Below are positions 1 to 64,000 of a stretch of 64,000 bases of DNA, in pieces. This DNA is from Nanobdellota archaeon. GTDB taxonomy: Archaea; Nanobdellota; Nanobdellia; SCGC-AAA011-G17; PNOQ01. How positions within the stretch are numbered: the stretch's first letter is position 1; the number at the start of each line of letters is the position of its first letter. The position numbers were made by a program, and so were the translations under genes. Where the stretch lies: positions 682 to 64,681 of the forward strand of contig JAHJUI010000005.1 in assembly GCA_018829185.1 (NCBI GenBank). Reading direction: 5' to 3'. The notes below the pieces were generated by a model that ran no database searches, was not told the origin of the DNA, and worked only from the letters and a program-made list of their open reading frames with translations.

Positions 1-1
1 A

Positions 2-202
2 AAAGTAGGTGCATTATATGATGTAGCAAAACAAACAATAAAAGTAAGAAAAATGGATTTAAGGACAAGAAAAGCTTTATTAAATTCAAAAATAAAAGAT
101 AAATATATTGTTTATCCAATGAAAAGCAAAGATTTTACAGAAATAGAAAAATTATGGAAAGTTTACATTCCTTTTGGCAAAGCAGATTTAAGGAGGTATA
201 AA
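2..202 (+). CDS. 3' end of an upstream ORF (partial at window edge); its stop overlaps the start of the next gene (ATGgTAA)
   Basis: Open frame from the window edge ending ...LRRYKEW*. Its TAA overlaps the ATG of the 205..879 gene, which suggests translational coupling and a two-gene module. Confidence 0.3.
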
Positions 203-204
203 GA

Positions 205-879
205 ATGGTAAATTTAAAAGAGCAGGAAAGTATTTTTAAACTAATCGGAGAAAGTTTAAAAGAAAAAACAGAAGCTTTTGTTATTGGTGGTTCTGCAATG
301 ATGTATCATGGTGCTAAAAATGTAACTAAAGATATTGATCTGGTTTTTTCAAATAAAAAAGATAAAGAAAAAGTAGAGAAAGTTCTTAAAGATTTAAAAT
401 TTACACCAAAAAGTACAAAACTCGTATACATCAAGAAAAAAAATGTACCTTTGTTATTACAAAGAGATAATATTAAAATTGATTTATTTTGTAAAAGAAT
501 TATTTGTTTTGAACTATCACAAAAAATGATTGAAAGAGTTGCGGCAGTTTATGAATTTAATAATCTAATTTTAAAGATTATTTCTCCAGAAGACATTATA
601 GTACTAAAGTGTGCAACTGAAAGGCCAGGAGACAGATTAGATGCTGCTGAATTAATCAAAAACTTTGAGATTAATTGGGATATTATTGTTGATGAAGCAG
701 TAGCTCAAGGTAAGATTGGAAGAGGAATATTTTCTGTATTTCTATATGATTTTTTAATGGAACTTAAAGAAGATTTTAAAGTAGAAATCCCTAAACAAGT
801 TTTAAAGAATTTAATGGAGATTGGTGAAAAAGCTATTTTAAAAGCTAGGAAAGAAGGTATTTTAGTCAGAGAAGAATAA
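205..879 (+). CDS. Pol-beta superfamily nucleotidyltransferase-domain protein (AbiEii-like motif)
   Basis: N-terminal IGGSAMMYHGAKNVTKDIDLVF matches the GS-x(n)-DxD minimal NTase signature, closest to the AbiEii/DUF-type nucleotidyltransferase pattern GG[ST]A..Y...R.S.DIDL. RBS-like GGAGG sits upstream. Confidence 0.5.
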   Translation: MVNLKEQESIFKLIGESLKEKTEAFVIGGSAMMYHGAKNVTKDIDLVFSNKKDKEKVEKVLKDLKFTPKSTKLVYIKKKNVPLLLQRDNIKIDLFCKRIICFELSQKMIERVAAVYEFNNLILKIISPEDIIVLKCATERPGDRLDAAELIKNFEINWDIIVDEAVAQGKIGRGIFSVFLYDFLMELKEDFKVEIPKQVLKNLMEIGEKAILKARKEGILVREE

Positions 880-890
880 AACTTCCTTGC

Positions 891-915
891 CCTGCGCGGG
901 CTTGAGCGCTCTACC
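891..915 (+). terminator. GC-rich hairpins after the 205..879 gene (GCCCTGCGCGGGC, then palindrome GAGCGCTC)
   Basis: Two short perfect palindromes in an otherwise AT-rich intergenic stretch. Related to the TTGAGCGCAGCTCTAAA motif recurring at 2058, 2899 and 3573. Confidence 0.3.
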
Positions 916-1098
916 ATTAACATAATTAACATTACCTTAATAAGAAATAACAATTACAAAAGTAATTATCTATCCAAGAAAAACTGAAACACCTAATAAC
1001 ATAAGCATCATCCCTAAATATGTAGGTTTCCTACTTATTTTAAAAGCAATTTTCTTGGTTTTTCATAAGGTTTTTTTCTTAAGTGTAGTTGCTAATGG

Positions 1099-2016
1099 CT
1101 AAACCCTTTCTATCTTTCTTTGCCTATAAACTAAATGTTGGGAATGGATAGGATGACTCAACATATCAATGCCTTCAAGATTTAACTTTTTATCTAATTC
1201 CCAACCAAAACCTTGTTCATTCTCACATAAAGAAAGTGCTCTAACCATTGTTCTCCTAACCTGAGCAGGTAACCCTTCCATGTACAAATAAGAATAAGGA
1301 GTAAATACTCCAGAAACATCTTCATTACTACCCCATTTAGCCAAATAAGTTTCAGGAAGTGCTAAAGGAATTAAAGAATTTGCAGGAGCATATCTTGGAT
1401 CATCTGTGTTAAAGAAAGCACTCCTAACGCCGGTTGTAGTAATACCAACATCATTTTCAGCACCATCTAATTCACTGACAATTAAATCTAAATCACCATG
1501 ATCTATCCTAAGGTCTTGAACAGGTGTTTTATCCCAAGGCCCCCTTATCGAAATTTTCTTTCTTTCTTCTAAAGGAATATCCATCTCCGAATAACCAATC
1601 CACAAAGACGCTTCAGCTCTTTCATAATCCCCATCTATTTCAGGATTATCTATACCAAAATCAGTACCAAAAAACTGTCCCACCCAATGTTGTATAGGTT
1701 CACAATCTGTATTCCATGGTTTGTATAAAATAGCACTATTCCAAACAATAGAAGATCCATCTGGCCTCTCAGTAAAACATAAACATCTATTTGGAAAAGA
1801 AAAAGTAGCATCAGGGTGGTGCATAACTCCCCGTCTATAAATTCCAGCTAAATGGTGTACAAACTCGCCCATTTCCCCGCTTTCAGGAACCGGAAGACAG
1901 TCTTCGCCATATTCCATAACAGATTTACCTTTAATATTAAAACCATAATAATCTTCAACAGCATTAGCTATTTTTGTTCTATCTCCCCAAATAAGTTCAA
2001 TATGTTGTTCTACCAT
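1099..2016 (-). CDS. hypothetical protein (GC-elevated relative to neighbours)
   Basis: 305-aa intact ORF with clearly higher GC and different codon usage than flanking genes. No family recognised by eye. Confidence 0.5.
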   Translation of the reverse strand: MVEQHIELIWGDRTKIANAVEDYYGFNIKGKSVMEYGEDCLPVPESGEMGEFVHHLAGIYRRGVMHHPDATFSFPNRCLCFTERPDGSSIVWNSAILYKPWNTDCEPIQHWVGQFFGTDFGIDNPEIDGDYERAEASLWIGYSEMDIPLEERKKISIRGPWDKTPVQDLRIDHGDLDLIVSELDGAENDVGITTTGVRSAFFNTDDPRYAPANSLIPLALPETYLAKWGSNEDVSGVFTPYSYLYMEGLPAQVRRTMVRALSLCENEQGFGWELDKKLNLEGIDMLSHPIHSQHLVYRQRKIERV

Positions 2017-2057
2017 TGTAAAAATTGAGAATCTAGTAAATCTTTTAAAGCTTTTGG

Positions 2058-2074
2058 TTGAGCGCAGCTCTAAA
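2058..2074. repeat. intergenic hairpin motif TTGAGCGCAGCTCTAAA (copy 1)
   Basis: GAGC-GCA-GCTC stem-loop followed by TAAA. Lies between divergent genes 1099..2016(-) and 2119..2898(+). Confidence 0.4.
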
Positions 2075-2118
2075 TAGATTAATTTTATATATAAAGAAAA
2101 ATCATATAAATTCTAAAA

Positions 2119-2898
2119 ATGAACAAAATAATAACAATCCTAACCTTAATCTTAATAATACCTTTTGTAAAAGCAAACGATGTTGAAGTAATAGTTGCAG
2201 ATTATCATGATTTAGGAGAAAATATTGACATTTATGTAAAAAATAATTTAGATGAACCAATTTATTATTTTGATGGCTGTTTTAAAGGCTTTGAAATATA
2301 TGGACCATTAGAAGAAGGCTCTTCAACTGGTGCTCAAATAAACAGGCCCTGGGAAGAAGAATGTGATGCTTTTATGAACACAGCTAGAATTCAATTTGAA
2401 GAAGGACTTAACGAACCTGCATATAGAAGATTATTAAGAAATCCATTTTTTATGTTTTTTCTTAGATTTAAAAGTCCTTTTAAGGAAAGTACATTACAAC
2501 CTGGAGAAACTAAGTTAATTCATGTTTGGGACCAAAAAGCTTATGTTAGAATGGGTGATAAAAAATTAGATGAAAGAGATACAGTTATTGGCAACAATTA
2601 CTTTGTTAAGTTTAATTATGCAAGAAATGTTAAACATTATGGTTTTTCAGGAGTGTTTTCAAATATATTGATGAATCTTTTCTTAAGAGATGAAGGAATG
2701 ATTTTAGATACTGCAAGAAGTGATTTTCTAAGAATAGGTACTGATGAGCCTTATGAACCTATAGAATTAACTCTTGTTAAACTTGAATATGAGGAAGAAG
2801 TAGATTTAGAAGAAGCACAACGTAGGTTACAAGAAATGATGGAATCTGGCACTGTAATACGGTTGCCTGGCGAGGTTGAACTTGTTAAAGTAGATTAA
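2119..2898 (+). CDS. secreted hypothetical protein
   Basis: N-terminal signal peptide (MNKIITILTLILIIPFVKA). 259 aa. Confidence 0.55.
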   Translation: MNKIITILTLILIIPFVKANDVEVIVADYHDLGENIDIYVKNNLDEPIYYFDGCFKGFEIYGPLEEGSSTGAQINRPWEEECDAFMNTARIQFEEGLNEPAYRRLLRNPFFMFFLRFKSPFKESTLQPGETKLIHVWDQKAYVRMGDKKLDERDTVIGNNYFVKFNYARNVKHYGFSGVFSNILMNLFLRDEGMILDTARSDFLRIGTDEPYEPIELTLVKLEYEEEVDLEEAQRRLQEMMESGTVIRLPGEVELVKVD

Positions 2899-2916
2899 TT
2901 GTGTGCAGCTCTAAAA
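2899..2916. repeat. intergenic motif TTGTGTGCAGCTCTAAAA (copy 2, degenerate)
   Basis: Shares the GCAGCTCTAAA core with copies at 2058 and 3573. Sits immediately after the stop of 2119..2898. Confidence 0.35.
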
Positions 2917-2952
2917 CAATAAATTAATAAACAAAAACAAAAAATTAATTCT

Positions 2953-3576
2953 ATGATAAAACTAATTATTTTCGATGTATGGTGGACCTTAGCTTATAGA
3001 GATGTAAGCTTTGGGGCAGCAACCAAAATGCTAAAAGAAACCAAAGCTCCAGTAGCTTACAAAGATTTTAAAAAAATTTTTGAAAATTCTATCCAAAAGA
3101 AAGTCTGGCCTTCTAAATATGCTGCTTATGAAATCTTATGTAAAAACATGAAAGTAAAACCAACAAAAGAGAATGTAAATCTCCTAATGAAAATAAGAGA
3201 TACAGCAGAAGCTACAACTAAATTATATGATTTTGTAATTCCTTTGATAAAAACTTTAAGAAAAAAATACAAAATAGGAATAATTTCAAATAGCAGCACA
3301 TTTGCCATAGATCAAGTAAAGAAAAACACAGATTTGTTAAAATACATTGATTATCCTTTATTTTCTTATAATGTGGGGGTAACAAAACCAAACCCGAAAT
3401 TCTTCAAAGAAATGCTAAAACTAGCCAAATGCAAACCAGAAGAAGCAATCATGATTGGAGATGACTTAGAAGATGACATTTTAGCATCAAGAAAACTTGG
3501 GATTAATGCAATTCATTTCAAAAAAGACTATAATAAGTTAAAAAAAGATTTAACTTCTTTTGGGGTTTTTGTTTGA
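2953..3576 (+). CDS. HAD-superfamily hydrolase-like protein
   Basis: IIFDVWWTL (motif I region), ISNSS (motif II), KPNPKFF (motif III Lys), MIGDDLEDDI (motif IV). The second Asp of DxD is replaced by Trp, so possibly a variant or inactive HAD. Confidence 0.55.
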   Translation: MIKLIIFDVWWTLAYRDVSFGAATKMLKETKAPVAYKDFKKIFENSIQKKVWPSKYAAYEILCKNMKVKPTKENVNLLMKIRDTAEATTKLYDFVIPLIKTLRKKYKIGIISNSSTFAIDQVKKNTDLLKYIDYPLFSYNVGVTKPNPKFFKEMLKLAKCKPEEAIMIGDDLEDDILASRKLGINAIHFKKDYNKLKKDLTSFGVFV

Positions 3577-3589
3577 GCGCAGCTCTAAA
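3573..3589. repeat. intergenic hairpin motif TTGAGCGCAGCTCTAAA (copy 3), overlapping the stop codon of the HAD gene
   Basis: Exact match to copy 1 over 17 nt. Confidence 0.4.
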
Positions 3590-3637
3590 CTATAGTTTTT
3601 TAGTTAAATTTATATAATTCTAAATTAAAATTAGAGT

Positions 3638-4138
3638 ATGCTTTCTAATAAGGAAAAAGACAGTAAAAGGGTTATAAGGGAAAAAGCTTCTTATAGATTA
3701 GCTATGAATATAAGATTAATCGCTGTTAGTTTTATTGTATTTATTTTTATTTTAACTACAAGGCCAGAAATACTTACTGAAAAACTTATTTTTTCTTTCC
3801 AATTAATACTTGCTATTCCTTTTATTTTAATGTCGTGTATGTCTTTATCTAAAATGGGTTATTCAAAAAGAAGTGATAAATGGAAAGGTTTTTCTTGGTT
3901 TAATTTTGTTATTGGTTATGCTTTTTTATTAAATGCAATTGGTATTTTAATTGCTATTTATGTTAATTTATTGTTAGCTGTTTTATTCTTCTCAGCTATT
4001 TGGATTTTACAAATTGCGTATTCTATTTTAGAAGTTTCTTATGATAAATTTGCTAAATGGGAAAGTGTTCTTAAAGATGGATTTTTTATTTTGTTACAAA
4101 TAATATTAGGTTTATTACCAGCTTTAGGTGTTTTTTAG
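3638..4138 (+). CDS. integral membrane protein (4-5 TM helices)
   Basis: Hydrophobic segments throughout. No recognised family. Confidence 0.5.
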   Translation: MLSNKEKDSKRVIREKASYRLAMNIRLIAVSFIVFIFILTTRPEILTEKLIFSFQLILAIPFILMSCMSLSKMGYSKRSDKWKGFSWFNFVIGYAFLLNAIGILIAIYVNLLLAVLFFSAIWILQIAYSILEVSYDKFAKWESVLKDGFFILLQIILGLLPALGVF

Positions 4139-4143
4139 TAAAT

Positions 4144-5028
4144 TCAAAGTCTGATCCCAATTGTATATTTTGCTATGTTTTTTATTCTTTCAGAAATAGC
4201 TCTTAAATGATATGTTAATAATGGATTATTTTCTGTTGCAAAACTTTGCCATATATCTCTTTTACTTAAATCAATAAACCAATCAATATCGAATTTATAG
4301 AAATTGTTATATGTTTCTTCAAGGAGTTTGCATAGTTTTTTTTGTGACTGGATTAATTCTTTTGGTATTTTGTTTACCTTTTCTAATCCTTGTTTTTCTA
4401 ATGCTCTTAAAAGATATTCATATTGATCTGCTATTTCTTCTAATTGGATTGCTATAAAATAATAATATTTGTATTCTAAAGGCAATGAACTAGTATTAAT
4501 CATTCTTTTAATTGTTTGAGTCCCTGAAATAATTAAAAGGTGTTTTGCTCTTATTTCATCTATTAATTCTTTTTTTCCATTTAAAAATTCTGAATATGTT
4601 TCTGATAAACTTTTTGTGATTAAGAAGATTCTTCTGAAATAATTTTGGAAATCATCTCTTTCAATATTTATTGTTTTGATTATGCATTTATTTTTGTTAA
4701 TTGTTTCTAAACGCCATTCTTCCATTGCTTTTACAGACCAAAGTAACCAAGTTAAAGTATCTGGAGTATCATAGTTTATTCTTATTGTTTTAAATCCTGC
4801 ATCATATAATAATTGTAGAATTCTGTAGATTCCAATTCTATTCGCTTGTTTTATTGTAATTGAGATTGATTTATCTTTTGGTAATGGATTTGGAGAGATT
4901 AAGAGATATTGTTCTACTTCTTCAAAATTAATTGAGTCTCCTTTTTGTAAATTATGGTGTTTTATCCATTTTTTGGGTATTGCTGCCATTAAGCAGTGTT
5001 TTCCCATTTGTACTAGTTTTCTTTCCAT
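4144..5028 (-). CDS. putative transcriptional regulator with an AbrB/SpoVT-like N-terminus and a PhoU-like helical domain
   Basis: N-terminal MGKHCLMAAIPKKWIKHHNLQKGDSINFEEV resembles the swapped-hairpin AbrB/MazE DNA-binding domain. The remainder is helical and resembles archaeal AbrB-PhoU phosphate-uptake-regulator-like proteins. Divergent from the NTase operon. Confidence 0.4.
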   Translation of the reverse strand: MERKLVQMGKHCLMAAIPKKWIKHHNLQKGDSINFEEVEQYLLISPNPLPKDKSISITIKQANRIGIYRILQLLYDAGFKTIRINYDTPDTLTWLLWSVKAMEEWRLETINKNKCIIKTINIERDDFQNYFRRIFLITKSLSETYSEFLNGKKELIDEIRAKHLLIISGTQTIKRMINTSSLPLEYKYYYFIAIQLEEIADQYEYLLRALEKQGLEKVNKIPKELIQSQKKLCKLLEETYNNFYKFDIDWFIDLSKRDIWQSFATENNPLLTYHLRAISERIKNIAKYTIGIRL

Positions 5029-5067
5029 AAGTTCGGGAAAAGGGGTTTCTTTTTAAATCTTTCTAAA

Positions 5068-5096
5068 AACTTAAGCTTTTTTGAGAAACTTAAGCT
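5068..5096. promoter_or_regulatory. direct repeat of overlapping palindromes AACTTAAGCT(T) x2 in the divergent promoter region
   Basis: AACTTAAGCT at 5068..5077 and 5087..5096. Each contains CTTAAG and AAGCTT palindromes. Located between the AbrB-like regulator (start 5028) and the 5139 operon, so it is an operator candidate. Confidence 0.35.
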
Positions 5097-5138
5097 GAAT
5101 TTTAAAATAATCTAATTGTTTCTTAATTTTGATAAAAA

Positions 5139-5606
5139 ATGGATTTTGAAGAAATGGAAGACTTAATATTAAATGAAGCGGAAAAATGTACTTGGACTCG
5201 CTATCCAGATATAAATTGTTTTGATGACTTTCCAGATCATTATTATCGTGGTATTTTAGGTAACTTTGAGGCTATGTTACGGTTAGGACGTCTGTGCATT
5301 TATGAATGGATTCAAAGACCTTGTAAACGAACCCCTCCCCGTAGAGGCCGGGAAATATGTTGGACTGATTTAGTGAGTATAGACCATGACCGGACGAGAA
5401 GATTGTTCAGAAAACTATCAACAGAATTGGATTTGTTTAGAGAGCCAGAAAAACCAATAGACCTATCAAAAATAACTCGATTTTACCCTAGAACTAAAGA
5501 GGAAAAAGAAAGATATTACAAGGAGGAGAGAGGATATTACCTAGGGAGTATAGTTGTATCTATTACAAACAATCCTATGCTAGATTCTATACGGTCCCAT
5601 ACCTAA
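5139..5606 (+). CDS. hypothetical protein, first gene of the NTase/HD cassette (GC-elevated)
   Basis: 155 aa. The stop overlaps the start of the next gene (TAATG). Arg/Pro-rich. No recognised domain. Confidence 0.45.
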   Translation: MDFEEMEDLILNEAEKCTWTRYPDINCFDDFPDHYYRGILGNFEAMLRLGRLCIYEWIQRPCKRTPPRRGREICWTDLVSIDHDRTRRLFRKLSTELDLFREPEKPIDLSKITRFYPRTKEEKERYYKEERGYYLGSIVVSITNNPMLDSIRSHT

Positions 5607-6373
5607 TGACAAACGTAATTTATGAAACAGAAAGAAGATTAAAAGTTATTGATTCTGTAACAAATGATATAAATTCTGTGGTTAGGGCAATTTGTATTGG
5701 TGGCTCTATGGGTTTTGGCCAATATTACTCTATTAGAGAAAGTTCTGATATTGATATGGTTGTTGTGGTTGATCAAGACAAAGTTGATGATTTAGTTACT
5801 TTGCCTTATTTTCAAGGAGAAGTTCCTGATAATGTTGTTGAATTATTTAAACAAGGAAAAATAAATTTATTTTGGGTAACAAAAGAAGTTGATGATATTG
5901 AAGTAGGTGCTTTTGTTTATGAAACAGGGGGTTATTTGAATTTTTGTACATTGCAAGGCGGTATAACAGGTTATATTGATCATAAGCCAGAATTAACTCA
6001 GGATGCTTGGGGTTTTGATGGAGTCCATATTGTAATTGATAGAAATGTAATTCCTTGTGGGGATAATTATTCATATAGTAAACCTGCCTTAGTAAATGGT
6101 AAATTTTGGGGTGGTGTTCCTAGGGCTGATTTCTTTTATTTAGGACATTTTGCTTATGAAGAAGGTAATTTTCTTACAAATCTAGAAAAAGTTGTTTGGG
6201 AAATTACTATAAAACAATTGGTTAATGAACATGGCTTTAATGTTGATTTATCTAGATTTAATGTTTTAAATTCGGTTCACCCTTACAATACAAGTCCAGA
6301 GAAACTTCCTCCAAAAACTATCACGAATATACAAGAAGGAACAATAGAAGAATTAGCTAAAATCAACCAATAA
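5606..6373 (+). CDS. Pol-beta superfamily nucleotidyltransferase
   Basis: GGSMGFGQYYSIRESSDIDMVVVV gives a GS...DxD catalytic signature (AbiEii/ANT-like). Translationally coupled to the upstream ORF. Confidence 0.55.
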   Translation: MTNVIYETERRLKVIDSVTNDINSVVRAICIGGSMGFGQYYSIRESSDIDMVVVVDQDKVDDLVTLPYFQGEVPDNVVELFKQGKINLFWVTKEVDDIEVGAFVYETGGYLNFCTLQGGITGYIDHKPELTQDAWGFDGVHIVIDRNVIPCGDNYSYSKPALVNGKFWGGVPRADFFYLGHFAYEEGNFLTNLEKVVWEITIKQLVNEHGFNVDLSRFNVLNSVHPYNTSPEKLPPKTITNIQEGTIEELAKINQ

Positions 6374-6392
6374 ACTTTAAATATCCTATTTA

Positions 6393-7037
6393 TTGACTAA
6401 TACTATGATAAGTAATAAAGTTAATCCAAAGTACAACTGGGATCTATTAATGAATGAATTATCCAAATCTTCTGATGATAAAACTGGGCATTGCAAAGAC
6501 CATTCTTTAAGGGTTTTGAAAATTGCTTTAGACATTGCAGATTCTATTGAAAAAGTGGATTATAATGTATTGGTGGTAGCTTGCATTTTACATGATATTT
6601 CTTTTTCAACACATGGCCCAAAAGGTCATGCTATTAAAAGTGCTGAACTAGCAGAGCCAATTTTAGTTAAAGCGGGTTTTTCCAAAGAAGAAATTGAAAA
6701 AATCAAACAAGCAATAACAAGGCACGACAGAAACTTTTCAACCAAAAAAGAAGACCATGAACATTATTTAATAGAAGAGCAAATATTATGTGATGCTGAC
6801 AGGATAGATGGGTTGGGAGCGATTGGGATCATTAGGGGGATTTCATTTGGCATAAATCATGGAAGACCTTATTTTGTCTCTAAGGAAGATGAATTAAACG
6901 ATAGCATCTATGGTAGTATGAAAACTTATACCAAAACAGCTAAAATTATGTTCACAAAAAAGGGTAAAGAACTAGCAAAAGAAAGATGTAAAATTATGAA
7001 TGAGTTTTTAGTACAACTTGAAAAAGAGTTTCAGTAA
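6393..7037 (+). CDS. HD-domain metal-dependent phosphohydrolase
   Basis: H..H(D) ... ILHDISF ... TRHD ... [13 protein letters not shown] motifs, typical of the HD superfamily. Confidence 0.7.
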
Positions 7038-7069
7038 CATTTATAAAGTGCTATTTTTCTCAAACTATC

Positions 7070-7378
7070 ATGCAAAAAGCAAGAATCAATTTAGCAAGTG
7101 CAGATATTGGTAAGATGAATCAAATATGTGATTCTATTAAAGCAATCTCCGATAAGACTGGTGTTCAAATGAAAGGTCCTATTCCGTTACCAACTAAAAA
7201 ATTAAAGTTAACTACTAGAAAAAGCCCAGATGGTGAAGGAAAAGCTAGTTGGGAAAGATATGAAATGCGAATACATAAGAGATTAATTGATTTAGGTGTT
7301 GATGAAAGAGCTTTAAGACTGATTATGAGAGTACCTATTCCTGAAGGTGTTGACATTCAGATTGAGTTGTTAGACTAA
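7070..7378 (+). CDS. rps10: 30S ribosomal protein S10 (uS10), archaeal type
   Basis: [39 protein letters not shown] is the canonical uS10 core. 102 aa. Confidence 0.9.
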
Positions 7379-7500
7379 TGGCAAGAAAATCTATTTCTAA
7401 GGTTTTAAGTAAACATCTAGAAAACGAAGATTATACTGAATTCTTTGAAGTTGAAGATTTAGAAAAATTACATAAGTTGTATGAAGAGATTTTTAAGTAA
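7378..7500 (+). CDS. possible small ORF (40 aa) overlapping the rps10 stop (TAATG)
   Basis: [40 protein letters not shown]. Below the ORF-track length cutoff. Speculative. Confidence 0.2.
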   Translation: MARKSISKVLSKHLENEDYTEFFEVEDLEKLHKLYEEIFK

Positions 7501-7534
7501 AGTTTATAAATATTAATCAATTACCTTTTATTAT

Positions 7535-7873
7535 ATGATCGGTCCAATAAATGGGTGGTTAGAAAGATTAAATCCCCACGTATATCATCCAGAAGATTTA
7601 GTTGTACTATATAGAGAATATATAAAGGAGGATCCAATTAGTGGGCATTTTGTAAAAAAAAGAATAAAATTACATGGCAGAGTAACAAAAACTATTGAAG
7701 GTTGGCATCTTGAAAAGTCAGACTATGTTGTAATGGCAAGGTATTCAGAAAGACCAGATAATGTACAAATAGGTTCTGGAAATAGAAGCAAAACATATAG
7801 AAAAGCTAATTTCTTTGAAAGAATACATCCTAGCAAGTTTCCTCTGCCATTAGAAGAACGTACTGTTAACTAA
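7535..7873 (+). CDS. hypothetical protein
   Basis: 112-aa ORF, moderately GC-elevated. No recognised family. Confidence 0.4.
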   Translation: MIGPINGWLERLNPHVYHPEDLVVLYREYIKEDPISGHFVKKRIKLHGRVTKTIEGWHLEKSDYVVMARYSERPDNVQIGSGNRSKTYRKANFFERIHPSKFPLPLEERTVN

Positions 7874-7875
7874 AT

Positions 7876-9405
7876 TTATTCTACAGTAACTGGTTTTTCT
7901 AAAAACTCTTTTAAATCTTTTCTTACTTTTTTACCAAATTTTGTTAAATTACCCTTCCCATCTAAGATCTTATATTGATTTAACTGTCCTATTAACCAAT
8001 TAGATGTCTTTTTATTTTTTCCTAATAAAAATTTAGCACAACCAGTATTTCCTAATCTTTCCTGTAATATTTTTCTTCTTTTTGGATAGTACTTAAATAG
8101 TTTATCTTTTAAGATTGATATGTTTTTTATTATTTCTAAAGATCCTATCACCAAGTCTACTCTATCATATTTATCATTTTCCCATCTCCTTACAGAAGAT
8201 TTTATATTATTTTTATCACATACTTTCTTCAAAATTTCAATTTCGCTGCTGTTTGTACTTATGATTATATGACTGTGTGTTTTGGAATTAACACAGCCAT
8301 CCCCTTCCATAACCCCGCAAATAAAATTAAATGCTAACACTTTATCGTTTTCTTTATATATTGTATTCAATAAATGATTTAATAGTCTGTTATAATAAAT
8401 TTGGACAAGTTTTCTATCTTCTCTAATTCTTAATGAGCCATAGGGGTTCCTATTTGGAGCGTATTTTGTTTTTGTTTTAATAATTCTAATTTTTTTATTT
8501 TTTAATATCAATCCTGTTTTTTTAGACCATTTTTTAATTAGTTTATTTTTTAATAGTTCCAAATCTTTTTCTTGGTAATTTGTGTAAGTCAGAGATATAG
8601 CAATATTTGAGTCCAAGATTATTTTTTTATGTTTTTCTTTAAAATAATTGGCTTGCTCAAAAGTAGATGCAGACATTGCCCAATGGTTTCCTTTTTTTGT
8701 ACCATCTGAAAAATAACATCCAAGATAATGTGCAAATTCATTTAAATTTATTTTTTTATTTAGGGTGAATGGGTTATGATTACCATAAAACACTAAAATG
8801 TTGTTTTTATTTATTTCAACAAAGTTAAAATTAATTAATAACTTTTTAAAAAGTTTACTTGATTTTGTTAATTTATTTCCATCAAATTTCTTCCCAATTT
8901 TAAATATTCCTTTTTTTCCTGATAATCCTTTACCTAGCATACACATTAATTCTTTTGTCTTTTTTCTTTTTGTAGAATTTACAACACAAATCTTTTTAAA
9001 ATTATTTTTATTTATTGTTATATTAATTAAAATTATATCTTTATTTTTTAAATTATAAAAATTTGGAATATAAATTCTTCCGTCAGATCCAACTTTAGTA
9101 AAGAAACCATTGATTTTTTCCATTTGAACTTCTACTTTCTGTTTGTAAAGTTTATTTTTAATGTTTAAATCAGTAGGTATAAATATTCCATTTCCCCGGT
9201 AATTTCTTATTTTACTATAAAAAATAATTTTTGAATTTAATCTTATTTTATACTGATCTTTAATTGAAAATTTATTCCTTATTTGTAAAGGTATTCTAAT
9301 AAACCCTGCCCCTTTATTATTTCCCTTTGTTGCTATGGCTTCAAATTTTATTTTGTCCATATTAAATAACAGAATTTGTAGATATTTAAGCTTTTCTATA
9401 GTCAC
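7876..9405 (-). CDS. LAGLIDADG-type (double-motif) homing-endonuclease-like protein with N-terminal extension
   Basis: Two dodecapeptide-like motifs about 140 aa apart: LNEFAHYLGCYFSDGTKKG and LAFNFICGVMEGDGCVN. Extremely Lys/Asn-rich and AT-rich compared with the adjacent glmS. Confidence 0.4.
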   Translation of the reverse strand: MTIEKLKYLQILLFNMDKIKFEAIATKGNNKGAGFIRIPLQIRNKFSIKDQYKIRLNSKIIFYSKIRNYRGNGIFIPTDLNIKNKLYKQKVEVQMEKINGFFTKVGSDGRIYIPNFYNLKNKDIILINITINKNNFKKICVVNSTKRKKTKELMCMLGKGLSGKKGIFKIGKKFDGNKLTKSSKLFKKLLINFNFVEINKNNILVFYGNHNPFTLNKKINLNEFAHYLGCYFSDGTKKGNHWAMSASTFEQANYFKEKHKKIILDSNIAISLTYTNYQEKDLELLKNKLIKKWSKKTGLILKNKKIRIIKTKTKYAPNRNPYGSLRIREDRKLVQIYYNRLLNHLLNTIYKENDKVLAFNFICGVMEGDGCVNSKTHSHIIISTNSSEIEILKKVCDKNNIKSSVRRWENDKYDRVDLVIGSLEIIKNISILKDKLFKYYPKRRKILQERLGNTGCAKFLLGKNKKTSNWLIGQLNQYKILDGKGNLTKFGKKVRKDLKEFLEKPVTVE

Positions 9406-9427
9406 ACAAAATTAAGAATTGTGTGGT

Positions 9428-11224
9428 TTATTCGACTGTGCAGCTTTTCGCGAGGTTGCGAGGCTGATCAACGTCACATTCTTTTTTTACTGCAATATAA
9501 TAAGCAAGTAATTGCATTGGAATAGATGCTAATATTGGTGTTAAGATGTAAGAAGTTTCTGGGATATACATTGTAAAGTCACTTAGTTCTCTTATTTCTT
9601 TATCTCCTATGGTTGCAATAGAAATTATTATTCCCCCGCGAGCTTTAACTTCTTCTATATTGGAAATTACTTTTTTGTAAGTTCTGTTGTCTTTTGTTGC
9701 TATGAAAAATACAGGCATTTCATTGTCTATTAAAGCAATTGGTCCATGTTTCATTTCTGCTGCAGGATAACCTTCTGCGTGAATGTAACTTACTTCTTTT
9801 AGTTTTAATGCTCCTTCTAAAGCTATTGGAAAGTTTATTCCTCTCCCTAAATATAATGCATTTTTCTTTAAGTAATATTTATCAGCACATTCAAGTACTT
9901 CTTTTCCATTGTTTAAAATGGATCTTATCAAATTTGGGATTAGTTTTATGTCACGAATTCTGTTTTCTATTTGTTGTAAGGGAAGAATATTTCTAACCTT
10001 TCCAAAATAAATTGTTAAATAATATAACATTGTTAATTGAGATGTAAATGCTTTTGTTGAAGCAACTCCAATTTCTGGACCTGCATCTAAATGTATTGTG
10101 GAATCTGATTCACGCTCTATAGTTGAGCCATGAACATTAACTAGGGAAACTATTTTTGCTCCTTTTGATTTTGCTTCTCTTAAAGCTGCAAGTGTATCTG
10201 CTGTTTCTCCTGATTGGGATATTGGAATTACTAATGTGTTTTCATCTAATATTGGGTCCCTGTATCTAAACTCTGATGCATATTCTACTTCTGTTGGAAT
10301 CTTTAATAATTCTTCAAACATAAATTCAGCTATTAAAGCAGAATGCCAAGAAGTGCCACAAGCAACTAAAACTATTCTTTTTATGTTTTTTATTTCGTTT
10401 TCAGTAAGATTTAAGTTAGAGAATAAGATTTCATTGTTTAATACTCTTTTTTGATTTATTTTTTCTATTATGTCTGCTTGTTCATGAATTTCTTTTAACA
10501 TAAAATGAGGATAATTATTTTTTTCAGCTTCTTCTATTGACCAAGAGATTTCCATTGGTTTTCTTTTGATTTCTTTATTTGTGTAAATATTTGATATTTT
10601 TATTTTATCATTAATTACTGCTATTTCATCATCTTCTAAAAACAATACTTTATTTGTGTGTTTTAAGAATGCTGGAATGTCAGATGCTATGAAGTAATCA
10701 TTATCTTTTATTCCAATTACTAAAGGTGAACCTTTTCTTGCTGCAAGTATTTGATCAGAATCTTTGTTTATTGCTAAGATTGCAAAGGTTCCATCTAATT
10801 GTTTTATTGTTTCTTTGAAAGCTTGTTCAAAAGGTAAGTTTGATTCTCCAATTAAATGTGCTATTACTTCAGTATCTGTTTCTGATTTGAATTCATGGTT
10901 TTTTAGTTTGTTTTTTAGTTCTTGGTAGTTTTCTATTATTCCATTGTGGACTATTGCTATGTTGTTGTAAACGTGCGGGTGGGCGTTTTCTTTTGTTACT
11001 GAACCATGTGTGCTCCAACGAGTATGTGCTATTGCTATGTTTGATTTTGGTAATTCTTTGTTAAATTTGTGTATTTTTCCAACTTCTTTTATTATTTCAA
11101 AAGAATTATTTTGCTTTATTGCAAAACCATAAGAGTCGTATCCCCGGTATTCTAATTTCTTTAATCCTTCTATAACTATCTCAGATGCATTTTTACTCCC
11201 TTTATAACCAATTATGCCGCACAT
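9428..11224 (-). CDS. glmS: glutamine--fructose-6-phosphate aminotransferase (isomerizing)
   Basis: N-terminal MCGIIGY (Ntn Cys), two SIS domains, C-terminal ...LAKSCTVE. 598 aa. Confidence 0.92.
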   Translation of the reverse strand: MCGIIGYKGSKNASEIVIEGLKKLEYRGYDSYGFAIKQNNSFEIIKEVGKIHKFNKELPKSNIAIAHTRWSTHGSVTKENAHPHVYNNIAIVHNGIIENYQELKNKLKNHEFKSETDTEVIAHLIGESNLPFEQAFKETIKQLDGTFAILAINKDSDQILAARKGSPLVIGIKDNDYFIASDIPAFLKHTNKVLFLEDDEIAVINDKIKISNIYTNKEIKRKPMEISWSIEEAEKNNYPHFMLKEIHEQADIIEKINQKRVLNNEILFSNLNLTENEIKNIKRIVLVACGTSWHSALIAEFMFEELLKIPTEVEYASEFRYRDPILDENTLVIPISQSGETADTLAALREAKSKGAKIVSLVNVHGSTIERESDSTIHLDAGPEIGVASTKAFTSQLTMLYYLTIYFGKVRNILPLQQIENRIRDIKLIPNLIRSILNNGKEVLECADKYYLKKNALYLGRGINFPIALEGALKLKEVSYIHAEGYPAAEMKHGPIALIDNEMPVFFIATKDNRTYKKVISNIEEVKARGGIIISIATIGDKEIRELSDFTMYIPETSYILTPILASIPMQLLAYYIAVKKECDVDQPRNLAKSCTVE

Positions 11225-11247
11225 GATAAAAATGATATGTTAAAAAG

Positions 11248-11256
11248 TTTTATAAA
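11248..11256. promoter_or_regulatory. palindromic box A (TTTTATAAA) positioned to serve both glmS (minus) and the 11281 RNA (plus)
   Basis: About 24 nt from the glmS ATG on one side and about 25 nt from the first base of the GC-rich RNA element on the other. Confidence 0.4.
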
Positions 11257-11280
11257 GGATGTGGAATTTAAATTCATTAT

Positions 11281-11436
11281 GCCGAGATCGCGTAATCTGG
11301 TATCGCACCAGACTCATTTATGAGGGTGAACCTGGAATCAGATACGGTCAGCTGGGCCTGCAAGGGCGTCTGGGTTCAAACATGTGCGCTGGTTGCTTAT
11401 AGTTTCCAACGTGCGTTGAAAGTCCCAGTCTCGGCG
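11281..11436 (+). tRNA. putative intron-containing pre-tRNA (anticodon CAU; Met or Ile2 type) with two or more introns, one apparently in the T-arm; alternatively a novel structured ncRNA
   Basis: 156-nt GC-rich island in an AT-rich spacer. 5' part reads GCCGAGA-UC-GCG-UAAUCUGGUAU-CGC-A-CCAGA-CU-CAU (acceptor, D-arm with GG, anticodon stem, U33, CAU). 3' part reads CTGGG-TTCAAAC ... CCCAG-TCTCGGC-G (T-stem, T-loop, complementary T-stem, acceptor complement to GCCGAGA, discriminator). The two parts are separated by about 80 extra nt. A T-run follows (TTTTATTT) and box A lies at -25. The exact exon/intron map could not be resolved by eye. Confidence 0.4.
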
Positions 11437-11485
11437 TTTTATTTCCAAAACATTTATATTTAGGTGTTTACTACTAATTGTTAAT

Positions 11486-11908
11486 ATGTTTGAAATTCAA
11501 AACGCTAGATCTAATAGATTAGATGGAATTAACTTTGTTGAGGATGGAGGACGGGTTATTCTTTTACATGAAGATATAGCTCAAGAAGTTGTTTTAGAAC
11601 CTACTAATCAAGAGGATAAAAACAATCTTGGTAGATTGTTAGAAGCTTTAGAAACCGCCCAAGGAATTTTGTCTAATGGAGATTTAGGAAACGAGAGGGG
11701 TGTTTCCTATACAGAATTAATGTCTAAGGAAGGAAGTCTTTATCAATTTCATATGTGCCTCTTTAGTCCAGGAGTTCATTTAATTTCTCAGTTAAACTCA
11801 AGTGGATTAGAAACATATACTAGTTCTGTAGATTTAAACATTTATGGAAGGGGTGGAGCTAGGTTAATTACTGAGGCTCTTTTAACAAAATCGGGAGGTG
11901 AAACATAA
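11486..11908 (+). CDS. hypothetical protein (GC-elevated)
   Basis: 140-aa ORF. No recognised family. Confidence 0.45.
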   Translation: MFEIQNARSNRLDGINFVEDGGRVILLHEDIAQEVVLEPTNQEDKNNLGRLLEALETAQGILSNGDLGNERGVSYTELMSKEGSLYQFHMCLFSPGVHLISQLNSSGLETYTSSVDLNIYGRGGARLITEALLTKSGGET

Positions 11909-12126
11909 TGGCTGTTGAAGAATTAGGCTTGGTTGCAGCAAAGTTTCTTCCTTTATTTATTATATTAATTATTTGGAGTACAATATGGAAAGGCATTGCT
12001 TTGTGGAAAGCAGGTAAAAATCATAATTTAGTATGGTTTGTATTTATCTTTGTTTTAAATACAGCAGGAATATTACCTTTAATTTATGTGTTGTTTTTTT
12101 CAAAGAAAAAAGGTAAGAAAAAATAA
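11908..12126 (+). CDS. small membrane protein (PLDc_N-like two-TM peptide)
   Basis: WKGIALWKAGKN...VWFVFIFVLNTAGILPLIYVLFF resembles the small PLD-nuclease N-terminal-domain membrane peptides. Start overlaps the previous stop. Confidence 0.45.
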   Translation: MAVEELGLVAAKFLPLFIILIIWSTIWKGIALWKAGKNHNLVWFVFIFVLNTAGILPLIYVLFFSKKKGKKK

Positions 12127-12132
12127 ACTTTT

Positions 12133-12324
12133 TTATTTCTTTTTTGTTACTTTTTGAGCAGCTTTAGCTTCTGCTTCTAAATCTATTCCTAAATCTTTTA
12201 ATGCTTTAACATGAGCTTTCATTATTTGTTCGACAGCCATAACCATCTTAATTAGTTCTTCTCTTTCTTTAGCAAGAGTTGTTAATGCTCCTTTATGAAA
12301 TCCTACAATTTCTTCGTTTGCCAT
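12133..12324 (-). CDS. small helical hypothetical protein (63 aa), downstream partner of the RHH ORF
   Basis: GGAGG RBS lies inside the upstream RHH ORF. Coiled-coil-like sequence. Confidence 0.4.
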   Translation of the reverse strand: MANEEIVGFHKGALTTLAKEREELIKMVMAVEQIMKAHVKALKDLGIDLEAEAKAAQKVTKKK

Positions 12325-12325
12325 T

Positions 12326-12460
12326 TTAAACCTCCTTGAATTTACTTATATGTTTAATTATTGCTTGATTTACAAAGTCTTCTTCATCTGCAAATAGTTT
12401 TGTCTTTTCAACTATCTCTTTTATAGATTATACAATTTGATCTGGTATGTTTATTGTTGC
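12326..12460 (-). pseudogene. ribbon-helix-helix (CopG-like) small ORF interrupted by an in-frame TAA
   Basis: Minus-strand translation MATINIPDQIV*SIKEIVEKTKLFADEEDFVNQAIIKHISKFKEV. The beta-strand (INIPDQIV) plus helices match the RHH fold. The stop sits where a Glu/Lys codon is expected (single-base GAA/AAA to TAA change). Confidence 0.4.
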
Positions 12461-12486
12461 CATGATTTTTTGAAGAAATTAATTGT

Positions 12487-12729
12487 TTATAAAAGCTTTG
12501 AATGACCAAAGTGAATAAGCAAATCTATGTTTTTTACATTTGGAATGTCGCAAGCACCATAGTTTGAGCCAAACCAAATAAGAATTTTTGCTTTTGTGTT
12601 TTTTTCTAAGTATTTTGCAATAAAAGTAGCTTTTGGTTTTAAACCTGCAGGTAATTGTATTAAAACGGTTTTAGGTTTTTCTTTGTTTATTTTTTCTGCT
12701 ACTTCTTTTAGCTCTAGTTCGAATTCCAT
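12487..12729 (-). pseudogene. dph2: N-terminal fragment of diphthamide synthase Dph2 (2-(3-amino-3-carboxypropyl)histidine synthase)
   Basis: KTVLIQLPAGLK ... NYGACD ... LLIHFGHS match conserved Dph2 N-terminal blocks. The ORF stops after 80 aa (full length is about 330 aa). Downstream space is occupied by the RHH cassette. Confidence 0.5.
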
Positions 12730-12763
12730 GGGATTGTAGAAAAACAGTATTTTTTAAAACTAT

Positions 12764-14419
12764 CTATATTTGTAGAGGTTGAGGTATTGCTGAAAAAAGT
12801 TTCTTTAATGGATTCCTTAATATCCTAAATGTTCTTGTTTCACTTTCAGCTGTATTTGGTACATAGGTTCCATTGTGTGCATAATAATCTGCATCTTCAT
12901 TAAAAGCATAATCACTGCATTTTATTGACCAAGAGTGTAATCCCGGGGCTAATCCATTTACATAAAATTCTAAAATAATGTCTTTTGCTGGGTTTACCAC
13001 GCCTTGTGTTGTGTCTCCATCCAAGGTTAAATTACACTCTCCTATGTCTGAAGCATCTGAAACCATGAATTGAAATTCTTTTGATGTTGCTCTAAATACC
13101 CCACTTTGTCTTGGTTCTATTAATGTTATTTCTGGAGGTAATCTATCAATCGTAAATTCTGCTAGGATTGTTTCGTTAATGTTTATAAAATAAAACTTTG
13201 TGATTTCATCAGATATTACATCTACACGAGTTCTTCCGTAACCTGTAAAAGCGTAGTCATATGGCCAACTGAAGGAGAGAGGATAGCCTGCATTTCCTGC
13301 TTCTATGTAATGCACTTTGTCCACTACAATATCTGTGAATAAATGATCGTGTCCGTGAAAAAAGGCTTGAACTCCATAATCTTGCATCATTTGGTGAACT
13401 ATTGCTTGCTCTCCAGAGTATGCTGCCATTCCTCCTCCCCGACCATAACCTTGCCAAATCCAAGTTGGCCAATAACCACCAACGGTGTGATGAATCATTA
13501 TAAATTTCCAAGGTTCTGTTGCATTTTGTAATGTACTATTTAACCAATTTAATTGAGTTTCTCCAAGTGTCCAAGTTTCATCAGTATGATTTGAAAATGG
13601 ATCTGTTTCAGTGTAGCTCATTACATTTAATACTATGAATAAAGCATTCCCCCATGTGAAAGCATAATAATCCTCATTAGCACTTCCACTTTCTGAATAA
13701 GTTGTATCTAATGGATTTGAGAAATACTTTTTCCTTAAATTTATTGCTACTTCTACATCTTCTTGAGCTTCCCAGCCTGGCTCTCCTTCCCAGTTTCCTA
13801 CTGTAAAGAATGCTGGTATATTCAATGAGGTTAAAGCATTTCTAAATATTTCATATTCTTGTATTGCTTCAGATTCATTTGTGATTATGCTTGATCCGTT
13901 TGTTGCTATTTGAATATTATCTCCCAAGAAAAAAGATAAATCTGAATTATCGTTTAGGGACATTCCTTCTATAATTGTACTTAATCTAATTGCATTATCT
14001 GGGAATCCTAGATCTATATGGGAATCTGTGAATAATGTAAAACTAAATGGCCCGTTTCTTTTTGTTCTAAATGTTTTTTCTATTGAAGAAGAATATTCTG
14101 TTTCACTTTGTAATTTTGCTTTTAAAATATAATAATATTGTGTATTTTCATTTAAATTTTCTATATCAAACTCTAAAAGTTCATTGGGGTTTATATTTTG
14201 TACTTCTGTTGAATTTGTATAATTTCCAGGAAGAATTCCATATTCAATGTATGCTGAAATTGGATCTGGCCCATTGATTAAATTTATTGTGATTGAATTT
14301 TCTGTTGGCCTTCCAAGTAAATCTAAGGAAGTGAAATCTGGAAAAGCATTAGCTAAATTTATAGAGAATACTAAGAATAATACTATAATCACACTCTTTT
14401 TCATGAAATTGAGCACCAT
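12764..14419 (-). CDS. secreted calcineurin-like metallophosphoesterase (purple-acid-phosphatase-like) with N-terminal FN3-like region
   Basis: Signal peptide. Motifs FTDSHID, FLGDNIQ, GNWEGEPGW, IHHTVGGYW, GHDHLFTD give the metallophosphatase signature. Confidence 0.6.
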   Translation of the reverse strand: MVLNFMKKSVIIVLFLVFSINLANAFPDFTSLDLLGRPTENSITINLINGPDPISAYIEYGILPGNYTNSTEVQNINPNELLEFDIENLNENTQYYYILKAKLQSETEYSSSIEKTFRTKRNGPFSFTLFTDSHIDLGFPDNAIRLSTIIEGMSLNDNSDLSFFLGDNIQIATNGSSIITNESEAIQEYEIFRNALTSLNIPAFFTVGNWEGEPGWEAQEDVEVAINLRKKYFSNPLDTTYSESGSANEDYYAFTWGNALFIVLNVMSYTETDPFSNHTDETWTLGETQLNWLNSTLQNATEPWKFIMIHHTVGGYWPTWIWQGYGRGGGMAAYSGEQAIVHQMMQDYGVQAFFHGHDHLFTDIVVDKVHYIEAGNAGYPLSFSWPYDYAFTGYGRTRVDVISDEITKFYFININETILAEFTIDRLPPEITLIEPRQSGVFRATSKEFQFMVSDASDIGECNLTLDGDTTQGVVNPAKDIILEFYVNGLAPGLHSWSIKCSDYAFNEDADYYAHNGTYVPNTAESETRTFRILRNPLKKLFSAIPQPLQI

Positions 14420-14451
14420 AATTTGTTTATATATTTTTCTTTGTTATAAAA

Positions 14452-17400
14452 CTACTTTTTCTTTTTGTGGTAATGTCCGTGTCCAATTGATTTTATTGCA
14501 AAAAAAGTACCTAAGGCTATTATCCCTATTAATATTACTAATCCTATTAGACCAAATGTTTTTAGATTTTTATTTAATTGAATCCCTTCTCTTAATTCTG
14601 GACTTAATCTTGGTTCTATTTTTTCTAATTTTGCAGTTATTATTCCTTCTGTTTCTGAAAATGTTATTAAAACATCAGAATATCCATCTTCATTTATATC
14701 TACTTTTCTTTCTTCTGTGTTTTCTATTATTATTTCTAATGTTATTTCATCCCAAATAAATTTGATTGTGTCTCCTAACTCTAATTCTATTTCTCTTATT
14801 TCTAAGTAATCGTAATCTACTAAAAATGAATTTGGTCCTTCTTCAGATTCTGGGGGGGGTGTCTCTCCTCCTTGTACTCCTGATCCGCTTGTTGAAGTTC
14901 CTGCTGTTGCAGTAGGAGTTTCTCCTGCAGTGTAAATACTGAAAGAGGTTACATTAAATATAAAATTGTTATTTGTATATGAAACTTCTGTGCAGTCTGA
15001 ACAAACTGCTCCATCTTTCAAAACTCTTGGGTTTGTGAATGTTAAGTTATAAAGAGTTAATGTTGCTGTTGTGTTTAGTTCAGGTAATGCTGTAGAATTA
15101 ACTTCTATTCTGTTTTGACTTATGTTCACATTATTATCTAAATTTGTCCCATTTGATAAATCTACATTTGTTGTGAAATTTATCATTCCTAAACTTGGGA
15201 CTTCCATTATTAGATTTGATATGTTTGATACATTTACTTGAGATAGATCTGTTGTGTTTCCCGAGAATTCTGAATTAGTTATAACTGAAAATGTTCTTAA
15301 TCCTGTTGTATTCATGTTTGGTGTGTAGTTTCCTCCATGGAATGTGTAGTTTACTACGTAATTTGTATTAAAGTTGTAGTCAGTGCAATTTATGAACCAA
15401 GCGTAGTTCCCTGCTGCCAAATTATTTATTGTGAAGTTTGTATTTAGGTCTTTTACCATGCTCGTATTTGATTGATTTATTGCATTATTAAAAAAGAATG
15501 TGCAGTTTTCTATTGTAGATGCGTCTGTTACGTTGAAAATGAAAGTTATATTTCCATCTGTGTCTCCTGAGTCATTTGATGGGGAAACTATATTTATTCT
15601 TGGTGGCATTCTATCTATTGTTACGTTTGCACTGGATAACTCTTCTTCTGTTATGTAGTATACTTTTGTTATCTCATCTGAGAGGACTTCTACCTTTGCA
15701 CGTCCTTTACTATCATTGTAATAACTTCCGTATCCTGCTGTAAATGCTAAGCCATATCCTGCGTTTCCCACTACTATATAATGTGTTTTGTTCTCTATCA
15801 TATCTGTAAATAAGTGATCATGTCCAAGGAACATTATCCTTACATCATTGTCTACCATCATTTGTTGTATTGTTGCTTGTTCTCCAGAATATGCTGCTCT
15901 TCCTCCTCCACGACCGTATTTTGTCCATGCTGCAGCTGCTGCTCCTGTCCAATTTCCTCCGGCTGTGTGATGAATTATTACAAATTTCCATGGTTCTGTT
16001 GCATTTTTTAATGTATTATTAAACCAGGTTAATTGAGTAGAACCTAATGTCCAGTTTTCCATGCTATTATCTGATGGATTTACAGGAGTGTAGCTCATTA
16101 CATTTAAAACAATAAATAAAGCATTCCCCCATGTGAAAGCATAGTAATCTTCATAATCTCCTCCGCCCTGAACGTAAGTTGTATTAGTTGGATTGGGTAC
16201 GAATTTTTGCCTTATACTTCTTGCTAATGATAAGTTTGTAGAATCTATCCAACCCGGTTCTCCTTCCCAATTACCAATTGCCATTAAAAAAGGAATTGAA
16301 TTATAATCTGGATGTAATGATTCTCTTAAAAGTACATATTCTGAAGTTGCCCATGTTTCATTATTAATAGCCCCATCTCCCACTCCTGGTTGTATATTGT
16401 CCCCTAAGGACATAACAAAATCTGAATTATCATTTAAAGACATATTTGCTAAAATCTTTTTTAAATCTGCTGAAGTTTCTGGCCAAGTGGGATCTACATG
16501 CATATCTGATATTAATGTAAAATTAAATGGATATGATGCTCTTCTTGTTCTAAAAGATCTTTCATCTGTTGTTGCATATGTTGATTCATCTAATCTTTTA
16601 GACCTTACACGATAATAATAAACTGTGTTTGTTGTTAATCCAGTTATATCAAATTCTATTAATGTGTCATTTGTTACATTTTGAACTGTTGTTGTATCTG
16701 AATAACTTCCTGCAGCTCCAGAAGTTGATCCATATTCTACGTACGTTGAGGAGTTTTCATGGCCGTTAATTAAATTTATAGTTATTGAGGTATTTGAAAC
16801 TTTTCCCATTAAATCCATGGAAGTCATATTTGGGAAAACAGATTTATAATCAAGAGTTACATTATATAATTCTGGGGTATAAGATATATTGTCTGTTTCG
16901 AAATCAAATTTATATTGGAAATATCTATTACTTGCAATTGATAATTGTTGAGGTGTTGCATCATCTACTGAAGTAAAGCTTTCTCCGCTGCAAACGCTGT
17001 CATCGCAGGATTGTACAGAAAGATTTAATTTTAATGCTCCTCTTTTGTAATGGTTTAGGATTTCTGCTGCTGTTAAAGATCTATTGTATATTGCTACTTC
17101 ATCCATTGTAGCATTTGGTGCAAATTGATTTGTTATTGTTCCTATTGTTATGTTGTTTGTGCTAGCTGCTAGGTTTCCTGTATGGGTTGTGCTGTTTTCA
17201 AAGACTCCATCAACATATAATAGCATATCTGAGCTATTGTAAACTGCAGCAATATGGTGCCAATTTGTATCATTAAAAGTTGATGCTGTATCAATTGTTT
17301 TCCCTGTACCTGTTTTTATCCCAAATCTTATATGTTGGTTATTGGCTATGCCAATTACGTGCCAAATAATACCAAGAACAAATGAAGTAGTTCCTTCCCT

Positions 17401-17997
17401 TACAAAAACTTCTGAGGTGGATGCATCTCCAAAGTTTCCAGTATTTCTTCTCTTGAACCAAAATTCTACTGAAAGTGTGTCTCCTACATCAAAATCAGTT
17501 GTTCCAGTCATTTGAATTGCTGTTGCTGTTGTTCTGTTAAACATTACCCCTTGACCTAGCTTTCCTGGTTGGTTATAATGAACTTCTCCAATGATATTTC
17601 CTGTGTTACTATGGCCTGAAGAATCTATGAATTGTCCTGATGTTTCGTTTAAGTGCATTAGTAAAATGTTTCCTGTCATGTTTGCTCCGCCAAGAACTGT
17701 TTCTACTGCTTCATTTGCGGGAAGATCTTCTCCATAAGGAACTCCTTCTATCCAAGTTAGGTTATTCCATGTTGTATTTTCTGCTCCATCAAAAACTTTA
17801 GAAGTATAATTTCCTGTTAGATTCCCTGCACTTAATTGAACAAAACCAGATACATTGTATTCAGTGTTTGAGTAAGTCCCATTGTTAAAATCCCCTTGCG
17901 TTATAACTGTAAATAAATCTGCAAAACCAAATTGTATAAATGAAAATAATATAATTGTAAATACTAAAATCAGAAGATATTTTCCCCTCTTTTTCAT
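14452..17997 (-). CDS. large surface protein: LamG/ConA-like domain + calcineurin-like metallophosphoesterase + C-terminal TM anchor
   Basis: Signal peptide. LamG_3-like block (...ATMDEVAIYNRSLTAAEILNHY). Phosphoesterase motifs (ISDMHVDP, SLGDNIQ, IGNWEGEPGW, IIHHTAGGNW, LGHDHLFTD). C-terminal TM helix plus HGHYHKKKK. Very dense N-x-S/T sequons. Paralogous to 12764..14419. Confidence 0.6.
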   Translation of the reverse strand: MKKRGKYLLILVFTIILFSFIQFGFADLFTVITQGDFNNGTYSNTEYNVSGFVQLSAGNLTGNYTSKVFDGAENTTWNNLTWIEGVPYGEDLPANEAVETVLGGANMTGNILLMHLNETSGQFIDSSGHSNTGNIIGEVHYNQPGKLGQGVMFNRTTATAIQMTGTTDFDVGDTLSVEFWFKRRNTGNFGDASTSEVFVREGTTSFVLGIIWHVIGIANNQHIRFGIKTGTGKTIDTASTFNDTNWHHIAAVYNSSDMLLYVDGVFENSTTHTGNLAASTNNITIGTITNQFAPNATMDEVAIYNRSLTAAEILNHYKRGALKLNLSVQSCDDSVCSGESFTSVDDATPQQLSIASNRYFQYKFDFETDNISYTPELYNVTLDYKSVFPNMTSMDLMGKVSNTSITINLINGHENSSTYVEYGSTSGAAGSYSDTTTVQNVTNDTLIEFDITGLTTNTVYYYRVRSKRLDESTYATTDERSFRTRRASYPFNFTLISDMHVDPTWPETSADLKKILANMSLNDNSDFVMSLGDNIQPGVGDGAINNETWATSEYVLLRESLHPDYNSIPFLMAIGNWEGEPGWIDSTNLSLARSIRQKFVPNPTNTTYVQGGGDYEDYYAFTWGNALFIVLNVMSYTPVNPSDNSMENWTLGSTQLTWFNNTLKNATEPWKFVIIHHTAGGNWTGAAAAAWTKYGRGGGRAAYSGEQATIQQMMVDNDVRIMFLGHDHLFTDMIENKTHYIVVGNAGYGLAFTAGYGSYYNDSKGRAKVEVLSDEITKVYYITEEELSSANVTIDRMPPRINIVSPSNDSGDTDGNITFIFNVTDASTIENCTFFFNNAINQSNTSMVKDLNTNFTINNLAAGNYAWFINCTDYNFNTNYVVNYTFHGGNYTPNMNTTGLRTFSVITNSEFSGNTTDLSQVNVSNISNLIMEVPSLGMINFTTNVDLSNGTNLDNNVNISQNRIEVNSTALPELNTTATLTLYNLTFTNPRVLKDGAVCSDCTEVSYTNNNFIFNVTSFSIYTAGETPTATAGTSTSGSGVQGGETPPPESEEGPNSFLVDYDYLEIREIELELGDTIKFIWDEITLEIIIENTEERKVDINEDGYSDVLITFSETEGIITAKLEKIEPRLSPELREGIQLNKNLKTFGLIGLVILIGIIALGTFFAIKSIGHGHYHKKKK

Positions 17998-18048
17998 AGA
18001 TTAACTTAATTGAGAATTATTTATATAGTTTTCTACCCTTCTACGTTT

Positions 18049-20199
18049 TTACTTATATCTTAGTTTTTTAAAAAATTCTGTTTTTAATAAAATTGTAAAG
18101 ATTATCCCAATTATAAGGGCTATTATTAGGATAATTACTGGCACTAATGCTTTGTTTAAAGGTATTTCGTTATTTATTTCTTCTCTTTCATTATCTTGTT
18201 CTTTTACTTCTTCTTCTGTTACTTCTTTTTCTACTTCTACTTTTATTTCTGGGCTATATGTTTCTATTGATATTGTTGCTTCTCTTCCTTCTATTTTTTC
18301 TAATGTGATGGTTATTTCTTTTTCTCCATCAAAGTCTATGTCTATGTCTTCTTTATCTCCTATGTAGAGTCTTAATTCTATTTTTTCTGAATAGATTTCA
18401 AAATCTACATAGTTTTTGTCTATTTTTTTAACGTAAATATTGTGTGTTTGACCATTTAGGATTAATCTTATTCTGCCATTTGAGTTTAATGTGTAGTTTT
18501 TATCTTCTCCACGAAATACTTGTTGAGGATTTGGAATTGAGCTGCTTGGAGTATGAACTACTGGAATAACTGGGGAAATACTAATTGTGTGCTCTGAACC
18601 TAAAGTTAAAACAAAATCTAATTGCCCTTCTGATTGTGTAAATGTGCAGTTTGCAGTATTGCAATTTATTCCATCATAGGTTGCAGAATAAGTTGTAGCA
18701 TTATTTGACATCTGAACAGTTATGTTTGTTGTTCCAGTTCCGTCTAAAACTATGCTTGCATATCTTGAATCTCCCACTGTTGATGTTGAAGATAATAAAT
18801 TTATATTATTATTTGTAATGTTTTTTATTTCTGGATCTGATGTAAAAAGATATGTTAAATTAAGGTAACTAGGATTAGATACATTTGTTTTCAAGAATGG
18901 ATCATCCCCCCCCAATTTAAATGAAAGCCAATACCATTCTGTTCTATTATAAATCCAATAACCTAAATTTATTCTTTCATTTGTCCATTCGTATTGTGTT
19001 GTGTTAGATATGGATTTACCATAATCTGCTAATTTGGACCAAGTTGCATGTTTTTGAAAGCCCACATAATTTCTATCATCTGTTGTTAAGTTGTACCAAA
19101 AAGACATATTTACATTTACTATTCTTGAAATGCCAGTTATGCTCTCTGATATATTATCTATTGCCAATTGAACCCAAATAGCGCAAGTACAAAAATTCTC
19201 ACCGCTAGTTGGGGCTTCAAATTTGATTGCTTTTGAATCTTCTCCGTAAGTTGAAGGTTGTCCATGACTGGGATATTGTCCTGGCCTAAAATAATAATTT
19301 AAAGTAGATTGGTTTCCTAAGTAAAATCTTTGTTTTATTATATTATTTTTGTTATCTGTGACATTTAATACAATAGAATATAATCCTTGTCTTGAGGCTG
19401 TAAAGTTTATTGTTATCTTATTTCCAGACGTGCTATAAGAAACAGTTTCATTTGGATCTGTTTCAACAGAGTTAACTGTATAAGTATTGATAGCTGTTTC
19501 ATTTGGATACATTATATAAACATCAAAAATTGTTTCTTGATTCGGAAATAATGTTCTGTTATCTTCAGGATTAAACATTATATTTACTTCGCTTAAAAAC
19601 TGGTTATTAGTATAATTATTACTTATATAATTATCAAATATAGAATTTACGTTATTAGAAAAAATATTATCTGCTATATTGTTTAATACAGCTGGACTTC
19701 TTCCTCCAGCATGTAAAAAAATACCTACTATGTTTGAATTAATTGTGTTGTTTGTTATAGGGTTATTAACCGAAAAGACAGAGTTAATCCCATTATGTAC
19801 ATTATAAGAAATTGAGTTATTATGGATGGTTCCATTGTCTGCATTTTTTAAGTGAATTCCCATACCAAATCCAGTTATATTGCAATTCCTAATGGTTATA
19901 TTGTCATAACCTAATGCATTGTCAATACCAAAATCATCTATAACTATCCCTGCTCCAAAATCTGCTAATGTACTGTCTCCAACTATGTTAAAGCCATTAC
20001 AATCTAATACTAAATTATGGGCTCCAATATTGACCCCATCTGCTGTACAACCGGTTAAACTATTTGACATTGTCCAACTAGAAGTTAAAGTGTCTGCACA
20101 ATTACATGATGTTGCTCCTCCGCAGTTTGCTGCATTCACTGAGTAAACAGATACTAAAAATGATATTAATAAAATAAAAAATACTCTCCTCTTTTCCAT
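18049..20199 (-). CDS. secreted right-handed beta-helix (pectate-lyase-fold) surface protein with C-terminal TM anchor
   Basis: Signal peptide. Repeated NITIRNCNITGFGMGIHL / NNSISYN / NNTINSN beta-helix repeats. C-terminal TM plus KKLRYK. Many N-glycosylation sequons. Confidence 0.55.
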   Translation of the reverse strand: MEKRRVFFILLISFLVSVYSVNAANCGGATSCNCADTLTSSWTMSNSLTGCTADGVNIGAHNLVLDCNGFNIVGDSTLADFGAGIVIDDFGIDNALGYDNITIRNCNITGFGMGIHLKNADNGTIHNNSISYNVHNGINSVFSVNNPITNNTINSNIVGIFLHAGGRSPAVLNNIADNIFSNNVNSIFDNYISNNYTNNQFLSEVNIMFNPEDNRTLFPNQETIFDVYIMYPNETAINTYTVNSVETDPNETVSYSTSGNKITINFTASRQGLYSIVLNVTDNKNNIIKQRFYLGNQSTLNYYFRPGQYPSHGQPSTYGEDSKAIKFEAPTSGENFCTCAIWVQLAIDNISESITGISRIVNVNMSFWYNLTTDDRNYVGFQKHATWSKLADYGKSISNTTQYEWTNERINLGYWIYNRTEWYWLSFKLGGDDPFLKTNVSNPSYLNLTYLFTSDPEIKNITNNNINLLSSTSTVGDSRYASIVLDGTGTTNITVQMSNNATTYSATYDGINCNTANCTFTQSEGQLDFVLTLGSEHTISISPVIPVVHTPSSSIPNPQQVFRGEDKNYTLNSNGRIRLILNGQTHNIYVKKIDKNYVDFEIYSEKIELRLYIGDKEDIDIDFDGEKEITITLEKIEGREATISIETYSPEIKVEVEKEVTEEEVKEQDNEREEINNEIPLNKALVPVIILIIALIIGIIFTILLKTEFFKKLRYK

Positions 20200-20234
20200 G
20201 TATAAATTAAAAGAGCTTTTGTTTATATAGTTTT

Positions 20235-21202
20235 CTAATCAAATAAGCTAGAAACAGACTCTCCACAATGAATTCTGCGTATTGCTTCTGCTAATAAGGG
20301 TGCTATAGAAACAGTTTTTATTTTCTTTATTTGTTTAAATTTTATTGAGTTTGTTACAATCACTTCTTCTATATCTGGGTCTTCCATTCTTTCAAATGCT
20401 GGGCCTGCAAAGTCTCCATGGGTGAATGAGAGGTATATTTTCTTTGCTCCACTTTGTTTTAATGTTTTTACTGCAGCTATTAAGGTTCCGCCAGTCATTA
20501 TCATGTCATCCATCATAATTACATCTTTTCCTCTTACATTTCCTAAAATAATTGCTTCTTGGACTTTGTCATGACCTTCTAATTCGTATGATCTTTTTTT
20601 ACTTATTATTACAAAGGGTAAATGTAGCTTTGAAGCTAGTTTTGAATTTATTTTTACTCCGCCTTCATCTGGTGCAACAACTACAAAATTTTTTAGATTC
20701 ATTCTTTGAAAATGTTTGGCTAAGATGGGCATTGCGTATAAATTATCGCAAGGAATATCAAAAAAACCTTGGATTTGGCTTGCATGTAAATCTAAAGTTA
20801 GAATTCTATCTGCTCCTGCTGCAGTTAATAAATTTGCTACTAATTTAGCTGTAATTGGTTCTCTAGAGGCTGCTTTTCTGTCTTGTTTTGAATAACCGTA
20901 CCAAGGCATTACAGCTGTGATTCTTCTTGCAGATGATCTTTTTAATGCGTAGATGATCTTTTTAATGCGTCAATCATGATTAAAAGTTCCATTAAAGTTT
21001 CATTTGCTGGATTAGAAGTTGATTGTATTATGAAAACATCTTTTTCCCTCATGTTTTCTTTTACCCTTACATATGTTTCTGAGTTTGCAAATTTGTCTAT
21101 TTCTACTTTTGTTAAAGGTATTCTTAGAATTTTAGATATTTCTTGTCCAAGCTCTGGGTTTGATGTGCCACAAGTTAACTTTATGTTGTTTCTGGTTATC
21201 AT
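20235..21202 (-). pseudogene. prs: ribose-phosphate pyrophosphokinase (PRPP synthetase) disrupted by a 20-bp tandem duplication
   Basis: Two ORFs (20942..21202 N-terminus, 20235..20909 C-terminus) together make a complete Prs. Removing one copy of AGATGATCTTTTTAATGCGT restores DALKRSSARRITAVMPWYGYSKQDRKA, the conserved Prs block. With the duplication the frame ends ...ALKRSSTH*. Confidence 0.75.
20931..20970. repeat. exact 20-bp tandem duplication (AGATGATCTTTTTAATGCGT x2) inside prs
   Basis: Directly visible in sequence. The length is not a multiple of 3, so it causes a frameshift. Confidence 0.9.
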
Positions 21203-21247
21203 AGAATATAATATGTTAACTTAGTTTATATATAAAGATTTTGGTAA

Positions 21248-22279
21248 TTAACTTATACTTTCGGTTTCAATTTTTTCTAAATCACAGAAATTTGTTGTGA
21301 AGTTATAAGCTCCTGCATTTAAGAAAGTTAAAATATCTCCGACTTTTGGGTTTTCTAAGTAAACCCTATAGCGGAATAAATCTAATGAGCAAGGAGTTAT
21401 TCCTTTTATCACAAATGGTTTTCCTTGGCCTTTTTCTAATTCTCCTTCAACTAAAAGTTTTACAGGAACTATCAGAGCGTCCATGTCTGAGTTGTAAATT
21501 GATGCATTAACAATAATGTTGTTTTCATAGATTGCTACAATTTCTGTTTGTAATTTTATTGAAGGTGCTGAGATAAATCTTCCTGGTTCGATTATTAGTT
21601 TTATATTTTTTTCATTAAGAAATTGTTTTAACTCTTTTATTTTATTGAAAATTGTTTGAATTACATCTTCATTTGTGTTTGCGTAAACTGCTGGAATTCC
21701 TCCCCCAATATTTACAAAATCTATGTTTTTCCAGTTTTCTTCTTCTACGAAATGTTGCAGTTCATATTTTAAATTCCATTCAGATAAATTTTGGGTTTTT
21801 CTATGGAAGTGTATTCCTAGGTTATTGATTTGATTGTTATTTTTTAATTCTTTTAGATATTTATTTATTTTAATTGAATCCATTCCAAAAACAAAATGTT
21901 TTTCTGTTCTGATTGTATTTTCTTTGTATTTTGCTCTTAAAAGTAAATCTATTTGAATCTTATTTTCTTTTAGAAAATCTAATAATATATTTAAATCTTG
22001 TTCATTATCTACAATAAACGTTTTTATGTTTAAATCTGTTAGTTCTTTTATATCTTCTTTTTTCCATGCTTGAGCTAAGAATATGATTTTTGATTTATCT
22101 TTTACATGTTTTAATTCATTAAAAAAATGTACACTGAACATTGAATCTGTTTCTTTTTCAAGTATTTTAATAACTTCTTGATTTGTTTTTGAACTATAAG
22201 AAACTATATCTGCATATTCCTTTACTTTATTATATTGTTCAAGAACTTTTGATTTTGAAAGAAGAAATTTAGGTTTCAT
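21248..22279 (-). CDS. PLP-dependent decarboxylase of the Orn/DAP/Arg (alanine-racemase-fold) family; possibly a carboxy(nor)spermidine/ornithine-type decarboxylase
   Basis: YSSKTN (PLP-Lys region), VNIGGGIP (GGG motif), NAGAYNF (GAY motif). Overlaps and is co-oriented with dys. Confidence 0.55.
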   Translation of the reverse strand: MKPKFLLSKSKVLEQYNKVKEYADIVSYSSKTNQEVIKILEKETDSMFSVHFFNELKHVKDKSKIIFLAQAWKKEDIKELTDLNIKTFIVDNEQDLNILLDFLKENKIQIDLLLRAKYKENTIRTEKHFVFGMDSIKINKYLKELKNNNQINNLGIHFHRKTQNLSEWNLKYELQHFVEEENWKNIDFVNIGGGIPAVYANTNEDVIQTIFNKIKELKQFLNEKNIKLIIEPGRFISAPSIKLQTEIVAIYENNIIVNASIYNSDMDALIVPVKLLVEGELEKGQGKPFVIKGITPCSLDLFRYRVYLENPKVGDILTFLNAGAYNFTTNFCDLEKIETESIS

Positions 22280-23214
22280 TTCAATAAACCTTCTTCTTTT
22301 AACTGTTCTAAAGCAGCGATCATTGCTATGGGGAATGTTATTGTTACATCTCCAATTACAGTTGCTACATCTGATTCATCTTTTACTTTTCCCCAAGATT
22401 TTGCTTCGTTTGTTGTTGCTCCTGAAACAGATCCGCTTGTTTTATGGGCTGTTGTCATGTAAACTGCGTAGTTTGCCCCTCCATTTAGTAATGTACAAAG
22501 AATTGCATGATGTTTTGAAAGTCCTCCTCCAAGAGCAATAACTCCTTTGTTTTCATCTTGACTTGTGGATAATAAAATATTTCCAAAGTCTTGTACTGGG
22601 TCTATTATGAAATCTGGATGCTTTTGTTGGAATAAATATAAATGGAAACCCAATCCTCCATCTGTTATTGCTGGACAGAAGATTGGAACATTATTTTTTG
22701 CTGCTTGATATAAAATTGAATCTTCATCATTAAGCATTAAACCAATTTCTTTTATGAAATCTGAAATTGCCCAACGTTTCTTTTTTTCATATAGTTTATT
22801 TAAATATTCTAACATTAAATCTTCAAAACGCATATAAGTTTCATTTGTTAACAATAGATTTCCTATTCTGTTTACTCCTTGTTCATGTAATTCTACATCA
22901 TCTTCATTGAATGTTGCTATTTTGAATTTTTCTCCATTTGCTTTCATTATATCTTCTTCTATTGAACCTGTTGTTGTTACAATTACATCTGCCATTTTTA
23001 GTTTAATTAATTGAGCAAAAAATCCTCTTAAACCAGAGGTAACCATATTTGATGTAAAAGTTAAGAAGATTTTAGCATTGTTTTTTTTCATTTTTACAAA
23101 TACTTCTGATGCTTTTTTTAGTTCAATACTTTGGAAACCTATGTTTTGATATGAGTCTACTAACTCTTTAACGTTCATTCCATGCTTCCATTTAAAGTCT
23201 TTAACAAATGCCAT
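22276..23214 (-). CDS. dys: deoxyhypusine synthase
   Basis: FLTFTSNMVTSGLRG and the NAD-binding Rossmann-like blocks are characteristic of DHS. 312 aa. Confidence 0.85.
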   Translation of the reverse strand: MAFVKDFKWKHGMNVKELVDSYQNIGFQSIELKKASEVFVKMKKNNAKIFLTFTSNMVTSGLRGFFAQLIKLKMADVIVTTTGSIEEDIMKANGEKFKIATFNEDDVELHEQGVNRIGNLLLTNETYMRFEDLMLEYLNKLYEKKKRWAISDFIKEIGLMLNDEDSILYQAAKNNVPIFCPAITDGGLGFHLYLFQQKHPDFIIDPVQDFGNILLSTSQDENKGVIALGGGLSKHHAILCTLLNGGANYAVYMTTAHKTSGSVSGATTNEAKSWGKVKDESDVATVIGDVTITFPIAMIAALEQLKEEGLLK

Positions 23215-23319
23215 TTTAAAAAAAGTAGAAACTAACTTGATCCTCTAATGTTGTCATCAAGTGTTGATTTCATGTGTTTTTGGTAAAAATAAAGGTTTAA
23301 AAATCTTTTTATTTACCTT

Positions 23320-24927
23320 TTATGAAAGAATATTATACAAATCACTTAAATTTAATTCGAAGGCAGCTACTGGCGTTTCTAATTCAAAATTTGTTAAAAC
23401 TTTTGGATGTAATTCTCCTAAATATGCTACTTCTTTGTCTTTAACACTTAATCTTGCAACTCTTCCAGGTATAAAACTTGGATGTTCTGTTTCTTTTATT
23501 GTATATTTTAAGTTTAGTTCAGAAAGTAATGAATCCAGGATTTGCCTTACATAGGTATAATCTACTTTTGAATCTGCAATTAAAACACAAACTCTTGATT
23601 TTTCTTCTGGTGTAAAAACATCTCCGATTTCAAATATTTTTTGGGGTAATTCACGGTGTTTATTTTCTGATAAAACTTTTAGCAAACTAGGAGTTAGCCA
23701 AGCACGCATAACATTATAATCTTGATTTAATGCATTTTCTAGTTCAACACAATTTATTTCGGTGTTCATTAATTTTGATTGTGACTTTTTATTTGTTAAA
23801 TTGTAAGTATTTGTTTCTAGTAAACCAAAACCTACAAGAATATCTGCTACTTTGTTTTTGAATATTTCAAAAGTATCTTCTTGAGCTATTGTTGAAACAT
23901 TTGGTAATTCTTCTTTGAAATTTTCATATCCATATGCTATTGCAATATCTTCTGCTATGTCAATTTGAGTTAAAATGTCTGCCCTATAAGCAGGATAGAA
24001 TACATTTGGTTTTTTGTAATCCATCCCCATTTTAGAAACTAAAGTTTTTATTTGAGAATCTATTAATTTTAAGCCCAGAATTTTATTAATGTAATCTCTG
24101 TTTATTTTTATTTTTTTAGGTTTTAAATTAGGGAATGTTTCTTTTTCTATTTTTACAGAATAAATTTTTCCATTTCTTTCTGCTAAACTTGTTACAATAA
24201 TGTTTAATGCTTGTTCGATTGTGTTTTTATCAGTGCCTGTAACATCAATAAATAAGTTCTTTGTTTTTTCAGTAACTCTTGTTTCTTCCGAGTTGATTAT
24301 TGGAGGCATTGAAAGTACTTGATTATTTGCATCAATCCAAATTGGATATTCTTTAAAATTATCAAGTAAATATGCATGGTCTTTTCCTTTTGGATGGATT
24401 TCCAGTATTTGTTTTAGAGTTATTGGTTTATTTGTTTCTAATGGTGTGAATTTAAATGATTGTGGTTTTGTTGTATATGTAATTGGGAATTTTATTTTGT
24501 CTAAATCATAAACCCCAATAGATGCTTTTTTTCTGTTTCTTCCATGAGTTGAATGTAATTTTTCTTGTACTTGCATTAAGGATTCGATTGCTTCATCTGT
24601 TAAGTTTACATCTTTTACTACTGCTGCAACTGCAAATGGTCTTACTTTTGATGTTTTTTTGTCTATTTTAGCTATGTAATCTGAGGCTTTAACAGAGTAG
24701 GTTCTAAGGCCTTTTTTTGTTCCTATAAAGGATGCCAGTGCACGTGAAAAACCCTCGCTAGAAAGCAAATCTGGACGATTGGGGAATATCTCTACAGTGA
24801 TCTCACCTTTAGTTACTTCTTCTAAATCTGTACCTAAACGGGATATTCTATCTTTTAGTTTTTCATCTGATAGGGATTTTCCTATCTGTTTCAATACATC
24901 CTGTTTGTTTAATGTTATTGTTGGCAT
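23320..24927 (-). CDS. pheT: phenylalanine--tRNA ligase beta subunit (archaeal type)
   Basis: B3/B4 and B5 domain blocks. Likely start is MPTITLNK at 24927, immediately after the stop of the upstream gene. About 535 aa. Confidence 0.88.
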
Positions 24928-24928
24928 T

Positions 24929-25474
24929 TTAATTTGAGCAGCAACATGCAACTCCGGCTCCTAATAAATTTGTTTCTAATGATTCACATAATTGTTCTTC
25001 TGAAAATAAGGTGATTTTATCTATTGATTCGCAAGGTTTTTCTATTACTAGAACTTCTTCACAGGTTCCATAATTATATCCTTCTTCATGACAGGCCTCA
25101 TTACACCCTAATTTATTAACTTCTATTTTGCAAGCTATTTCAGACCATTTTAATATTTCTTTGACTTGATTTACTCTGTAATACATATAAAAGGGAAGTG
25201 GTTTGTATTCAAGTTTTTCACAATCATAAGGTGTGACTGTTTCATTATTTTCTATTTTCTTTTTTAAAATATACATTTGACAAGAAGGTTCTAACCATTT
25301 AGTTTGTTGGCATAATTCCATTGCTTCTTCATAATTTCCTTCGTTAGTTAATTTTATTGTTTCATGATAGATTTTATCTATTCTTTTAGAATCAAAATAG
25401 TAAAATAGTGCAATAATTGCTAGTAGGATTATTATAATAACTATCCAAAACCACCATTTTTTCAATATTTTCAT
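24929..25474 (-). CDS. membrane-anchored Cys-rich hypothetical protein
   Basis: N-terminal TM helix. Multiple Cys, including a C-terminal CCC. Confidence 0.45.
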   Translation of the reverse strand: MKILKKWWFWIVIIIILLAIIALFYYFDSKRIDKIYHETIKLTNEGNYEEAMELCQQTKWLEPSCQMYILKKKIENNETVTPYDCEKLEYKPLPFYMYYRVNQVKEILKWSEIACKIEVNKLGCNEACHEEGYNYGTCEEVLVIEKPCESIDKITLFSEEQLCESLETNLLGAGVACCCSN

Positions 25475-25475
25475 T

Positions 25476-25772
25476 TTATTTCCATTGACATTGGTTCTCT
25501 ACACATTGGCAACTTAAATCATAATTATCTTCATTGTAGCAACCTTTCCAAACGCAATCTGTTGTTACTGCCCGTTCAGTTTTACCTTTGCAAACTTCTC
25601 CTGAACAGCCACCCTCCATGCAATCTGCATTTGTTTCACATTCTCCAAATGTGGATTCCCCGCAAAACTCATTCGAAGGGAAAATCAAACTTGGATTTAA
25701 AATCTTTATTGCTACTAAAACTGCCAATATTAAGATAATCCAAAAATATATGCTTTTAAAGATTAAAGCCAT
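25476..25772 (-). CDS. small secreted Cys-rich protein
   Basis: Signal/anchor N-terminus and 10 Cys in 98 aa. Confidence 0.4.
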   Translation of the reverse strand: MALIFKSIYFWIILILAVLVAIKILNPSLIFPSNEFCGESTFGECETNADCMEGGCSGEVCKGKTERAVTTDCVWKGCYNEDNYDLSCQCVENQCQWK

Positions 25773-27250
25773 TTTTTCACCTTTCTTAATTGTTTTATAT
25801 CATTTTTATAAAGTTCCCTTATATCTTTTATCCCATAATATGGTAATATAATTCTTCCTAATCCAAATCCCCAAGCTAAAACTGGAACTGGTTCTCCTAA
25901 TAATGGTTCAGTAACTTCTGGCCTGAAAATTCCTGCTCCACCAAGTTCTACCCATGTTTTTTTTTCTGGAATGTAAACATCAACCTCTATACTTGGTTCA
26001 GTATATGCAAAATATCCTGGGCGGAATCTTATTTTGTTATATCCCATTTTCTTAAAGAATTCTTTTAAATAACCTGTTAGATTACGGAAATTTGCATCTG
26101 GATCAATTACAATTCCTTCTGATTGATTAAATTCAAATGAATGTGACCAATCAAGTGTTTCATTTCTATAGTTTCTTCCAATTGCAAAGAATTTTGCTGG
26201 CCAATCTGATTTTTTAAGTTTTGATAATGTTTTTGCTGAAAGAACAGTTGTGTGTGTTCTTAGGACTAAACGTCTTGCTTCTTGTTCTGTCCAAGGACTT
26301 TTCCATGATTTTTCTTGAATTTGTTTTACTTTATTAATTAATTTTTTATCGGGAAGTTTTCCATTTCCCTTTACAAAGAATGTATCTTGCATTTCCCTAA
26401 CTGGATGATCTTGGGGTGTGAATAGTGCGTCAAATACCCAAAAGCTTGGATTTATTATTGGTCCTGTCATTTCTTGGAAACCCATGTCTAGCCAAATTTG
26501 TTTAGCATGTTGTTTTGCTTGATTTACAAAATGTCTTTTTCCTGGGTAAATTTTTGGAACGTTGATTTCTACATCATATCTTCTGAATTGTTTGTTTTTC
26601 CAAGAATTATCTTTTAGCATTGTACTTGTTAATTGATCTGCTAAGTTCTTTGGTATTTTGACTGTTTTTAGTTCTGTTCCTATTTTTGTTAATGTTATTG
26701 TTAATATTTTTTCTGTTTCTGTTTTTATTATTTGTTTTCTTTGTTTTAATTCTTGGTATATTTTCTCTTGCGTTTCATTTATTTTTGATTTTTCTATTGG
26801 AAGAGACTTTAGGAAGTCTTCTGTTGTGTTTTCTTTTAGGTATTTCTCTCCAAGAATTGTTGGTTTTATTTTGAAACCTGGTTTTATAGAAATAAACCCA
26901 TTTTTCCTTAATAAACCTAAGGATGCATTAAGTTCATCTTTTTGGAGATTTGTGATTCTTTGTATTTCTTCTAAATTATCTGCTTCTTCTAAAGCTTTTA
27001 AAAATGTTTTTTCAGGAAATTCTTTTTTTAGGTATTCTCTTCCGTTTTTATCTAAATCTATTATTTCTTGAGTTGATTTTAATGTTTTTATAACTCCTTT
27101 GTTTTCTAGCCATTGAATTGCTCTTGTTGCGCTAACTTCTTCTAAGTTTGATTTTTTTGATAATTCTTTTAAAGAAATATTATTTTCTAAGTAAGGTAAT
27201 ATAGTTCTTTCTAATGGATGTAAGGTTAATGCTAACTTCTGAATATCCAT
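25763..27250 (-). CDS. pheS: phenylalanine--tRNA ligase alpha subunit (archaeal type)
   Basis: Class II aaRS motifs (FRPGYFAYTEPS..., GGAGIFRPEV, LAWGFGLGR). N-terminal wHTH extension. Confidence 0.88.
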   Translation of the reverse strand: MDIQKLALTLHPLERTILPYLENNISLKELSKKSNLEEVSATRAIQWLENKGVIKTLKSTQEIIDLDKNGREYLKKEFPEKTFLKALEEADNLEEIQRITNLQKDELNASLGLLRKNGFISIKPGFKIKPTILGEKYLKENTTEDFLKSLPIEKSKINETQEKIYQELKQRKQIIKTETEKILTITLTKIGTELKTVKIPKNLADQLTSTMLKDNSWKNKQFRRYDVEINVPKIYPGKRHFVNQAKQHAKQIWLDMGFQEMTGPIINPSFWVFDALFTPQDHPVREMQDTFFVKGNGKLPDKKLINKVKQIQEKSWKSPWTEQEARRLVLRTHTTVLSAKTLSKLKKSDWPAKFFAIGRNYRNETLDWSHSFEFNQSEGIVIDPDANFRNLTGYLKEFFKKMGYNKIRFRPGYFAYTEPSIEVDVYIPEKKTWVELGGAGIFRPEVTEPLLGEPVPVLAWGFGLGRIILPYYGIKDIRELYKNDIKQLRKVKKWL

Positions 27251-27282
27251 AAATAAATTGTAATAAAGAATGTTTAAAAATG

Positions 27283-28014
27283 TTACTCTTTAGAGCTTTC
27301 TTGAATTGCTCTTATTTTGTCTCTTAGTTCTGCTGCTTTTTCGAAGTCTTCCGCTCTTGCTGCCTCGCATAATTCTGCTTCTAATGACATTTCTTGGCAG
27401 ATTGGAGTTTCTGATGCAAAAATTGCAATATCTCCCCAATGGGAAATTTCTCTTTTAATTTTTTCTGAAAGCTTCCAGTAGTCAATTAAGATGCTGCCGG
27501 ATGCACCATCATAAAGCCCATATTTTTTAAGTGGTATGCTAGTGGAATCAACTATTGCTTTGATTGGTTCCACTTTATAGTCTGTTGGGAGCCTCCCCCT
27601 CCCTAGTTCAGAAGAAACAAAATATGCTGTTCCTATAGAGATCATTGGGCTTAGGGAATCTGGATCTAACAATGCCGTAATGTGAGATAGTCCTTCAACT
27701 CCTAGAAATTTTTCTTTATAATCTTGTAATGTTTTGTCCATTCTCCGTTTAAGACTATTTTTTAAGTCCATAACCAATTTCAAGTCTGTTTCACTTGGCA
27801 TTAATTCCTCCCCATTAAGGATGTTATCTATTAAACAAGAAAATGAATATACTTCTAATGTGCCGTCTGAATGTGACTCATCGGAAATTCTTAGATTGGT
27901 TGATCCATCTGGATATTCTAGTCTGCATGCGAATGTCTCTCTTTTCCGATCTATATATCTCCTAAATCTTGCTTCAAAGGCAGATTGTTCTTGTGGATTA
28001 TTTTCTTCTTTCAT
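27283..28014 (-). CDS. hypothetical protein with C-terminal UVR domain (GC-elevated)
   Basis: C-terminus EAELCEAARAEDFEKAAELRDKIRAI is a UvrB/UvrC-type UVR motif. The N-terminal domain is unassigned. Confidence 0.45.
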   Translation of the reverse strand: MKEENNPQEQSAFEARFRRYIDRKRETFACRLEYPDGSTNLRISDESHSDGTLEVYSFSCLIDNILNGEELMPSETDLKLVMDLKNSLKRRMDKTLQDYKEKFLGVEGLSHITALLDPDSLSPMISIGTAYFVSSELGRGRLPTDYKVEPIKAIVDSTSIPLKKYGLYDGASGSILIDYWKLSEKIKREISHWGDIAIFASETPICQEMSLEAELCEAARAEDFEKAAELRDKIRAIQESSKE

Positions 28015-28029
28015 TTTAAAATAAAGAAA

Positions 28030-28836
28030 TTAAACACTTGGCAACTTTGACCAAGTGCTTTTTAGTAAAGAATCTACTGTTGATGCAAATGCTGGTGAGT
28101 GTGCCCAAATTCCAATGTCTGAACTTTCATGTACTTCTTTGTCATCATTTAGCATAAACATTAATTGGGTGCCATCGATTAAAATAAATCTTGCACCAAT
28201 CTTGTCTGCTCTTTTAACATCTGCGAATTTAGCTAATTCTTTTGCAGCTAATTCTGCTTTTTCACTTTCTAGCTTTGCAATAATCTTAACTTTAACACCT
28301 TTCTCAGAAAGTTTCTTTAAAGTATATTTTAAACTGTCTGCTTTTTTGACTATGCCTGTTGAACTGGTCATGATAACAACTGATTTTTTAGCATCTTTAA
28401 GCATAGTTTCCATATGATTGTAAATATTGTATCTTCCTTTTATTGCTCCAGAAACATTGTGAGCATCTACATGATTTACACCATTTTTGTATAAAAGACT
28501 TAATTCAGAAAATACATCTTCTTTTTTTATCTTATCTAGGCTTTCAACTTGTTGATCTGCTGATTTCTTAATATGTTTCTTAACTCTTAACACGATCTCA
28601 CTTGGTTCAACAGCAATATATTTTATTGGTTTTCCAAGCTTCATTATAACAAAACCGCGTTTTTCTAAGCTTTCTAAAATATCATAACTTCTTGATCTTG
28701 GTACGTCTGAAATGTCTGAAAGTTCTCCTGCAGCTGCAATACCTTTACTTAACAATGCAGTCCAAATTTTTGCTTCATAAATGTTTAAATCGAATGCTGA
28801 TCTGATTTTTTTGATAAAATCTTTGTCCATTATCAT
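28030..28836 (-). CDS. TrmB-family transcriptional regulator
   Basis: N-terminal wHTH LNIYEAKIWTALLSKGIAAAGELSDISDVPRSRSYDILESLEKRGFV plus a C-terminal sensor domain. Confidence 0.7.
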   Translation of the reverse strand: MIMDKDFIKKIRSAFDLNIYEAKIWTALLSKGIAAAGELSDISDVPRSRSYDILESLEKRGFVIMKLGKPIKYIAVEPSEIVLRVKKHIKKSADQQVESLDKIKKEDVFSELSLLYKNGVNHVDAHNVSGAIKGRYNIYNHMETMLKDAKKSVVIMTSSTGIVKKADSLKYTLKKLSEKGVKVKIIAKLESEKAELAAKELAKFADVKRADKIGARFILIDGTQLMFMLNDDKEVHESSDIGIWAHSPAFASTVDSLLKSTWSKLPSV

Positions 28837-28904
28837 TTTTTGTCTCCTACACCTCGTAGTCTAGATAAGTTTGGATCAAAAGTATCTTTATAAAGGTTTC
28901 GGTC

Positions 28905-28946
28905 TGTTGTTTCTTTTGAGTAGTTACATATAGAAAGATTTATAAA
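28905..28946 (+). promoter_or_regulatory. 42-nt promoter-associated repeat TGTTGTTTCTTTTGAGTAGTTACA(T)ATAGAAAGATTTATAAA (copy A)
   Basis: Identical to 34268..34309 apart from one base. Ends in a box-A element. Confidence 0.45.
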
Positions 28947-28947
28947 T

Positions 28948-30450
28948 TTATGCTCTTCTTTTAGTAAATTCTCTTGCTACAAAAGTTAAAATAAAGAATA
29001 CTACTAAAGCTATTAATAAAATATAAAGTTCTGGTAAAACAGACCCTAAACTAGCTTTAAACAATATCATTTTCTTTAAAATTGAATTAGAGACTACTAA
29101 AGGATTAAATAACGCTATATATTTGAATTTCTCTGTTATTGTTTCTATTGGTAAAATTGTATTTGAGAAAAACATCAATAATGCTGCTATTCCTATTGCT
29201 GCTAAAAGTGCTGTTTCTTCTGATTTAAATGCATAACCAATAGCCATTCCCAAAAAAATGAAAACTGTTGCTGAAATAAATAATATCAATGATGTGCTTG
29301 CAAGAACTGATAAGATTGGCATCTTTAACCAGAATATTGCTGCTAACATTAATATTGCTAATTGAATTAATAATATTAGTAAGCAAGTGATGTAAGTTCC
29401 TAGCAGAAATACGAAGTCTGAAGTTGGAGTCATGAAGTTTCTAAAAAATGCTTTTGTTTTTCTTTCTCTTAAAACCATTGTAGAGGATAAAATTATACTT
29501 GCTAATAAAATTATCAAAGCTAGTAAAGTAGGGAATAGGTAATTTAGATTAGATGAATCTGAAGTTATTGATTGAACTTCTATTTTTATTGGTGAAACTA
29601 CTTTTTCGGCTTCAGTAACTTTTACATCATTCAAAAGTTCAGATAAAGTGTTTAAACCAGTTTGTAGATTAGATAAAGTTGTTTTTGTAGAGGTGCTTTT
29701 TGATTTTATTTCTGTTGCTATTTGTGTAATTGCTGCTGTAGAACCTTCCAAATTTGTTAAATCTGTTAATACACTATTTATCTGTTCTTCTAAATCATCT
29801 ACTAATGTTTGGTTAGCACAAGAAAGTTCTGCTGTAATATTTTTTGCTTCTTCCAGACTTGAAATTAAAGCTGAAACTGATGGGATTGATGAACTAATAG
29901 TATCTGATTTAGATGCAATTGTTTCTGTGTTTGAAATTGCTGAAGAAATTGATTCTGTTTTAGGAATCAGATTTGTTTTTGCTTCATCTACAACATTGAT
30001 TAAAGCTTGAGTCATAGTTACACTTAATTCTGAGGATTTTGAGGAAATTTGTGAGTTGATATCGTTAATTAAAGAATAAGCAAGATTAACTCTTGATTTG
30101 TCTGCATGGAAAGTTACTGGTTCAGTGCTACCTTCAATTGAAAGACCTTCTGGGAAAATTATGCATATTTGTGTTTTACCTTCTTTTACAGAATTTATAC
30201 ATAATTCTTCTGAATCTAGTTTTTGTATTGAAAAAGATTTTTCTTCGAAACTTGTTAAAATTGAATTTGTTAATTCATTTTCTGATGGGGAATAAGTTCC
30301 AACATTTATTCCGTATAATTCTGATGAGTTAAATGCCATTCCTACTAAGAATACTATTAATAATGGAGCCAAAAGAATGATTAATGCAGATAGTTTTGAT
30401 CTTATGAGTATCTTAAAGTTTTTTCCTATTATATTTAATAAGTTGTACAT
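28948..30450 (-). CDS. ABC-2 family transporter permease with large extracytoplasmic domain
   Basis: N-terminal TM helix, about 270-aa external Ser/Thr-rich domain, 5-6 C-terminal TM helices. Confidence 0.6.
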   Translation of the reverse strand: MYNLLNIIGKNFKILIRSKLSALIILLAPLLIVFLVGMAFNSSELYGINVGTYSPSENELTNSILTSFEEKSFSIQKLDSEELCINSVKEGKTQICIIFPEGLSIEGSTEPVTFHADKSRVNLAYSLINDINSQISSKSSELSVTMTQALINVVDEAKTNLIPKTESISSAISNTETIASKSDTISSSIPSVSALISSLEEAKNITAELSCANQTLVDDLEEQINSVLTDLTNLEGSTAAITQIATEIKSKSTSTKTTLSNLQTGLNTLSELLNDVKVTEAEKVVSPIKIEVQSITSDSSNLNYLFPTLLALIILLASIILSSTMVLRERKTKAFFRNFMTPTSDFVFLLGTYITCLLILLIQLAILMLAAIFWLKMPILSVLASTSLILFISATVFIFLGMAIGYAFKSEETALLAAIGIAALLMFFSNTILPIETITEKFKYIALFNPLVVSNSILKKMILFKASLGSVLPELYILLIALVVFFILTFVAREFTKRRA

Positions 30451-30451
30451 T

Positions 30452-31375
30452 CTATCTTCTTCCCAATACTTCTTTTAATTCTTTTACTGAGGGAAAAGGC
30501 CCTTTTTCTTCTGGTTCTTGTCTTTCTTTTCCTTTTCTTCTTTTTTCTTGATATCTTTCTTTTACACGTTGCGAAAATATTTTTTTGAAAACTCCATCTA
30601 AAGTAGTTTGGCCATATTTCTTTTTTATTTTAGCTGGAGGTCCATCTTCTACAATTTGTTTATTGAATAAGATTGCTATTTTATCACAAATGTGATCCAT
30701 CTCGTTTAGTAAATGTGTTGTTAAAATTATGGTTGTACCTTGTTTTTTTATTTTCTTTATTAATTCAATCATTTGTTGCCTTAGTAGTGGATCTAAATCT
30801 TCTGTGGGTTCATCCATGATTAATATTTTTGGATCGTGAATTAAAGAACATGCTAAGTCTAATCTTTTTTTCATACCAATTGATAAATCTTCTGCTAAAG
30901 TGTTTATTGCATCTGGTAGTTCTACTAAATTGATTATGTCTTCTACTGCATCTTGTATTTTAGCTGTTTTAACTCCATAGAGTCTTGCAAAATAGAATAA
31001 ATTTTCTCTTACTGTTAGTTTATTATAGAATGATCCATCTTCAGTTGCAAAACCAAAGCACTTTTCAATGTCTTTCATTGCCTTAAAAACGTTTTTTCTT
31101 AAGTATAGAACTTCTCCACTTGTAGGTTTGTAGAACCCAATTAATAACTTTAGAATTGTTGTTTTTCCTTCACCAGAAGCTCCAATAATTCCTGTGATTT
31201 TATTTTCTGGAATTGATAGATTAACTGAATCTAGGATTACGTTTTTACCAAACTTTTTGGTTACCTCTTTTAATTGGATTAATTCTGTATCCATGATATA
31301 ATTTTTAGTTTTTCTTTTTTTAAATCTGTCGATTTTGGGAAGGCTTATAAATTTATTGAAATTCCCTTTTTTCAT
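30452..31375 (-). CDS. ABC transporter ATP-binding protein
   Basis: Walker A GASGEGKTT, signature LSIGMKKRL, Walker B ILIMDEPTEDLD. The true start is probably the internal MDTELIQL (about 31294). Confidence 0.85.
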   Translation of the reverse strand: MKKGNFNKFISLPKIDRFKKRKTKNYIMDTELIQLKEVTKKFGKNVILDSVNLSIPENKITGIIGASGEGKTTILKLLIGFYKPTSGEVLYLRKNVFKAMKDIEKCFGFATEDGSFYNKLTVRENLFYFARLYGVKTAKIQDAVEDIINLVELPDAINTLAEDLSIGMKKRLDLACSLIHDPKILIMDEPTEDLDPLLRQQMIELIKKIKKQGTTIILTTHLLNEMDHICDKIAILFNKQIVEDGPPAKIKKKYGQTTLDGVFKKIFSQRVKERYQEKRRKGKERQEPEEKGPFPSVKELKEVLGRR

Positions 31376-32057
31376 GAAAGAAGGTCCTTTATCGCCTGGA
31401 GAATATGCAATAGCATACGAACAAGATAGACTTGGAATCTTTGATGTAGATTTAGAAAACCCAATTTATGATTTAAGTCAGATTTTTAAAAGTTGTATTT
31501 CTAGTGTTGATTCCCCAAGGGGGGCTGAATTAATTGATCCAAGGGGCATACATTCTATTTTCTTTTTTGGGGATTTTGTTAGCACACCAGTTTATACTCA
31601 AGGGTTTGAAGAAAACCGTAAATGGTTAGCTAAAACTTTTTTTGGTCCTGGACATTATGTTTTGGATCGTCGTAAACATGTTGGAGTAATTGATTTGGGT
31701 GTTGTTTGTAAAGATGTACCTAAGAGGGGGCATCTTAGAGAAGAAAGAACAAACAGAAAAACCCCTATTTCGCTTAGTGTTAATGCCTTCACAAAAGATT
31801 CTCTTACAGAAGCAATAGAAAGCTCTAGATCTTATGGGGGGGAGATAATAGGAACTGGAATTCCCTTGGTCGATGATGGTTTTTTTCAAGAACTAGTAGA
31901 AGCTCATCCAGAAATAGTTAGAGATCCATTATACAATTTAGTGCATAAAGTGAGAGATGGTTTTGGTGATGTTCCTCGGAGAGATGTAATAAATGCTCAA
32001 TTAAGATTTAAAGAGCTAGAAAGAAATCCTAATTTAAAGTGCCATTGGAATTATTAA
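31374..32057 (+). CDS. hypothetical protein (GC-elevated)
   Basis: Start probably MKEGPLSPGEY. No recognised family. Confidence 0.4.
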   Translation: MKEGPLSPGEYAIAYEQDRLGIFDVDLENPIYDLSQIFKSCISSVDSPRGAELIDPRGIHSIFFFGDFVSTPVYTQGFEENRKWLAKTFFGPGHYVLDRRKHVGVIDLGVVCKDVPKRGHLREERTNRKTPISLSVNAFTKDSLTEAIESSRSYGGEIIGTGIPLVDDGFFQELVEAHPEIVRDPLYNLVHKVRDGFGDVPRRDVINAQLRFKELERNPNLKCHWNY

Positions 32058-32095
32058 AGGAAAAGTATAAAAACTTCTAATTTAATTTTTTCTTT

Positions 32096-32881
32096 ATGAA
32101 ACATACTTGGCAAATAACTTTAATTTTAATTGGTTTGTTTATTGTATCTCAAATTGTTGGTTTATTTGTTGTTGATAGTTATTTAGATAAGCCAGATTTG
32201 CCATTAGGTATTGAAAGGCCAGACATTGAAGAAAATATAAGTTATATTCCTGTGTTGATTGCTATTTTGTTTGCAACCGGCATTGCACTTTTATTAATTA
32301 AATTTAATGCTGTTAAAATTTGGAAGATTTGGTTTTTTATTGGAGTTGTTGTAACTTTAACTATTACATTTGGATCTTTTATTCCAGAAGTGATTGCTTT
32401 AATTTTAGGACTGGGATTTGCTTTTTTCAAAATATTTAAAACAAATGTTATTGTTCATAATTTTACAGAGATATTTATTTATCCAGGTATTGCAGCTATC
32501 TTTGTTCCTATTTTTAATTTAATGTCAATATTTATTTTATTAGTTGTTATTTCGATTTATGACATAATTGCTGTTTGGAAAACAAAACATATGGTTAAAA
32601 TGGCAGAATTTCAAAGTGAGACAAAAATCTTTGCTGGTTTATTAATTCCTTATAAGAAAACAAGAGCTGTTCTTGGTGGAGGCGATATTGGTTTTCCTTT
32701 AATGTTTGCAGGAGTTGTAATGAAGACTTCTAATATGTTAAATGGAGTTATTGTTAGCTTATTTGCTGCTTTGGCTTTGTTTATATTATTTTATATGGCT
32801 AAAAAAGAGAAATTTTATCCAGCAATGCCTTTTGTAACTGCTGGATGTGTTGTTGGTTATTTAATTACATTGTTGCTATAG
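32096..32881 (+). CDS. presenilin/signal-peptide-peptidase-like intramembrane aspartyl protease (A22 family)
   Basis: Multi-TM protein with YD (ISIYDIIAV), GxGD (LGGGDIGFP) and a PAL-like (YPAMPF) motif in the correct order. Confidence 0.55.
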   Translation: MKHTWQITLILIGLFIVSQIVGLFVVDSYLDKPDLPLGIERPDIEENISYIPVLIAILFATGIALLLIKFNAVKIWKIWFFIGVVVTLTITFGSFIPEVIALILGLGFAFFKIFKTNVIVHNFTEIFIYPGIAAIFVPIFNLMSIFILLVVISIYDIIAVWKTKHMVKMAEFQSETKIFAGLLIPYKKTRAVLGGGDIGFPLMFAGVVMKTSNMLNGVIVSLFAALALFILFYMAKKEKFYPAMPFVTAGCVVGYLITLLL

Positions 32882-32985
32882 TTTGAAAAGTTCTGCTGTG
32901 ACAAACACATTTTGTTACTGAAGAGATTTCCTCTCCCTCAAATGTGTAAATCATTCCACATTCTAAACATTTTGCTTGTGCCATT

Positions 32986-33459
32986 TTAATATATAACTCC
33001 TATGAGTACGAATCTTATTTGTTCGAACCTAACTTTTTGGTCTGCTAAACTTGAATTATCTCCTTTAGTTATGCAGTACCAACCTTGTTCATCTTCATTG
33101 ATATCTATGATTCTGTGAACTATGAATCCTATGTTTGTCTCATAGGCAATAACATCTCCTACTTGTAAGTCTTCTTTGTTTTCTGGTGTTAATTCTAAGC
33201 CATTTGCTTCTTCATCTAGCAAAGGATCCATAGAATTTGTGTCAGTGTATTGTGCCCAAGAAGCTTGAGCAATGTTTATGATTATTTTATCTGGTAAAAC
33301 TAAGATTTGATCTTCTGAAATTCTATCTTTTGGTGAAGGTCTTTCTGTTGCATTAAAGTCAAAAGGTATTTGGATGTTAGAATTTGCTATTATTGTATTT
33401 GAGAAAAAACCTAAAAAGAATATACAAAGGATTGTGATTAATAATGGTATTTTGTTCAT
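32986..33459 (-). CDS. signal peptidase I, archaeal/ER type (S26B)
   Basis: N-terminal TM helix. Boxes SMDPLL (Ser nucleophile), GDVIAY, HRIIDI (His general base), ITKGDNSS. Confidence 0.55.
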   Translation of the reverse strand: MNKIPLLITILCIFFLGFFSNTIIANSNIQIPFDFNATERPSPKDRISEDQILVLPDKIIINIAQASWAQYTDTNSMDPLLDEEANGLELTPENKEDLQVGDVIAYETNIGFIVHRIIDINEDEQGWYCITKGDNSSLADQKVRFEQIRFVLIGVIY

Positions 33460-33562
33460 TTTCTTAAGAAAAAGGTATTGATTTTTGTTTATAAAGGTTT
33501 GGTTTTGTAGTGTCTTATTGGTGGTAACAATATTTTAAAAACACATATTTTAATTTAATATT

Positions 33563-33865
33563 ATGAAAATAAAAGCTAAAATTTGTAGAAATCCTTTTGG
33601 TTTGATGTTTAGAGGGTTAAAAAAAGGAGATTCTATTGTTTTAGAATGTGGTGAAGGAATATTTAGTGCTGCTATTCATATGTTATTTGTGTTTTATTCT
33701 TTAGATATTGTTTGGTTAGATAAGGATCATATTGTTGTTGACAAGAAAACTGTTAAACCATTTACATTATTTGCTTATCCTAAAAGACCTGCTAAATATA
33801 TTGTTGAAATGAGAAAAGGTTTTTCTAAAGATATTAAAATTGGTGATAAAATAGAATTTATTTAA
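33563..33865 (+). CDS. DUF192-family protein
   Basis: FGLMFRGL...IVWLDKDHIVVDK...YIVEMRKG matches the COG1430/DUF192 pattern. Confidence 0.55.
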   Translation: MKIKAKICRNPFGLMFRGLKKGDSIVLECGEGIFSAAIHMLFVFYSLDIVWLDKDHIVVDKKTVKPFTLFAYPKRPAKYIVEMRKGFSKDIKIGDKIEFI

Positions 33866-34239
33866 ACATAAGGCTTTAATGCACTTAGTGGGCCTTTAAG
33901 CAATTTTCTTTCTATTCTTCCTTTTAAGTAAGGTGAAAATTCCGTTCCAAAGTAAACTAATGCTCCAATTTTTTTTACGCCTTCTGGGTTGTCTACCTCT
34001 CCATCACGATTGTGTTTAATATGCCGGGTTTCTACTTCATTTCCTTTGATAGTTATGCTTTCTTCACATTCATCAAGAGATTCTGTACATAAAGTTGCAG
34101 TGCCATCCTTCATAACTGTAACCATTCTCGTTTTATCTCCATCTGGGTGCATTCTAAAATATCTTGCCCCTGTACCCTTTAGAATAACGTGCATTGCTAA
34201 TCTTTCTGTTAGTTTCATTTTAACACCAAATTTTAGCAT
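33862..34239 (-). CDS. hypothetical protein (GC-elevated)
   Basis: 125 aa. No recognised family. Confidence 0.4.
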   Translation of the reverse strand: MLKFGVKMKLTERLAMHVILKGTGARYFRMHPDGDKTRMVTVMKDGTATLCTESLDECEESITIKGNEVETRHIKHNRDGEVDNPEGVKKIGALVYFGTEFSPYLKGRIERKLLKGPLSALKPYV

Positions 34240-34267
34240 AAATGGGTATTTATAAATCTTTTGCTTT

Positions 34268-34309
34268 TGTTGTTTCTTTTGAGTAGTTACAGATAGAAAG
34301 ATTTATAAA
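34268..34309 (+). promoter_or_regulatory. 42-nt promoter-associated repeat (copy B), with box A about 27 nt upstream of the 34332 ATG
   Basis: TGTTGTTTCTTTTGAGTAGTTACAGATAGAAAGATTTATAAA. Near-identical to copy A. Confidence 0.45.
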
Positions 34310-34331
34310 GGGAAAAATAGATTAATTAATT

Positions 34332-34622
34332 ATGGCACACAAACCCCATGAATTGGAATATACTAAGCTTTTGCAAAGTGGAGCGGTTTTTCATTATACC
34401 TGTAATGCTCCTAGCTCAGATATGCTTAGCCGGCATGGTGTGCAAGAACTTGGGCAAGATGTTGATTCGGACCCAAGAGGACTTTTGTTGATACCGGCAG
34501 ATGTTTATACTAAATTCGGGCTAGTGCTTGATCCCTTAAATGATTCTGAAACACATAGAATTGTTTCTGAAAATTTAATGAGGAAAATGTCTGAAAGAGA
34601 GAAATCATCTGATTCTGATTGA
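34332..34622 (+). CDS. hypothetical protein (GC-elevated, 96 aa)
   Basis: Preceded by box A at the spacing expected for a leaderless transcript. Confidence 0.4.
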   Translation: MAHKPHELEYTKLLQSGAVFHYTCNAPSSDMLSRHGVQELGQDVDSDPRGLLLIPADVYTKFGLVLDPLNDSETHRIVSENLMRKMSEREKSSDSD

Positions 34623-36506
34623 TTCTAAATTCTTTGGTGCATTTGTTTCAATGTGTAATAACTTATGCAATGTAGAAGCCATTTCTAAACAATTTGAACT
34701 TTCACCATGATTTAAGATTATTTTCTTTGGTTTTGGATTTAATCTTTGAGCGAAATTTAATAATTGTTGATAGTCAGAATGACCTGTAAATGAGTGTATT
34801 GAATAAATATCCATTTTAACTTCAGTTATATTTTGGTTATGCCCGCTTTGGAAAGCAATTTGTTTTTCTCCTTGTTGTAATCTTTTACCAAGAGATCCTT
34901 CTCCTTGGTAACAAGTTAAAACTAATGAGTTTTTATCGTTTCCTGCAAGTTCTTTGAAATACTCAACAGATGCTCCCCCGGTCATCATACCTGAAGTTGC
35001 TAAGATTATACATGGTCCTGTTTCTTCTAAGATTTGTTTCATTTCTTTTTGAGAACCAACTTGTTTGAATATTTTTGATAAGAATGGATTTTGATCTTTG
35101 TGGAAAATTTGTTTCTTAACTTTGCTATTGAAAAAATCTGGGTATGCTGTGTGTATTGCTGTTACGTCCCACACCATTCCTTGAACAAATATTGGAACGT
35201 TGGGTATTTTTCCTTCTCTCATTGCTCTTTCTAATACTAACATTATTTCTTGAGAACGTCCTACTCCAAGAACTGGCATTAAGACACGGCCCTTTCTGTC
35301 AATAGTCTTATTAATAATGTCTAAAAGATAAGTTTCTGCTTCTTCTCTTGAAGACATTACAGATTCTTTGTTACCATATGTTGCTTCTACAATAACTGTT
35401 TCTAATCTTGGAAACTTTGTAGATGCGGGGGCTAATAAATTAGACATTTCGTAATTCATATCTCCAGTGTAAAGTAAATTATGTAATCCTTCTCCAATGT
35501 GCATATGGGCCATTGAACTTCCAAGAGTGTGACCTGCGTTGTAAAATGTTAACCTAATATCTGGTGTGATATCTGATACTTCTTCATAATCTAAGCAAAT
35601 TGAATGTTTTACCATGTTTTTAATGTCTGTAGATGAATAGATTTGTTTTTTTGCATCTTTTGCGGCTACAGAAATATAATCTAAACATAAAAGCGCCATA
35701 ACATCCCTTGTCGGTTTTGTACAATAAATTGGTCCGGTGTAACCATATTTGTATAATAAAGGTATTAATCCGCAGTGATCTAAGTGAGCGTGAGTAACAA
35801 TAACTGCATCTAGTTCATTTATTTTGAATTCTGGACTGTCTAAGAAAGGATACATTGAATCTCCGGATGCTGCTACATTTATACCGCAGTCTAATAAAAT
35901 TCTAGATTCTGGTGTTTGTAACAATAATGAAGATCTTCCTACTTGTCTAGCTCCACCTAAGAAAGTAACTCTGATCCACTCTTCTTTTTTGCCCCTTATT
36001 CTTCCGCCATAAATTCTTTCTCCGACTTTGTTTAAGAATTTTTTTCTGTAATCATCATTTAAGTAAAGTACACTTCTAATGTTTTCAATTAATTTTGATC
36101 TAATTGCGGGTGTTCTTTTTACTAAAGGCACCCACATTGTTTGTTTTTTAATTTCTTTTAGAATTTCTCCAGCCTTGCCAATAACAAGACCGGGTTTTTC
36201 AGCTTCTATGACCACCATAGAACGTTGTGGATCAAAAATTATCTTGTCTATTTTTGCTTCTTTTGGAACTAATTTATTTATTAAAACTTCAGCATCTTCT
36301 TGTTCTAAGCATAAAGAAGGATCTGGTCTTACTTCAATACGTTTTTTAATTTCATTTACTATGTCTTTAATTGTTCCGTTATTGTCTAAGAAAAAATCCT
36401 TTGATTTAGTATACAGTACAATATTTGCTCCTTCAAAAGCCATTTGATTTATTTTAGCTCTATCTGGTAACTTCTCTTTAACTTCTTGTAAAATTTTTAA
36501 AACCAT
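34605..36506 (-). CDS. aCPSF1 / FttA: KH-domain beta-CASP metallo-beta-lactamase ribonuclease (archaeal transcription termination factor)
   Basis: N-terminal KH domains, HAHLDHCG MBL motif, beta-CASP region, 633 aa. Architecture typical of aCPSF1. Confidence 0.85.
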   Translation of the reverse strand: MVLKILQEVKEKLPDRAKINQMAFEGANIVLYTKSKDFFLDNNGTIKDIVNEIKKRIEVRPDPSLCLEQEDAEVLINKLVPKEAKIDKIIFDPQRSMVVIEAEKPGLVIGKAGEILKEIKKQTMWVPLVKRTPAIRSKLIENIRSVLYLNDDYRKKFLNKVGERIYGGRIRGKKEEWIRVTFLGGARQVGRSSLLLQTPESRILLDCGINVAASGDSMYPFLDSPEFKINELDAVIVTHAHLDHCGLIPLLYKYGYTGPIYCTKPTRDVMALLCLDYISVAAKDAKKQIYSSTDIKNMVKHSICLDYEEVSDITPDIRLTFYNAGHTLGSSMAHMHIGEGLHNLLYTGDMNYEMSNLLAPASTKFPRLETVIVEATYGNKESVMSSREEAETYLLDIINKTIDRKGRVLMPVLGVGRSQEIMLVLERAMREGKIPNVPIFVQGMVWDVTAIHTAYPDFFNSKVKKQIFHKDQNPFLSKIFKQVGSQKEMKQILEETGPCIILATSGMMTGGASVEYFKELAGNDKNSLVLTCYQGEGSLGKRLQQGEKQIAFQSGHNQNITEVKMDIYSIHSFTGHSDYQQLLNFAQRLNPKPKKIILNHGESSNCLEMASTLHKLLHIETNAPKNLESIRIR

Positions 36507-36526
36507 TTTATGTATAAAATAAAAAA

Positions 36527-37168
36527 TTATATTTTCTTTTCAATTATTCTTGTTTCTACTTTTCTAACGCCTTCATTGGTGATTGTAAATACATCAATTC
36601 CGTCGCCTGTTGGCATATCTCTTTGTAAAGCTGCGTTAAGTGCTTTTAATGCAACTTCAATTCCTTGTTGAGTTGTCATATCTTTTATGTAAAGTGTTTC
36701 AAGTACACCATAAGCATAAGGGCTTCCTGAGCCTGTTGAACAGTAATCATCTCTGAATGTGATTGATCCATCAAGTCCTAGTTCATATAGTTTGAATCCT
36801 GTATTGTCTTTTCCACCTAGTAAAAAAGCTACTATTCCTGGAACCATTGACATCTTTCTTATATTTTGATAAAGAATTCCGCCTAGTAAATTAGCAGCTT
36901 GTTTAACGGTTGCTTCATTACCAGTTCTTATTTTTTTTAATCTTAATTCTGCTTTTACTAATTTGATTATTAATTGAGCGTCTGAAACTAGACCTGCCAT
37001 TGTGACTGCCATATCATCTGATATCTTATGTATCTTTGTTTCTTTCTTATTTGCAATCATGTAGCCTGCGCTAGATCTTTTATCTGCCACAAGAACTATT
37101 CCGTCTTTACATACAAGACCTACAGTTGTTGTACCTTTTTTAACTAATTTACTGATATCTTCTTCCAT
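36527..37168 (-). CDS. psmB: proteasome subunit beta
   Basis: Propeptide followed by TTTVGLVCKDGIVLVADKR (Thr1 active site). Confidence 0.88.
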   Translation of the reverse strand: MEEDISKLVKKGTTTVGLVCKDGIVLVADKRSSAGYMIANKKETKIHKISDDMAVTMAGLVSDAQLIIKLVKAELRLKKIRTGNEATVKQAANLLGGILYQNIRKMSMVPGIVAFLLGGKDNTGFKLYELGLDGSITFRDDYCSTGSGSPYAYGVLETLYIKDMTTQQGIEVALKALNAALQRDMPTGDGIDVFTITNEGVRKVETRIIEKKI

Positions 37169-37347
37169 ATTAATGACCTCTTAGAATGAGTCATGATAAG
37201 TAATAAACTAGGGATTTATAAAGTTTTTGGTTGGGGGTGATAGAAAACTTGATCCCTAGTTAATTAATATCTACTTTTTATATGATTTTACTAGTATTTA
37301 AATGTTTTGGTTTGTTACTTTTGTTAAGTAGTAATAAAAGAAAAAAG

Positions 37348-37593
37348 TTATTCTCCTTTTGGTAGTCCTCTTTTAACTGGAACTTCATAATAAGTTGCTA
37401 AAGCACTAGCTTCTTTTTCAATTAATTCAGCTGTTTCATAAATGCCTTTTATATCGTCTACGCTTAAATAATCTGCGTCAGCACGTCTACGGATATTTTC
37501 AGCCCTATCAAGAAGTTTTCCTACCCTAACAGCTGCTTCAAGAGTTGTTAATCCTGGGTATTTTGTTTCTATATGTTTTGTGAGATCTACCAT
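37348..37593 (-). CDS. conserved hypothetical small protein (81 aa)
   Basis: Box A (GTTTATAAAC, minus orientation) about 28 nt upstream. GC-elevated. Confidence 0.4.
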   Translation of the reverse strand: MVDLTKHIETKYPGLTTLEAAVRVGKLLDRAENIRRRADADYLSVDDIKGIYETAELIEKEASALATYYEVPVKRGLPKGE

Positions 37594-37619
37594 TTTTATT
37601 AAATTTATAAAAAGGGGGA

Positions 37620-37666
37620 GTTTATAAACCTTTCTATTAGTTGTTCTTTAACAGTAGTTACAAATT
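37620..37666. promoter_or_regulatory. mosaic copy of the promoter-associated element: inverted ATAGAAAGGTTTATAAAC plus AGTAGTTACAAAT
   Basis: The halves match the 43567..43595 copy but are arranged in opposite orientations. Confidence 0.35.
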
Positions 37667-38831
37667 ATTTTAGAATATTGATATTTTTAACCTTATTTTT
37701 TACATTATCTTCTTTTAATAAAAATTTAATGAATGGTTTGGCTTTTGTGTATTTTCTTTTAACAATAGTGTAAGAACGTCTTTTTTCAAACTTAACATTT
37801 TTGTATTTTTTCTTGAATTTAACTAAATGTTCTTTATGGGTTTTTAATGGTCCATAATGTTTTTTTGTTTTAGGTAAATTATCTTTTACTTTAAAATAGA
37901 AAATTGCTTTTTTCTCCCAATTCCAGCCAGCATCAATTATTTCAAAATCATTTTGCTTTAGTTTGTTTTTAATAAAGTCAAATGCTTTTAATAATTTACT
38001 GCCTACAATATCTTTTTTTCCAGATTTGGGAGTTACTTCTAATAGAATATAATCTTTGTAACTATTTAATTCAAATATTTCCTTTTGGAAACTTGGATTT
38101 TTTACTGCTTCTTTTAGTTTAGAAAATTGTGCTAATGATAACACCGCTGCTGCATTTCTTTCTTTTTGAACAGGATCAATTACTATTAAAGGGGATAATT
38201 TCTTGGCTTCATTTAGATTGAATAAAGCTTCATTTTTATTTTTGTAGTATTTCTCTGTGTCAATTATTACTTTTGGTTTCCATTTTTTTACGTTTTTTAT
38301 GAAGTTATCAAATGTTTTGTATTTTATAATTAATAATTCTGTTACATAGCCTGAGAAGCCCCTAATGTATGATTCTGCACCATAGAGTTTGTTTGCTTTT
38401 AAGAATAGTTTTAACTTTCTTATTTCGTTTTTCGTATCTTTGTTTGTTTTCTTGTTTACATAGCTTATATGTAATGGAGATATATCTGTTATGTTTAATG
38501 CTTGTTCTGGTTTTTTAATTTCTAAGACCGGAACTACTTCAAATAATAATCCATTAAACATTACATGGAAATAATCTCTAGAGCCATGAACTCTTTTTAT
38601 TTTATTAAATGATTTTTTAAGAACTATATGTAAAATATTTGATATTTCTTTTTCATTTTTGAATCTTACAAAAACATCTATATCTTTATTTCCTGGAAGG
38701 AATGTTCCTTTTGCATAGCTACCGCCTACTATTGCTTTTGCATTTCTTAAACGTTTATTTAATCTAGTTAGAAATATATTAGTTGTTTCTTTTAGCAATG
38801 TTACTTCTTTTTTATCTGGTATATATTCCAT
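37665..38831 (-). CDS. cca: CCA-adding tRNA nucleotidyltransferase, archaeal class I
   Basis: IVGGSYAKGTFLPGNKDIDVFVRF (GS...DxD) followed by the archaeal CCA body domains. 388 aa. Confidence 0.75.
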   Translation of the reverse strand: MEYIPDKKEVTLLKETTNIFLTRLNKRLRNAKAIVGGSYAKGTFLPGNKDIDVFVRFKNEKEISNILHIVLKKSFNKIKRVHGSRDYFHVMFNGLLFEVVPVLEIKKPEQALNITDISPLHISYVNKKTNKDTKNEIRKLKLFLKANKLYGAESYIRGFSGYVTELLIIKYKTFDNFIKNVKKWKPKVIIDTEKYYKNKNEALFNLNEAKKLSPLIVIDPVQKERNAAAVLSLAQFSKLKEAVKNPSFQKEIFELNSYKDYILLEVTPKSGKKDIVGSKLLKAFDFIKNKLKQNDFEIIDAGWNWEKKAIFYFKVKDNLPKTKKHYGPLKTHKEHLVKFKKKYKNVKFEKRRSYTIVKRKYTKAKPFIKFLLKEDNVKNKVKNINILK

Positions 38832-38866
38832 GGTTTAAAATTAAAAATTGAGTATTAAAAAGGTTT

Positions 38867-39901
38867 CTAAAAGTAAAAGTTCACTTTTGGTAATAATCCG
38901 TCAGAACTTCGCCCTATTATAAAATAAGAATCTCCTGTATCAATTTGTATATCTCCTTCTGGTGTTTTATGCGCATATGTTATTGTTGGGGTGTTATCTT
39001 TTGATTGTGGAGAAAATAAATAACTTGGAATCATTTGTTTTGGTAAGTTGAATATGTTTAAGTTCATTGGAGCATACAATATTGGTTTTTCAGTGTCTGA
39101 AACTCCAATTGTGTCATAGAAGTCTGCTGTGATATCTGCTATTTTTTCACAAACTAATGGATCATCTACATTACATTTTTCATTTAATGGGCAACCACAT
39201 TTTGCACAATCTCTGATTAATATTTTATTATGTGTACACAAGTAAGGTTTAGTTTCTGAGCATTTTCCTACTGGTGTTTGATCTTCGCATGTTGCTGTTT
39301 CATCTATTGTTAAAGTAGGTAATGCTTGTTCTATTGGGACACAACATTGGGTTTCTGCTTCTTTTTTGATCATTGTTGATAGAATTGGTTCAAAGCCTGT
39401 TGGACATCTTCCTTTTGCTGTGAATCCATTATTTTTACTGCAATCATCTGAAGTAGTACATTGTCCACTTCTACAAATCTGGTCTTCCTTACAGGTTATT
39501 ATTTGTTTTTCAGGATTACAATATGATTTAAGGTCTGTTGAACAACTTCCTGCTTGAGTATTGTCTGTGCATTTATCTAGGGGTTGACATAATCCGTTTT
39601 CGCATCCATCTGGACATATTGTTTTTTTGTATAATATCTTTAATCCAACACAAGTTGGTTCATATAGAACGTTTGAGTCAAAGCAATATGAATAAAGTTT
39701 CTTTGCTCCTAATTGTACGCTATTAACTTCTTTTATACATTTTGGGATGCAAGTGAATTCCCCTGTTTGTTCATAATCGGCTGGACAAGTATACACTGCT
39801 TCTTCTTCTATATTTGTTAGTGCAAATCCTGTAAATGGAAAGAAAGCTTGTGCTAATGGCACCATTAATACCAATATTAAAAGTAAAACACCTTTTTTCA
39901 T
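38867..39901 (-). CDS. secreted Cys-rich protein
   Basis: Signal peptide. About 40 Cys in EGF/laminin-like spacing. Confidence 0.5.
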   Translation of the reverse strand: MKKGVLLLILVLMVPLAQAFFPFTGFALTNIEEEAVYTCPADYEQTGEFTCIPKCIKEVNSVQLGAKKLYSYCFDSNVLYEPTCVGLKILYKKTICPDGCENGLCQPLDKCTDNTQAGSCSTDLKSYCNPEKQIITCKEDQICRSGQCTTSDDCSKNNGFTAKGRCPTGFEPILSTMIKKEAETQCCVPIEQALPTLTIDETATCEDQTPVGKCSETKPYLCTHNKILIRDCAKCGCPLNEKCNVDDPLVCEKIADITADFYDTIGVSDTEKPILYAPMNLNIFNLPKQMIPSYLFSPQSKDNTPTITYAHKTPEGDIQIDTGDSYFIIGRSSDGLLPKVNFYF

Positions 39902-39925
39902 ATTTAATTTATTGTTTTTTGTATT

Positions 39926-41845
39926 TTATAAAGGTTTCTTCTTGAAAAAAGGGAATAGGAATCCTAGGTTAAATGCGTAAGCTGGTATTGATTTTAGGAT
40001 TGGTTTTTCTTTTCTATTTGCTGCTGCTTCACTTTCGTAGCAGGTTAATCCATCCCAATATTCGTTTTCATCATCTCCACAACAACCAAAATTATTTGGG
40101 GCAGAATATATAAATTCTCCTACTTCAAATCTTGGTTCGGATACATTATTTGTCCAGATGTAACCTGCCTCTTCACAAGTGTTTATTCCGGGTAATCCTG
40201 TATCTAGATCCCACCAACCGAATCCTATGCATCTTGCTTCGTGTTTTTCTCCTAATGGGCCGTCAATGTCAATCATTTGTGTTCCGTCTCCTTTGTAACA
40301 AGTTCCTTCGTATACACAATAGTTTGGCCAGTAACTTCCATTACAGTATGCGAAATCTGTTTCATTGTCTGCATAATCGCAACCCTCTGCTTGATTACAT
40401 GGGCCACCACCCATTTCATTATCATAATTTGTTCCATTTGTATCGTAGTAGTCTCCAAAGAAGAATTGTTGATAAGCTGAATCTGTTGTATCACAAGCAT
40501 CCCCTATTTCATCTCCATCTATATCTCCTTGTGCTGGGTTGTATGTGTAATCGCAATTGTCATATAAATCCCATATTCCATCTTCATCTGTGTCATCTGA
40601 TTCTATTGACCAGATTCCAAATGTAGCTAACTTACATTCCCCATAACCTACTTTAAAATATCCTCCGTCGGTACCATAATCATCCCCATAACTATTTTTT
40701 ACAATCCAAGTTTGATCTGCATCGTCCCATCCGATTATAATTATTGCGTGGTCCCAATCGCTCGGATTTGTACAGGTTAAAACATTGTCTTCCCCAAGGC
40801 TTCCACTAGACATATCTAGCTCAGAAGAAACTGGGCCCTTTTCCATTATTATTTGTTTTATTTCCCCCATTATCGGTTGATATATAAACTCCTTTGAGTC
40901 GAATGAAATCAATCTAGTTTCCCAATCCAAGCACAAATCCTCAGAACAGGAGGTATCACTACATACTCCAGTTGAATTATGTTCACAAATTGAATCGCAT
41001 GTGCCTCCACTACACCCGCACCCAGTTCCATCAACATAAAACATACATTCTTCATCTACTACACCAAAATCTTTAATGAAATCTATTGCATGGGGCAAGC
41101 TCCCCCCACAACAACCACTATTTTCTACTGTATGACAATCAGAAACCAATTGTTCTTCTGATAAATTTAAATCTAAGTTTGGATTCCCAGAACGAACATT
41201 ATACTCTGCTTCTGTCATTCCTATTGCTGAAAAAGCATAACAACTTCCACAGATTCCTTGATCTTTAACTGGGGTCATCCAATCTTCACCATTATAATCT
41301 CTCCAATCAAAATTAGCTGGCAAAGTTCTGGAACTTTTTACTGGTATATTGTCTTTTTTAATTTCTTCCAGTAAAGGCATTTCTCGTGAAGATTTAACTG
41401 ATTTATCGTTTAAATTAGTTAATTTTGTAACAGTTCCAATTTCTCTCCCAAATCGATTCACACAAACTGCATATTCTTGTGTAAACTCGTCTTTACCATC
41501 TGTTTTTATTTTTGTTTTATAGCCTTCTTTTGCACAATAATTATATTTTTGACCACATTTTCCTTGTAAGAATTCCCATCCCCCACATTGATTTCTTTTG
41601 TTGAAAACACAAATTCCATGTTGTCCTCCATCTTCTTCTGTAATGATTTTATAATCATAACCTAATTCAGTACAATAAACTGCTGCTGGATTTGCCATCC
41701 CTATCCCTTCTCCACCACAGGTTGAAACTTGTTTAGGTTGCAAGAAATTATTAGTTTTAAATAAATCTTCAAAACTAAATGCTGTAGTATTAAAACTCAT
41801 TAAAATCAATACTAAAATTACATAAAGTACTATTGCCTTTTTCAT
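39926..41845 (-). CDS. secreted papain-family (C1A) cysteine protease with Cys-rich and Ca-binding (TSP3-like) C-terminal region
   Basis: QGICGSCYAFSAIG (catalytic Cys box), HAIIIIGWD (His box), NSYGDDYGTDGGYF (Asn/Trp box). DxDxDGxxD repeats (DNCDYTYNPAQGDIDGDEIGDACD). Confidence 0.7.
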   Translation of the reverse strand: MKKAIVLYVILVLILMSFNTTAFSFEDLFKTNNFLQPKQVSTCGGEGIGMANPAAVYCTELGYDYKIITEEDGGQHGICVFNKRNQCGGWEFLQGKCGQKYNYCAKEGYKTKIKTDGKDEFTQEYAVCVNRFGREIGTVTKLTNLNDKSVKSSREMPLLEEIKKDNIPVKSSRTLPANFDWRDYNGEDWMTPVKDQGICGSCYAFSAIGMTEAEYNVRSGNPNLDLNLSEEQLVSDCHTVENSGCCGGSLPHAIDFIKDFGVVDEECMFYVDGTGCGCSGGTCDSICEHNSTGVCSDTSCSEDLCLDWETRLISFDSKEFIYQPIMGEIKQIIMEKGPVSSELDMSSGSLGEDNVLTCTNPSDWDHAIIIIGWDDADQTWIVKNSYGDDYGTDGGYFKVGYGECKLATFGIWSIESDDTDEDGIWDLYDNCDYTYNPAQGDIDGDEIGDACDTTDSAYQQFFFGDYYDTNGTNYDNEMGGGPCNQAEGCDYADNETDFAYCNGSYWPNYCVYEGTCYKGDGTQMIDIDGPLGEKHEARCIGFGWWDLDTGLPGINTCEEAGYIWTNNVSEPRFEVGEFIYSAPNNFGCCGDDENEYWDGLTCYESEAAANRKEKPILKSIPAYAFNLGFLFPFFKKKPL

Positions 41846-41881
41846 ATAAACTAAACTTATTGAGAAAATATAAAAACCTTT

Positions 41882-43438
41882 CTATTTCTTATTTTTCTTT
41901 CTTTTCTTTGGTTTTTTGTTAATTTTAACTTTTTTATTAGAATTATGTTGTGCTATGAAAAGTATTGTTGATATTCCTAAAATTACAACTACCCCGATTA
42001 TTACTACTTTAGATTCTGGAGATAATCTTGCTAATTTTCTAGCTTCTTGAATTGGAGTAAGACATTCTTTTTTGTTATCTTCATTACAAATTTGATTTTC
42101 TGGACATCCACAAATTTCACAGTCTCTTTCTAAATTTCCATTTTCTGTGCAGTAGAATGGTTTATCTTGTGAACAACTTTCAAATTCAGTGTGATAATCA
42201 TCTAAGCAAGTGTTAGTTTTTTCTGATTCTTTTTCTGATTGACGAACTGGGACGCAACATTTTAAATCTTCTCCCCAAAGATCAGAACAATCTGATTCTA
42301 AACCAGGATTATTTGAATTTATAAAGCCACTTGCGCATTCTGTTTCACAATAACCATCTGCACCATAACAAGAAAGTTCCATTATTTCTGTTTCTGTTTC
42401 ATTTTCTTCAAATTCAGATATGCAATACTCCTCAAAACAAGTATAATCTTCTGAACAAGGACATTCGCTGCATAAATTGGTTGCAATTCCAGATAAACAT
42501 TTGATTCCTCCTAAACAATTACCGTCTAAGACAAGGGGTAATCCCTGAGCAATATTAGTACAGTCTATTGTTTCTTCTAGTTTTAAAGGATCATTTGCAC
42601 AACCTGGATCTGCTAAATCTATTAATCCATCTCCATCGTTATCTGCTCCATCATTACATGCAGGCTCATCTGGATTTTCAATATAATTTGGACTGCAGCT
42701 TCCATCTTCTAAACAAAAACGACTATTTCCCCCAGTAGCATTTATACATCCCACATTAGTATCTCCCCCATCTTCACTAACTGGACTACAAGCTGTACAA
42801 CCTGTTTCCCCACATATTGGTGTTGTTCCACTGCAAGTACAATTATATGGTCCATCTGGATCACATCCAGGAACTAATTCCCACTCATCAGTACAAAACA
42901 TTCCAGGATAAATATCTGAACATTCATTTGAACTGGCACCCTCACCACACCCACTAATTGGGGGCGAGGCCTTTAAACATTCTCCAGTTAGTTTGTCACA
43001 ATACCCGTACTCTAATCCTCTTGCTTCAATACATTCTAAATTAGTTTCACATCCTCTGCATTCGTGAGGAACATTCACATTCTCACAATATGGTTCGTTA
43101 GAAGTTAAATCGCAAGGACAATCCCAACAACAATTAGATCTATCTTCTCCATTAGTACAAACATTGTCTCCACATTCGCTAGGTACACAACATTGTTTTT
43201 GATTGTATGGGGGAGAAATATCCCCTGGGCAATCAAGGATTCCTTTTGTATATTCTGAAGAACCACAGCTAAATTTACATGTTCCTCCAAAACCAGAACA
43301 AGTTGTAACTGCATTTCCAGTTACTAAATTAAAATCTAAATTGTTTATCCAGTCAATGAATGAAAATGCACTAACCGAAGTAGCTACAAAGGATACTAGG
43401 ATTATTAAAAATATTGATATCACAACTCTTTTTTTCAT
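41882..43438 (-). CDS. Cys-rich surface protein with C-terminal TM anchor and poly-basic tail
   Basis: Signal peptide. More than 50 Cys. DNDGDGLIDLADPGC Ca-binding-like repeat. TM plus KKVKINKKPKKRKKNKK. Confidence 0.5.
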   Translation of the reverse strand: MKKRVVISIFLIILVSFVATSVSAFSFIDWINNLDFNLVTGNAVTTCSGFGGTCKFSCGSSEYTKGILDCPGDISPPYNQKQCCVPSECGDNVCTNGEDRSNCCWDCPCDLTSNEPYCENVNVPHECRGCETNLECIEARGLEYGYCDKLTGECLKASPPISGCGEGASSNECSDIYPGMFCTDEWELVPGCDPDGPYNCTCSGTTPICGETGCTACSPVSEDGGDTNVGCINATGGNSRFCLEDGSCSPNYIENPDEPACNDGADNDGDGLIDLADPGCANDPLKLEETIDCTNIAQGLPLVLDGNCLGGIKCLSGIATNLCSECPCSEDYTCFEEYCISEFEENETETEIMELSCYGADGYCETECASGFINSNNPGLESDCSDLWGEDLKCCVPVRQSEKESEKTNTCLDDYHTEFESCSQDKPFYCTENGNLERDCEICGCPENQICNEDNKKECLTPIQEARKLARLSPESKVVIIGVVVILGISTILFIAQHNSNKKVKINKKPKKRKKNKK

Positions 43439-43566
43439 ATTTTGTTTAAACCCCCTCTTTGTTTATAAACATTTCTATATTTTACTGTTCTCTTTTTATA
43501 TTAAAATTAAAGGATTTTGTATATAAAAAGGTTTCTTAGGGGTTATTTTGTTAGTAATCTCTTGTT

Positions 43567-43595
43567 AGTAGTTACAAATAGAAAGGTTTATAAAC
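43567..43595 (+). promoter_or_regulatory. promoter-associated element AGTAGTTACAAATAGAAAGGTTTATAAAC (copy C)
   Basis: Box A is about 25 nt upstream of the ATG at 43616. Confidence 0.4.
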
Positions 43596-43615
43596 GAGAA
43601 TTTATTTCGAATTTT

Positions 43616-44521
43616 ATGAGATCAAGAATATTGGCATTAACAACTGCATTGACTTTGTTAGTATCTCCTTTAGCTAGTCAAGCAAAGGATTTAACTGTAT
43701 TTGCACAAGAGGGTAGTTTTGTTCATGGTGTTAGTTCTGCAGGTGAGGTTAATTTCTTTAATTTAGAAGATTTTGGCCCTGAAGATAGAAGAATTGATGA
43801 TCTTTCTTTAAGTCCTGACCAAACACGTTTAGCTTATATTTGCGCTAATGAAACGGATGGTTATCTTTGGACTGGAGAACTTAAGATAGCTGAATTGGGA
43901 AAAGAAATTGATTTAAGTTATAAGGGTGTTGACATGACTATTGTAGATTGTCCAAATGTCCAGAGATTTGATTTTGATGATTATAACTTATTTAGTTTGG
44001 ATTGGGGTCCAAATGGAAGATTAATTGTGGCAGATGGAATGGATAGGAGAATAAGAAGTAATAAAGTTCAACTTTATTTAATTGATACTATTGGTGGAAC
44101 TATTGATGTTTTACATACTGGACCAAGTTATAATATGAATCCCACTTGGGGAGATGATAATAGAATTTATTTTGAAACTATTGCCAACAAGGGGTTAGCT
44201 GTTTTAGATTTAAGGACAAGAGAAGTTAGTGCTTTTGGAAAAACTTCAATGGAATGGGAGAACCCAGATGCATGTGAAGCTGGAATTGTTTTTTCTTCTA
44301 AGAGTGAAAATGGAACTTCTAATGTTTATTTAGCTGATTATGATGGAAGAGTAAGGGGATTAGTTGATGATGGTATTGATCATGAAACCCCTAGGTGGAG
44401 TACAGATTGTGAAACTGTTTTTTATGATTCTGGAATAGAAACTTTTGCTATAGATATAGACAAGGTTTATGAACCTTGGCCAGTTACTCAAATGTTTAGA
44501 CATCAAGATCAAGAAGATTAG
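43616..44521 (+). CDS. secreted beta-propeller-like protein (GC-elevated)
   Basis: True start is MRSRILALTTALTLLVSPLASQA (signal peptide). The ORF-track start at 43517 lies upstream of the promoter. Confidence 0.5.
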   Translation: MRSRILALTTALTLLVSPLASQAKDLTVFAQEGSFVHGVSSAGEVNFFNLEDFGPEDRRIDDLSLSPDQTRLAYICANETDGYLWTGELKIAELGKEIDLSYKGVDMTIVDCPNVQRFDFDDYNLFSLDWGPNGRLIVADGMDRRIRSNKVQLYLIDTIGGTIDVLHTGPSYNMNPTWGDDNRIYFETIANKGLAVLDLRTREVSAFGKTSMEWENPDACEAGIVFSSKSENGTSNVYLADYDGRVRGLVDDGIDHETPRWSTDCETVFYDSGIETFAIDIDKVYEPWPVTQMFRHQDQED

Positions 44522-44556
44522 AAAAAGTTAAAAAGCTTTAATTCTAAATTTAAGTT

Positions 44557-45294
44557 ATGATTCCTAAATTATATTTTAAGAGAAGTAAAGAAAAAGATTA
44601 TTTTAATGTTTTCTGTGCTATAACTGGGAATGCTTATAGTCATAATTTTGCAAAAAACTTTCCTGAATCTTTAATCAAAAAAGTGAGCAAAAGAGATTAT
44701 AAAGATGTAAAAAAAGATATTAAAAAATTTATAGACCCTGCATATGAAACAAAAGGTAACAAAATTTATCCTTTTTTTAAAAAAATTGAAAAAGAATGGA
44801 AACCTGTTGAAAAAGAATATTTTAAAAGATTAGAAAGAGTAATGAAAAAAAGATTTTTGGCTAAGGAAGTAAATGTATATGCTACTTTTTTAGGGAGGTG
44901 TGATTATAGATATGCATTACCTTGTCCTTGGTTTAAAATTAGTTTAAAACATCCACAAGAGGTTTGTGTAAAAATTATGATGCATGAAATGATGCACTTT
45001 ATGTTCCACTGGCATTGGCAAGAATATAGTCGAAAACATATAGGAATAGAACTAACTTCCCATTTAAAAGAAGCATCTAGCTTTTTATTAAATGAAGAAT
45101 TTTCAGATTTATTGAAAATAAAAGATATGGGATATGACATGCATCAAGATCTAAGAAAAGAGCTAATAAAAGCTTGGAGGCAGACAAAAGATTTTAACAA
45201 GTTTCTTGATAAAAGTTTTCCAATAATGAAGAAGTGGGGTAAAGAGAATGGGAATTTAATGAAAGAAGAATCCATCCAAAATATCAAATGTTAG
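44557..45294 (+). CDS. hypothetical protein with HExxH motif (putative zincin-like metallopeptidase)
   Basis: KIMMHEMMHFMFHWHW. Otherwise unassigned. Confidence 0.35.
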   Translation: MIPKLYFKRSKEKDYFNVFCAITGNAYSHNFAKNFPESLIKKVSKRDYKDVKKDIKKFIDPAYETKGNKIYPFFKKIEKEWKPVEKEYFKRLERVMKKRFLAKEVNVYATFLGRCDYRYALPCPWFKISLKHPQEVCVKIMMHEMMHFMFHWHWQEYSRKHIGIELTSHLKEASSFLLNEEFSDLLKIKDMGYDMHQDLRKELIKAWRQTKDFNKFLDKSFPIMKKWGKENGNLMKEESIQNIKC

Positions 45295-45419
45295 GTCACT
45301 TTGGTTTCTTAGTTTTTGCTAGAAGAATATAAAAATTAATTTTTTAGAAGAATTGTTATGGAGGTTTAAAAATATTTAGTATTAATTTCTTCAAAAAAAA
45401 TTCAACCCTGTCTAAAAAA

Positions 45420-45872
45420 ATGAAAATACATATATGTGGGATTTATGGATGTGGAAAAAGCACTTTGGCAAAGATTCTTTCTAAAAAATTGGATATTTCT
45501 TGTTATTTATTAGACGATATAAAATATAAAGTAAAATATACAGAAATTAGAAGTGTTGAAGGGGGGATTGAAAAAGTTAGAGATATATGTAAAAATTCTT
45601 CTTGGATAACTGAGGGCATTTGGACTAACTACGCTAAAGAAGCTTTCAAAAAATCAGATATAATAATTTTTATGCAAACACCTAAAATAATTTGTTGCTT
45701 TAGGATTCTAAAAAGATTTTTTTTAAGAAAAAAGGAGAAAGGCGACACTTTAATAGGTGCACTAAAATTAATAAAAAAAGTCTACAAATATCATTCAAAA
45801 GATGAAACTGTTTCTGAGAAGGCGCATAAAGAAATAATCAATAAATACAAAAAAACAACAATTAATAATTAA
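45420..45872 (+). CDS. P-loop NTPase (adenylate-kinase/FlaR-like small kinase)
   Basis: ICGIYGCGKSTLAKIL Walker A at the N-terminus. 150 aa. Confidence 0.5.
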   Translation: MKIHICGIYGCGKSTLAKILSKKLDISCYLLDDIKYKVKYTEIRSVEGGIEKVRDICKNSSWITEGIWTNYAKEAFKKSDIIIFMQTPKIICCFRILKRFFLRKKEKGDTLIGALKLIKKVYKYHSKDETVSEKAHKEIINKYKKTTINN

Positions 45873-46002
45873 AAATAATGAAGATTTTAAGAGAGTTTAT
45901 GGATTAATTACTAAAAAATCTAAACTAGATTAAGACTTATATTTGAAGTAAAGAAATCTCCTAAAAGGTAAGTTTTTTAAGGTTTTTTATCATTATATAT
46001 TT

Positions 46003-48093
46003 ATGCTGAATTTTAATAAATACTGGAGATTACCTTTAGTTATTGGTTTGGCTACTAGTTTAATTGGTTGTGGTAAACAGAATCCTATTCCTCCTGTTAT
46101 TCCTGTTATTCCTGATTTGCCCGTTGTTACTGAAGAAATAAATGCTGCACAGGGTGGTGTGATTGAAACAGGTACTTATGAAACAGGTATTTATAAGGTT
46201 GAGTTTCCCCCAAATTCTTTGTCACAAGATACAACTGTTGAGATTGGTGCTCCTGATGAAATTCCAAATTATCCTGTTTCGGAAAATTTAGAGCAAGCAA
46301 GTTCTTTTTTAGATATAAATCTTGGTTCTGCTTCTTTGGTTGATACTTGTTATATTTATATTCCTTATTCTGGTTTTGATAATGATAATCCACCTATGCC
46401 TTTTTTGTTTAATAGTAGTGGAAATCCTTTTGATATAGCAAGACCTTCTTCTGAAGATGAACATGTTAAAATAAATTATTTTAATGCAAGAAGGGATGGC
46501 GACTGGATTGCTGGTTTGTTTGATTTTATTGATTATGTTCAAGTGCCTAAGTTAACATTTCCAGATGGCTTTGATTTTAATTCTAGTGATCCTGTTATTT
46601 TACTAGTTCATGGGCAAGGTGGTAGTGCAGAAACATTTAATGAGCTAAATGATCCTCAGCCAACAATGTACGAATTTCTTAAGGAGGGTTATAATGGTAG
46701 AATTGGGACATGGGAATATCCTAGTATATTATCTGTTGATGTTACTGGTTTTGTGTTAGAAGATAAAATTGCTGAGTTAGAAGCCGAGCATGGAACATTT
46801 CCTTTTAAATTTGATGTTGTTACTCACAGCAGGGGTGGTTTAGATATAAGGTATTTTGTTAGAAATGGAAATGCTGATAAGGTAAATAAGGTTGTTTTTC
46901 TTGGAACACCGAATAATGGAACAACAATTGAGGCAGCTGGATATCATTTATTATTCCCCCCTGAAAGGAGTATTGATGATTGGTTTAATCCTTGGTCTTC
47001 AGGATTTTTGGATTGTTTAACTGGAAGTTCATTTTTAAATTCAATAAACACTTCTACTAGTGAAGAATTTAATGTTGATTATTACCCTATTGCTGGTAGC
47101 ATTTCAAATGATAATCCTTGTATTCCTGGAGAAGATGATCATTTAGTTGGTGTTGCTTCTGTTGATTTACATAATTTTCCTCATGAAAATGTTAGATTAC
47201 ATTCTTTAAATGAGATAGATTTGAGTCATGGAAGGTTGGTTGAGAATAGGAGGGATTTATTTATACATTTAGAAGATATTCTTAATCTAGATAATCCTTC
47301 TTTAAACGGGTTTGTAGTTTTTAGTGCTTTTGGAGTAATTATTTATTATCTCGATACTGGCGAAACAGAAAGATTAGGGGGGCAGGGGTATACCAAACCT
47401 GGTATTTCAAGAGATGGGGAAAAAATTTCTTTTAGTAAGATGTTGGGGGAGCCCACGATTCATATTATGAATGATATTATTCCTGGTGGAGAAATGATCC
47501 CGATAACACCCGGAGCCGGTCCTAGTTGGTCTCCTGACGGGAATGAACTTGCTTATATGTATGATGGAGATATTTGGATTGTTAATGTCAATACACTTAA
47601 TAAAAGAAATTTGACCAATTCTCCATCTTCTGTAGAATTATATCCAGATTGGTCTCCGTTAGGAGATAAAATTGCATTTAATTCTGATAGAGATGGTATA
47701 CTAAGTATTTATACTATTCCTGTTGATGGAGGAATTTGGACACGACTAACCTCTTCCCCCTGGCCTACTAAGTATCCAAGTTGGTCTCCTGACGGGAATG
47801 AACTTGTTTTTTACACTCATGTTGGTGGTGGTGGTAAAGTAGAAATATTCAAAATGAATAGTGATGGGACTAATAACAATAGGTTAGTATATTCTTCAAC
47901 AAATTACACAACAGATTACCCTTCTTGGTCTTATCCAAATGGAGATTGGATTTGTTTTAGACAACATCGGACTAATTATCCCGATATAGGAAAAATATAT
48001 TATGTAGATAGTGAAATTGGTGGTTTCCCCATTAGATTAACTCCTGACTTTTCGAGTGCAGATCAAGTTTTTTCTAGTTGGTATTGCGAATGA
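46003..48093 (+). CDS. lipoprotein-like alpha/beta-hydrolase (lipase/PGAP1-like) fused to TolB-like PD40 beta-propeller repeats
   Basis: Signal peptide with LIGCG lipobox-like Cys. VTHSRGG (GxSxG-type nucleophile elbow). Repeated WSPDGNELAY / WSPLGDKIAFNSDRDG PD40 motifs. Confidence 0.5.
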   Translation: MLNFNKYWRLPLVIGLATSLIGCGKQNPIPPVIPVIPDLPVVTEEINAAQGGVIETGTYETGIYKVEFPPNSLSQDTTVEIGAPDEIPNYPVSENLEQASSFLDINLGSASLVDTCYIYIPYSGFDNDNPPMPFLFNSSGNPFDIARPSSEDEHVKINYFNARRDGDWIAGLFDFIDYVQVPKLTFPDGFDFNSSDPVILLVHGQGGSAETFNELNDPQPTMYEFLKEGYNGRIGTWEYPSILSVDVTGFVLEDKIAELEAEHGTFPFKFDVVTHSRGGLDIRYFVRNGNADKVNKVVFLGTPNNGTTIEAAGYHLLFPPERSIDDWFNPWSSGFLDCLTGSSFLNSINTSTSEEFNVDYYPIAGSISNDNPCIPGEDDHLVGVASVDLHNFPHENVRLHSLNEIDLSHGRLVENRRDLFIHLEDILNLDNPSLNGFVVFSAFGVIIYYLDTGETERLGGQGYTKPGISRDGEKISFSKMLGEPTIHIMNDIIPGGEMIPITPGAGPSWSPDGNELAYMYDGDIWIVNVNTLNKRNLTNSPSSVELYPDWSPLGDKIAFNSDRDGILSIYTIPVDGGIWTRLTSSPWPTKYPSWSPDGNELVFYTHVGGGGKVEIFKMNSDGTNNNRLVYSSTNYTTDYPSWSYPNGDWICFRQHRTNYPDIGKIYYVDSEIGGFPIRLTPDFSSADQVFSSWYCE

Positions 48094-48281
48094 ATAATTT
48101 TAATTTAACCATTAAATCTTTTTGAGTTTTCTTTCTTCATCTTCTGAACTATTTTTATAAAGTTTTTTATTGTTTATTAATTGGTGATTATATGGTGCCC
48201 ACAATATTAGTTGTGATTAATTATTAAGAAACTATTTACGCTTTAGAAAACATTAAAAACACCGAAATATAAATTAAAACT

Positions 48282-49040
48282 ATGATAAAAATAGGTCCTG
48301 CGGGTATTGGAGGGATTAAAGAAATAGAAAGTAATTTTAAGTATTTTTCTAAGAATAAAATTAAAGCTGCTGAAGCTGCTTTTACATATGGTGTTTACCT
48401 AAAAGAAAAAGAAGCTGTAAAAATTGGTAAATTAGCTAAAAAATTAAATATTAGCTTAAGTGTTCATGCTCCTTACTGGATTAATTTAAATTCTGAAGAA
48501 AAAATTAAAGTTAAAAAAAGTAAAGAAAGGATTTTGAAAGCTGGGTTTATTGGGGAAAAATTAGGGGCTACTCATGTTGTATTTCATCCTGGTTATTATG
48601 GTAAAAAGAGTAAAGAAGAAACTTATGAAAATATAAAGAATGAAATTTTAGATTTGCAAAAAGATTTTAAGAAATGGAAAATTAAGTTAGCTCCTGAAAC
48701 AACTGGAAAAGTGAATGTTTTTGGTTCTATTGAAGAGATTTTACAATTAGTAAAAGATACTAAATGTAGTTTTTGTTTGGATTTTGCACATTTACTTGCT
48801 AGAAGTCAAGGAAAAATGAGCTATGGTGAAATGTTAAAACAATTTAAGAAATTTAAACATATTCATGCACATTTTTCAGGTATTGAATACTCTGCTAAAG
48901 GTGAAAGAAGACATAAAAAAACTCCTGAAAGCGAGATTAAGAAACTAATGAAAGTTGTTAAAGGCCAAAATATAACTGTTATTAATGAAAGTCCAGATAT
49001 GGTGAATGACGTTTTGAGTATGATAAGTTATTTAAAGTAA
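48282..49040 (+). CDS. nfo: endonuclease IV-like AP endonuclease (TIM barrel, family 2)
   Basis: SLSVHAPYWINL and VVFHPGYY correspond to the conserved Nfo metal-binding blocks (HxxYLINL, NFHPG). Confidence 0.55.
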   Translation: MIKIGPAGIGGIKEIESNFKYFSKNKIKAAEAAFTYGVYLKEKEAVKIGKLAKKLNISLSVHAPYWINLNSEEKIKVKKSKERILKAGFIGEKLGATHVVFHPGYYGKKSKEETYENIKNEILDLQKDFKKWKIKLAPETTGKVNVFGSIEEILQLVKDTKCSFCLDFAHLLARSQGKMSYGEMLKQFKKFKHIHAHFSGIEYSAKGERRHKKTPESEIKKLMKVVKGQNITVINESPDMVNDVLSMISYLK

Positions 49041-49058
49041 GTATTTCTTTTAATTGTT

Positions 49059-49358
49059 ATGATTGAGGGCCTTCTGGGTATAGTGGAGAATGTTAGTGTT
49101 ATGATAGAAAATCCTACCCTCATTAAAGAGAAGATTGTGTATGGTCTTATACCAAGGGGGATATATCATGGTGTGCCTGATTCCTCTCTTTCAAATAATC
49201 TCCAAAGGTGCTTCTGGGATTGGGTTGGAAATTTTGTTAAAAGGCAATCTTGTCTTGCCTATGTCAATTTAAGCGATAGAACTTTTGTAGGAGAATCAAA
49301 TTTAGGGGATGTAGTTAATACAATGAATACAATTTATAGACTTTCACCAATTAGTTAA
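49059..49358 (+). CDS. hypothetical protein (GC-elevated, 99 aa)
   Basis: No recognised family. Confidence 0.3.
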   Translation: MIEGLLGIVENVSVMIENPTLIKEKIVYGLIPRGIYHGVPDSSLSNNLQRCFWDWVGNFVKRQSCLAYVNLSDRTFVGESNLGDVVNTMNTIYRLSPIS

Positions 49359-50248
49359 ACTTTCTTTATTTTTGCAACAAAAAATCCATCTGTGTCATTG
49401 TCTTGTGGCCAAAGTCTTAAACATTTATTTATTTCTGAAGAATATTTATTCTCTTTATAATCTAAGATTGGTTTTGAGGATTTTAAGTTTAAATTGATTT
49501 TTTCTAATTTTGCATTTTCATATTCTTCTAATAAATAATTTATTATTCCTTCGTTTTCTTCTGGTTCTAAAGAACATGTTGAATAAACTAAAGTTCCATT
49601 TATTTTAAGGTTTTCAAAAGCTGTTTTTATTAATTGTCTTTGAGTTCCAGCTATTCTTTTTACAGTGTTTAAATTCCATTCTTTAAGTGTTCTTAGAGAT
49701 TTTCTGATGGTTCCTGTTCCTGAACAAGGAGCATCTACTAAAATCTTATCGAAGTTTTGATCTTTGAAAAATCTTCCTTCCATTAAGGTAACTACTGCAT
49801 TTGAAACTCCACATCTTTGTAAATTAATTGATAATGATTTTAATCTCGGTATTTTATAATCGTTTGCTATAAGTAATCCTTTATTTTCCATTAATTGAGC
49901 TAGTTCTGTTGTTTTGCTTCCTGGTGATGCACACATATCTAATATTACTTCATCTTTTGGGTCTAAAACTAAAGGTGGGATCATTGATGCTGATTCTTGC
50001 ATATAAAAGTAACCTAATTGATGTTCAGGTAAATTTCCTAAACCTATTCTTTCTTCTTCTATGTAAAACCCAAAATCTGTCCAAGGAATTTTTTTAAGTT
50101 TTAAGTCTATTTTGAAATCTTTTACAGGAATCTTTAAAGTATTCACCCTTATTGATTTTTTTACTGGTTTTACACAATATTCTTTAAAAGTTTCTATATC
50201 GGTGAGTTCTGCATAATGATCTAGGAAATTTTGTTTGAATTCTGGCAT
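49355..50248 (-). CDS. RsmB/NOL1/NOP2/Sun-family RNA cytosine-C5 methyltransferase
   Basis: DMCASPGSKT (SAM motif I), DAPCSGTG (motif IV with catalytic Cys), TCSLEPEENE (motif VI Cys). Confidence 0.8.
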   Translation of the reverse strand: MPEFKQNFLDHYAELTDIETFKEYCVKPVKKSIRVNTLKIPVKDFKIDLKLKKIPWTDFGFYIEEERIGLGNLPEHQLGYFYMQESASMIPPLVLDPKDEVILDMCASPGSKTTELAQLMENKGLLIANDYKIPRLKSLSINLQRCGVSNAVVTLMEGRFFKDQNFDKILVDAPCSGTGTIRKSLRTLKEWNLNTVKRIAGTQRQLIKTAFENLKINGTLVYSTCSLEPEENEGIINYLLEEYENAKLEKINLNLKSSKPILDYKENKYSSEINKCLRLWPQDNDTDGFFVAKIKKV

Positions 50249-50325
50249 AAAGTTTTAAAAAAAAGTAAGTTTAAATATCTTGTTGTTTAGCAACATTTAA
50301 ATAATGGTATTTTCATAATTCTGTT

Positions 50326-50727
50326 ATGGCAAAAGATAATAAGTTTAAAGTATTATTTTTAATTGCTGCTATTTATGATTTTCTATTAGGAGCTATATTC
50401 TTGTTTTTTTACAAACCGATTTATTCTATGTTTAATATTGTTTTGCCTGCTTATCCAATGTATCTGCAGATGTCAGCTGCATTTGTATTTGCTATGGGTT
50501 TTGGTTATTATTTTATTTATAAAAATCTTTATAGAAATATTGATTTAGTAAAATTAGGAATTGCTTACAAGATATTTTACAGTGCATGGGCTGGCTATTT
50601 CTTCTTTAAAGGTCTTGCACATGTAACCTTCTTTTATTTTGTTTTATTTGATTTGGTATTTTTAGTATTCTTTATAATGTTCTTGAAATATGCAAAGAAA
50701 GATGCAAGATACTTGAAGTGGAAGTAA
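50326..50727 (+). CDS. integral membrane protein
   Basis: 4 predicted TM helices. Confidence 0.45.
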   Translation: MAKDNKFKVLFLIAAIYDFLLGAIFLFFYKPIYSMFNIVLPAYPMYLQMSAAFVFAMGFGYYFIYKNLYRNIDLVKLGIAYKIFYSAWAGYFFFKGLAHVTFFYFVLFDLVFLVFFIMFLKYAKKDARYLKWK

Positions 50728-50751
50728 GAAAGATTTAAATATCTCTTCTGA

Positions 50752-51186
50752 TTGTGGTTTTTTATGAGAAATGTAACAAGAGTTGTTGGGACTAGTTTGT
50801 TAGTACTTACTTTAGGTTTAATTAGTTGTAATAAGGAAAAAATGATGGAACTTAGAGCTTCGCAATATATTCAAGAGGGGGAAGATAGTGAAGCCTTGAA
50901 TACTTATTTTGAAGGTTTGGTTGATAGAGCTAGAGATTTAATTGATGCACATGGCGCAGCTTCAGATCCAATGAGCAAGGATTTCAGTCCTGCGAGAATT
51001 GATACTTTAAAAGAAAAAATGGAAGATTATGCAGTTCAGTTAAGGATTTATGTTGTAGGAAATCCCCCCCTGGAAGATAATCAGATTTCTAAGTTACAAG
51101 GATTGGCTTCAACTTTAGATCAATATTCTAGTGGTGAAAGAGAAAATATGGCAGACCGGTATCCTCTGCGTTCTGGAAATGATTAA
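50752..51186 (+). CDS. putative lipoprotein (GC-elevated)
   Basis: Signal peptide with LISC lipobox-like Cys. Confidence 0.4.
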   Translation: MWFFMRNVTRVVGTSLLVLTLGLISCNKEKMMELRASQYIQEGEDSEALNTYFEGLVDRARDLIDAHGAASDPMSKDFSPARIDTLKEKMEDYAVQLRIYVVGNPPLEDNQISKLQGLASTLDQYSSGERENMADRYPLRSGND

Positions 51187-51216
51187 TTTTAAATACCGCC
51201 CCCCTTTCTAATTTTT

Positions 51217-51702
51217 ATGAAATACAGCAATAGATTAAGACTTTTTGGAGTTACCTTACTAACTGCCACCATTCCTTTTTTATGGGGTTGTTCTCAAGCA
51301 CCAATAAATCCCGATTATTTGACAGAAAGTCAAACTGAAGAAGTTAGAAGATTAGTTGAAGAAAATACTTCCTTAAAAGAAAATGTTGATGCTTGTGTAG
51401 GGGATAGGGATTTTTGGTTTGGTGCATATATAACACATTGGTATGAAAAATCTCAAGGGAATGTTGCCCTTGCTGAAGATGGAGTATCAACCCATATTTT
51501 AGAGGAACAATTGCAATTAGATCATGATTTAGGCATTCTTCTTTTAGGGGGTATTAATTTAAGTTATGATACAAGAAATATGGTCCGTGATGGAGTAATG
51601 GATTTAAGTTATTCTTTAGCTAAAATGCATAATCAAGCGGACACTTTGTTTTTTCATTATGATGAATTAAGAGATGGTAATCCTAGTGATGAGTTAAAAT
51701 GA
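51217..51702 (+). CDS. putative lipoprotein (GC-elevated)
   Basis: Signal peptide ending LWGCSQ (lipobox-like). Confidence 0.4.
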   Translation: MKYSNRLRLFGVTLLTATIPFLWGCSQAPINPDYLTESQTEEVRRLVEENTSLKENVDACVGDRDFWFGAYITHWYEKSQGNVALAEDGVSTHILEEQLQLDHDLGILLLGGINLSYDTRNMVRDGVMDLSYSLAKMHNQADTLFFHYDELRDGNPSDELK

Positions 51703-51704
51703 TA

Positions 51705-51776
51705 TGCGCGAGCCGGGAATCGAACCCGGGTCAGAACGTTGGCAACGTCCTAGTCTAACCGCTAACCTACTCACGC
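51705..51776 (-). tRNA. tRNA-Gly (anticodon GCC), no encoded CCA
   Basis: Minus strand: GCGTGAG acceptor pairs with CTCGCGC. D-arm contains GG. Anticodon stem GGACG/CGTTC with loop TT-GCC-AA. T-arm CCGGG-TTCGATT-CCCGG. Discriminator A. Confidence 0.85.
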
Positions 51777-51811
51777 ATACTAAGAAAAGAGAAATAGTTT
51801 ATTTAAAAATC

Positions 51812-52177
51812 TTATTGTTTTTCTTCATACTCTTTTATTGCGTTTTGTAAGGCTTCAGTACATAAAGCTGCACAATGCATTTTTAGTTGAGGTAAACCAC
51901 CAATCTCTTTAATTATATCTTCCCCTTTTAGCTTTTTAGCTTGCTCTAATGTTTTTCCTATAACTGATTCACATAATGCTTCTGAAGAAACAATTGCTGC
52001 TATGCAGCCATATGTTTTGAATTTGGCATCAACTATTTTTCCATCTTTTACTTTTATGAAAATTTTCATAGCATCTCCGCAAGGAGAATTCATTGTTTGT
52101 CCCATTGCATCTGCATCTTTCATTTCTCCAACATGCTTTTGATTATCAAACAATTTTTGTATTTTTTCGTTGTACAT
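51812..52177 (-). CDS. iscU: Fe-S cluster assembly scaffold protein (NifU N-terminal/IscU-like)
   Basis: NSPCGD, GCIAAIVSS and LKMHCAALCTEAL carry the three conserved Cys. Confidence 0.8.
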   Translation of the reverse strand: MYNEKIQKLFDNQKHVGEMKDADAMGQTMNSPCGDAMKIFIKVKDGKIVDAKFKTYGCIAAIVSSEALCESVIGKTLEQAKKLKGEDIIKEIGGLPQLKMHCAALCTEALQNAIKEYEEKQ

Positions 52178-52178
52178 T

Positions 52179-52681
52179 TTATAGTTTTTGGTTTTGATAT
52201 TTTCCCTTATATTCTGCTTTTCCCTCCATCCTTTCTAAGTTTAATTGGCAAATTCTTTCATTTGCATTTAATCTTATTGGAAATGGTGAATGGTTTTTAA
52301 TTTCTAATACTTGTTTGTTGTTTATTCCTGGAGAGATAAACGAGGCGTTTATGTGGACCCCTAGCCCCAGTCTTGCGAATCTGCTTCTTCCTTGCAATCT
52401 TCCGCAAATGTTATTGGCAGTTTAATTTTTTCTTTTGTTATACCAAGAATGAATTGTCCTGGCTCTAAGATTACAAAATCTCTTTTTATTAATTTTGTAT
52501 ATTTTTTATAATCTGTTTTCTCTTTTATTGAAACTTGTTTTTTTCCATTTATAAAAATTCTGAATTGATTGTCTAGCGTTAAATCTATTGAAGCAGGACC
52601 CAATTGATTTTTTTTGAATGGGGTTATTTTTATTCTTTTGTTTTTTATTTCTTCTAATATTTTGCTTTTTGAGAGTATCAT
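52179..52681 (-). pseudogene. dcd: dCTP deaminase/dUTPase-family gene split by a 1-nt frameshift
   Basis: ORF 52361..52681 carries the N-terminal half (…LGPASIDLTLDN…ILEPGQFILGITKEKIKLP). ORF 52179..52397 carries the C-terminal half (…GRLQGRSRFARLGLGVH…YKGKYQNQK). The frames switch right after KLP at a CCAA run. One added base restores KLPNNICGRLQGRS, which matches the Dcd consensus LPDNL..LEGRSS. Confidence 0.7.
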
Positions 52682-52737
52682 TTTGTTAAATATCTGTTAA
52701 AAGTAAGGTTTAAAAGGTTTTTGAATCACCCAATTCC

Positions 52738-53028
52738 ATGGATTTAGAATATACAATAATAGACGAACAATACGAGGCGGGCATTATTATTAATCTTGGT
52801 TTAAAACAACCACCCCGGCCATCTGATTGTTTGTCAAGAAGCAATCCTGGAACTATCCCTGCTTATATAGCATTAAGGGGCATATTATACAAAAGAGGTT
52901 GGGCAAATCTTAAGGGGGAAATAGAAGCTCCTGGGTTAATTCTTAATAGACGTGTGCAATTTGATGGAGACTTAGGTAGTTGGGTTTTTGAGGTAACTCT
53001 TAGGCTTGATCCAACTAAAATACAATGA
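52738..53028 (+). CDS. hypothetical protein (GC-elevated, 96 aa)
   Basis: No recognised family. Confidence 0.3.
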   Translation: MDLEYTIIDEQYEAGIIINLGLKQPPRPSDCLSRSNPGTIPAYIALRGILYKRGWANLKGEIEAPGLILNRRVQFDGDLGSWVFEVTLRLDPTKIQ

Positions 53029-53483
53029 ATTACTATGATGAAATATCTTCTGGCTATAATGAACTTCACAAAGAAGAGCAATTAAAGAAGATTAAGATTA
53101 TTATTAAAGAATTAAACATAACTAATGAAATGGTTTTAGATGTTGGCTGTGGGACTGCTTTTTATTCTGATTTATTTAAAGATTATACTGGGATAGATAA
53201 TAGTGAAGGAATGTTAGAAAAAGCTAATTCTAATGTTATTTTGGGAAATGCAGAAGAATTACCGTTTGAAGATGATTCTTTTGATATTGTTATTTCTGTT
53301 ACTGCTTTACATAATGTTAAGGGTTTTAAAAAGGCTATAAAAGAAATGGAAAGGGTTTCTAAAGGAAAGATTGCTATTTCTGTTTTAAAGAAAAGTAAAC
53401 ATTTTGATGAAATTAAAAAAGAATTAAAAGATTATAAACAAATTGAGGAAGAAAAAGATATTATCTTTATTAATCAAACATAG
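53025..53483 (+). CDS. class I SAM-dependent methyltransferase
   Basis: VLDVGCGTAFYS (motif I), followed by an acidic motif II and an ISV... motif. 152 aa. Confidence 0.7.
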   Translation: MNYYDEISSGYNELHKEEQLKKIKIIIKELNITNEMVLDVGCGTAFYSDLFKDYTGIDNSEGMLEKANSNVILGNAEELPFEDDSFDIVISVTALHNVKGFKKAIKEMERVSKGKIAISVLKKSKHFDEIKKELKDYKQIEEEKDIIFINQT

Positions 53484-55263
53484 AAAATACGCCTTTATTG
53501 TCATTGTCTTTTTTTGGTTCTTCTTTTTTATCTTCTAAAATAATTGTTCTTTCTTTTCGGGGTAATGGTTTATCAAATTCTTCTACTTCTTTGTTTGATT
53601 CTGATGCTAAATGAAGTAAATATTTTATTTGTTCATTTCTTGACATTGGTGAAAATTTTTTCTCTGGCTCCGCTACTTTTGATTTAAATATTGTTGTTTT
53701 TGCTCCATCTTTGATTATTGGTTTTACATCAAATGATTTTTCTTCTGTTTTAATTCCTTGAGTTTCAATATCTTTTAAAATTCTTGCTTTGAAATCCCTT
53801 ATATCTTCATCTGTTGCTTTTCCAAATCTTATTTTAGACTTAAGTTTGGTCTTCATTTCTGTTTTTCTCTTTTCTCCAAGCCGTCTCTCTCTATCTTTAA
53901 CTCTCTCTGTTTTCTTTATTCCTTTAAATTTGTAGTAAAAGAAAACTCCAAATATACCAACTATAACAATCAAAAATATCCATGATGAATTGGTCCTTGA
54001 TGATCCTGAAGCTCTAACTGCGCTACCGGTTGTAGCTGTAAAAAAATCTCCAAAACGATTAATTGCGCTTCTTGCATCTGTAATTTCTATTCCATTTAAT
54101 GTTTCTTCAGTGTTTAATATTCTTAAATCATAAATCCCAGATCTTGCTTCTTTGAAAAGTTCCACATTCATTGATTCTCCGGGTCTTAATTTTGTAATTT
54201 TTTTAACTATTGAGCTATAATCTCCGCTGTTTAGTTCAATTTCTAAATCTTCTGTATAATCTAGATTTCCTATATTTTTTATTTCAAGAACTTGATTTGT
54301 TAAAGTGATAAGTAAATCTTCAACCCCCTCCACTGTAAATTTTGTTTCTTGTGTAAATCCCTCTGATTTTGAAATAATTGTCCAATCTCCTGGGAGAGCG
54401 TATTCATCTAATTCAAACTCTATTTCTTCTCCAGTTTCAGCAATCTTTTCAGAATATATTTTCCCCTTTGGATTTTTTATTGTTATGTCTATTTTTTCTT
54501 CAATTGGATCTCCTGCCTGATCATACAAAAATGGAATTATTATGACCGTTTCTCCTGGCAAAAATGAAGTTATACTTAATGAATTTTCTAAGCTTGTTGG
54601 TTTTGGTATGATCTCTAGAGAAATTGTTTCGGAACCACGGTTTCCAAAATTATCTTGAACTTGTAACAATAATGTGTGTTCTCCAGATTTTATTTGTTCT
54701 GGAACTAAAATTTCATATTCAAATTTGTTTTTTGTGATATCCAGCATATATGTTTTTCCATAAAGTTCATATCTTGCTTCTGCTTCTTCAATGTCTCCGC
54801 CAAATGGTTTTTCTAATGTGCTTTTTATTGCAATTGTTTGACCTGGTTTGTATCGTTCTCTGTTTAATGTTGATGTCAATGTCAGTTCAGAATCAACTCT
54901 TAATGAATCTATGTTGTCGAAAGTTACTGTGTTTCCATATCCATCATTATACGTTACTGAAATGGTATATTTTCCCGCAGGCATTGGTTCATTATCTGGA
55001 TTTAATGCTAGCATGGTTTCAACAGAAAATTTTCCATTTACTAAAGTAGAAGCAGCATTATATTCTGCATTTTCATTTTTGAAGTTTACAAGAACAAAAC
55101 CTATTTCTATTGGTTGTTCATTGTCTGATAATTCTCCTGAAAAAATGAATGAATCTCCAAGTTCTATCTTTTCTTTATTGATATTAAACGTTCCTTCGAT
55201 TGCTGCTTGAGCTCTAAATGGTATAAATAAAAACAAAAGTAATAATATCATCACCTTTTTCAT
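53470..55263 (-). CDS. surface protein: signal peptide, Ig-like/beta-sandwich ectodomain, TM helix, long charged cytoplasmic tail
   Basis: N-terminal signal peptide. Internal TM helix (SWIFLIVIVGIFGVFFYY). Lys/Glu-rich C-terminal ~170 aa. Confidence 0.5.
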   Translation of the reverse strand: MKKVMILLLLFLFIPFRAQAAIEGTFNINKEKIELGDSFIFSGELSDNEQPIEIGFVLVNFKNENAEYNAASTLVNGKFSVETMLALNPDNEPMPAGKYTISVTYNDGYGNTVTFDNIDSLRVDSELTLTSTLNRERYKPGQTIAIKSTLEKPFGGDIEEAEARYELYGKTYMLDITKNKFEYEILVPEQIKSGEHTLLLQVQDNFGNRGSETISLEIIPKPTSLENSLSITSFLPGETVIIIPFLYDQAGDPIEEKIDITIKNPKGKIYSEKIAETGEEIEFELDEYALPGDWTIISKSEGFTQETKFTVEGVEDLLITLTNQVLEIKNIGNLDYTEDLEIELNSGDYSSIVKKITKLRPGESMNVELFKEARSGIYDLRILNTEETLNGIEITDARSAINRFGDFFTATTGSAVRASGSSRTNSSWIFLIVIVGIFGVFFYYKFKGIKKTERVKDRERRLGEKRKTEMKTKLKSKIRFGKATDEDIRDFKARILKDIETQGIKTEEKSFDVKPIIKDGAKTTIFKSKVAEPEKKFSPMSRNEQIKYLLHLASESNKEVEEFDKPLPRKERTIILEDKKEEPKKDNDNKGVFSMFD

Positions 55264-55356
55264 ACACTTGATAGTTGCTTACTCATATATAAAATTATTG
55301 TTTGATAATAAATTTAATCCTCTTGGCTGATTTATATATTAAGTTTTTTGTCGTTG

Positions 55357-55746
55357 CTATTGGTCCTCTCTTTTTCTAAATAATTGGATTCTATCCAAGG
55401 TTATATATGTTTCTCCAGCTTCAATCTTTATTCCTAATAACCCATCGATATCATTTAATCCCTGTCTTGTTTCTTGATCTACAGATAATGGATAAGCTTC
55501 GACAATTTCAAAAGCTGATGCATCTAATAAATCTGCAGGAGATAATCCAAACTTGAATTGAATTGTATCAAAATCAGAATAAGCCACAATCTTCCTGATT
55601 GAATCTGAACAGATCCTTTTTCTTTTTTCAGGAGTTTTTGGGTCTGTGCCATCTAAATTAGTTGAACTACAAACCACATAAAATTCATTACCTACTTTTT
55701 GATATCTGCCATATTGATTTGGTACAATGGGACTTATATGTATCAT
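55357..55746 (-). CDS. hypothetical protein (GC-elevated), divergent from thrS
   Basis: 129 aa. No recognised family. Confidence 0.4.
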   Translation of the reverse strand: MIHISPIVPNQYGRYQKVGNEFYVVCSSTNLDGTDPKTPEKRKRICSDSIRKIVAYSDFDTIQFKFGLSPADLLDASAFEIVEAYPLSVDQETRQGLNDIDGLLGIKIEAGETYITLDRIQLFRKREDQ

Positions 55747-55836
55747 TTTTACTAAATTTCAGGATAAAACGCTCTTTTTAAAGGTTTTTATCAGATTTTG
55801 AGCGTTAAATTTAAATACTAAAAAGTAAAGTTAAAT

Positions 55837-57573
55837 ATGATGAAAGAAAAAGATAAAGAATTAGAATTAGAAAAGTTGAGACATACTTGTAGTCATGTTT
55901 TAGCTCATGCTGTTAGAAACTTGTTCCCAAAAGTTAAATTAGGTATGGGGCCGGCAATTGAAAATGGATTCTATTATGATTTCGATAAAAAAGAAGGATT
56001 TGACCAAGAAGAATTAAAAAATATTGAAAAAGAAATGAAGAGAATTATAAGGCGAAACCTTCCCTTGAAAAAAATTGAAGTTTCTAAAGAAAAAGCTAAA
56101 GAAATGTTAAAAGGGGAAAAATATAAATTAGAACTTTTAGAAGATTTGAAAGGAAAAATTACTTTTTATGAACAAGGAGATTTTAAAGATCTTTGCAAAG
56201 GCCCACATTTGGAAACAACTGGAGATATTATCGCTTTTAGTTTGTTAAAAACTTCTGGAGCTTATTGGAAGGGAGATTCTAAAAACAAAATGCTTCAAAG
56301 GATTTATGGGACTGCTTTTTTTAATAAAAATGAAATGGATGAATATGTACTTAGAATGGAAGAAGCAGAAAGAAGAGACCATAGAAAAATTGGGAAACAA
56401 TTAGATTGGTTTAGTTTTCATGAAGAAGCACCAGGAAATGTTTTTTGGCACCCTAAGGGGAGTATAATCTATAATGAAGTTTTAAAATATTGGAGAGAAA
56501 TACATGAAAGAGAAGATTATCAAGAAGTAAAAACCCCAATAATCTTGAATAAGAAATTATGGATGTCTAGTGGACATTGGGACAATTTTAAAGAAAATAT
56601 GTATTTCACTAAAATTGATGATACTGATTTTGCAGTTAAACCAATGAACTGCCCAGGCGGGATGTTAATCTATAAATCGCGGTTGCACAGCTACAGAGAA
56701 TTTCCAATGAGAATAGCAGAACTTGGAACTTGCCATAGGCATGAACTTTCAGGAACTTTACAAGGTTTGTTTAGAGTTAGAATGTTTACGCAGGATGATG
56801 CTCATATTTATTGTTTGCCTGATCAAGTTAAAGGTGAAATTAAGAAAATTATAAAACTGGTTTTAGAAATTTACAAAACTTTTGGTTTCCCTGAAGGGAA
56901 AATCGAATTAAGTACTATGCCAAAAAAACATATTGGTTCTTTAAAGGTTTGGAAAGAATCTGAAAAAATACTGACGGAAGTTTTGAAAGAAGAGAAAATT
57001 GATTATGAATTAAATCCAGGAGATGGTGCTTTTTATGGTCCTAAAATTGATTTCCATGTTAAAGATTGTTTAGGAAGAACCTGGCAATGTGGAACCATTC
57101 AATTAGACTTTTCAATGCCAGAAAATTTTGATTTGAAATATGAGGCTGCAGATGGTCAAAAACATAGACCAATAATGTTGCATAGAACTGTTTTAGGAAG
57201 TATTGAAAGATTTATTGGTGTATTAATTGAAAACTACGCTGGAAAATTACCTGTTTGGCTGAATCCTACTCAAGTTATTGTTTTGACTGTAACTGATAGA
57301 AGTAAACCTTTTGCAAAGAGGGTTGTTGGGGAGTTAAAGAAAAATGGAATAAGGGTTCATTTAGATGATAGGGCACAATCAGTTCCAAAGAAAGTTAGAG
57401 ATTCACAATTGCATAAAGCAAATTATACTTTAACAATTGGGGACAAGGAAGTTGAAACTGAAACTCTTGCTATAAGGACGTTAGATGGAAATGTTAAATT
57501 TAATGTTAAATTAAGCAAATTTATTGATGAAATTTTAAAAGAAATAAAAGAAAGAAAAAACTATAGCAAGTGA
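55837..57573 (+). CDS. thrS: threonine--tRNA ligase (editing domain + class II catalytic core + anticodon-binding domain; no N-terminal TGS domain)
   Basis: RHTCSHVLAHAV (editing-domain His motif), class II motifs (…FRVRMFTQDDAHIY…, …GTIQLDF…), C-terminal anticodon-binding domain. 578 aa. Confidence 0.88.
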   Translation: MMKEKDKELELEKLRHTCSHVLAHAVRNLFPKVKLGMGPAIENGFYYDFDKKEGFDQEELKNIEKEMKRIIRRNLPLKKIEVSKEKAKEMLKGEKYKLELLEDLKGKITFYEQGDFKDLCKGPHLETTGDIIAFSLLKTSGAYWKGDSKNKMLQRIYGTAFFNKNEMDEYVLRMEEAERRDHRKIGKQLDWFSFHEEAPGNVFWHPKGSIIYNEVLKYWREIHEREDYQEVKTPIILNKKLWMSSGHWDNFKENMYFTKIDDTDFAVKPMNCPGGMLIYKSRLHSYREFPMRIAELGTCHRHELSGTLQGLFRVRMFTQDDAHIYCLPDQVKGEIKKIIKLVLEIYKTFGFPEGKIELSTMPKKHIGSLKVWKESEKILTEVLKEEKIDYELNPGDGAFYGPKIDFHVKDCLGRTWQCGTIQLDFSMPENFDLKYEAADGQKHRPIMLHRTVLGSIERFIGVLIENYAGKLPVWLNPTQVIVLTVTDRSKPFAKRVVGELKKNGIRVHLDDRAQSVPKKVRDSQLHKANYTLTIGDKEVETETLAIRTLDGNVKFNVKLSKFIDEILKEIKERKNYSK

Positions 57574-57579
57574 TTTTCT

Positions 57580-58056
57580 ATGTTAGATAAATTAAAAGAA
57601 AAATTAAAGGAAATAAAAGAATTAGATAAGTTTAAAGATTGGAATGGAAAACATTTTGATGCTTATCTTTGTAGTATTTTTGTTGCTGATAAATTACAAT
57701 TTGATTTTTATGATCCTGAAACTGATAGGATAACTAGTTTTAATGGTGAAGAAGTTATTGAAGAGCAAGAAATTCTTAGAAAAGAGAAAAAGAAATTAAT
57801 TGAATTAAAATTAGATGATCTTAAAATTGATTTAGATAATGTTAAAGAAATTATTAAAAAATTAATAGATGAAAAATATAAGGGAGAAAGTTCAAATAAA
57901 GAAATTGTTTTTTTACAAAATTTTGAAGATAAAATTATTTGGAATGTAACTTATATTACAGATACTTTTAATATTTTAAATGTTAAAGTTGATGCTAAAA
58001 CTGGAGAAACTCTTTTTGAAAAGATTGAATCTGCTTTAAATTGGAAAGTTAACTAA
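57580..58056 (+). CDS. hypothetical coiled-coil protein
   Basis: 158 aa, Lys/Glu-rich. Confidence 0.4.
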   Translation: MLDKLKEKLKEIKELDKFKDWNGKHFDAYLCSIFVADKLQFDFYDPETDRITSFNGEEVIEEQEILRKEKKKLIELKLDDLKIDLDNVKEIIKKLIDEKYKGESSNKEIVFLQNFEDKIIWNVTYITDTFNILNVKVDAKTGETLFEKIESALNWKVN

Positions 58057-60139
58057 GGTCAATGTAAATTTCTCTGTCTGTTCCTTCTCCTGCTAAGGTT
58101 AAAAGTGGTACTGGAATAGCTGCTTCGTTTATTATTTCTTGAGAAATTGCATTTATTGCTGCGTTTATTGAACTGCTCATTGTTACGTTTATATAATCTT
58201 CTCCTACTTCAAAAATTCTGAATTCTGTTGGGTAATTCATAGTTGCTGTTGTTGTGAAATAATGTATTCCATTATATTCTTCATAGGTGTTTGCGTGGTT
58301 ATGTCCGCTGATTACAACTATTGTTTTGTAATCATTTTTGTAGTTTTCTAGAATTGTTTCAATTTCATCTTCAGTGCATCTAAACCCATTAGAAGAAGTA
58401 TTCATATACTCATCATTGCAATGCATTCCTATGTGATGAAATAAGAATAATTTTTTGTTTTGACCTTGATAAGTTGATAATGTTTCACTTAAAAAAGTTT
58501 CATTGTATCTGCTTTCAGATGTACCTTCGCTTATTTCTGAAAGGCCTACAAACAAGTTATTTCCCTTGACAAAATTCCAATTCATCATATCTGAACCAAA
58601 TATGCTTTCATAAATTAGTTGACATATTGGATCGTCAATATTGTCGTGCCAATGTGCACCGATTAAATAATAATCTGAACCAACTGTTCCTAATCCATCT
58701 GCTATTGATTTAAATGCGTTAAAAGAAGTATTTTGGTTGCAATCTGGATTTGCTACATTATCTCCCGTGAAGATTGCAAAATCATAATCAATATTTTGTG
58801 CTTCTTGGATTGCATCTTGTAAAGCAATTGTTGGTGCTAAGGAAGTTCTGGATGTTGAATTTATCCATTGGCAGATTCCAGTTGAACATTCACTTACATA
58901 ATCAGTTAAATAATTTTCGCAATCTGTTCTTCCGTCTCCCGGAACAGAATTTCCGCAAAGACCTGCAATAATTATGTGTGTATCCGTGATTTGTAAAAAT
59001 GTTAAAGGTTGTTCTTCTATTTGTTGCTCCATATAAGTATAATAATCTTGTATTTCATTTTCTTGTAACTTTCTGTTCCACACTGCAACTTCATCTATTG
59101 CTCCATAGAAATAATTATAAGCAATTAATTTATTATATCCTATTGCAAAGGGATGTATTATTGGTTGAGATATGTAACCTACATAGGATTCTGAATCTTT
59201 TACTCCATTAACATAAAAAGTGATATTTGGTGCATCATAGATCATAATTAAATTGTGCCATTCGTCTTGGCTCCAAGAATTTTTATTTGTTGTTGTAGAT
59301 GAGCCTGTAACCCCCATTCTAAGTGATCCTTGACTAATCCCAAAATATGTTGACCACCCGCCCGGTGTTCCACCTGTATTTTGTGAGACTAAACCCCTAT
59401 TTTTTGATAGTGAAGAATTAATTGTTTCTGTTGGTTTAAACCAAAGTGAAACTGTAAAAGTTTCTGTTAAATTTAAACTCAAGTCATTTCCAAAACTTAC
59501 GTAATTATTCACCCCATTAAAATTTAAAGCATTGTCAAAAGCCCCAACTATTTGAGTTGCTCCATTTATTGTTCCATCGTTATTATTAATTCCCCCTTCA
59601 TCTTCTGCATTTGTGTCTAAACTCCAGTAAGAAATTAATCCTGATTGGGGTAATGGATTGTATGTTCCTTTTTGTTTTATTTCTCTAACAAATATTGCTG
59701 CTGGGGCTGTGGGGATTAAAATTTTTTCATTTACTAAAACTTTTGGGAATAATTCTATTCTTTCTATTTTTCCTATACAAGTTATATCAACATTAAACCA
59801 TTTTGAAGAAAATTCTTCTAATCCATCAATAATATTTCCTGATTTAGTTTCTTGATTTGTTATAATTCTAATAACAAAGCTATTTATTGAGACTTCTGCT
59901 TTGTTTTCTATTAAAATTTCTAAACTATCACATCCTATTGAAGGATCAGATGCTTTTGCATCTAATATTTTTACATCGACTCCTATAAGTACCATTACTT
60001 CTTCTATTTCTTCTCCAGTTTGTTCTGTTTGAGAATTAAAAAATTGTCCGCCCCATCTAAAAACTAAGGCTGCTAATACTATTGTGAAACCAATTAATAG
60101 AACTGTTGCTATTAAAGGAGAAATGCCTCTTTTTTTCAT
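58049..60139 (-). CDS. archaeal class III (type IV pilin-like) signal peptide fused to LamG-like and calcineurin-like phosphoesterase domains
   Basis: N-terminus MKKRGISPLIATVLLIGFTIVLAALVF is the canonical archaeal prepilin/archaellin signal (KRG/ISPLIATVLLI). LamG_3 block (AIDEVAVWNRKLQENEIQDYY). Phosphoesterase motifs (LQITDTHI, FTGDNVAN, FHHIGMH, SGHNHANT). Box A lies 20 nt upstream. Confidence 0.6.
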   Translation of the reverse strand: MKKRGISPLIATVLLIGFTIVLAALVFRWGGQFFNSQTEQTGEEIEEVMVLIGVDVKILDAKASDPSIGCDSLEILIENKAEVSINSFVIRIITNQETKSGNIIDGLEEFSSKWFNVDITCIGKIERIELFPKVLVNEKILIPTAPAAIFVREIKQKGTYNPLPQSGLISYWSLDTNAEDEGGINNNDGTINGATQIVGAFDNALNFNGVNNYVSFGNDLSLNLTETFTVSLWFKPTETINSSLSKNRGLVSQNTGGTPGGWSTYFGISQGSLRMGVTGSSTTTNKNSWSQDEWHNLIMIYDAPNITFYVNGVKDSESYVGYISQPIIHPFAIGYNKLIAYNYFYGAIDEVAVWNRKLQENEIQDYYTYMEQQIEEQPLTFLQITDTHIIIAGLCGNSVPGDGRTDCENYLTDYVSECSTGICQWINSTSRTSLAPTIALQDAIQEAQNIDYDFAIFTGDNVANPDCNQNTSFNAFKSIADGLGTVGSDYYLIGAHWHDNIDDPICQLIYESIFGSDMMNWNFVKGNNLFVGLSEISEGTSESRYNETFLSETLSTYQGQNKKLFLFHHIGMHCNDEYMNTSSNGFRCTEDEIETILENYKNDYKTIVVISGHNHANTYEEYNGIHYFTTTATMNYPTEFRIFEVGEDYINVTMSSSINAAINAISQEIINEAAIPVPLLTLAGEGTDREIYIDLS

Positions 60140-60200
60140 AATAATAATTTAAGAAAATATGTTTATAAACTTTTCTAAGTGTTGTTCCTCTTAAGAAGGT

Positions 60201-60422
60201 TTATTTTAAAATTTTTGTTTTTGAGGTTTTTCCAGAAATTATTTTTACTTTTTGTTTAAGAAGCTTTGAAAAATATTTTTCTATTTCTATATTTGCCTTA
60301 TTTTTTTCCGGTAATGCTTTTACTTCTACTTTGTATGCTTTTCTTTCTTTGTTGTAACCAATAATTTGTGTTTTTTTAGAATTTGTTTTTACAATTATTT
60401 TTATTGGTAGCTTTATTTCCAT
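60201..60422 (-). CDS. DUF167 (YggU/UPF0235) family protein
   Basis: VKALPEKNKANIEIEKYFSKLLKQKVKIISGKTSKTKIL matches the DUF167 core. Likely start is MEIKLPIKII, whose ATG overlaps the dph5 stop by 8 nt. Confidence 0.5.
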   Translation of the reverse strand: MEIKLPIKIIVKTNSKKTQIIGYNKERKAYKVEVKALPEKNKANIEIEKYFSKLLKQKVKIISGKTSKTKILK

Positions 60423-61135
60423 TGTTGTAAGGCTTCTTCTTCCATGAAATGTAATTTTCCTGGAATAATTAGGCATTGGGGGAATTTATCCCATTTTATT
60501 TTATTTAATTTTGACAATTTATCTACTTTTATAGTTTGATTTTTATTCCCTATTCTGGAACAAGCTATTGCTAATTGATCTTTAACATTGTTTTTTAATA
60601 AAAATTCAATTGCATTATTTATTGATAAGAATTTTTTTGTAATTGGATCTAAATCTAATAAAAATAAAGTATGTAACTCTTGTTTTTGGTTTTGATCTAA
60701 AACTTGTATTGGGGTTTTTGTTTCATGGAAGGGTATTGATGTTATTTTTCCATATTTGTAAACTTCTAAGCCTACAACCCCTATTGCGGAGGTAATTGAA
60801 GCATTATGTATAAATTCTATTTTTATTTTCTTTTCCCTGGCTCTTTGTAATAAATCTACATGTGTTGTTGCAGAGAAAATATCTCCTATTACTAAAAAAG
60901 CTACATTTGATTTTTTTGCTTTTTCAAGCATTTCATCTGCTTTTTTTTCTACTAAATCTCTATCTGCTACTGTTATTTTTTTCTTGTAAAGTTTTTCTAG
61001 TTTTTTAATTGAAGTTGGGAGTATTGATGTGTAATATTCTAAGTAAATATATTTGCATTTTTTTATTGCTTCTAGCCCTTTTAGGGTTATATCTTTTTCA
61101 TCATTTAATCCAAGTCCAATAAAATATAATGTCAT
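60413..61135 (-). CDS. dph5: diphthine synthase
   Basis: MTLYFIGLGLNDEKDITLKGLEAIKKCKYIYLEYYTS matches the tetrapyrrole-methylase-fold Dph5 N-terminus. 240 aa. Confidence 0.85.
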   Translation of the reverse strand: MTLYFIGLGLNDEKDITLKGLEAIKKCKYIYLEYYTSILPTSIKKLEKLYKKKITVADRDLVEKKADEMLEKAKKSNVAFLVIGDIFSATTHVDLLQRAREKKIKIEFIHNASITSAIGVVGLEVYKYGKITSIPFHETKTPIQVLDQNQKQELHTLFLLDLDPITKKFLSINNAIEFLLKNNVKDQLAIACSRIGNKNQTIKVDKLSKLNKIKWDKFPQCLIIPGKLHFMEEEALQQWK

Positions 61136-61608
61136 TTTTTGTTCACCTTGAAAATTAATGTGAATAATGCTCCTGATGTGAAAGCTAAAATGAAATTATT
61201 GGGTATTTTAACAAATAAAAGTAAAAAAGGAATTGCAAAGAAGACTAAGTCGAATAAAAGTGTTTTATATTTGTATTTTTTTGAGAATAATAAAGAACCA
61301 TAAGGCAATCCAAATAGGAAAATTAAAATTACTGTAAATAAATTTAATGTTGAAAACAAAGCTAATCCAAAGTAGAAATATTCTTTTTTAAAGAAATATG
61401 CTACGATTAATCCAATTATGAAGAATATTATTGTTGATATGTAATTAGGTAATGCTAGATAGAATAGAAAAGTTACTAGGAAAATTAAAATTGTCCTTTT
61501 TAACCAAATAAAATATTTTTTTCCTTGTTTTAATTCTTCTTTTGTAAATCTAGCTAATAGTAAACCGACTACAATTCCCAAGAAGGTTATTATTATTTCT
61601 ATTAACAT
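61132..61608 (-). CDS. integral membrane protein
   Basis: 4-5 TM helices. Overlaps the dph5 start by 4 nt. Confidence 0.45.
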   Translation of the reverse strand: MLIEIIITFLGIVVGLLLARFTKEELKQGKKYFIWLKRTILIFLVTFLFYLALPNYISTIIFFIIGLIVAYFFKKEYFYFGLALFSTLNLFTVILIFLFGLPYGSLLFSKKYKYKTLLFDLVFFAIPFLLLFVKIPNNFILAFTSGALFTLIFKVNKK

Positions 61609-61643
61609 AAGCCAAATAGAAATTTGGGAGTATAAAAGATTTT

Positions 61644-63806
61644 TTATTTATGTTTTTTATGCTTTCTTTTTTTATGTTTCTTTTTTCTTTTCTTTTTCTG
61701 TTCTTTTTCTTCTTCTTTTCTTCTTCTGTTGAAAAACAAAAATCCTGCGATAGCAATAACTAGTAGCATTAGTGAAAGTGTTAACTTCCATAATGGTGGT
61801 TCTGTAACTTCTGTTGTTGGTAATTCTGTTGTCGGTGCTTCAATTTCTGTTCTACATATACCGCTATCGCAGGCGGTGTTATTTGGGCACTCAAAAATAT
61901 CAGACCATTCATAACATGGATCTTGGTCATAATTTCTACATACTACATATGTATTATCATCTATGCAAACTTTTTGGTCTTTTGCACATTCATCTCTACA
62001 GGGCAAAGAAGGTTCGCATGCTAATTCTGCTTCGGAATTATCTGTTGGGCTCATGCATCCTGGGTCATCTGGGAAGTCTGTGCATCCATCATTATCATTG
62101 TCTCTGCCATCATTACAATCTGGATAATTATATGAGTGGGTTATGTAGTCGTCGTCATCGTCATCTGGTGGAGTTGATTGACAATTTGATGCTGAACTAC
62201 AATCTTGATCAGCACAATCTACTTCATTATCCCCGTCATTGTCTATTCCGTCATTACAATTTTCTTGGATTTGATCATAAATACATGCTAGTGGGCCACA
62301 AATATTAATTGTAAATGGATTTCCATCATCGCAATTAGAATCATTGAAATAGTGTGTTATATGACCTAACCCACTCCCTTCTTCAACGCAATCATCATCT
62401 GTACAATCTACTCCATCATCAAGTTGTGGCCCGGTGCCCACTTGGCATCCTGTAATTGGATCGCCTGTAATTGGGTCACAAGTTTCTTCCCCATTGCAAT
62501 ATAAATTATCATTACAATAACTATGAGCTGGATTATTTTCGCATTCTGAATTAACGTTACATATATCTTCTGTACAATCAAAACTATCATCACAATCATT
62601 CTGGTTTTCACATTCAACAACTGTTACACTTCCTGTTGAAGCATCTCCTTGTGTTTCTATTTCCAACATTACATAATCATTATAAATATAATCATAATAC
62701 CATTCTCCTGGCGGGCTTAATCTTGGTGGATCTATTTCTTGGTCATCTATCTCTCTTAATTTAGGGGTTGCACAATCTGATGCTGAATCACATTGATCTT
62801 GGCCTTCTCCTGGAACTTCTGTGCAAACATTTTGTACGCATTCTGCATGTGTTATTCCGGCGGTAATTCCTTCATAATCCCAAGCTAAAAAAGTTACAAT
62901 GTTGTTTGAAATATAGTCTTCTAAATTTTCGTAATAAAAGATATTTCCTGAGAAAGAAACTTCTGTTTGGGAGTTTGTTGAATATAATTCTACAAAATTA
63001 CTCTCACTATAATCATAAATATATAGTTTTCCTTCATGTGGCAAACTAGATAGGGGATCCTTGAAATAACCCTCCCAAGTAAAATTAATCCTTTCTAAAT
63101 TATTTGGTACTTCAAAGAAATATTTTAAGGCTCCATGTAAACAATCTTTTTTAGATGCAAATAAAGCAAAATCAGAGTTTTCACCATTGGGGTCTTGTAA
63201 ATTAGAATAAGTTAAATTTTCCATGCAATCATAAGGATTGTCATATTGTATTTCACAAGAAAATCTATTTGGGGCAATTTCATCTGGGCCCTTGTTTTCG
63301 CAATCTGAAATCATTTCTACATCTAAATGCCATTGATCTGCCCAAGTTTCGTTTGTATCTTGATCAGAATGAAGTTCAAAAACTTCTCCCGGATAAGTAG
63401 AATCACATCCTGCAGAGTTACAGACTTGTGCATACCAAGTTAGATCTGCTTCTGCTGTTAATGTAATTGATCCTCCTGAGACAATATCTCCCTCAGCTAA
63501 ACAATCAGTTTGATCATCGTAATCACAACTTGAGAAACTTGGTGAATCATCTATTAATAATTTACACGAAGCTCCACCATCATCAAATTCTGCTGTGAAA
63601 ATTATGTTTTCTCCTACAATGTAGTTTAGCCCAATTGGGGGTTGTACAGTTATACTTGTTAAAGAAGGAAGTGGTGCTCCAGGTGGTGCTAATCTTGGTT
63701 CTTTAATAATAACTGGAAAAAATTTTAAAGAAAAAAATATACTAAAAGTTAGAAAAATCAAGATAAATACAGATATATAAATAGTCCAAACTTGCTTTCT
63801 GTCCAA
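61644..63806 (-). CDS. Cys-rich surface protein with TSP3-like Ca-binding repeats, C-terminal TM anchor and poly-basic tail
   Basis: N-terminal TM/signal. More than 60 Cys. CNDGIDNDGDNEVDC and CNDGRDNDNDGCTD repeats. TM plus RRRKEEEKEQKKKRKKKHKKRKHKKHK. Confidence 0.5.
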   Translation of the reverse strand: MDRKQVWTIYISVFILIFLTFSIFFSLKFFPVIIKEPRLAPPGAPLPSLTSITVQPPIGLNYIVGENIIFTAEFDDGGASCKLLIDDSPSFSSCDYDDQTDCLAEGDIVSGGSITLTAEADLTWYAQVCNSAGCDSTYPGEVFELHSDQDTNETWADQWHLDVEMISDCENKGPDEIAPNRFSCEIQYDNPYDCMENLTYSNLQDPNGENSDFALFASKKDCLHGALKYFFEVPNNLERINFTWEGYFKDPLSSLPHEGKLYIYDYSESNFVELYSTNSQTEVSFSGNIFYYENLEDYISNNIVTFLAWDYEGITAGITHAECVQNVCTEVPGEGQDQCDSASDCATPKLREIDDQEIDPPRLSPPGEWYYDYIYNDYVMLEIETQGDASTGSVTVVECENQNDCDDSFDCTEDICNVNSECENNPAHSYCNDNLYCNGEETCDPITGDPITGCQVGTGPQLDDGVDCTDDDCVEEGSGLGHITHYFNDSNCDDGNPFTINICGPLACIYDQIQENCNDGIDNDGDNEVDCADQDCSSASNCQSTPPDDDDDDYITHSYNYPDCNDGRDNDNDGCTDFPDDPGCMSPTDNSEAELACEPSLPCRDECAKDQKVCIDDNTYVVCRNYDQDPCYEWSDIFECPNNTACDSGICRTEIEAPTTELPTTEVTEPPLWKLTLSLMLLVIAIAGFLFFNRRRKEEEKEQKKKRKKKHKKRKHKKHK

Positions 63807-63829
63807 ATTAACACCTCTTTTTGGCCTTA

Positions 63830-64000
63830 TTTCTTTTTCTTAGGCCACATAACAGCATAATAAAATAAACCTAAAAATAATACTGTTACGCTAATAATCG
63901 TGAATAAGTAATTTTGTCTTGTTTGGCTTAATAACTCTGGATTTGCTTGGCCTGGGGATAATTGAACCCCTTCAACTTTATCTGCTCCTTTTAATGCTAC
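63830..64000 (-). CDS. 3' end of a membrane-protein gene (partial at window edge)
   Basis: Open frame to the window end. C-terminus ...VLFLGLFYYAVMWPKKKK*. Confidence 0.3.

Follow-up and report, generated by a model that had tools for sequence, protein, structure and literature searches.

The open reading frame at 58049..60139 on the reverse strand of the window (the whole 64,000-nt stretch of DNA analysed here) encodes a tri-modular pilin precursor of 696 aa plus stop, which we interpret as probably being a modular type IV pilin that presents an enzyme and a lectin-type domain as cargo on the pilus, probably at its tip. The source of the sequence is a DPANN-type archaeon, belonging to the 'Nanoarchaeota' going by the names of related MAGs. 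The precursor combines a pilin module (aa 1-155), a short linker, a LamG-type domain and a C-terminal phosphoesterase domain (Table 1), and hence presents the N-terminal pilin module, short linker and at least one domain not specific to pili by which modular pilins are defined. The initial annotation had described a ~650-aa enzyme-like ectodomain behind the signal. The enzyme-like part of this description stands, but the region is not a single unit, since a pilin globular domain extends to residue ~155 and is followed by ~540 aa of LamG and phosphoesterase.

Table 1. Features of the putative modular pilin gene and of the tract in which it lies (positions in the window).
Feature	Position	Strand	Basis
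TATA-box-like element TTTATAAA	60162..60169	-	Sequence reading; centre ~26 nt upstream of the ATG
Leader peptide MKKRG (aa 1-5)	60125..60139	-	Predicted prepilin-peptidase cut after Gly5 (R at -2, G at -1, I at +1)
Pilin α1 helix (aa 6-52)	59984..60124	-	AF2 helix 8-52/53, pLDDT up to 95; N-terminal half is the 22-residue uncharged hydrophobic segment
Pilin globular β-sandwich (aa 53-155), Cys70/Cys121	59675..59983	-	AF2, pLDDT 80-94
Short linker (aa 156-164)	59648..59674	-	Low-confidence/unstructured in AF2; between end of pilin alignment and start of LamG-type consensus
LamG/concanavalin-A-like lectin-type domain (aa ~165-368)	59036..59647	-	Pfam Laminin_G_3 (LamG_3, PF13385)
Metallophosphoesterase domain (aa 375-696)	58052..59017	-	Pfam, fold and family profile; pLDDT ~90
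Strain-variable tract	58050..63723	.	blastn against conspecific MAG

The protein begins MKKRG|ISPLIATVLLIGFTIVLAALVF. An in-frame stop lies 9 nt upstream of its ATG at 60139 (the stop-to-stop segment ends at 60148), with no alternative start, and because this ATG is the first start codon after that stop, MKKRGISPLIATVLLIGFTIVLAALVF can be taken as the true N-terminus. The spacing of the TATA-box-like element to the start codon, by the general standards of archaeal promoters, makes it plausible that the gene is transcribed from a promoter of its own into a leaderless mRNA, and the 40-nt stretch preceding the ATG is 75% shared with the gene for a 609-aa pilin fusion in a conspecific MAG. The ortholog of the protein, P0001, is 82% identical over the full length and is present in three independent assemblies. 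No entry of the protein database was 100% identical to the protein over its full length; there was only the 98-aa fragment P0022. A search of genome contigs with the protein matched only bacterial LamG proteins and no relatives, and a metagenome search returned only the JGI contig already known to match.

The initial annotation had assigned a class III, PibD/FlaK-processed signal to this N-terminus, and profile searches bear it out. The NCBIfam model for the archaellin/type IV pilin N-terminal domain (TIGR02537) matched aa 3-34 with 39.3 bits against a cutoff of 20 (E 3.2e-10), and Pfam Pilin_N (PF07790) matched aa 4-39 below its threshold (18.4 against a gathering score of 25.2). Archaeal pilin models were the only ones returned by the Pfam and NCBIfam scans of the N-terminus. 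Moreover, a search of all six frames of the window with an HMM of 116 stand-alone pilin homologs identified this reading frame as its sole match (E 7e-41). A loose FlaFind-like rule, the kind of check proposed in the initial annotation, also flagged the protein, but was found to be unspecific, as it picked out two ordinary Sec-signal proteins as well. The regular expression was consequently dropped as stand-alone evidence, and the class III assignment rests on homology. Behind the R-G|I-S-P motif lie 22 uncharged hydrophobic residues with a mean Kyte-Doolittle hydropathy of 2.56, with no second transmembrane segment in the protein. From these features we infer that the precursor is cleaved after Gly5 by a prepilin peptidase. 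To assume that pilins and archaellins alone carry such signals would be too strong, given that their presence on non-pilin proteins, including enzymes, has been predicted since 2007 (reviewed in PMC2910488), and that archaeal carriers encompass substrate-binding proteins and, by prediction, proteases and redox proteins (PMC2910488, PMC3387779).

Both homology and structure prediction identify residues 1-155 as an entire pilin module, made up of an α1 helix and a β-sandwich, which goes beyond a mere signal peptide. The AF2 model of this module comprises a helix at residues 8-53 and an eight-stranded sandwich (pLDDT 82). Foldseek returned the Halobacterium salinarum archaellins of the filament structure 9eq7 as top PDB match (E 5e-4), together with the archaeal type IV pilin of P. 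calidifontis (8fk7_A, E 8e-4, TMt 0.52, where TMt is the TM-score normalised to the target, or database, structure), all of these matches being modest in strength (TM 0.44-0.52, E 5-8e-4). Searches with the N-terminal 161 aa alone matched 273 proteins in a word-index search and 1112 in an exhaustive one, most of them stand-alone proteins of 130-190 aa with 80-94% of the query aligned. These homologs are pilins of Nanoarchaeota and Woesearchaeota, homologous end to end with the module (33-45% identity over ~140 aa in the DPANN stand-alone pilins) and terminating where the linker begins. The protein has the N-terminal motif, α1 helix and β-sandwich in common with the DPANN stand-alone pilins (P0040, P0059), 8fk7 and 9eq7, and differs from the stand-alone pilins in its ~540 additional C-terminal residues. 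Across 84 aligned pilins, Gly5 and the following Ile6-Ser7-Pro8-Leu9-Ile10 (motif K/R-G|I-S-P-L-I) are nearly or fully invariant, and a conserved Cys pair of the stand-alone pilins (C50/C144, alignment positions) is replaced by C70/C121 in the subgroup of this protein.

The stand-alone homologs connect the module to pilus assembly genes. Family members P0040 and P0059 each belong to an operon in which three homologous pilins and further small class III-like proteins precede a T2SSE ATPase and two T2SSF proteins. The operon of P0040, containing pilin, ATPase and TadC genes, lies 15-21 kb upstream of the ortholog on the same contig of the conspecific MAG (locus L004), and a second operon was found in another locus (L005); the association with ATPase (T2SSE) and platform (T2SSF/TadC) holds for the homologous stand-alone pilins at these two loci. 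The mature N-terminus of P0040 presents a single difference from that of the 696-aa protein in its first 27 residues. The gene studied here and the other fusions examined are all encoded outside pilus operons.

The initial annotation had envisaged an enzymatic cargo either displayed on, or secreted via, a type IV pilus-like system. The 155-aa module homologous to operon pilins and its predicted pilin fold speak for the first of these options and against the second, and the presence of a complete pilin module, instead of a bare signal, leads us to favour display as a pilus subunit. A processed pilin module could also act solely as a tether, oligomerising the enzyme at the surface, whether within the membrane or as part of a very short pseudopilus, and not as subunit of a long pilus. 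The precedent is an arrangement of this kind proposed for the sugar-binding proteins of the Sulfolobus bindosome, likewise extracellular functional archaeal proteins with PibD-type class III signals; the bindosome requires pilus-type assembly genes, yet no filament has been seen (PMC2910488, PMC3387779). The location of the fusion genes outside pilus operons and the expectation that a bulky cargo would impede packing in the filament body are consistent with such an arrangement. In the Sulfolobus binding proteins, to our knowledge, only the signal and a hydrophobic segment precede the functional domain, whereas here a complete pilin globular domain intervenes and the cargo is LamG and phosphoesterase instead of solute-binding; Pfam and NCBIfam detected no solute-binding domain in the protein. 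The retention of an entire β-sandwich homologous to operon pilins, with no obvious use outside filament contacts, and an α1 helix almost the same as in an operon pilin argue against simple tethering, which we regard as unlikely.

Grafted cargo is, on the evidence of sequence comparison, common among the relatives closest to this pilin module. Among the 150 best representative matches, 46 carry cargo behind an N-terminal module (proteins of 250-1877 aa), and among the top 20 relatives the fraction rises to 17 (Fisher p = 9e-8). The cargos include LamG/ConA-like, CBM, fibrinogen-like, RCC1, β-helix (as in P0142 and P0148) and Cys-rich modules. For the sister fusion P0003/P0004, the pilin N-terminus was the only part recognised by sequence searches of Pfam and the PDB. 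The comparative search for fusions of pilin signals with enzymes that the initial annotation had suggested was also fruitful with regard to the enzyme itself, as P0257, from another lineage, carries a phosphoesterase of the same family behind a different pilin N-terminus and constitutes an independent fusion.

The central domain of the 696-aa protein was clearly identified by Pfam LamG_3, which matched aa 209-364 over profile positions 2-151 of 151 (E 4.7e-23, 82.4 bits against a gathering score of 27.6). The AF2 model of the full-length protein was poor over this segment (pLDDT <50), as was the underlying alignment. The NCBIfam model for TafC matched the same region weakly (aa 200-369, 32.9 bits against a cutoff of 410); the LamG-type domain is the sole part in common with TafC, a minor subunit of the haloarchaeal Tat-fimbriae, which is Tat-secreted and resides in a filament that is not a type IV pilus (PMC11821415). 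The similarity to the LamG and calcineurin-like protein encoded at 14452..17997, pointed out in the initial annotation, holds for the architecture but not for close relationship. Identity between the LamG domains amounts to 26% (E 1e-7); the phosphoesterases show no relation detectable by BLASTP, that of the 14452..17997 protein being purple-acid-phosphatase-like. Since only the LamG domains align, this 1181-aa LamG and Metallophos protein was rejected as a paralog.

The C-terminal domain (aa 375-696) is, according to sequence profiles and structural modelling, a divergent metallophosphoesterase of the GpdQ/Rv0805 type. Pfam Metallophos (PF00149) matched aa 380-616 marginally below its gathering score (20.7 against 21.5 bits), and phmmer with this domain alone against the PDB returned only chance-level matches. 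Searching with the predicted structure, Foldseek recovered GpdQ (3d03, E 2.9e-9) and Rv0805 (TMt 0.71), together with purple acid phosphatase folds, and a profile of the phosphoesterase family to which the domain belongs matched GpdQ (E 1.9e-4). The domain shares its fold with GpdQ, the glycerophosphodiesterase of Enterobacter aerogenes (3d03/2dxl), and with the class III cyclic-nucleotide phosphodiesterase Rv0805 (Foldseek E 3e-9, TMt 0.64-0.72), as well as the DxH, GD, H and GHxH motifs, at an identity of only 14-16%. It differs from both in an invariant family-specific DGRTD insert, several conserved Cys residues and a motif III reading G-A-H-W-H-D, and also in being extracellular and fused to pilin and LamG modules. 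All complete members of the family carry N-terminal export signals, and the 696-aa protein contains 10 Cys and 8 N-glycosylation sequons.

The key residues of the domain are D386-x-H388, DGRTD (401-405), G459-D460, G494-A-H496-W-H498-D499, H569 and G612-H613-N-H615. Among these, D386, H388, D460, H498, D499, H569, H613 and H615 are conserved family-wide, so that the six canonical metal ligands and the His-Asp pair of motif III (H498, D499) are invariant. Motif III itself departs from the canonical GNHD/E, with the metal-binding Asn replaced and H496 at the aligned position. Lacking this Asn in motif III, the domain might bind rather than catalyse, which would make the protein an adhesin only, that is, a pilus-displayed modular pilin whose dead phosphoesterase-like domain binds a ligand alongside LamG. 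The variability of position 496 within the family (H, N, K, M, Y, G, D, E, V or T), the sub-threshold Pfam score and the predominance of binding-type cargos (LamG, CBM, fibrinogen-like) in related pilins are in line with this reading. The invariance of the metal ligands and of the motif III His-Asp pair is not, and neither is the identity of residue 496 itself, as paralogs of the domain have Asn at this position and the 696-aa protein has His, a competent metal ligand. In addition, the lowest dN/dS of the whole protein (0.105) was observed in the phosphoesterase domain. A purely adhesive role hence appears improbable, and the conserved metal ligands, together with strong purifying selection, suggest that the domain is catalytically active.

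Processing of the signal would require a prepilin peptidase. No prepilin peptidase, pilus ATPase or TadC was detected within the 64-kb window, and a Pfam scan of those MAG pilus operon genes that lack annotation gave no prepilin peptidase either. Two small proteins with five transmembrane segments (3638-4138 and 61132-61608) were considered as peptidase candidates and discarded, neither having a Pfam match; the second, with a single Asp, is not an aspartyl peptidase. A presenilin-type SPP at 32096-32881 was also rejected, as it belongs to a different protease family. These results would fit an N-terminus serving as the uncleaved type II transmembrane anchor of a LamG-phosphoesterase ectoenzyme, with no part played by prepilin peptidase or pili, and so would the N-terminal location of the only hydrophobic segment and the precedent of two nanoarchaeal genomes with secretion ATPases and no recognisable peptidase (Makarova et al. 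2016, PMC4858521). A mere anchor, however, would not predict the near invariance of K/R-G|I-S-P-L-I in the 84 aligned members, nor a 155-aa module homologous to pilins throughout with a TIGR02537 match above cutoff, and related genomes encode full pilus operons. We therefore consider an uncleaved anchor distinctly improbable.

The gene lies in a tract that differs sharply between strains. The window and the MAG are conspecific, given that their ThrRS are 100% identical and the flanks of the tract are 99.5% identical in nucleotides. Along the alignment, blastn identity was 99.5% at 53446-58056, dropped to 83-85% or to no match inside the tract, and recovered to 95% from 63723; the gene itself is 83% identical, against 99.5% for its flanks, and the tract is sharply bounded. 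It further contains genes for a DUF167 protein, diphthine synthase, a 158-aa membrane protein and a 720-aa Cys-rich surface protein. Divergence this sharp at strain level singles the locus out as a candidate for determining the specificity for hosts or substrates. Comparison of the protein with its ortholog yielded an overall dN/dS of 0.17 (0.10-0.44 per module, dS ~0.6), with the highest value (0.44) in the pilin globular domain. A chimeric misassembly, or a decaying pseudogene, uniting a pilin gene with the gene of a secreted enzyme might be suspected, because neighbouring genes in the related MAG encode a 609-aa protein with the same pilin module and a 571-aa protein with the same phosphoesterase domain, repeats able to confuse an assembler, but is scarcely credible in view of the same 696-aa architecture being intact in four independent sequences (the window and ENA, JGI and NCBI assemblies), of the dN/dS values in every module and of the independent fusion in P0257.

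For the modular type IV pilin that we favour, we propose that the precursor enters the membrane by means of its class III signal and that a PibD/FlaK-type prepilin peptidase would remove MKKRG, so that the mature 691-aa subunit could join a type IV pilus through residues 6-155. The pilus itself would be built by the pilin-ATPase-TadC operon located upstream of the ortholog. Given the ~60 kDa of extra mass on the C-terminal end of the pilin module, and by analogy with bacterial modular pilins, the subunit would most likely be a low-abundance pilin situated at or near the pilus tip. There, LamG would bind a glycan or surface ligand, and the binuclear phosphoesterase would hydrolyse phosphodiesters or phosphomonoesters on the host cell, on polymers or in dissolved substrates.

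Bacterial modular pilins, such as PilC (pilin, Ig-like and ConA-like lectin) and PilB (pilin and vWA) of Streptococcus sanguinis, likewise consist of an N-terminal pilin module, a short linker and bulky functional modules, for which tip display is the proposed location (PMC8179133, PMC9934059). ConA/LamG-type cargo is also common to both, PF13385 being among the commonest in the bacterial proteins (Raynaud et al. 2021, PMC8179133; Shahin et al. 2023, PMC9934059), and a few of these are predicted to bear enzymes, namely S74 and M26 peptidases (PMC8179133). Unlike them, the protein described here presents an archaeal signal and α1 helix of the TIGR02537/PF07790 type (K/R-G|ISP), with neither Glu5 nor the IPR012902 motif, its globular part is an archaellin-like β-sandwich and its gene lies outside a pilus operon. 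The bacterial survey (Raynaud et al. 2021) defined its set by the IPR012902 prepilin N-terminal methylation motif and did not cover archaea, a word absent from the text (PMC8179133). Given its archaeal-type N-terminus without IPR012902, the protein is an archaeal analogue and not a member of the surveyed set. It also differs in its metallophosphoesterase cargo, of which the survey makes no mention ('phosphatase' and 'hydrolase' being likewise absent), and we found no described modular pilin for archaea, nor any with a phosphoesterase cargo.

The versatility of type IV pili is thought to be due in part to modular pilins, of which all cases characterised so far are bacterial and nearly all are adhesins. 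The results presented here point to the same strategy in an archaeal lineage whose lifestyle is reduced and host-dependent, where a phosphodiesterase-like extracellular enzyme has been joined to pilins in at least two independent fusions (this protein and P0257). DPANN archaea are generally unable to make phosphate, nucleotide or lipid head-group nutrients themselves. Should the enzyme be active and presented on pili, it would provide a concrete mechanism for recognition of surfaces or hosts by DPANN cells, through LamG, and for the extraction of phosphate, nucleotides or lipid head-groups. As a tentative and more speculative extension, pili of this DPANN lineage might be enzymatic tools besides serving attachment, with interchangeable, strain-variable cargo pilins setting hydrolases at the tip to attack or harvest envelope polymers with phosphoesters, lipid head-groups or nucleic acids of the host. 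Their cargos may include the LamG-guided phosphodiesterase, the C-terminal domain of P0003/P0004, as a possible hydrolase, and the β-helix of P0142/P0148. Were this extension correct, the hypervariable locus would reflect host-range adaptation or an arms race.

The reading frame proposed in the initial annotation was borne out, on the minus strand, and an in-frame stop codon 9 nt 5' of its ATG establishes that the 696-aa protein starts MKKRGISPLIATVLLIGFTIVLAALVF. A TTTATAAA element is centred ~26 nt upstream of this ATG, and the spacing of archaeal promoters gives grounds for reading it as a promoter element; its position suggests transcription from a promoter belonging to the gene itself, yielding a leaderless mRNA. 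The G+C content of the window is ~30%, and its archaeal housekeeping genes were recognized in part by Pfam and otherwise by reading translations only. The nearest database relatives belong to MAGs named Nanoarchaeota or Woesearchaeota. The features discussed here are collected in the table below.

Coordinates of the fusion gene, related loci and neighbouring features
Locus	Position (strand)	Feature	Content
Window	12764-20199 (-)	Cluster of three Sec-signal surface proteins	551-aa purple-acid-phosphatase-like metallophosphoesterase; 1181-aa protein; 716-aa NosD/β-helix protein
Window	14452-17997	1181-aa protein	LamG, PAP_N, Metallophos, Ig-like
Window	32096-32881 (+)	Presenilin-type signal-peptide peptidase	PF06550
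Window	38867-43438 (-)	Three consecutive Sec-signal proteins	Middle protein, 639 aa: papain-family C1 protease + DUF333 + thrombospondin-type repeat; outer two: no Pfam match
Window	46003-48093 (+)	Second ORF of exactly 696 aa (coincidence), lipoprotein-like	α/β-hydrolase domain (DUF7379) + PD40/DPP-IV-type β-propeller repeats
Window	58049-60139 (-)	Fusion gene under study, 696 aa	Pilin module + LamG + phosphoesterase
Window	58049-61135	Fusion gene and adjacent diphthine synthase gene	TP_methylase
Window / L003	58050-63723 / 1050-11823	Divergent tract	Sharp bounds; flanks 95-99.5% nucleotide identity
Window	61644-63806 (-)	720-aa Cys-rich secreted protein	N-terminal TM/signal segment, C-terminal TM segment, Lys-rich tail; no Pfam match
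L003	10001-11830	P0003, sister pilin fusion	Pilin module + ~440-aa cargo
L005 (MAG GCA_053531435.1)	11098-15558	T2SSE pilus assembly ATPase, 1486 aa	Split by two inteins; LAGLIDADG homing endonuclease domain
L006 (248-kb contig)	10001-11566	P0257, adjoining fibrillarin/Nop5 genes	N-terminus KKG followed by VSAVVATVLIIMITV; DGRTD-type phosphoesterase
L020 (different MAG)	10001-12818	P0009 (676 aa), directly beside diphthine synthase (TP_methylase) gene	Pilin + Fn3 + LamG
L020 (different MAG)	12943-13725	Second presenilin-type peptidase copy, two genes away from P0009	PF06550

The class III signal peptide read at the N-terminus was upheld by NCBIfam model TIGR02537 (archaellin/type IV pilin N-terminal domain), which matched aa 3-34 with 39.3 bits against a cutoff of 20, Pfam Pilin_N scoring below threshold. 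The idea of a signal alone did not hold, the N-terminus being a whole pilin module. Used as sole query against a word-indexed database, the first 161 aa matched 273 proteins, nearly all of them stand-alone, 130-190 aa long and aligned over 80-94% of the query, and an exhaustive phmmer search of 1.84 billion representatives with the module returned 1112 matches (E ≤ 1e-3). Aligned with the fusion, the stand-alone pilins stop no more than a few residues from its position ~150-160, and G5 and I6-S7-P8-L9-I10 are nearly or fully invariant. AlphaFold2, applied to the module alone (pLDDT 82) and to the full protein, gave concordant models in which an α1 helix of 45 residues (aa 8-52) leads into a β-sandwich (aa 56-150). 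The top PDB matches of the module model were Halobacterium salinarum archaellins in the filament (9eq7) and the Pyrobaculum calidifontis type IV pilus subunit (8fk7), a modest but specific resemblance (E 5-8e-4, TM 0.44-0.52).

An HMM of the stand-alone pilins identified no other pilin in the window, and no T2SSE ATPase, T2SSF/TadC protein or A24-type peptidase is encoded within these 64 kb. The PF06550 peptidase found in the window belongs to a GxGD aspartyl protease family separate from the prepilin peptidases. Stand-alone pilins of this family sit in canonical operons at two loci, L004 and L005, which share one layout; in L004, whose pilin genes occupy 2652-5516, a 222-aa class III-like protein is followed by three homologous pilins (187, 170 and 165 aa), a 169-aa protein, the T2SSE ATPase, an 85-aa protein, two T2SSF proteins and three further small proteins. 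This operon lies on contig JBDRAW010000006.1 of MAG GCA_043823355.1, 15-21 kb upstream of the ortholog of the fusion. Effectively, this MAG and the window represent the same species, as indicated by identities of 100% for ThrRS, 99.7% for a 597-aa surface protein and 99.5% over 4.6 kb of flanking DNA, and by synteny we infer that the window's own pilus operon lies past coordinate 64000. The operon pilin P0040 starts KKGISPLIATVLLIGFTIVLAALVMRWGGQFF and the fusion KRGISPLIATVLLIGFTIVLAALVFRWGGQFF, a likeness that would be expected of subunits packing via α1 in one filament.

Downstream of the pilin module, Pfam LamG_3 matched aa 209-364 (E 4.7e-23), in a domain that, from the consensus of its relatives, probably spans ~165-368. 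The remaining region (aa 375-696) has a metallophosphoesterase fold that keeps most catalytic residues. Pfam Metallophos fell barely under threshold on this region and a single-sequence phmmer search detected nothing in the PDB. AF2 modelled it with confidence (pLDDT ~90), and the Foldseek neighbours of the model include GpdQ (3d03, E 2.9e-9), Rv0805 (TMt 0.71), the zebrafish dimetal phosphatase 2nxf, purple acid phosphatases and Mre11. At the sequence level, a profile of this small phosphoesterase family matched GpdQ alone (E 1.9e-4). Residues D386-x-H388, G459-D460, H498-D499, H569 and G612-H613-N-H615 are conserved family-wide, and DGRTD (401-405) is invariant and specific to the family. 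Motif III reads G-A-H496-W-H498-D499, against G-N-H-D/E in canonical enzymes; in the HMMER alignment the metal-binding Asn80 of GpdQ falls opposite H496, a position occupied by Asn in the paralogs P0002 and P0253. An extracellular location is supported by the N-terminal export signals of all complete phosphoesterase family members and, in the fusion, by 10 Cys, 8 N-X-S/T sequons and the absence of a second TM segment.

Cargo-bearing pilins proved to be common among relatives of the module. Of the 150 best representative matches, 46 have a length of 250 aa or more, the longest reaching 1877 aa, and carry the module at residues 1-~140; such long fusions cluster at the top of the ranking (17 of the 20 best; Fisher p = 9e-8). 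In 46 proteins of this kind Pfam identified LamG_3 in 18, and in the set also other ConA-like models, MopE-type Cys repeats, CBM_4_9, fibrinogen-C, RCC1 and ThuA; the fusions P0142 and P0148 also contain right-handed β-helix-like sequence, as judged by eye only. In P0257 (521 aa), encoded on another archaeal contig, a domain of the same phosphoesterase family (37% identity) directly follows a different pilin N-terminus, without LamG; the pilin-phosphoesterase combination has hence arisen, or been retained, on two or more occasions. The ~440-aa cargo of the sister fusions P0003 and P0004, for which no Pfam or PDB sequence match was obtained, may represent an unrecognised hydrolase-like domain. 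The fusions examined lie away from pilus operons, often next to other large secreted proteins, yet their genomes possess the operon. The recurrence of a diphthine synthase gene beside both the 696-aa fusion and P0009 suggests that the slot is conserved while its cargo changes.

In the conspecific MAG and two metagenome contigs, three tandem genes lie between a DUF167 gene and the 158-aa/ThrRS genes: a 571-aa gene (Sec-like signal, Cys-rich region and phosphoesterase domain), the 696-aa ortholog and a 609-aa gene (pilin module and unrecognised cargo). The same slot in the window holds the 696-aa gene alone. The 609-aa gene matches the pilin module and 40 nt of 5' leader of the fusion at 75% nucleotide identity, and the 571-aa gene matches its phosphoesterase part at 72%, marking the locus as a small workshop in which modules are duplicated and recombined. 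The window and the MAG are otherwise near-identical: nucleotide identity between them is 99.5% as far as window position 58056, drops to 83% exactly from the stop codon of the fusion, stays at 83-85% or undetectable as far as 63723, and returns to 95% from there; in the MAG, which has the 571- and 609-aa genes as two additional surface paralogs, the tract is longer by ~5 kb. The obvious candidate cause of this sharp mosaic is recombination leading to allelic replacement. The gene for the 720-aa Cys-rich protein also lies inside the tract, where the MAG carries a 916-aa gene (weak disintegrin-like match) and a 310-aa gene. Between the fusion and its ortholog dS is ~0.6 and overall dN/dS 0.17, the low ratio denoting a functional gene under purifying selection. 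Within the protein, the enzyme domain is the most constrained (0.105) and the surface-exposed pilin β-domain the least (0.44), with α1 at 0.19 and LamG at 0.20.

The window also encodes Sec-secreted hydrolases, comprising two purple-acid-phosphatase-like enzymes, a papain-like protease and an α/β-hydrolase, which fits a scavenging lifestyle. The initial annotation had assigned the 1181-aa protein the same architecture as the fusion; in sequence, only the LamG domains of the two proteins are related (26% identity).

Taken together, the data partly support and sharpen the proposal of an enzymatic cargo on a pilus-like system, with a full pilin module homologous to the operon pilins carrying the cargo in place of a bare signal on an enzyme. 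A PibD/FlaK-type peptidase would cut after Gly5 and α1 would carry the protein into the pilus, where, with a ~60 kDa cargo attached C-terminally to the pilin module, it would sit at the tip or sparsely; LamG would then recognise a ligand and the enzyme domain hydrolyse phosphoesters. Our confidence is high that the protein belongs to the pilin family and bears LamG and phosphoesterase modules, and moderate that a type IV pilus displays it and that it is enzymatically active.

To our knowledge, the archaeal non-pilin proteins for which class III signals have been predicted lack a pilin globular domain. The closest concept is that of the bacterial modular pilins, in which a pilin module is joined to a vWA, a ConA-like lectin or occasionally a peptidase domain and which are modelled at the pilus tip (PMC8179133, PMC9934059); their survey defined the set by the bacterial IPR012902 motif and did not discuss archaea (PMC8179133). 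Predictions of class III signals on archaeal substrate-binding proteins, proteases and redox proteins go back to 2007, the Sulfolobus bindosome being the studied case (PMC2910488, PMC3387779). The literature collection searched contained no paper combining DPANN, laminin G and pilin, and the term metallophosphoesterase was absent among the matches listed for pilin and class III signal together with it. We hence regard the protein as one that works like a modular pilin and belongs both to the archaeal type IV pilin family and, as a divergent member, to the metallophosphoesterase superfamily. The fusion is not a new kind of system; it provides a clean, testable case that carries the bacterial modular-pilin paradigm to DPANN archaea, with an unexpected strain-variable locus.
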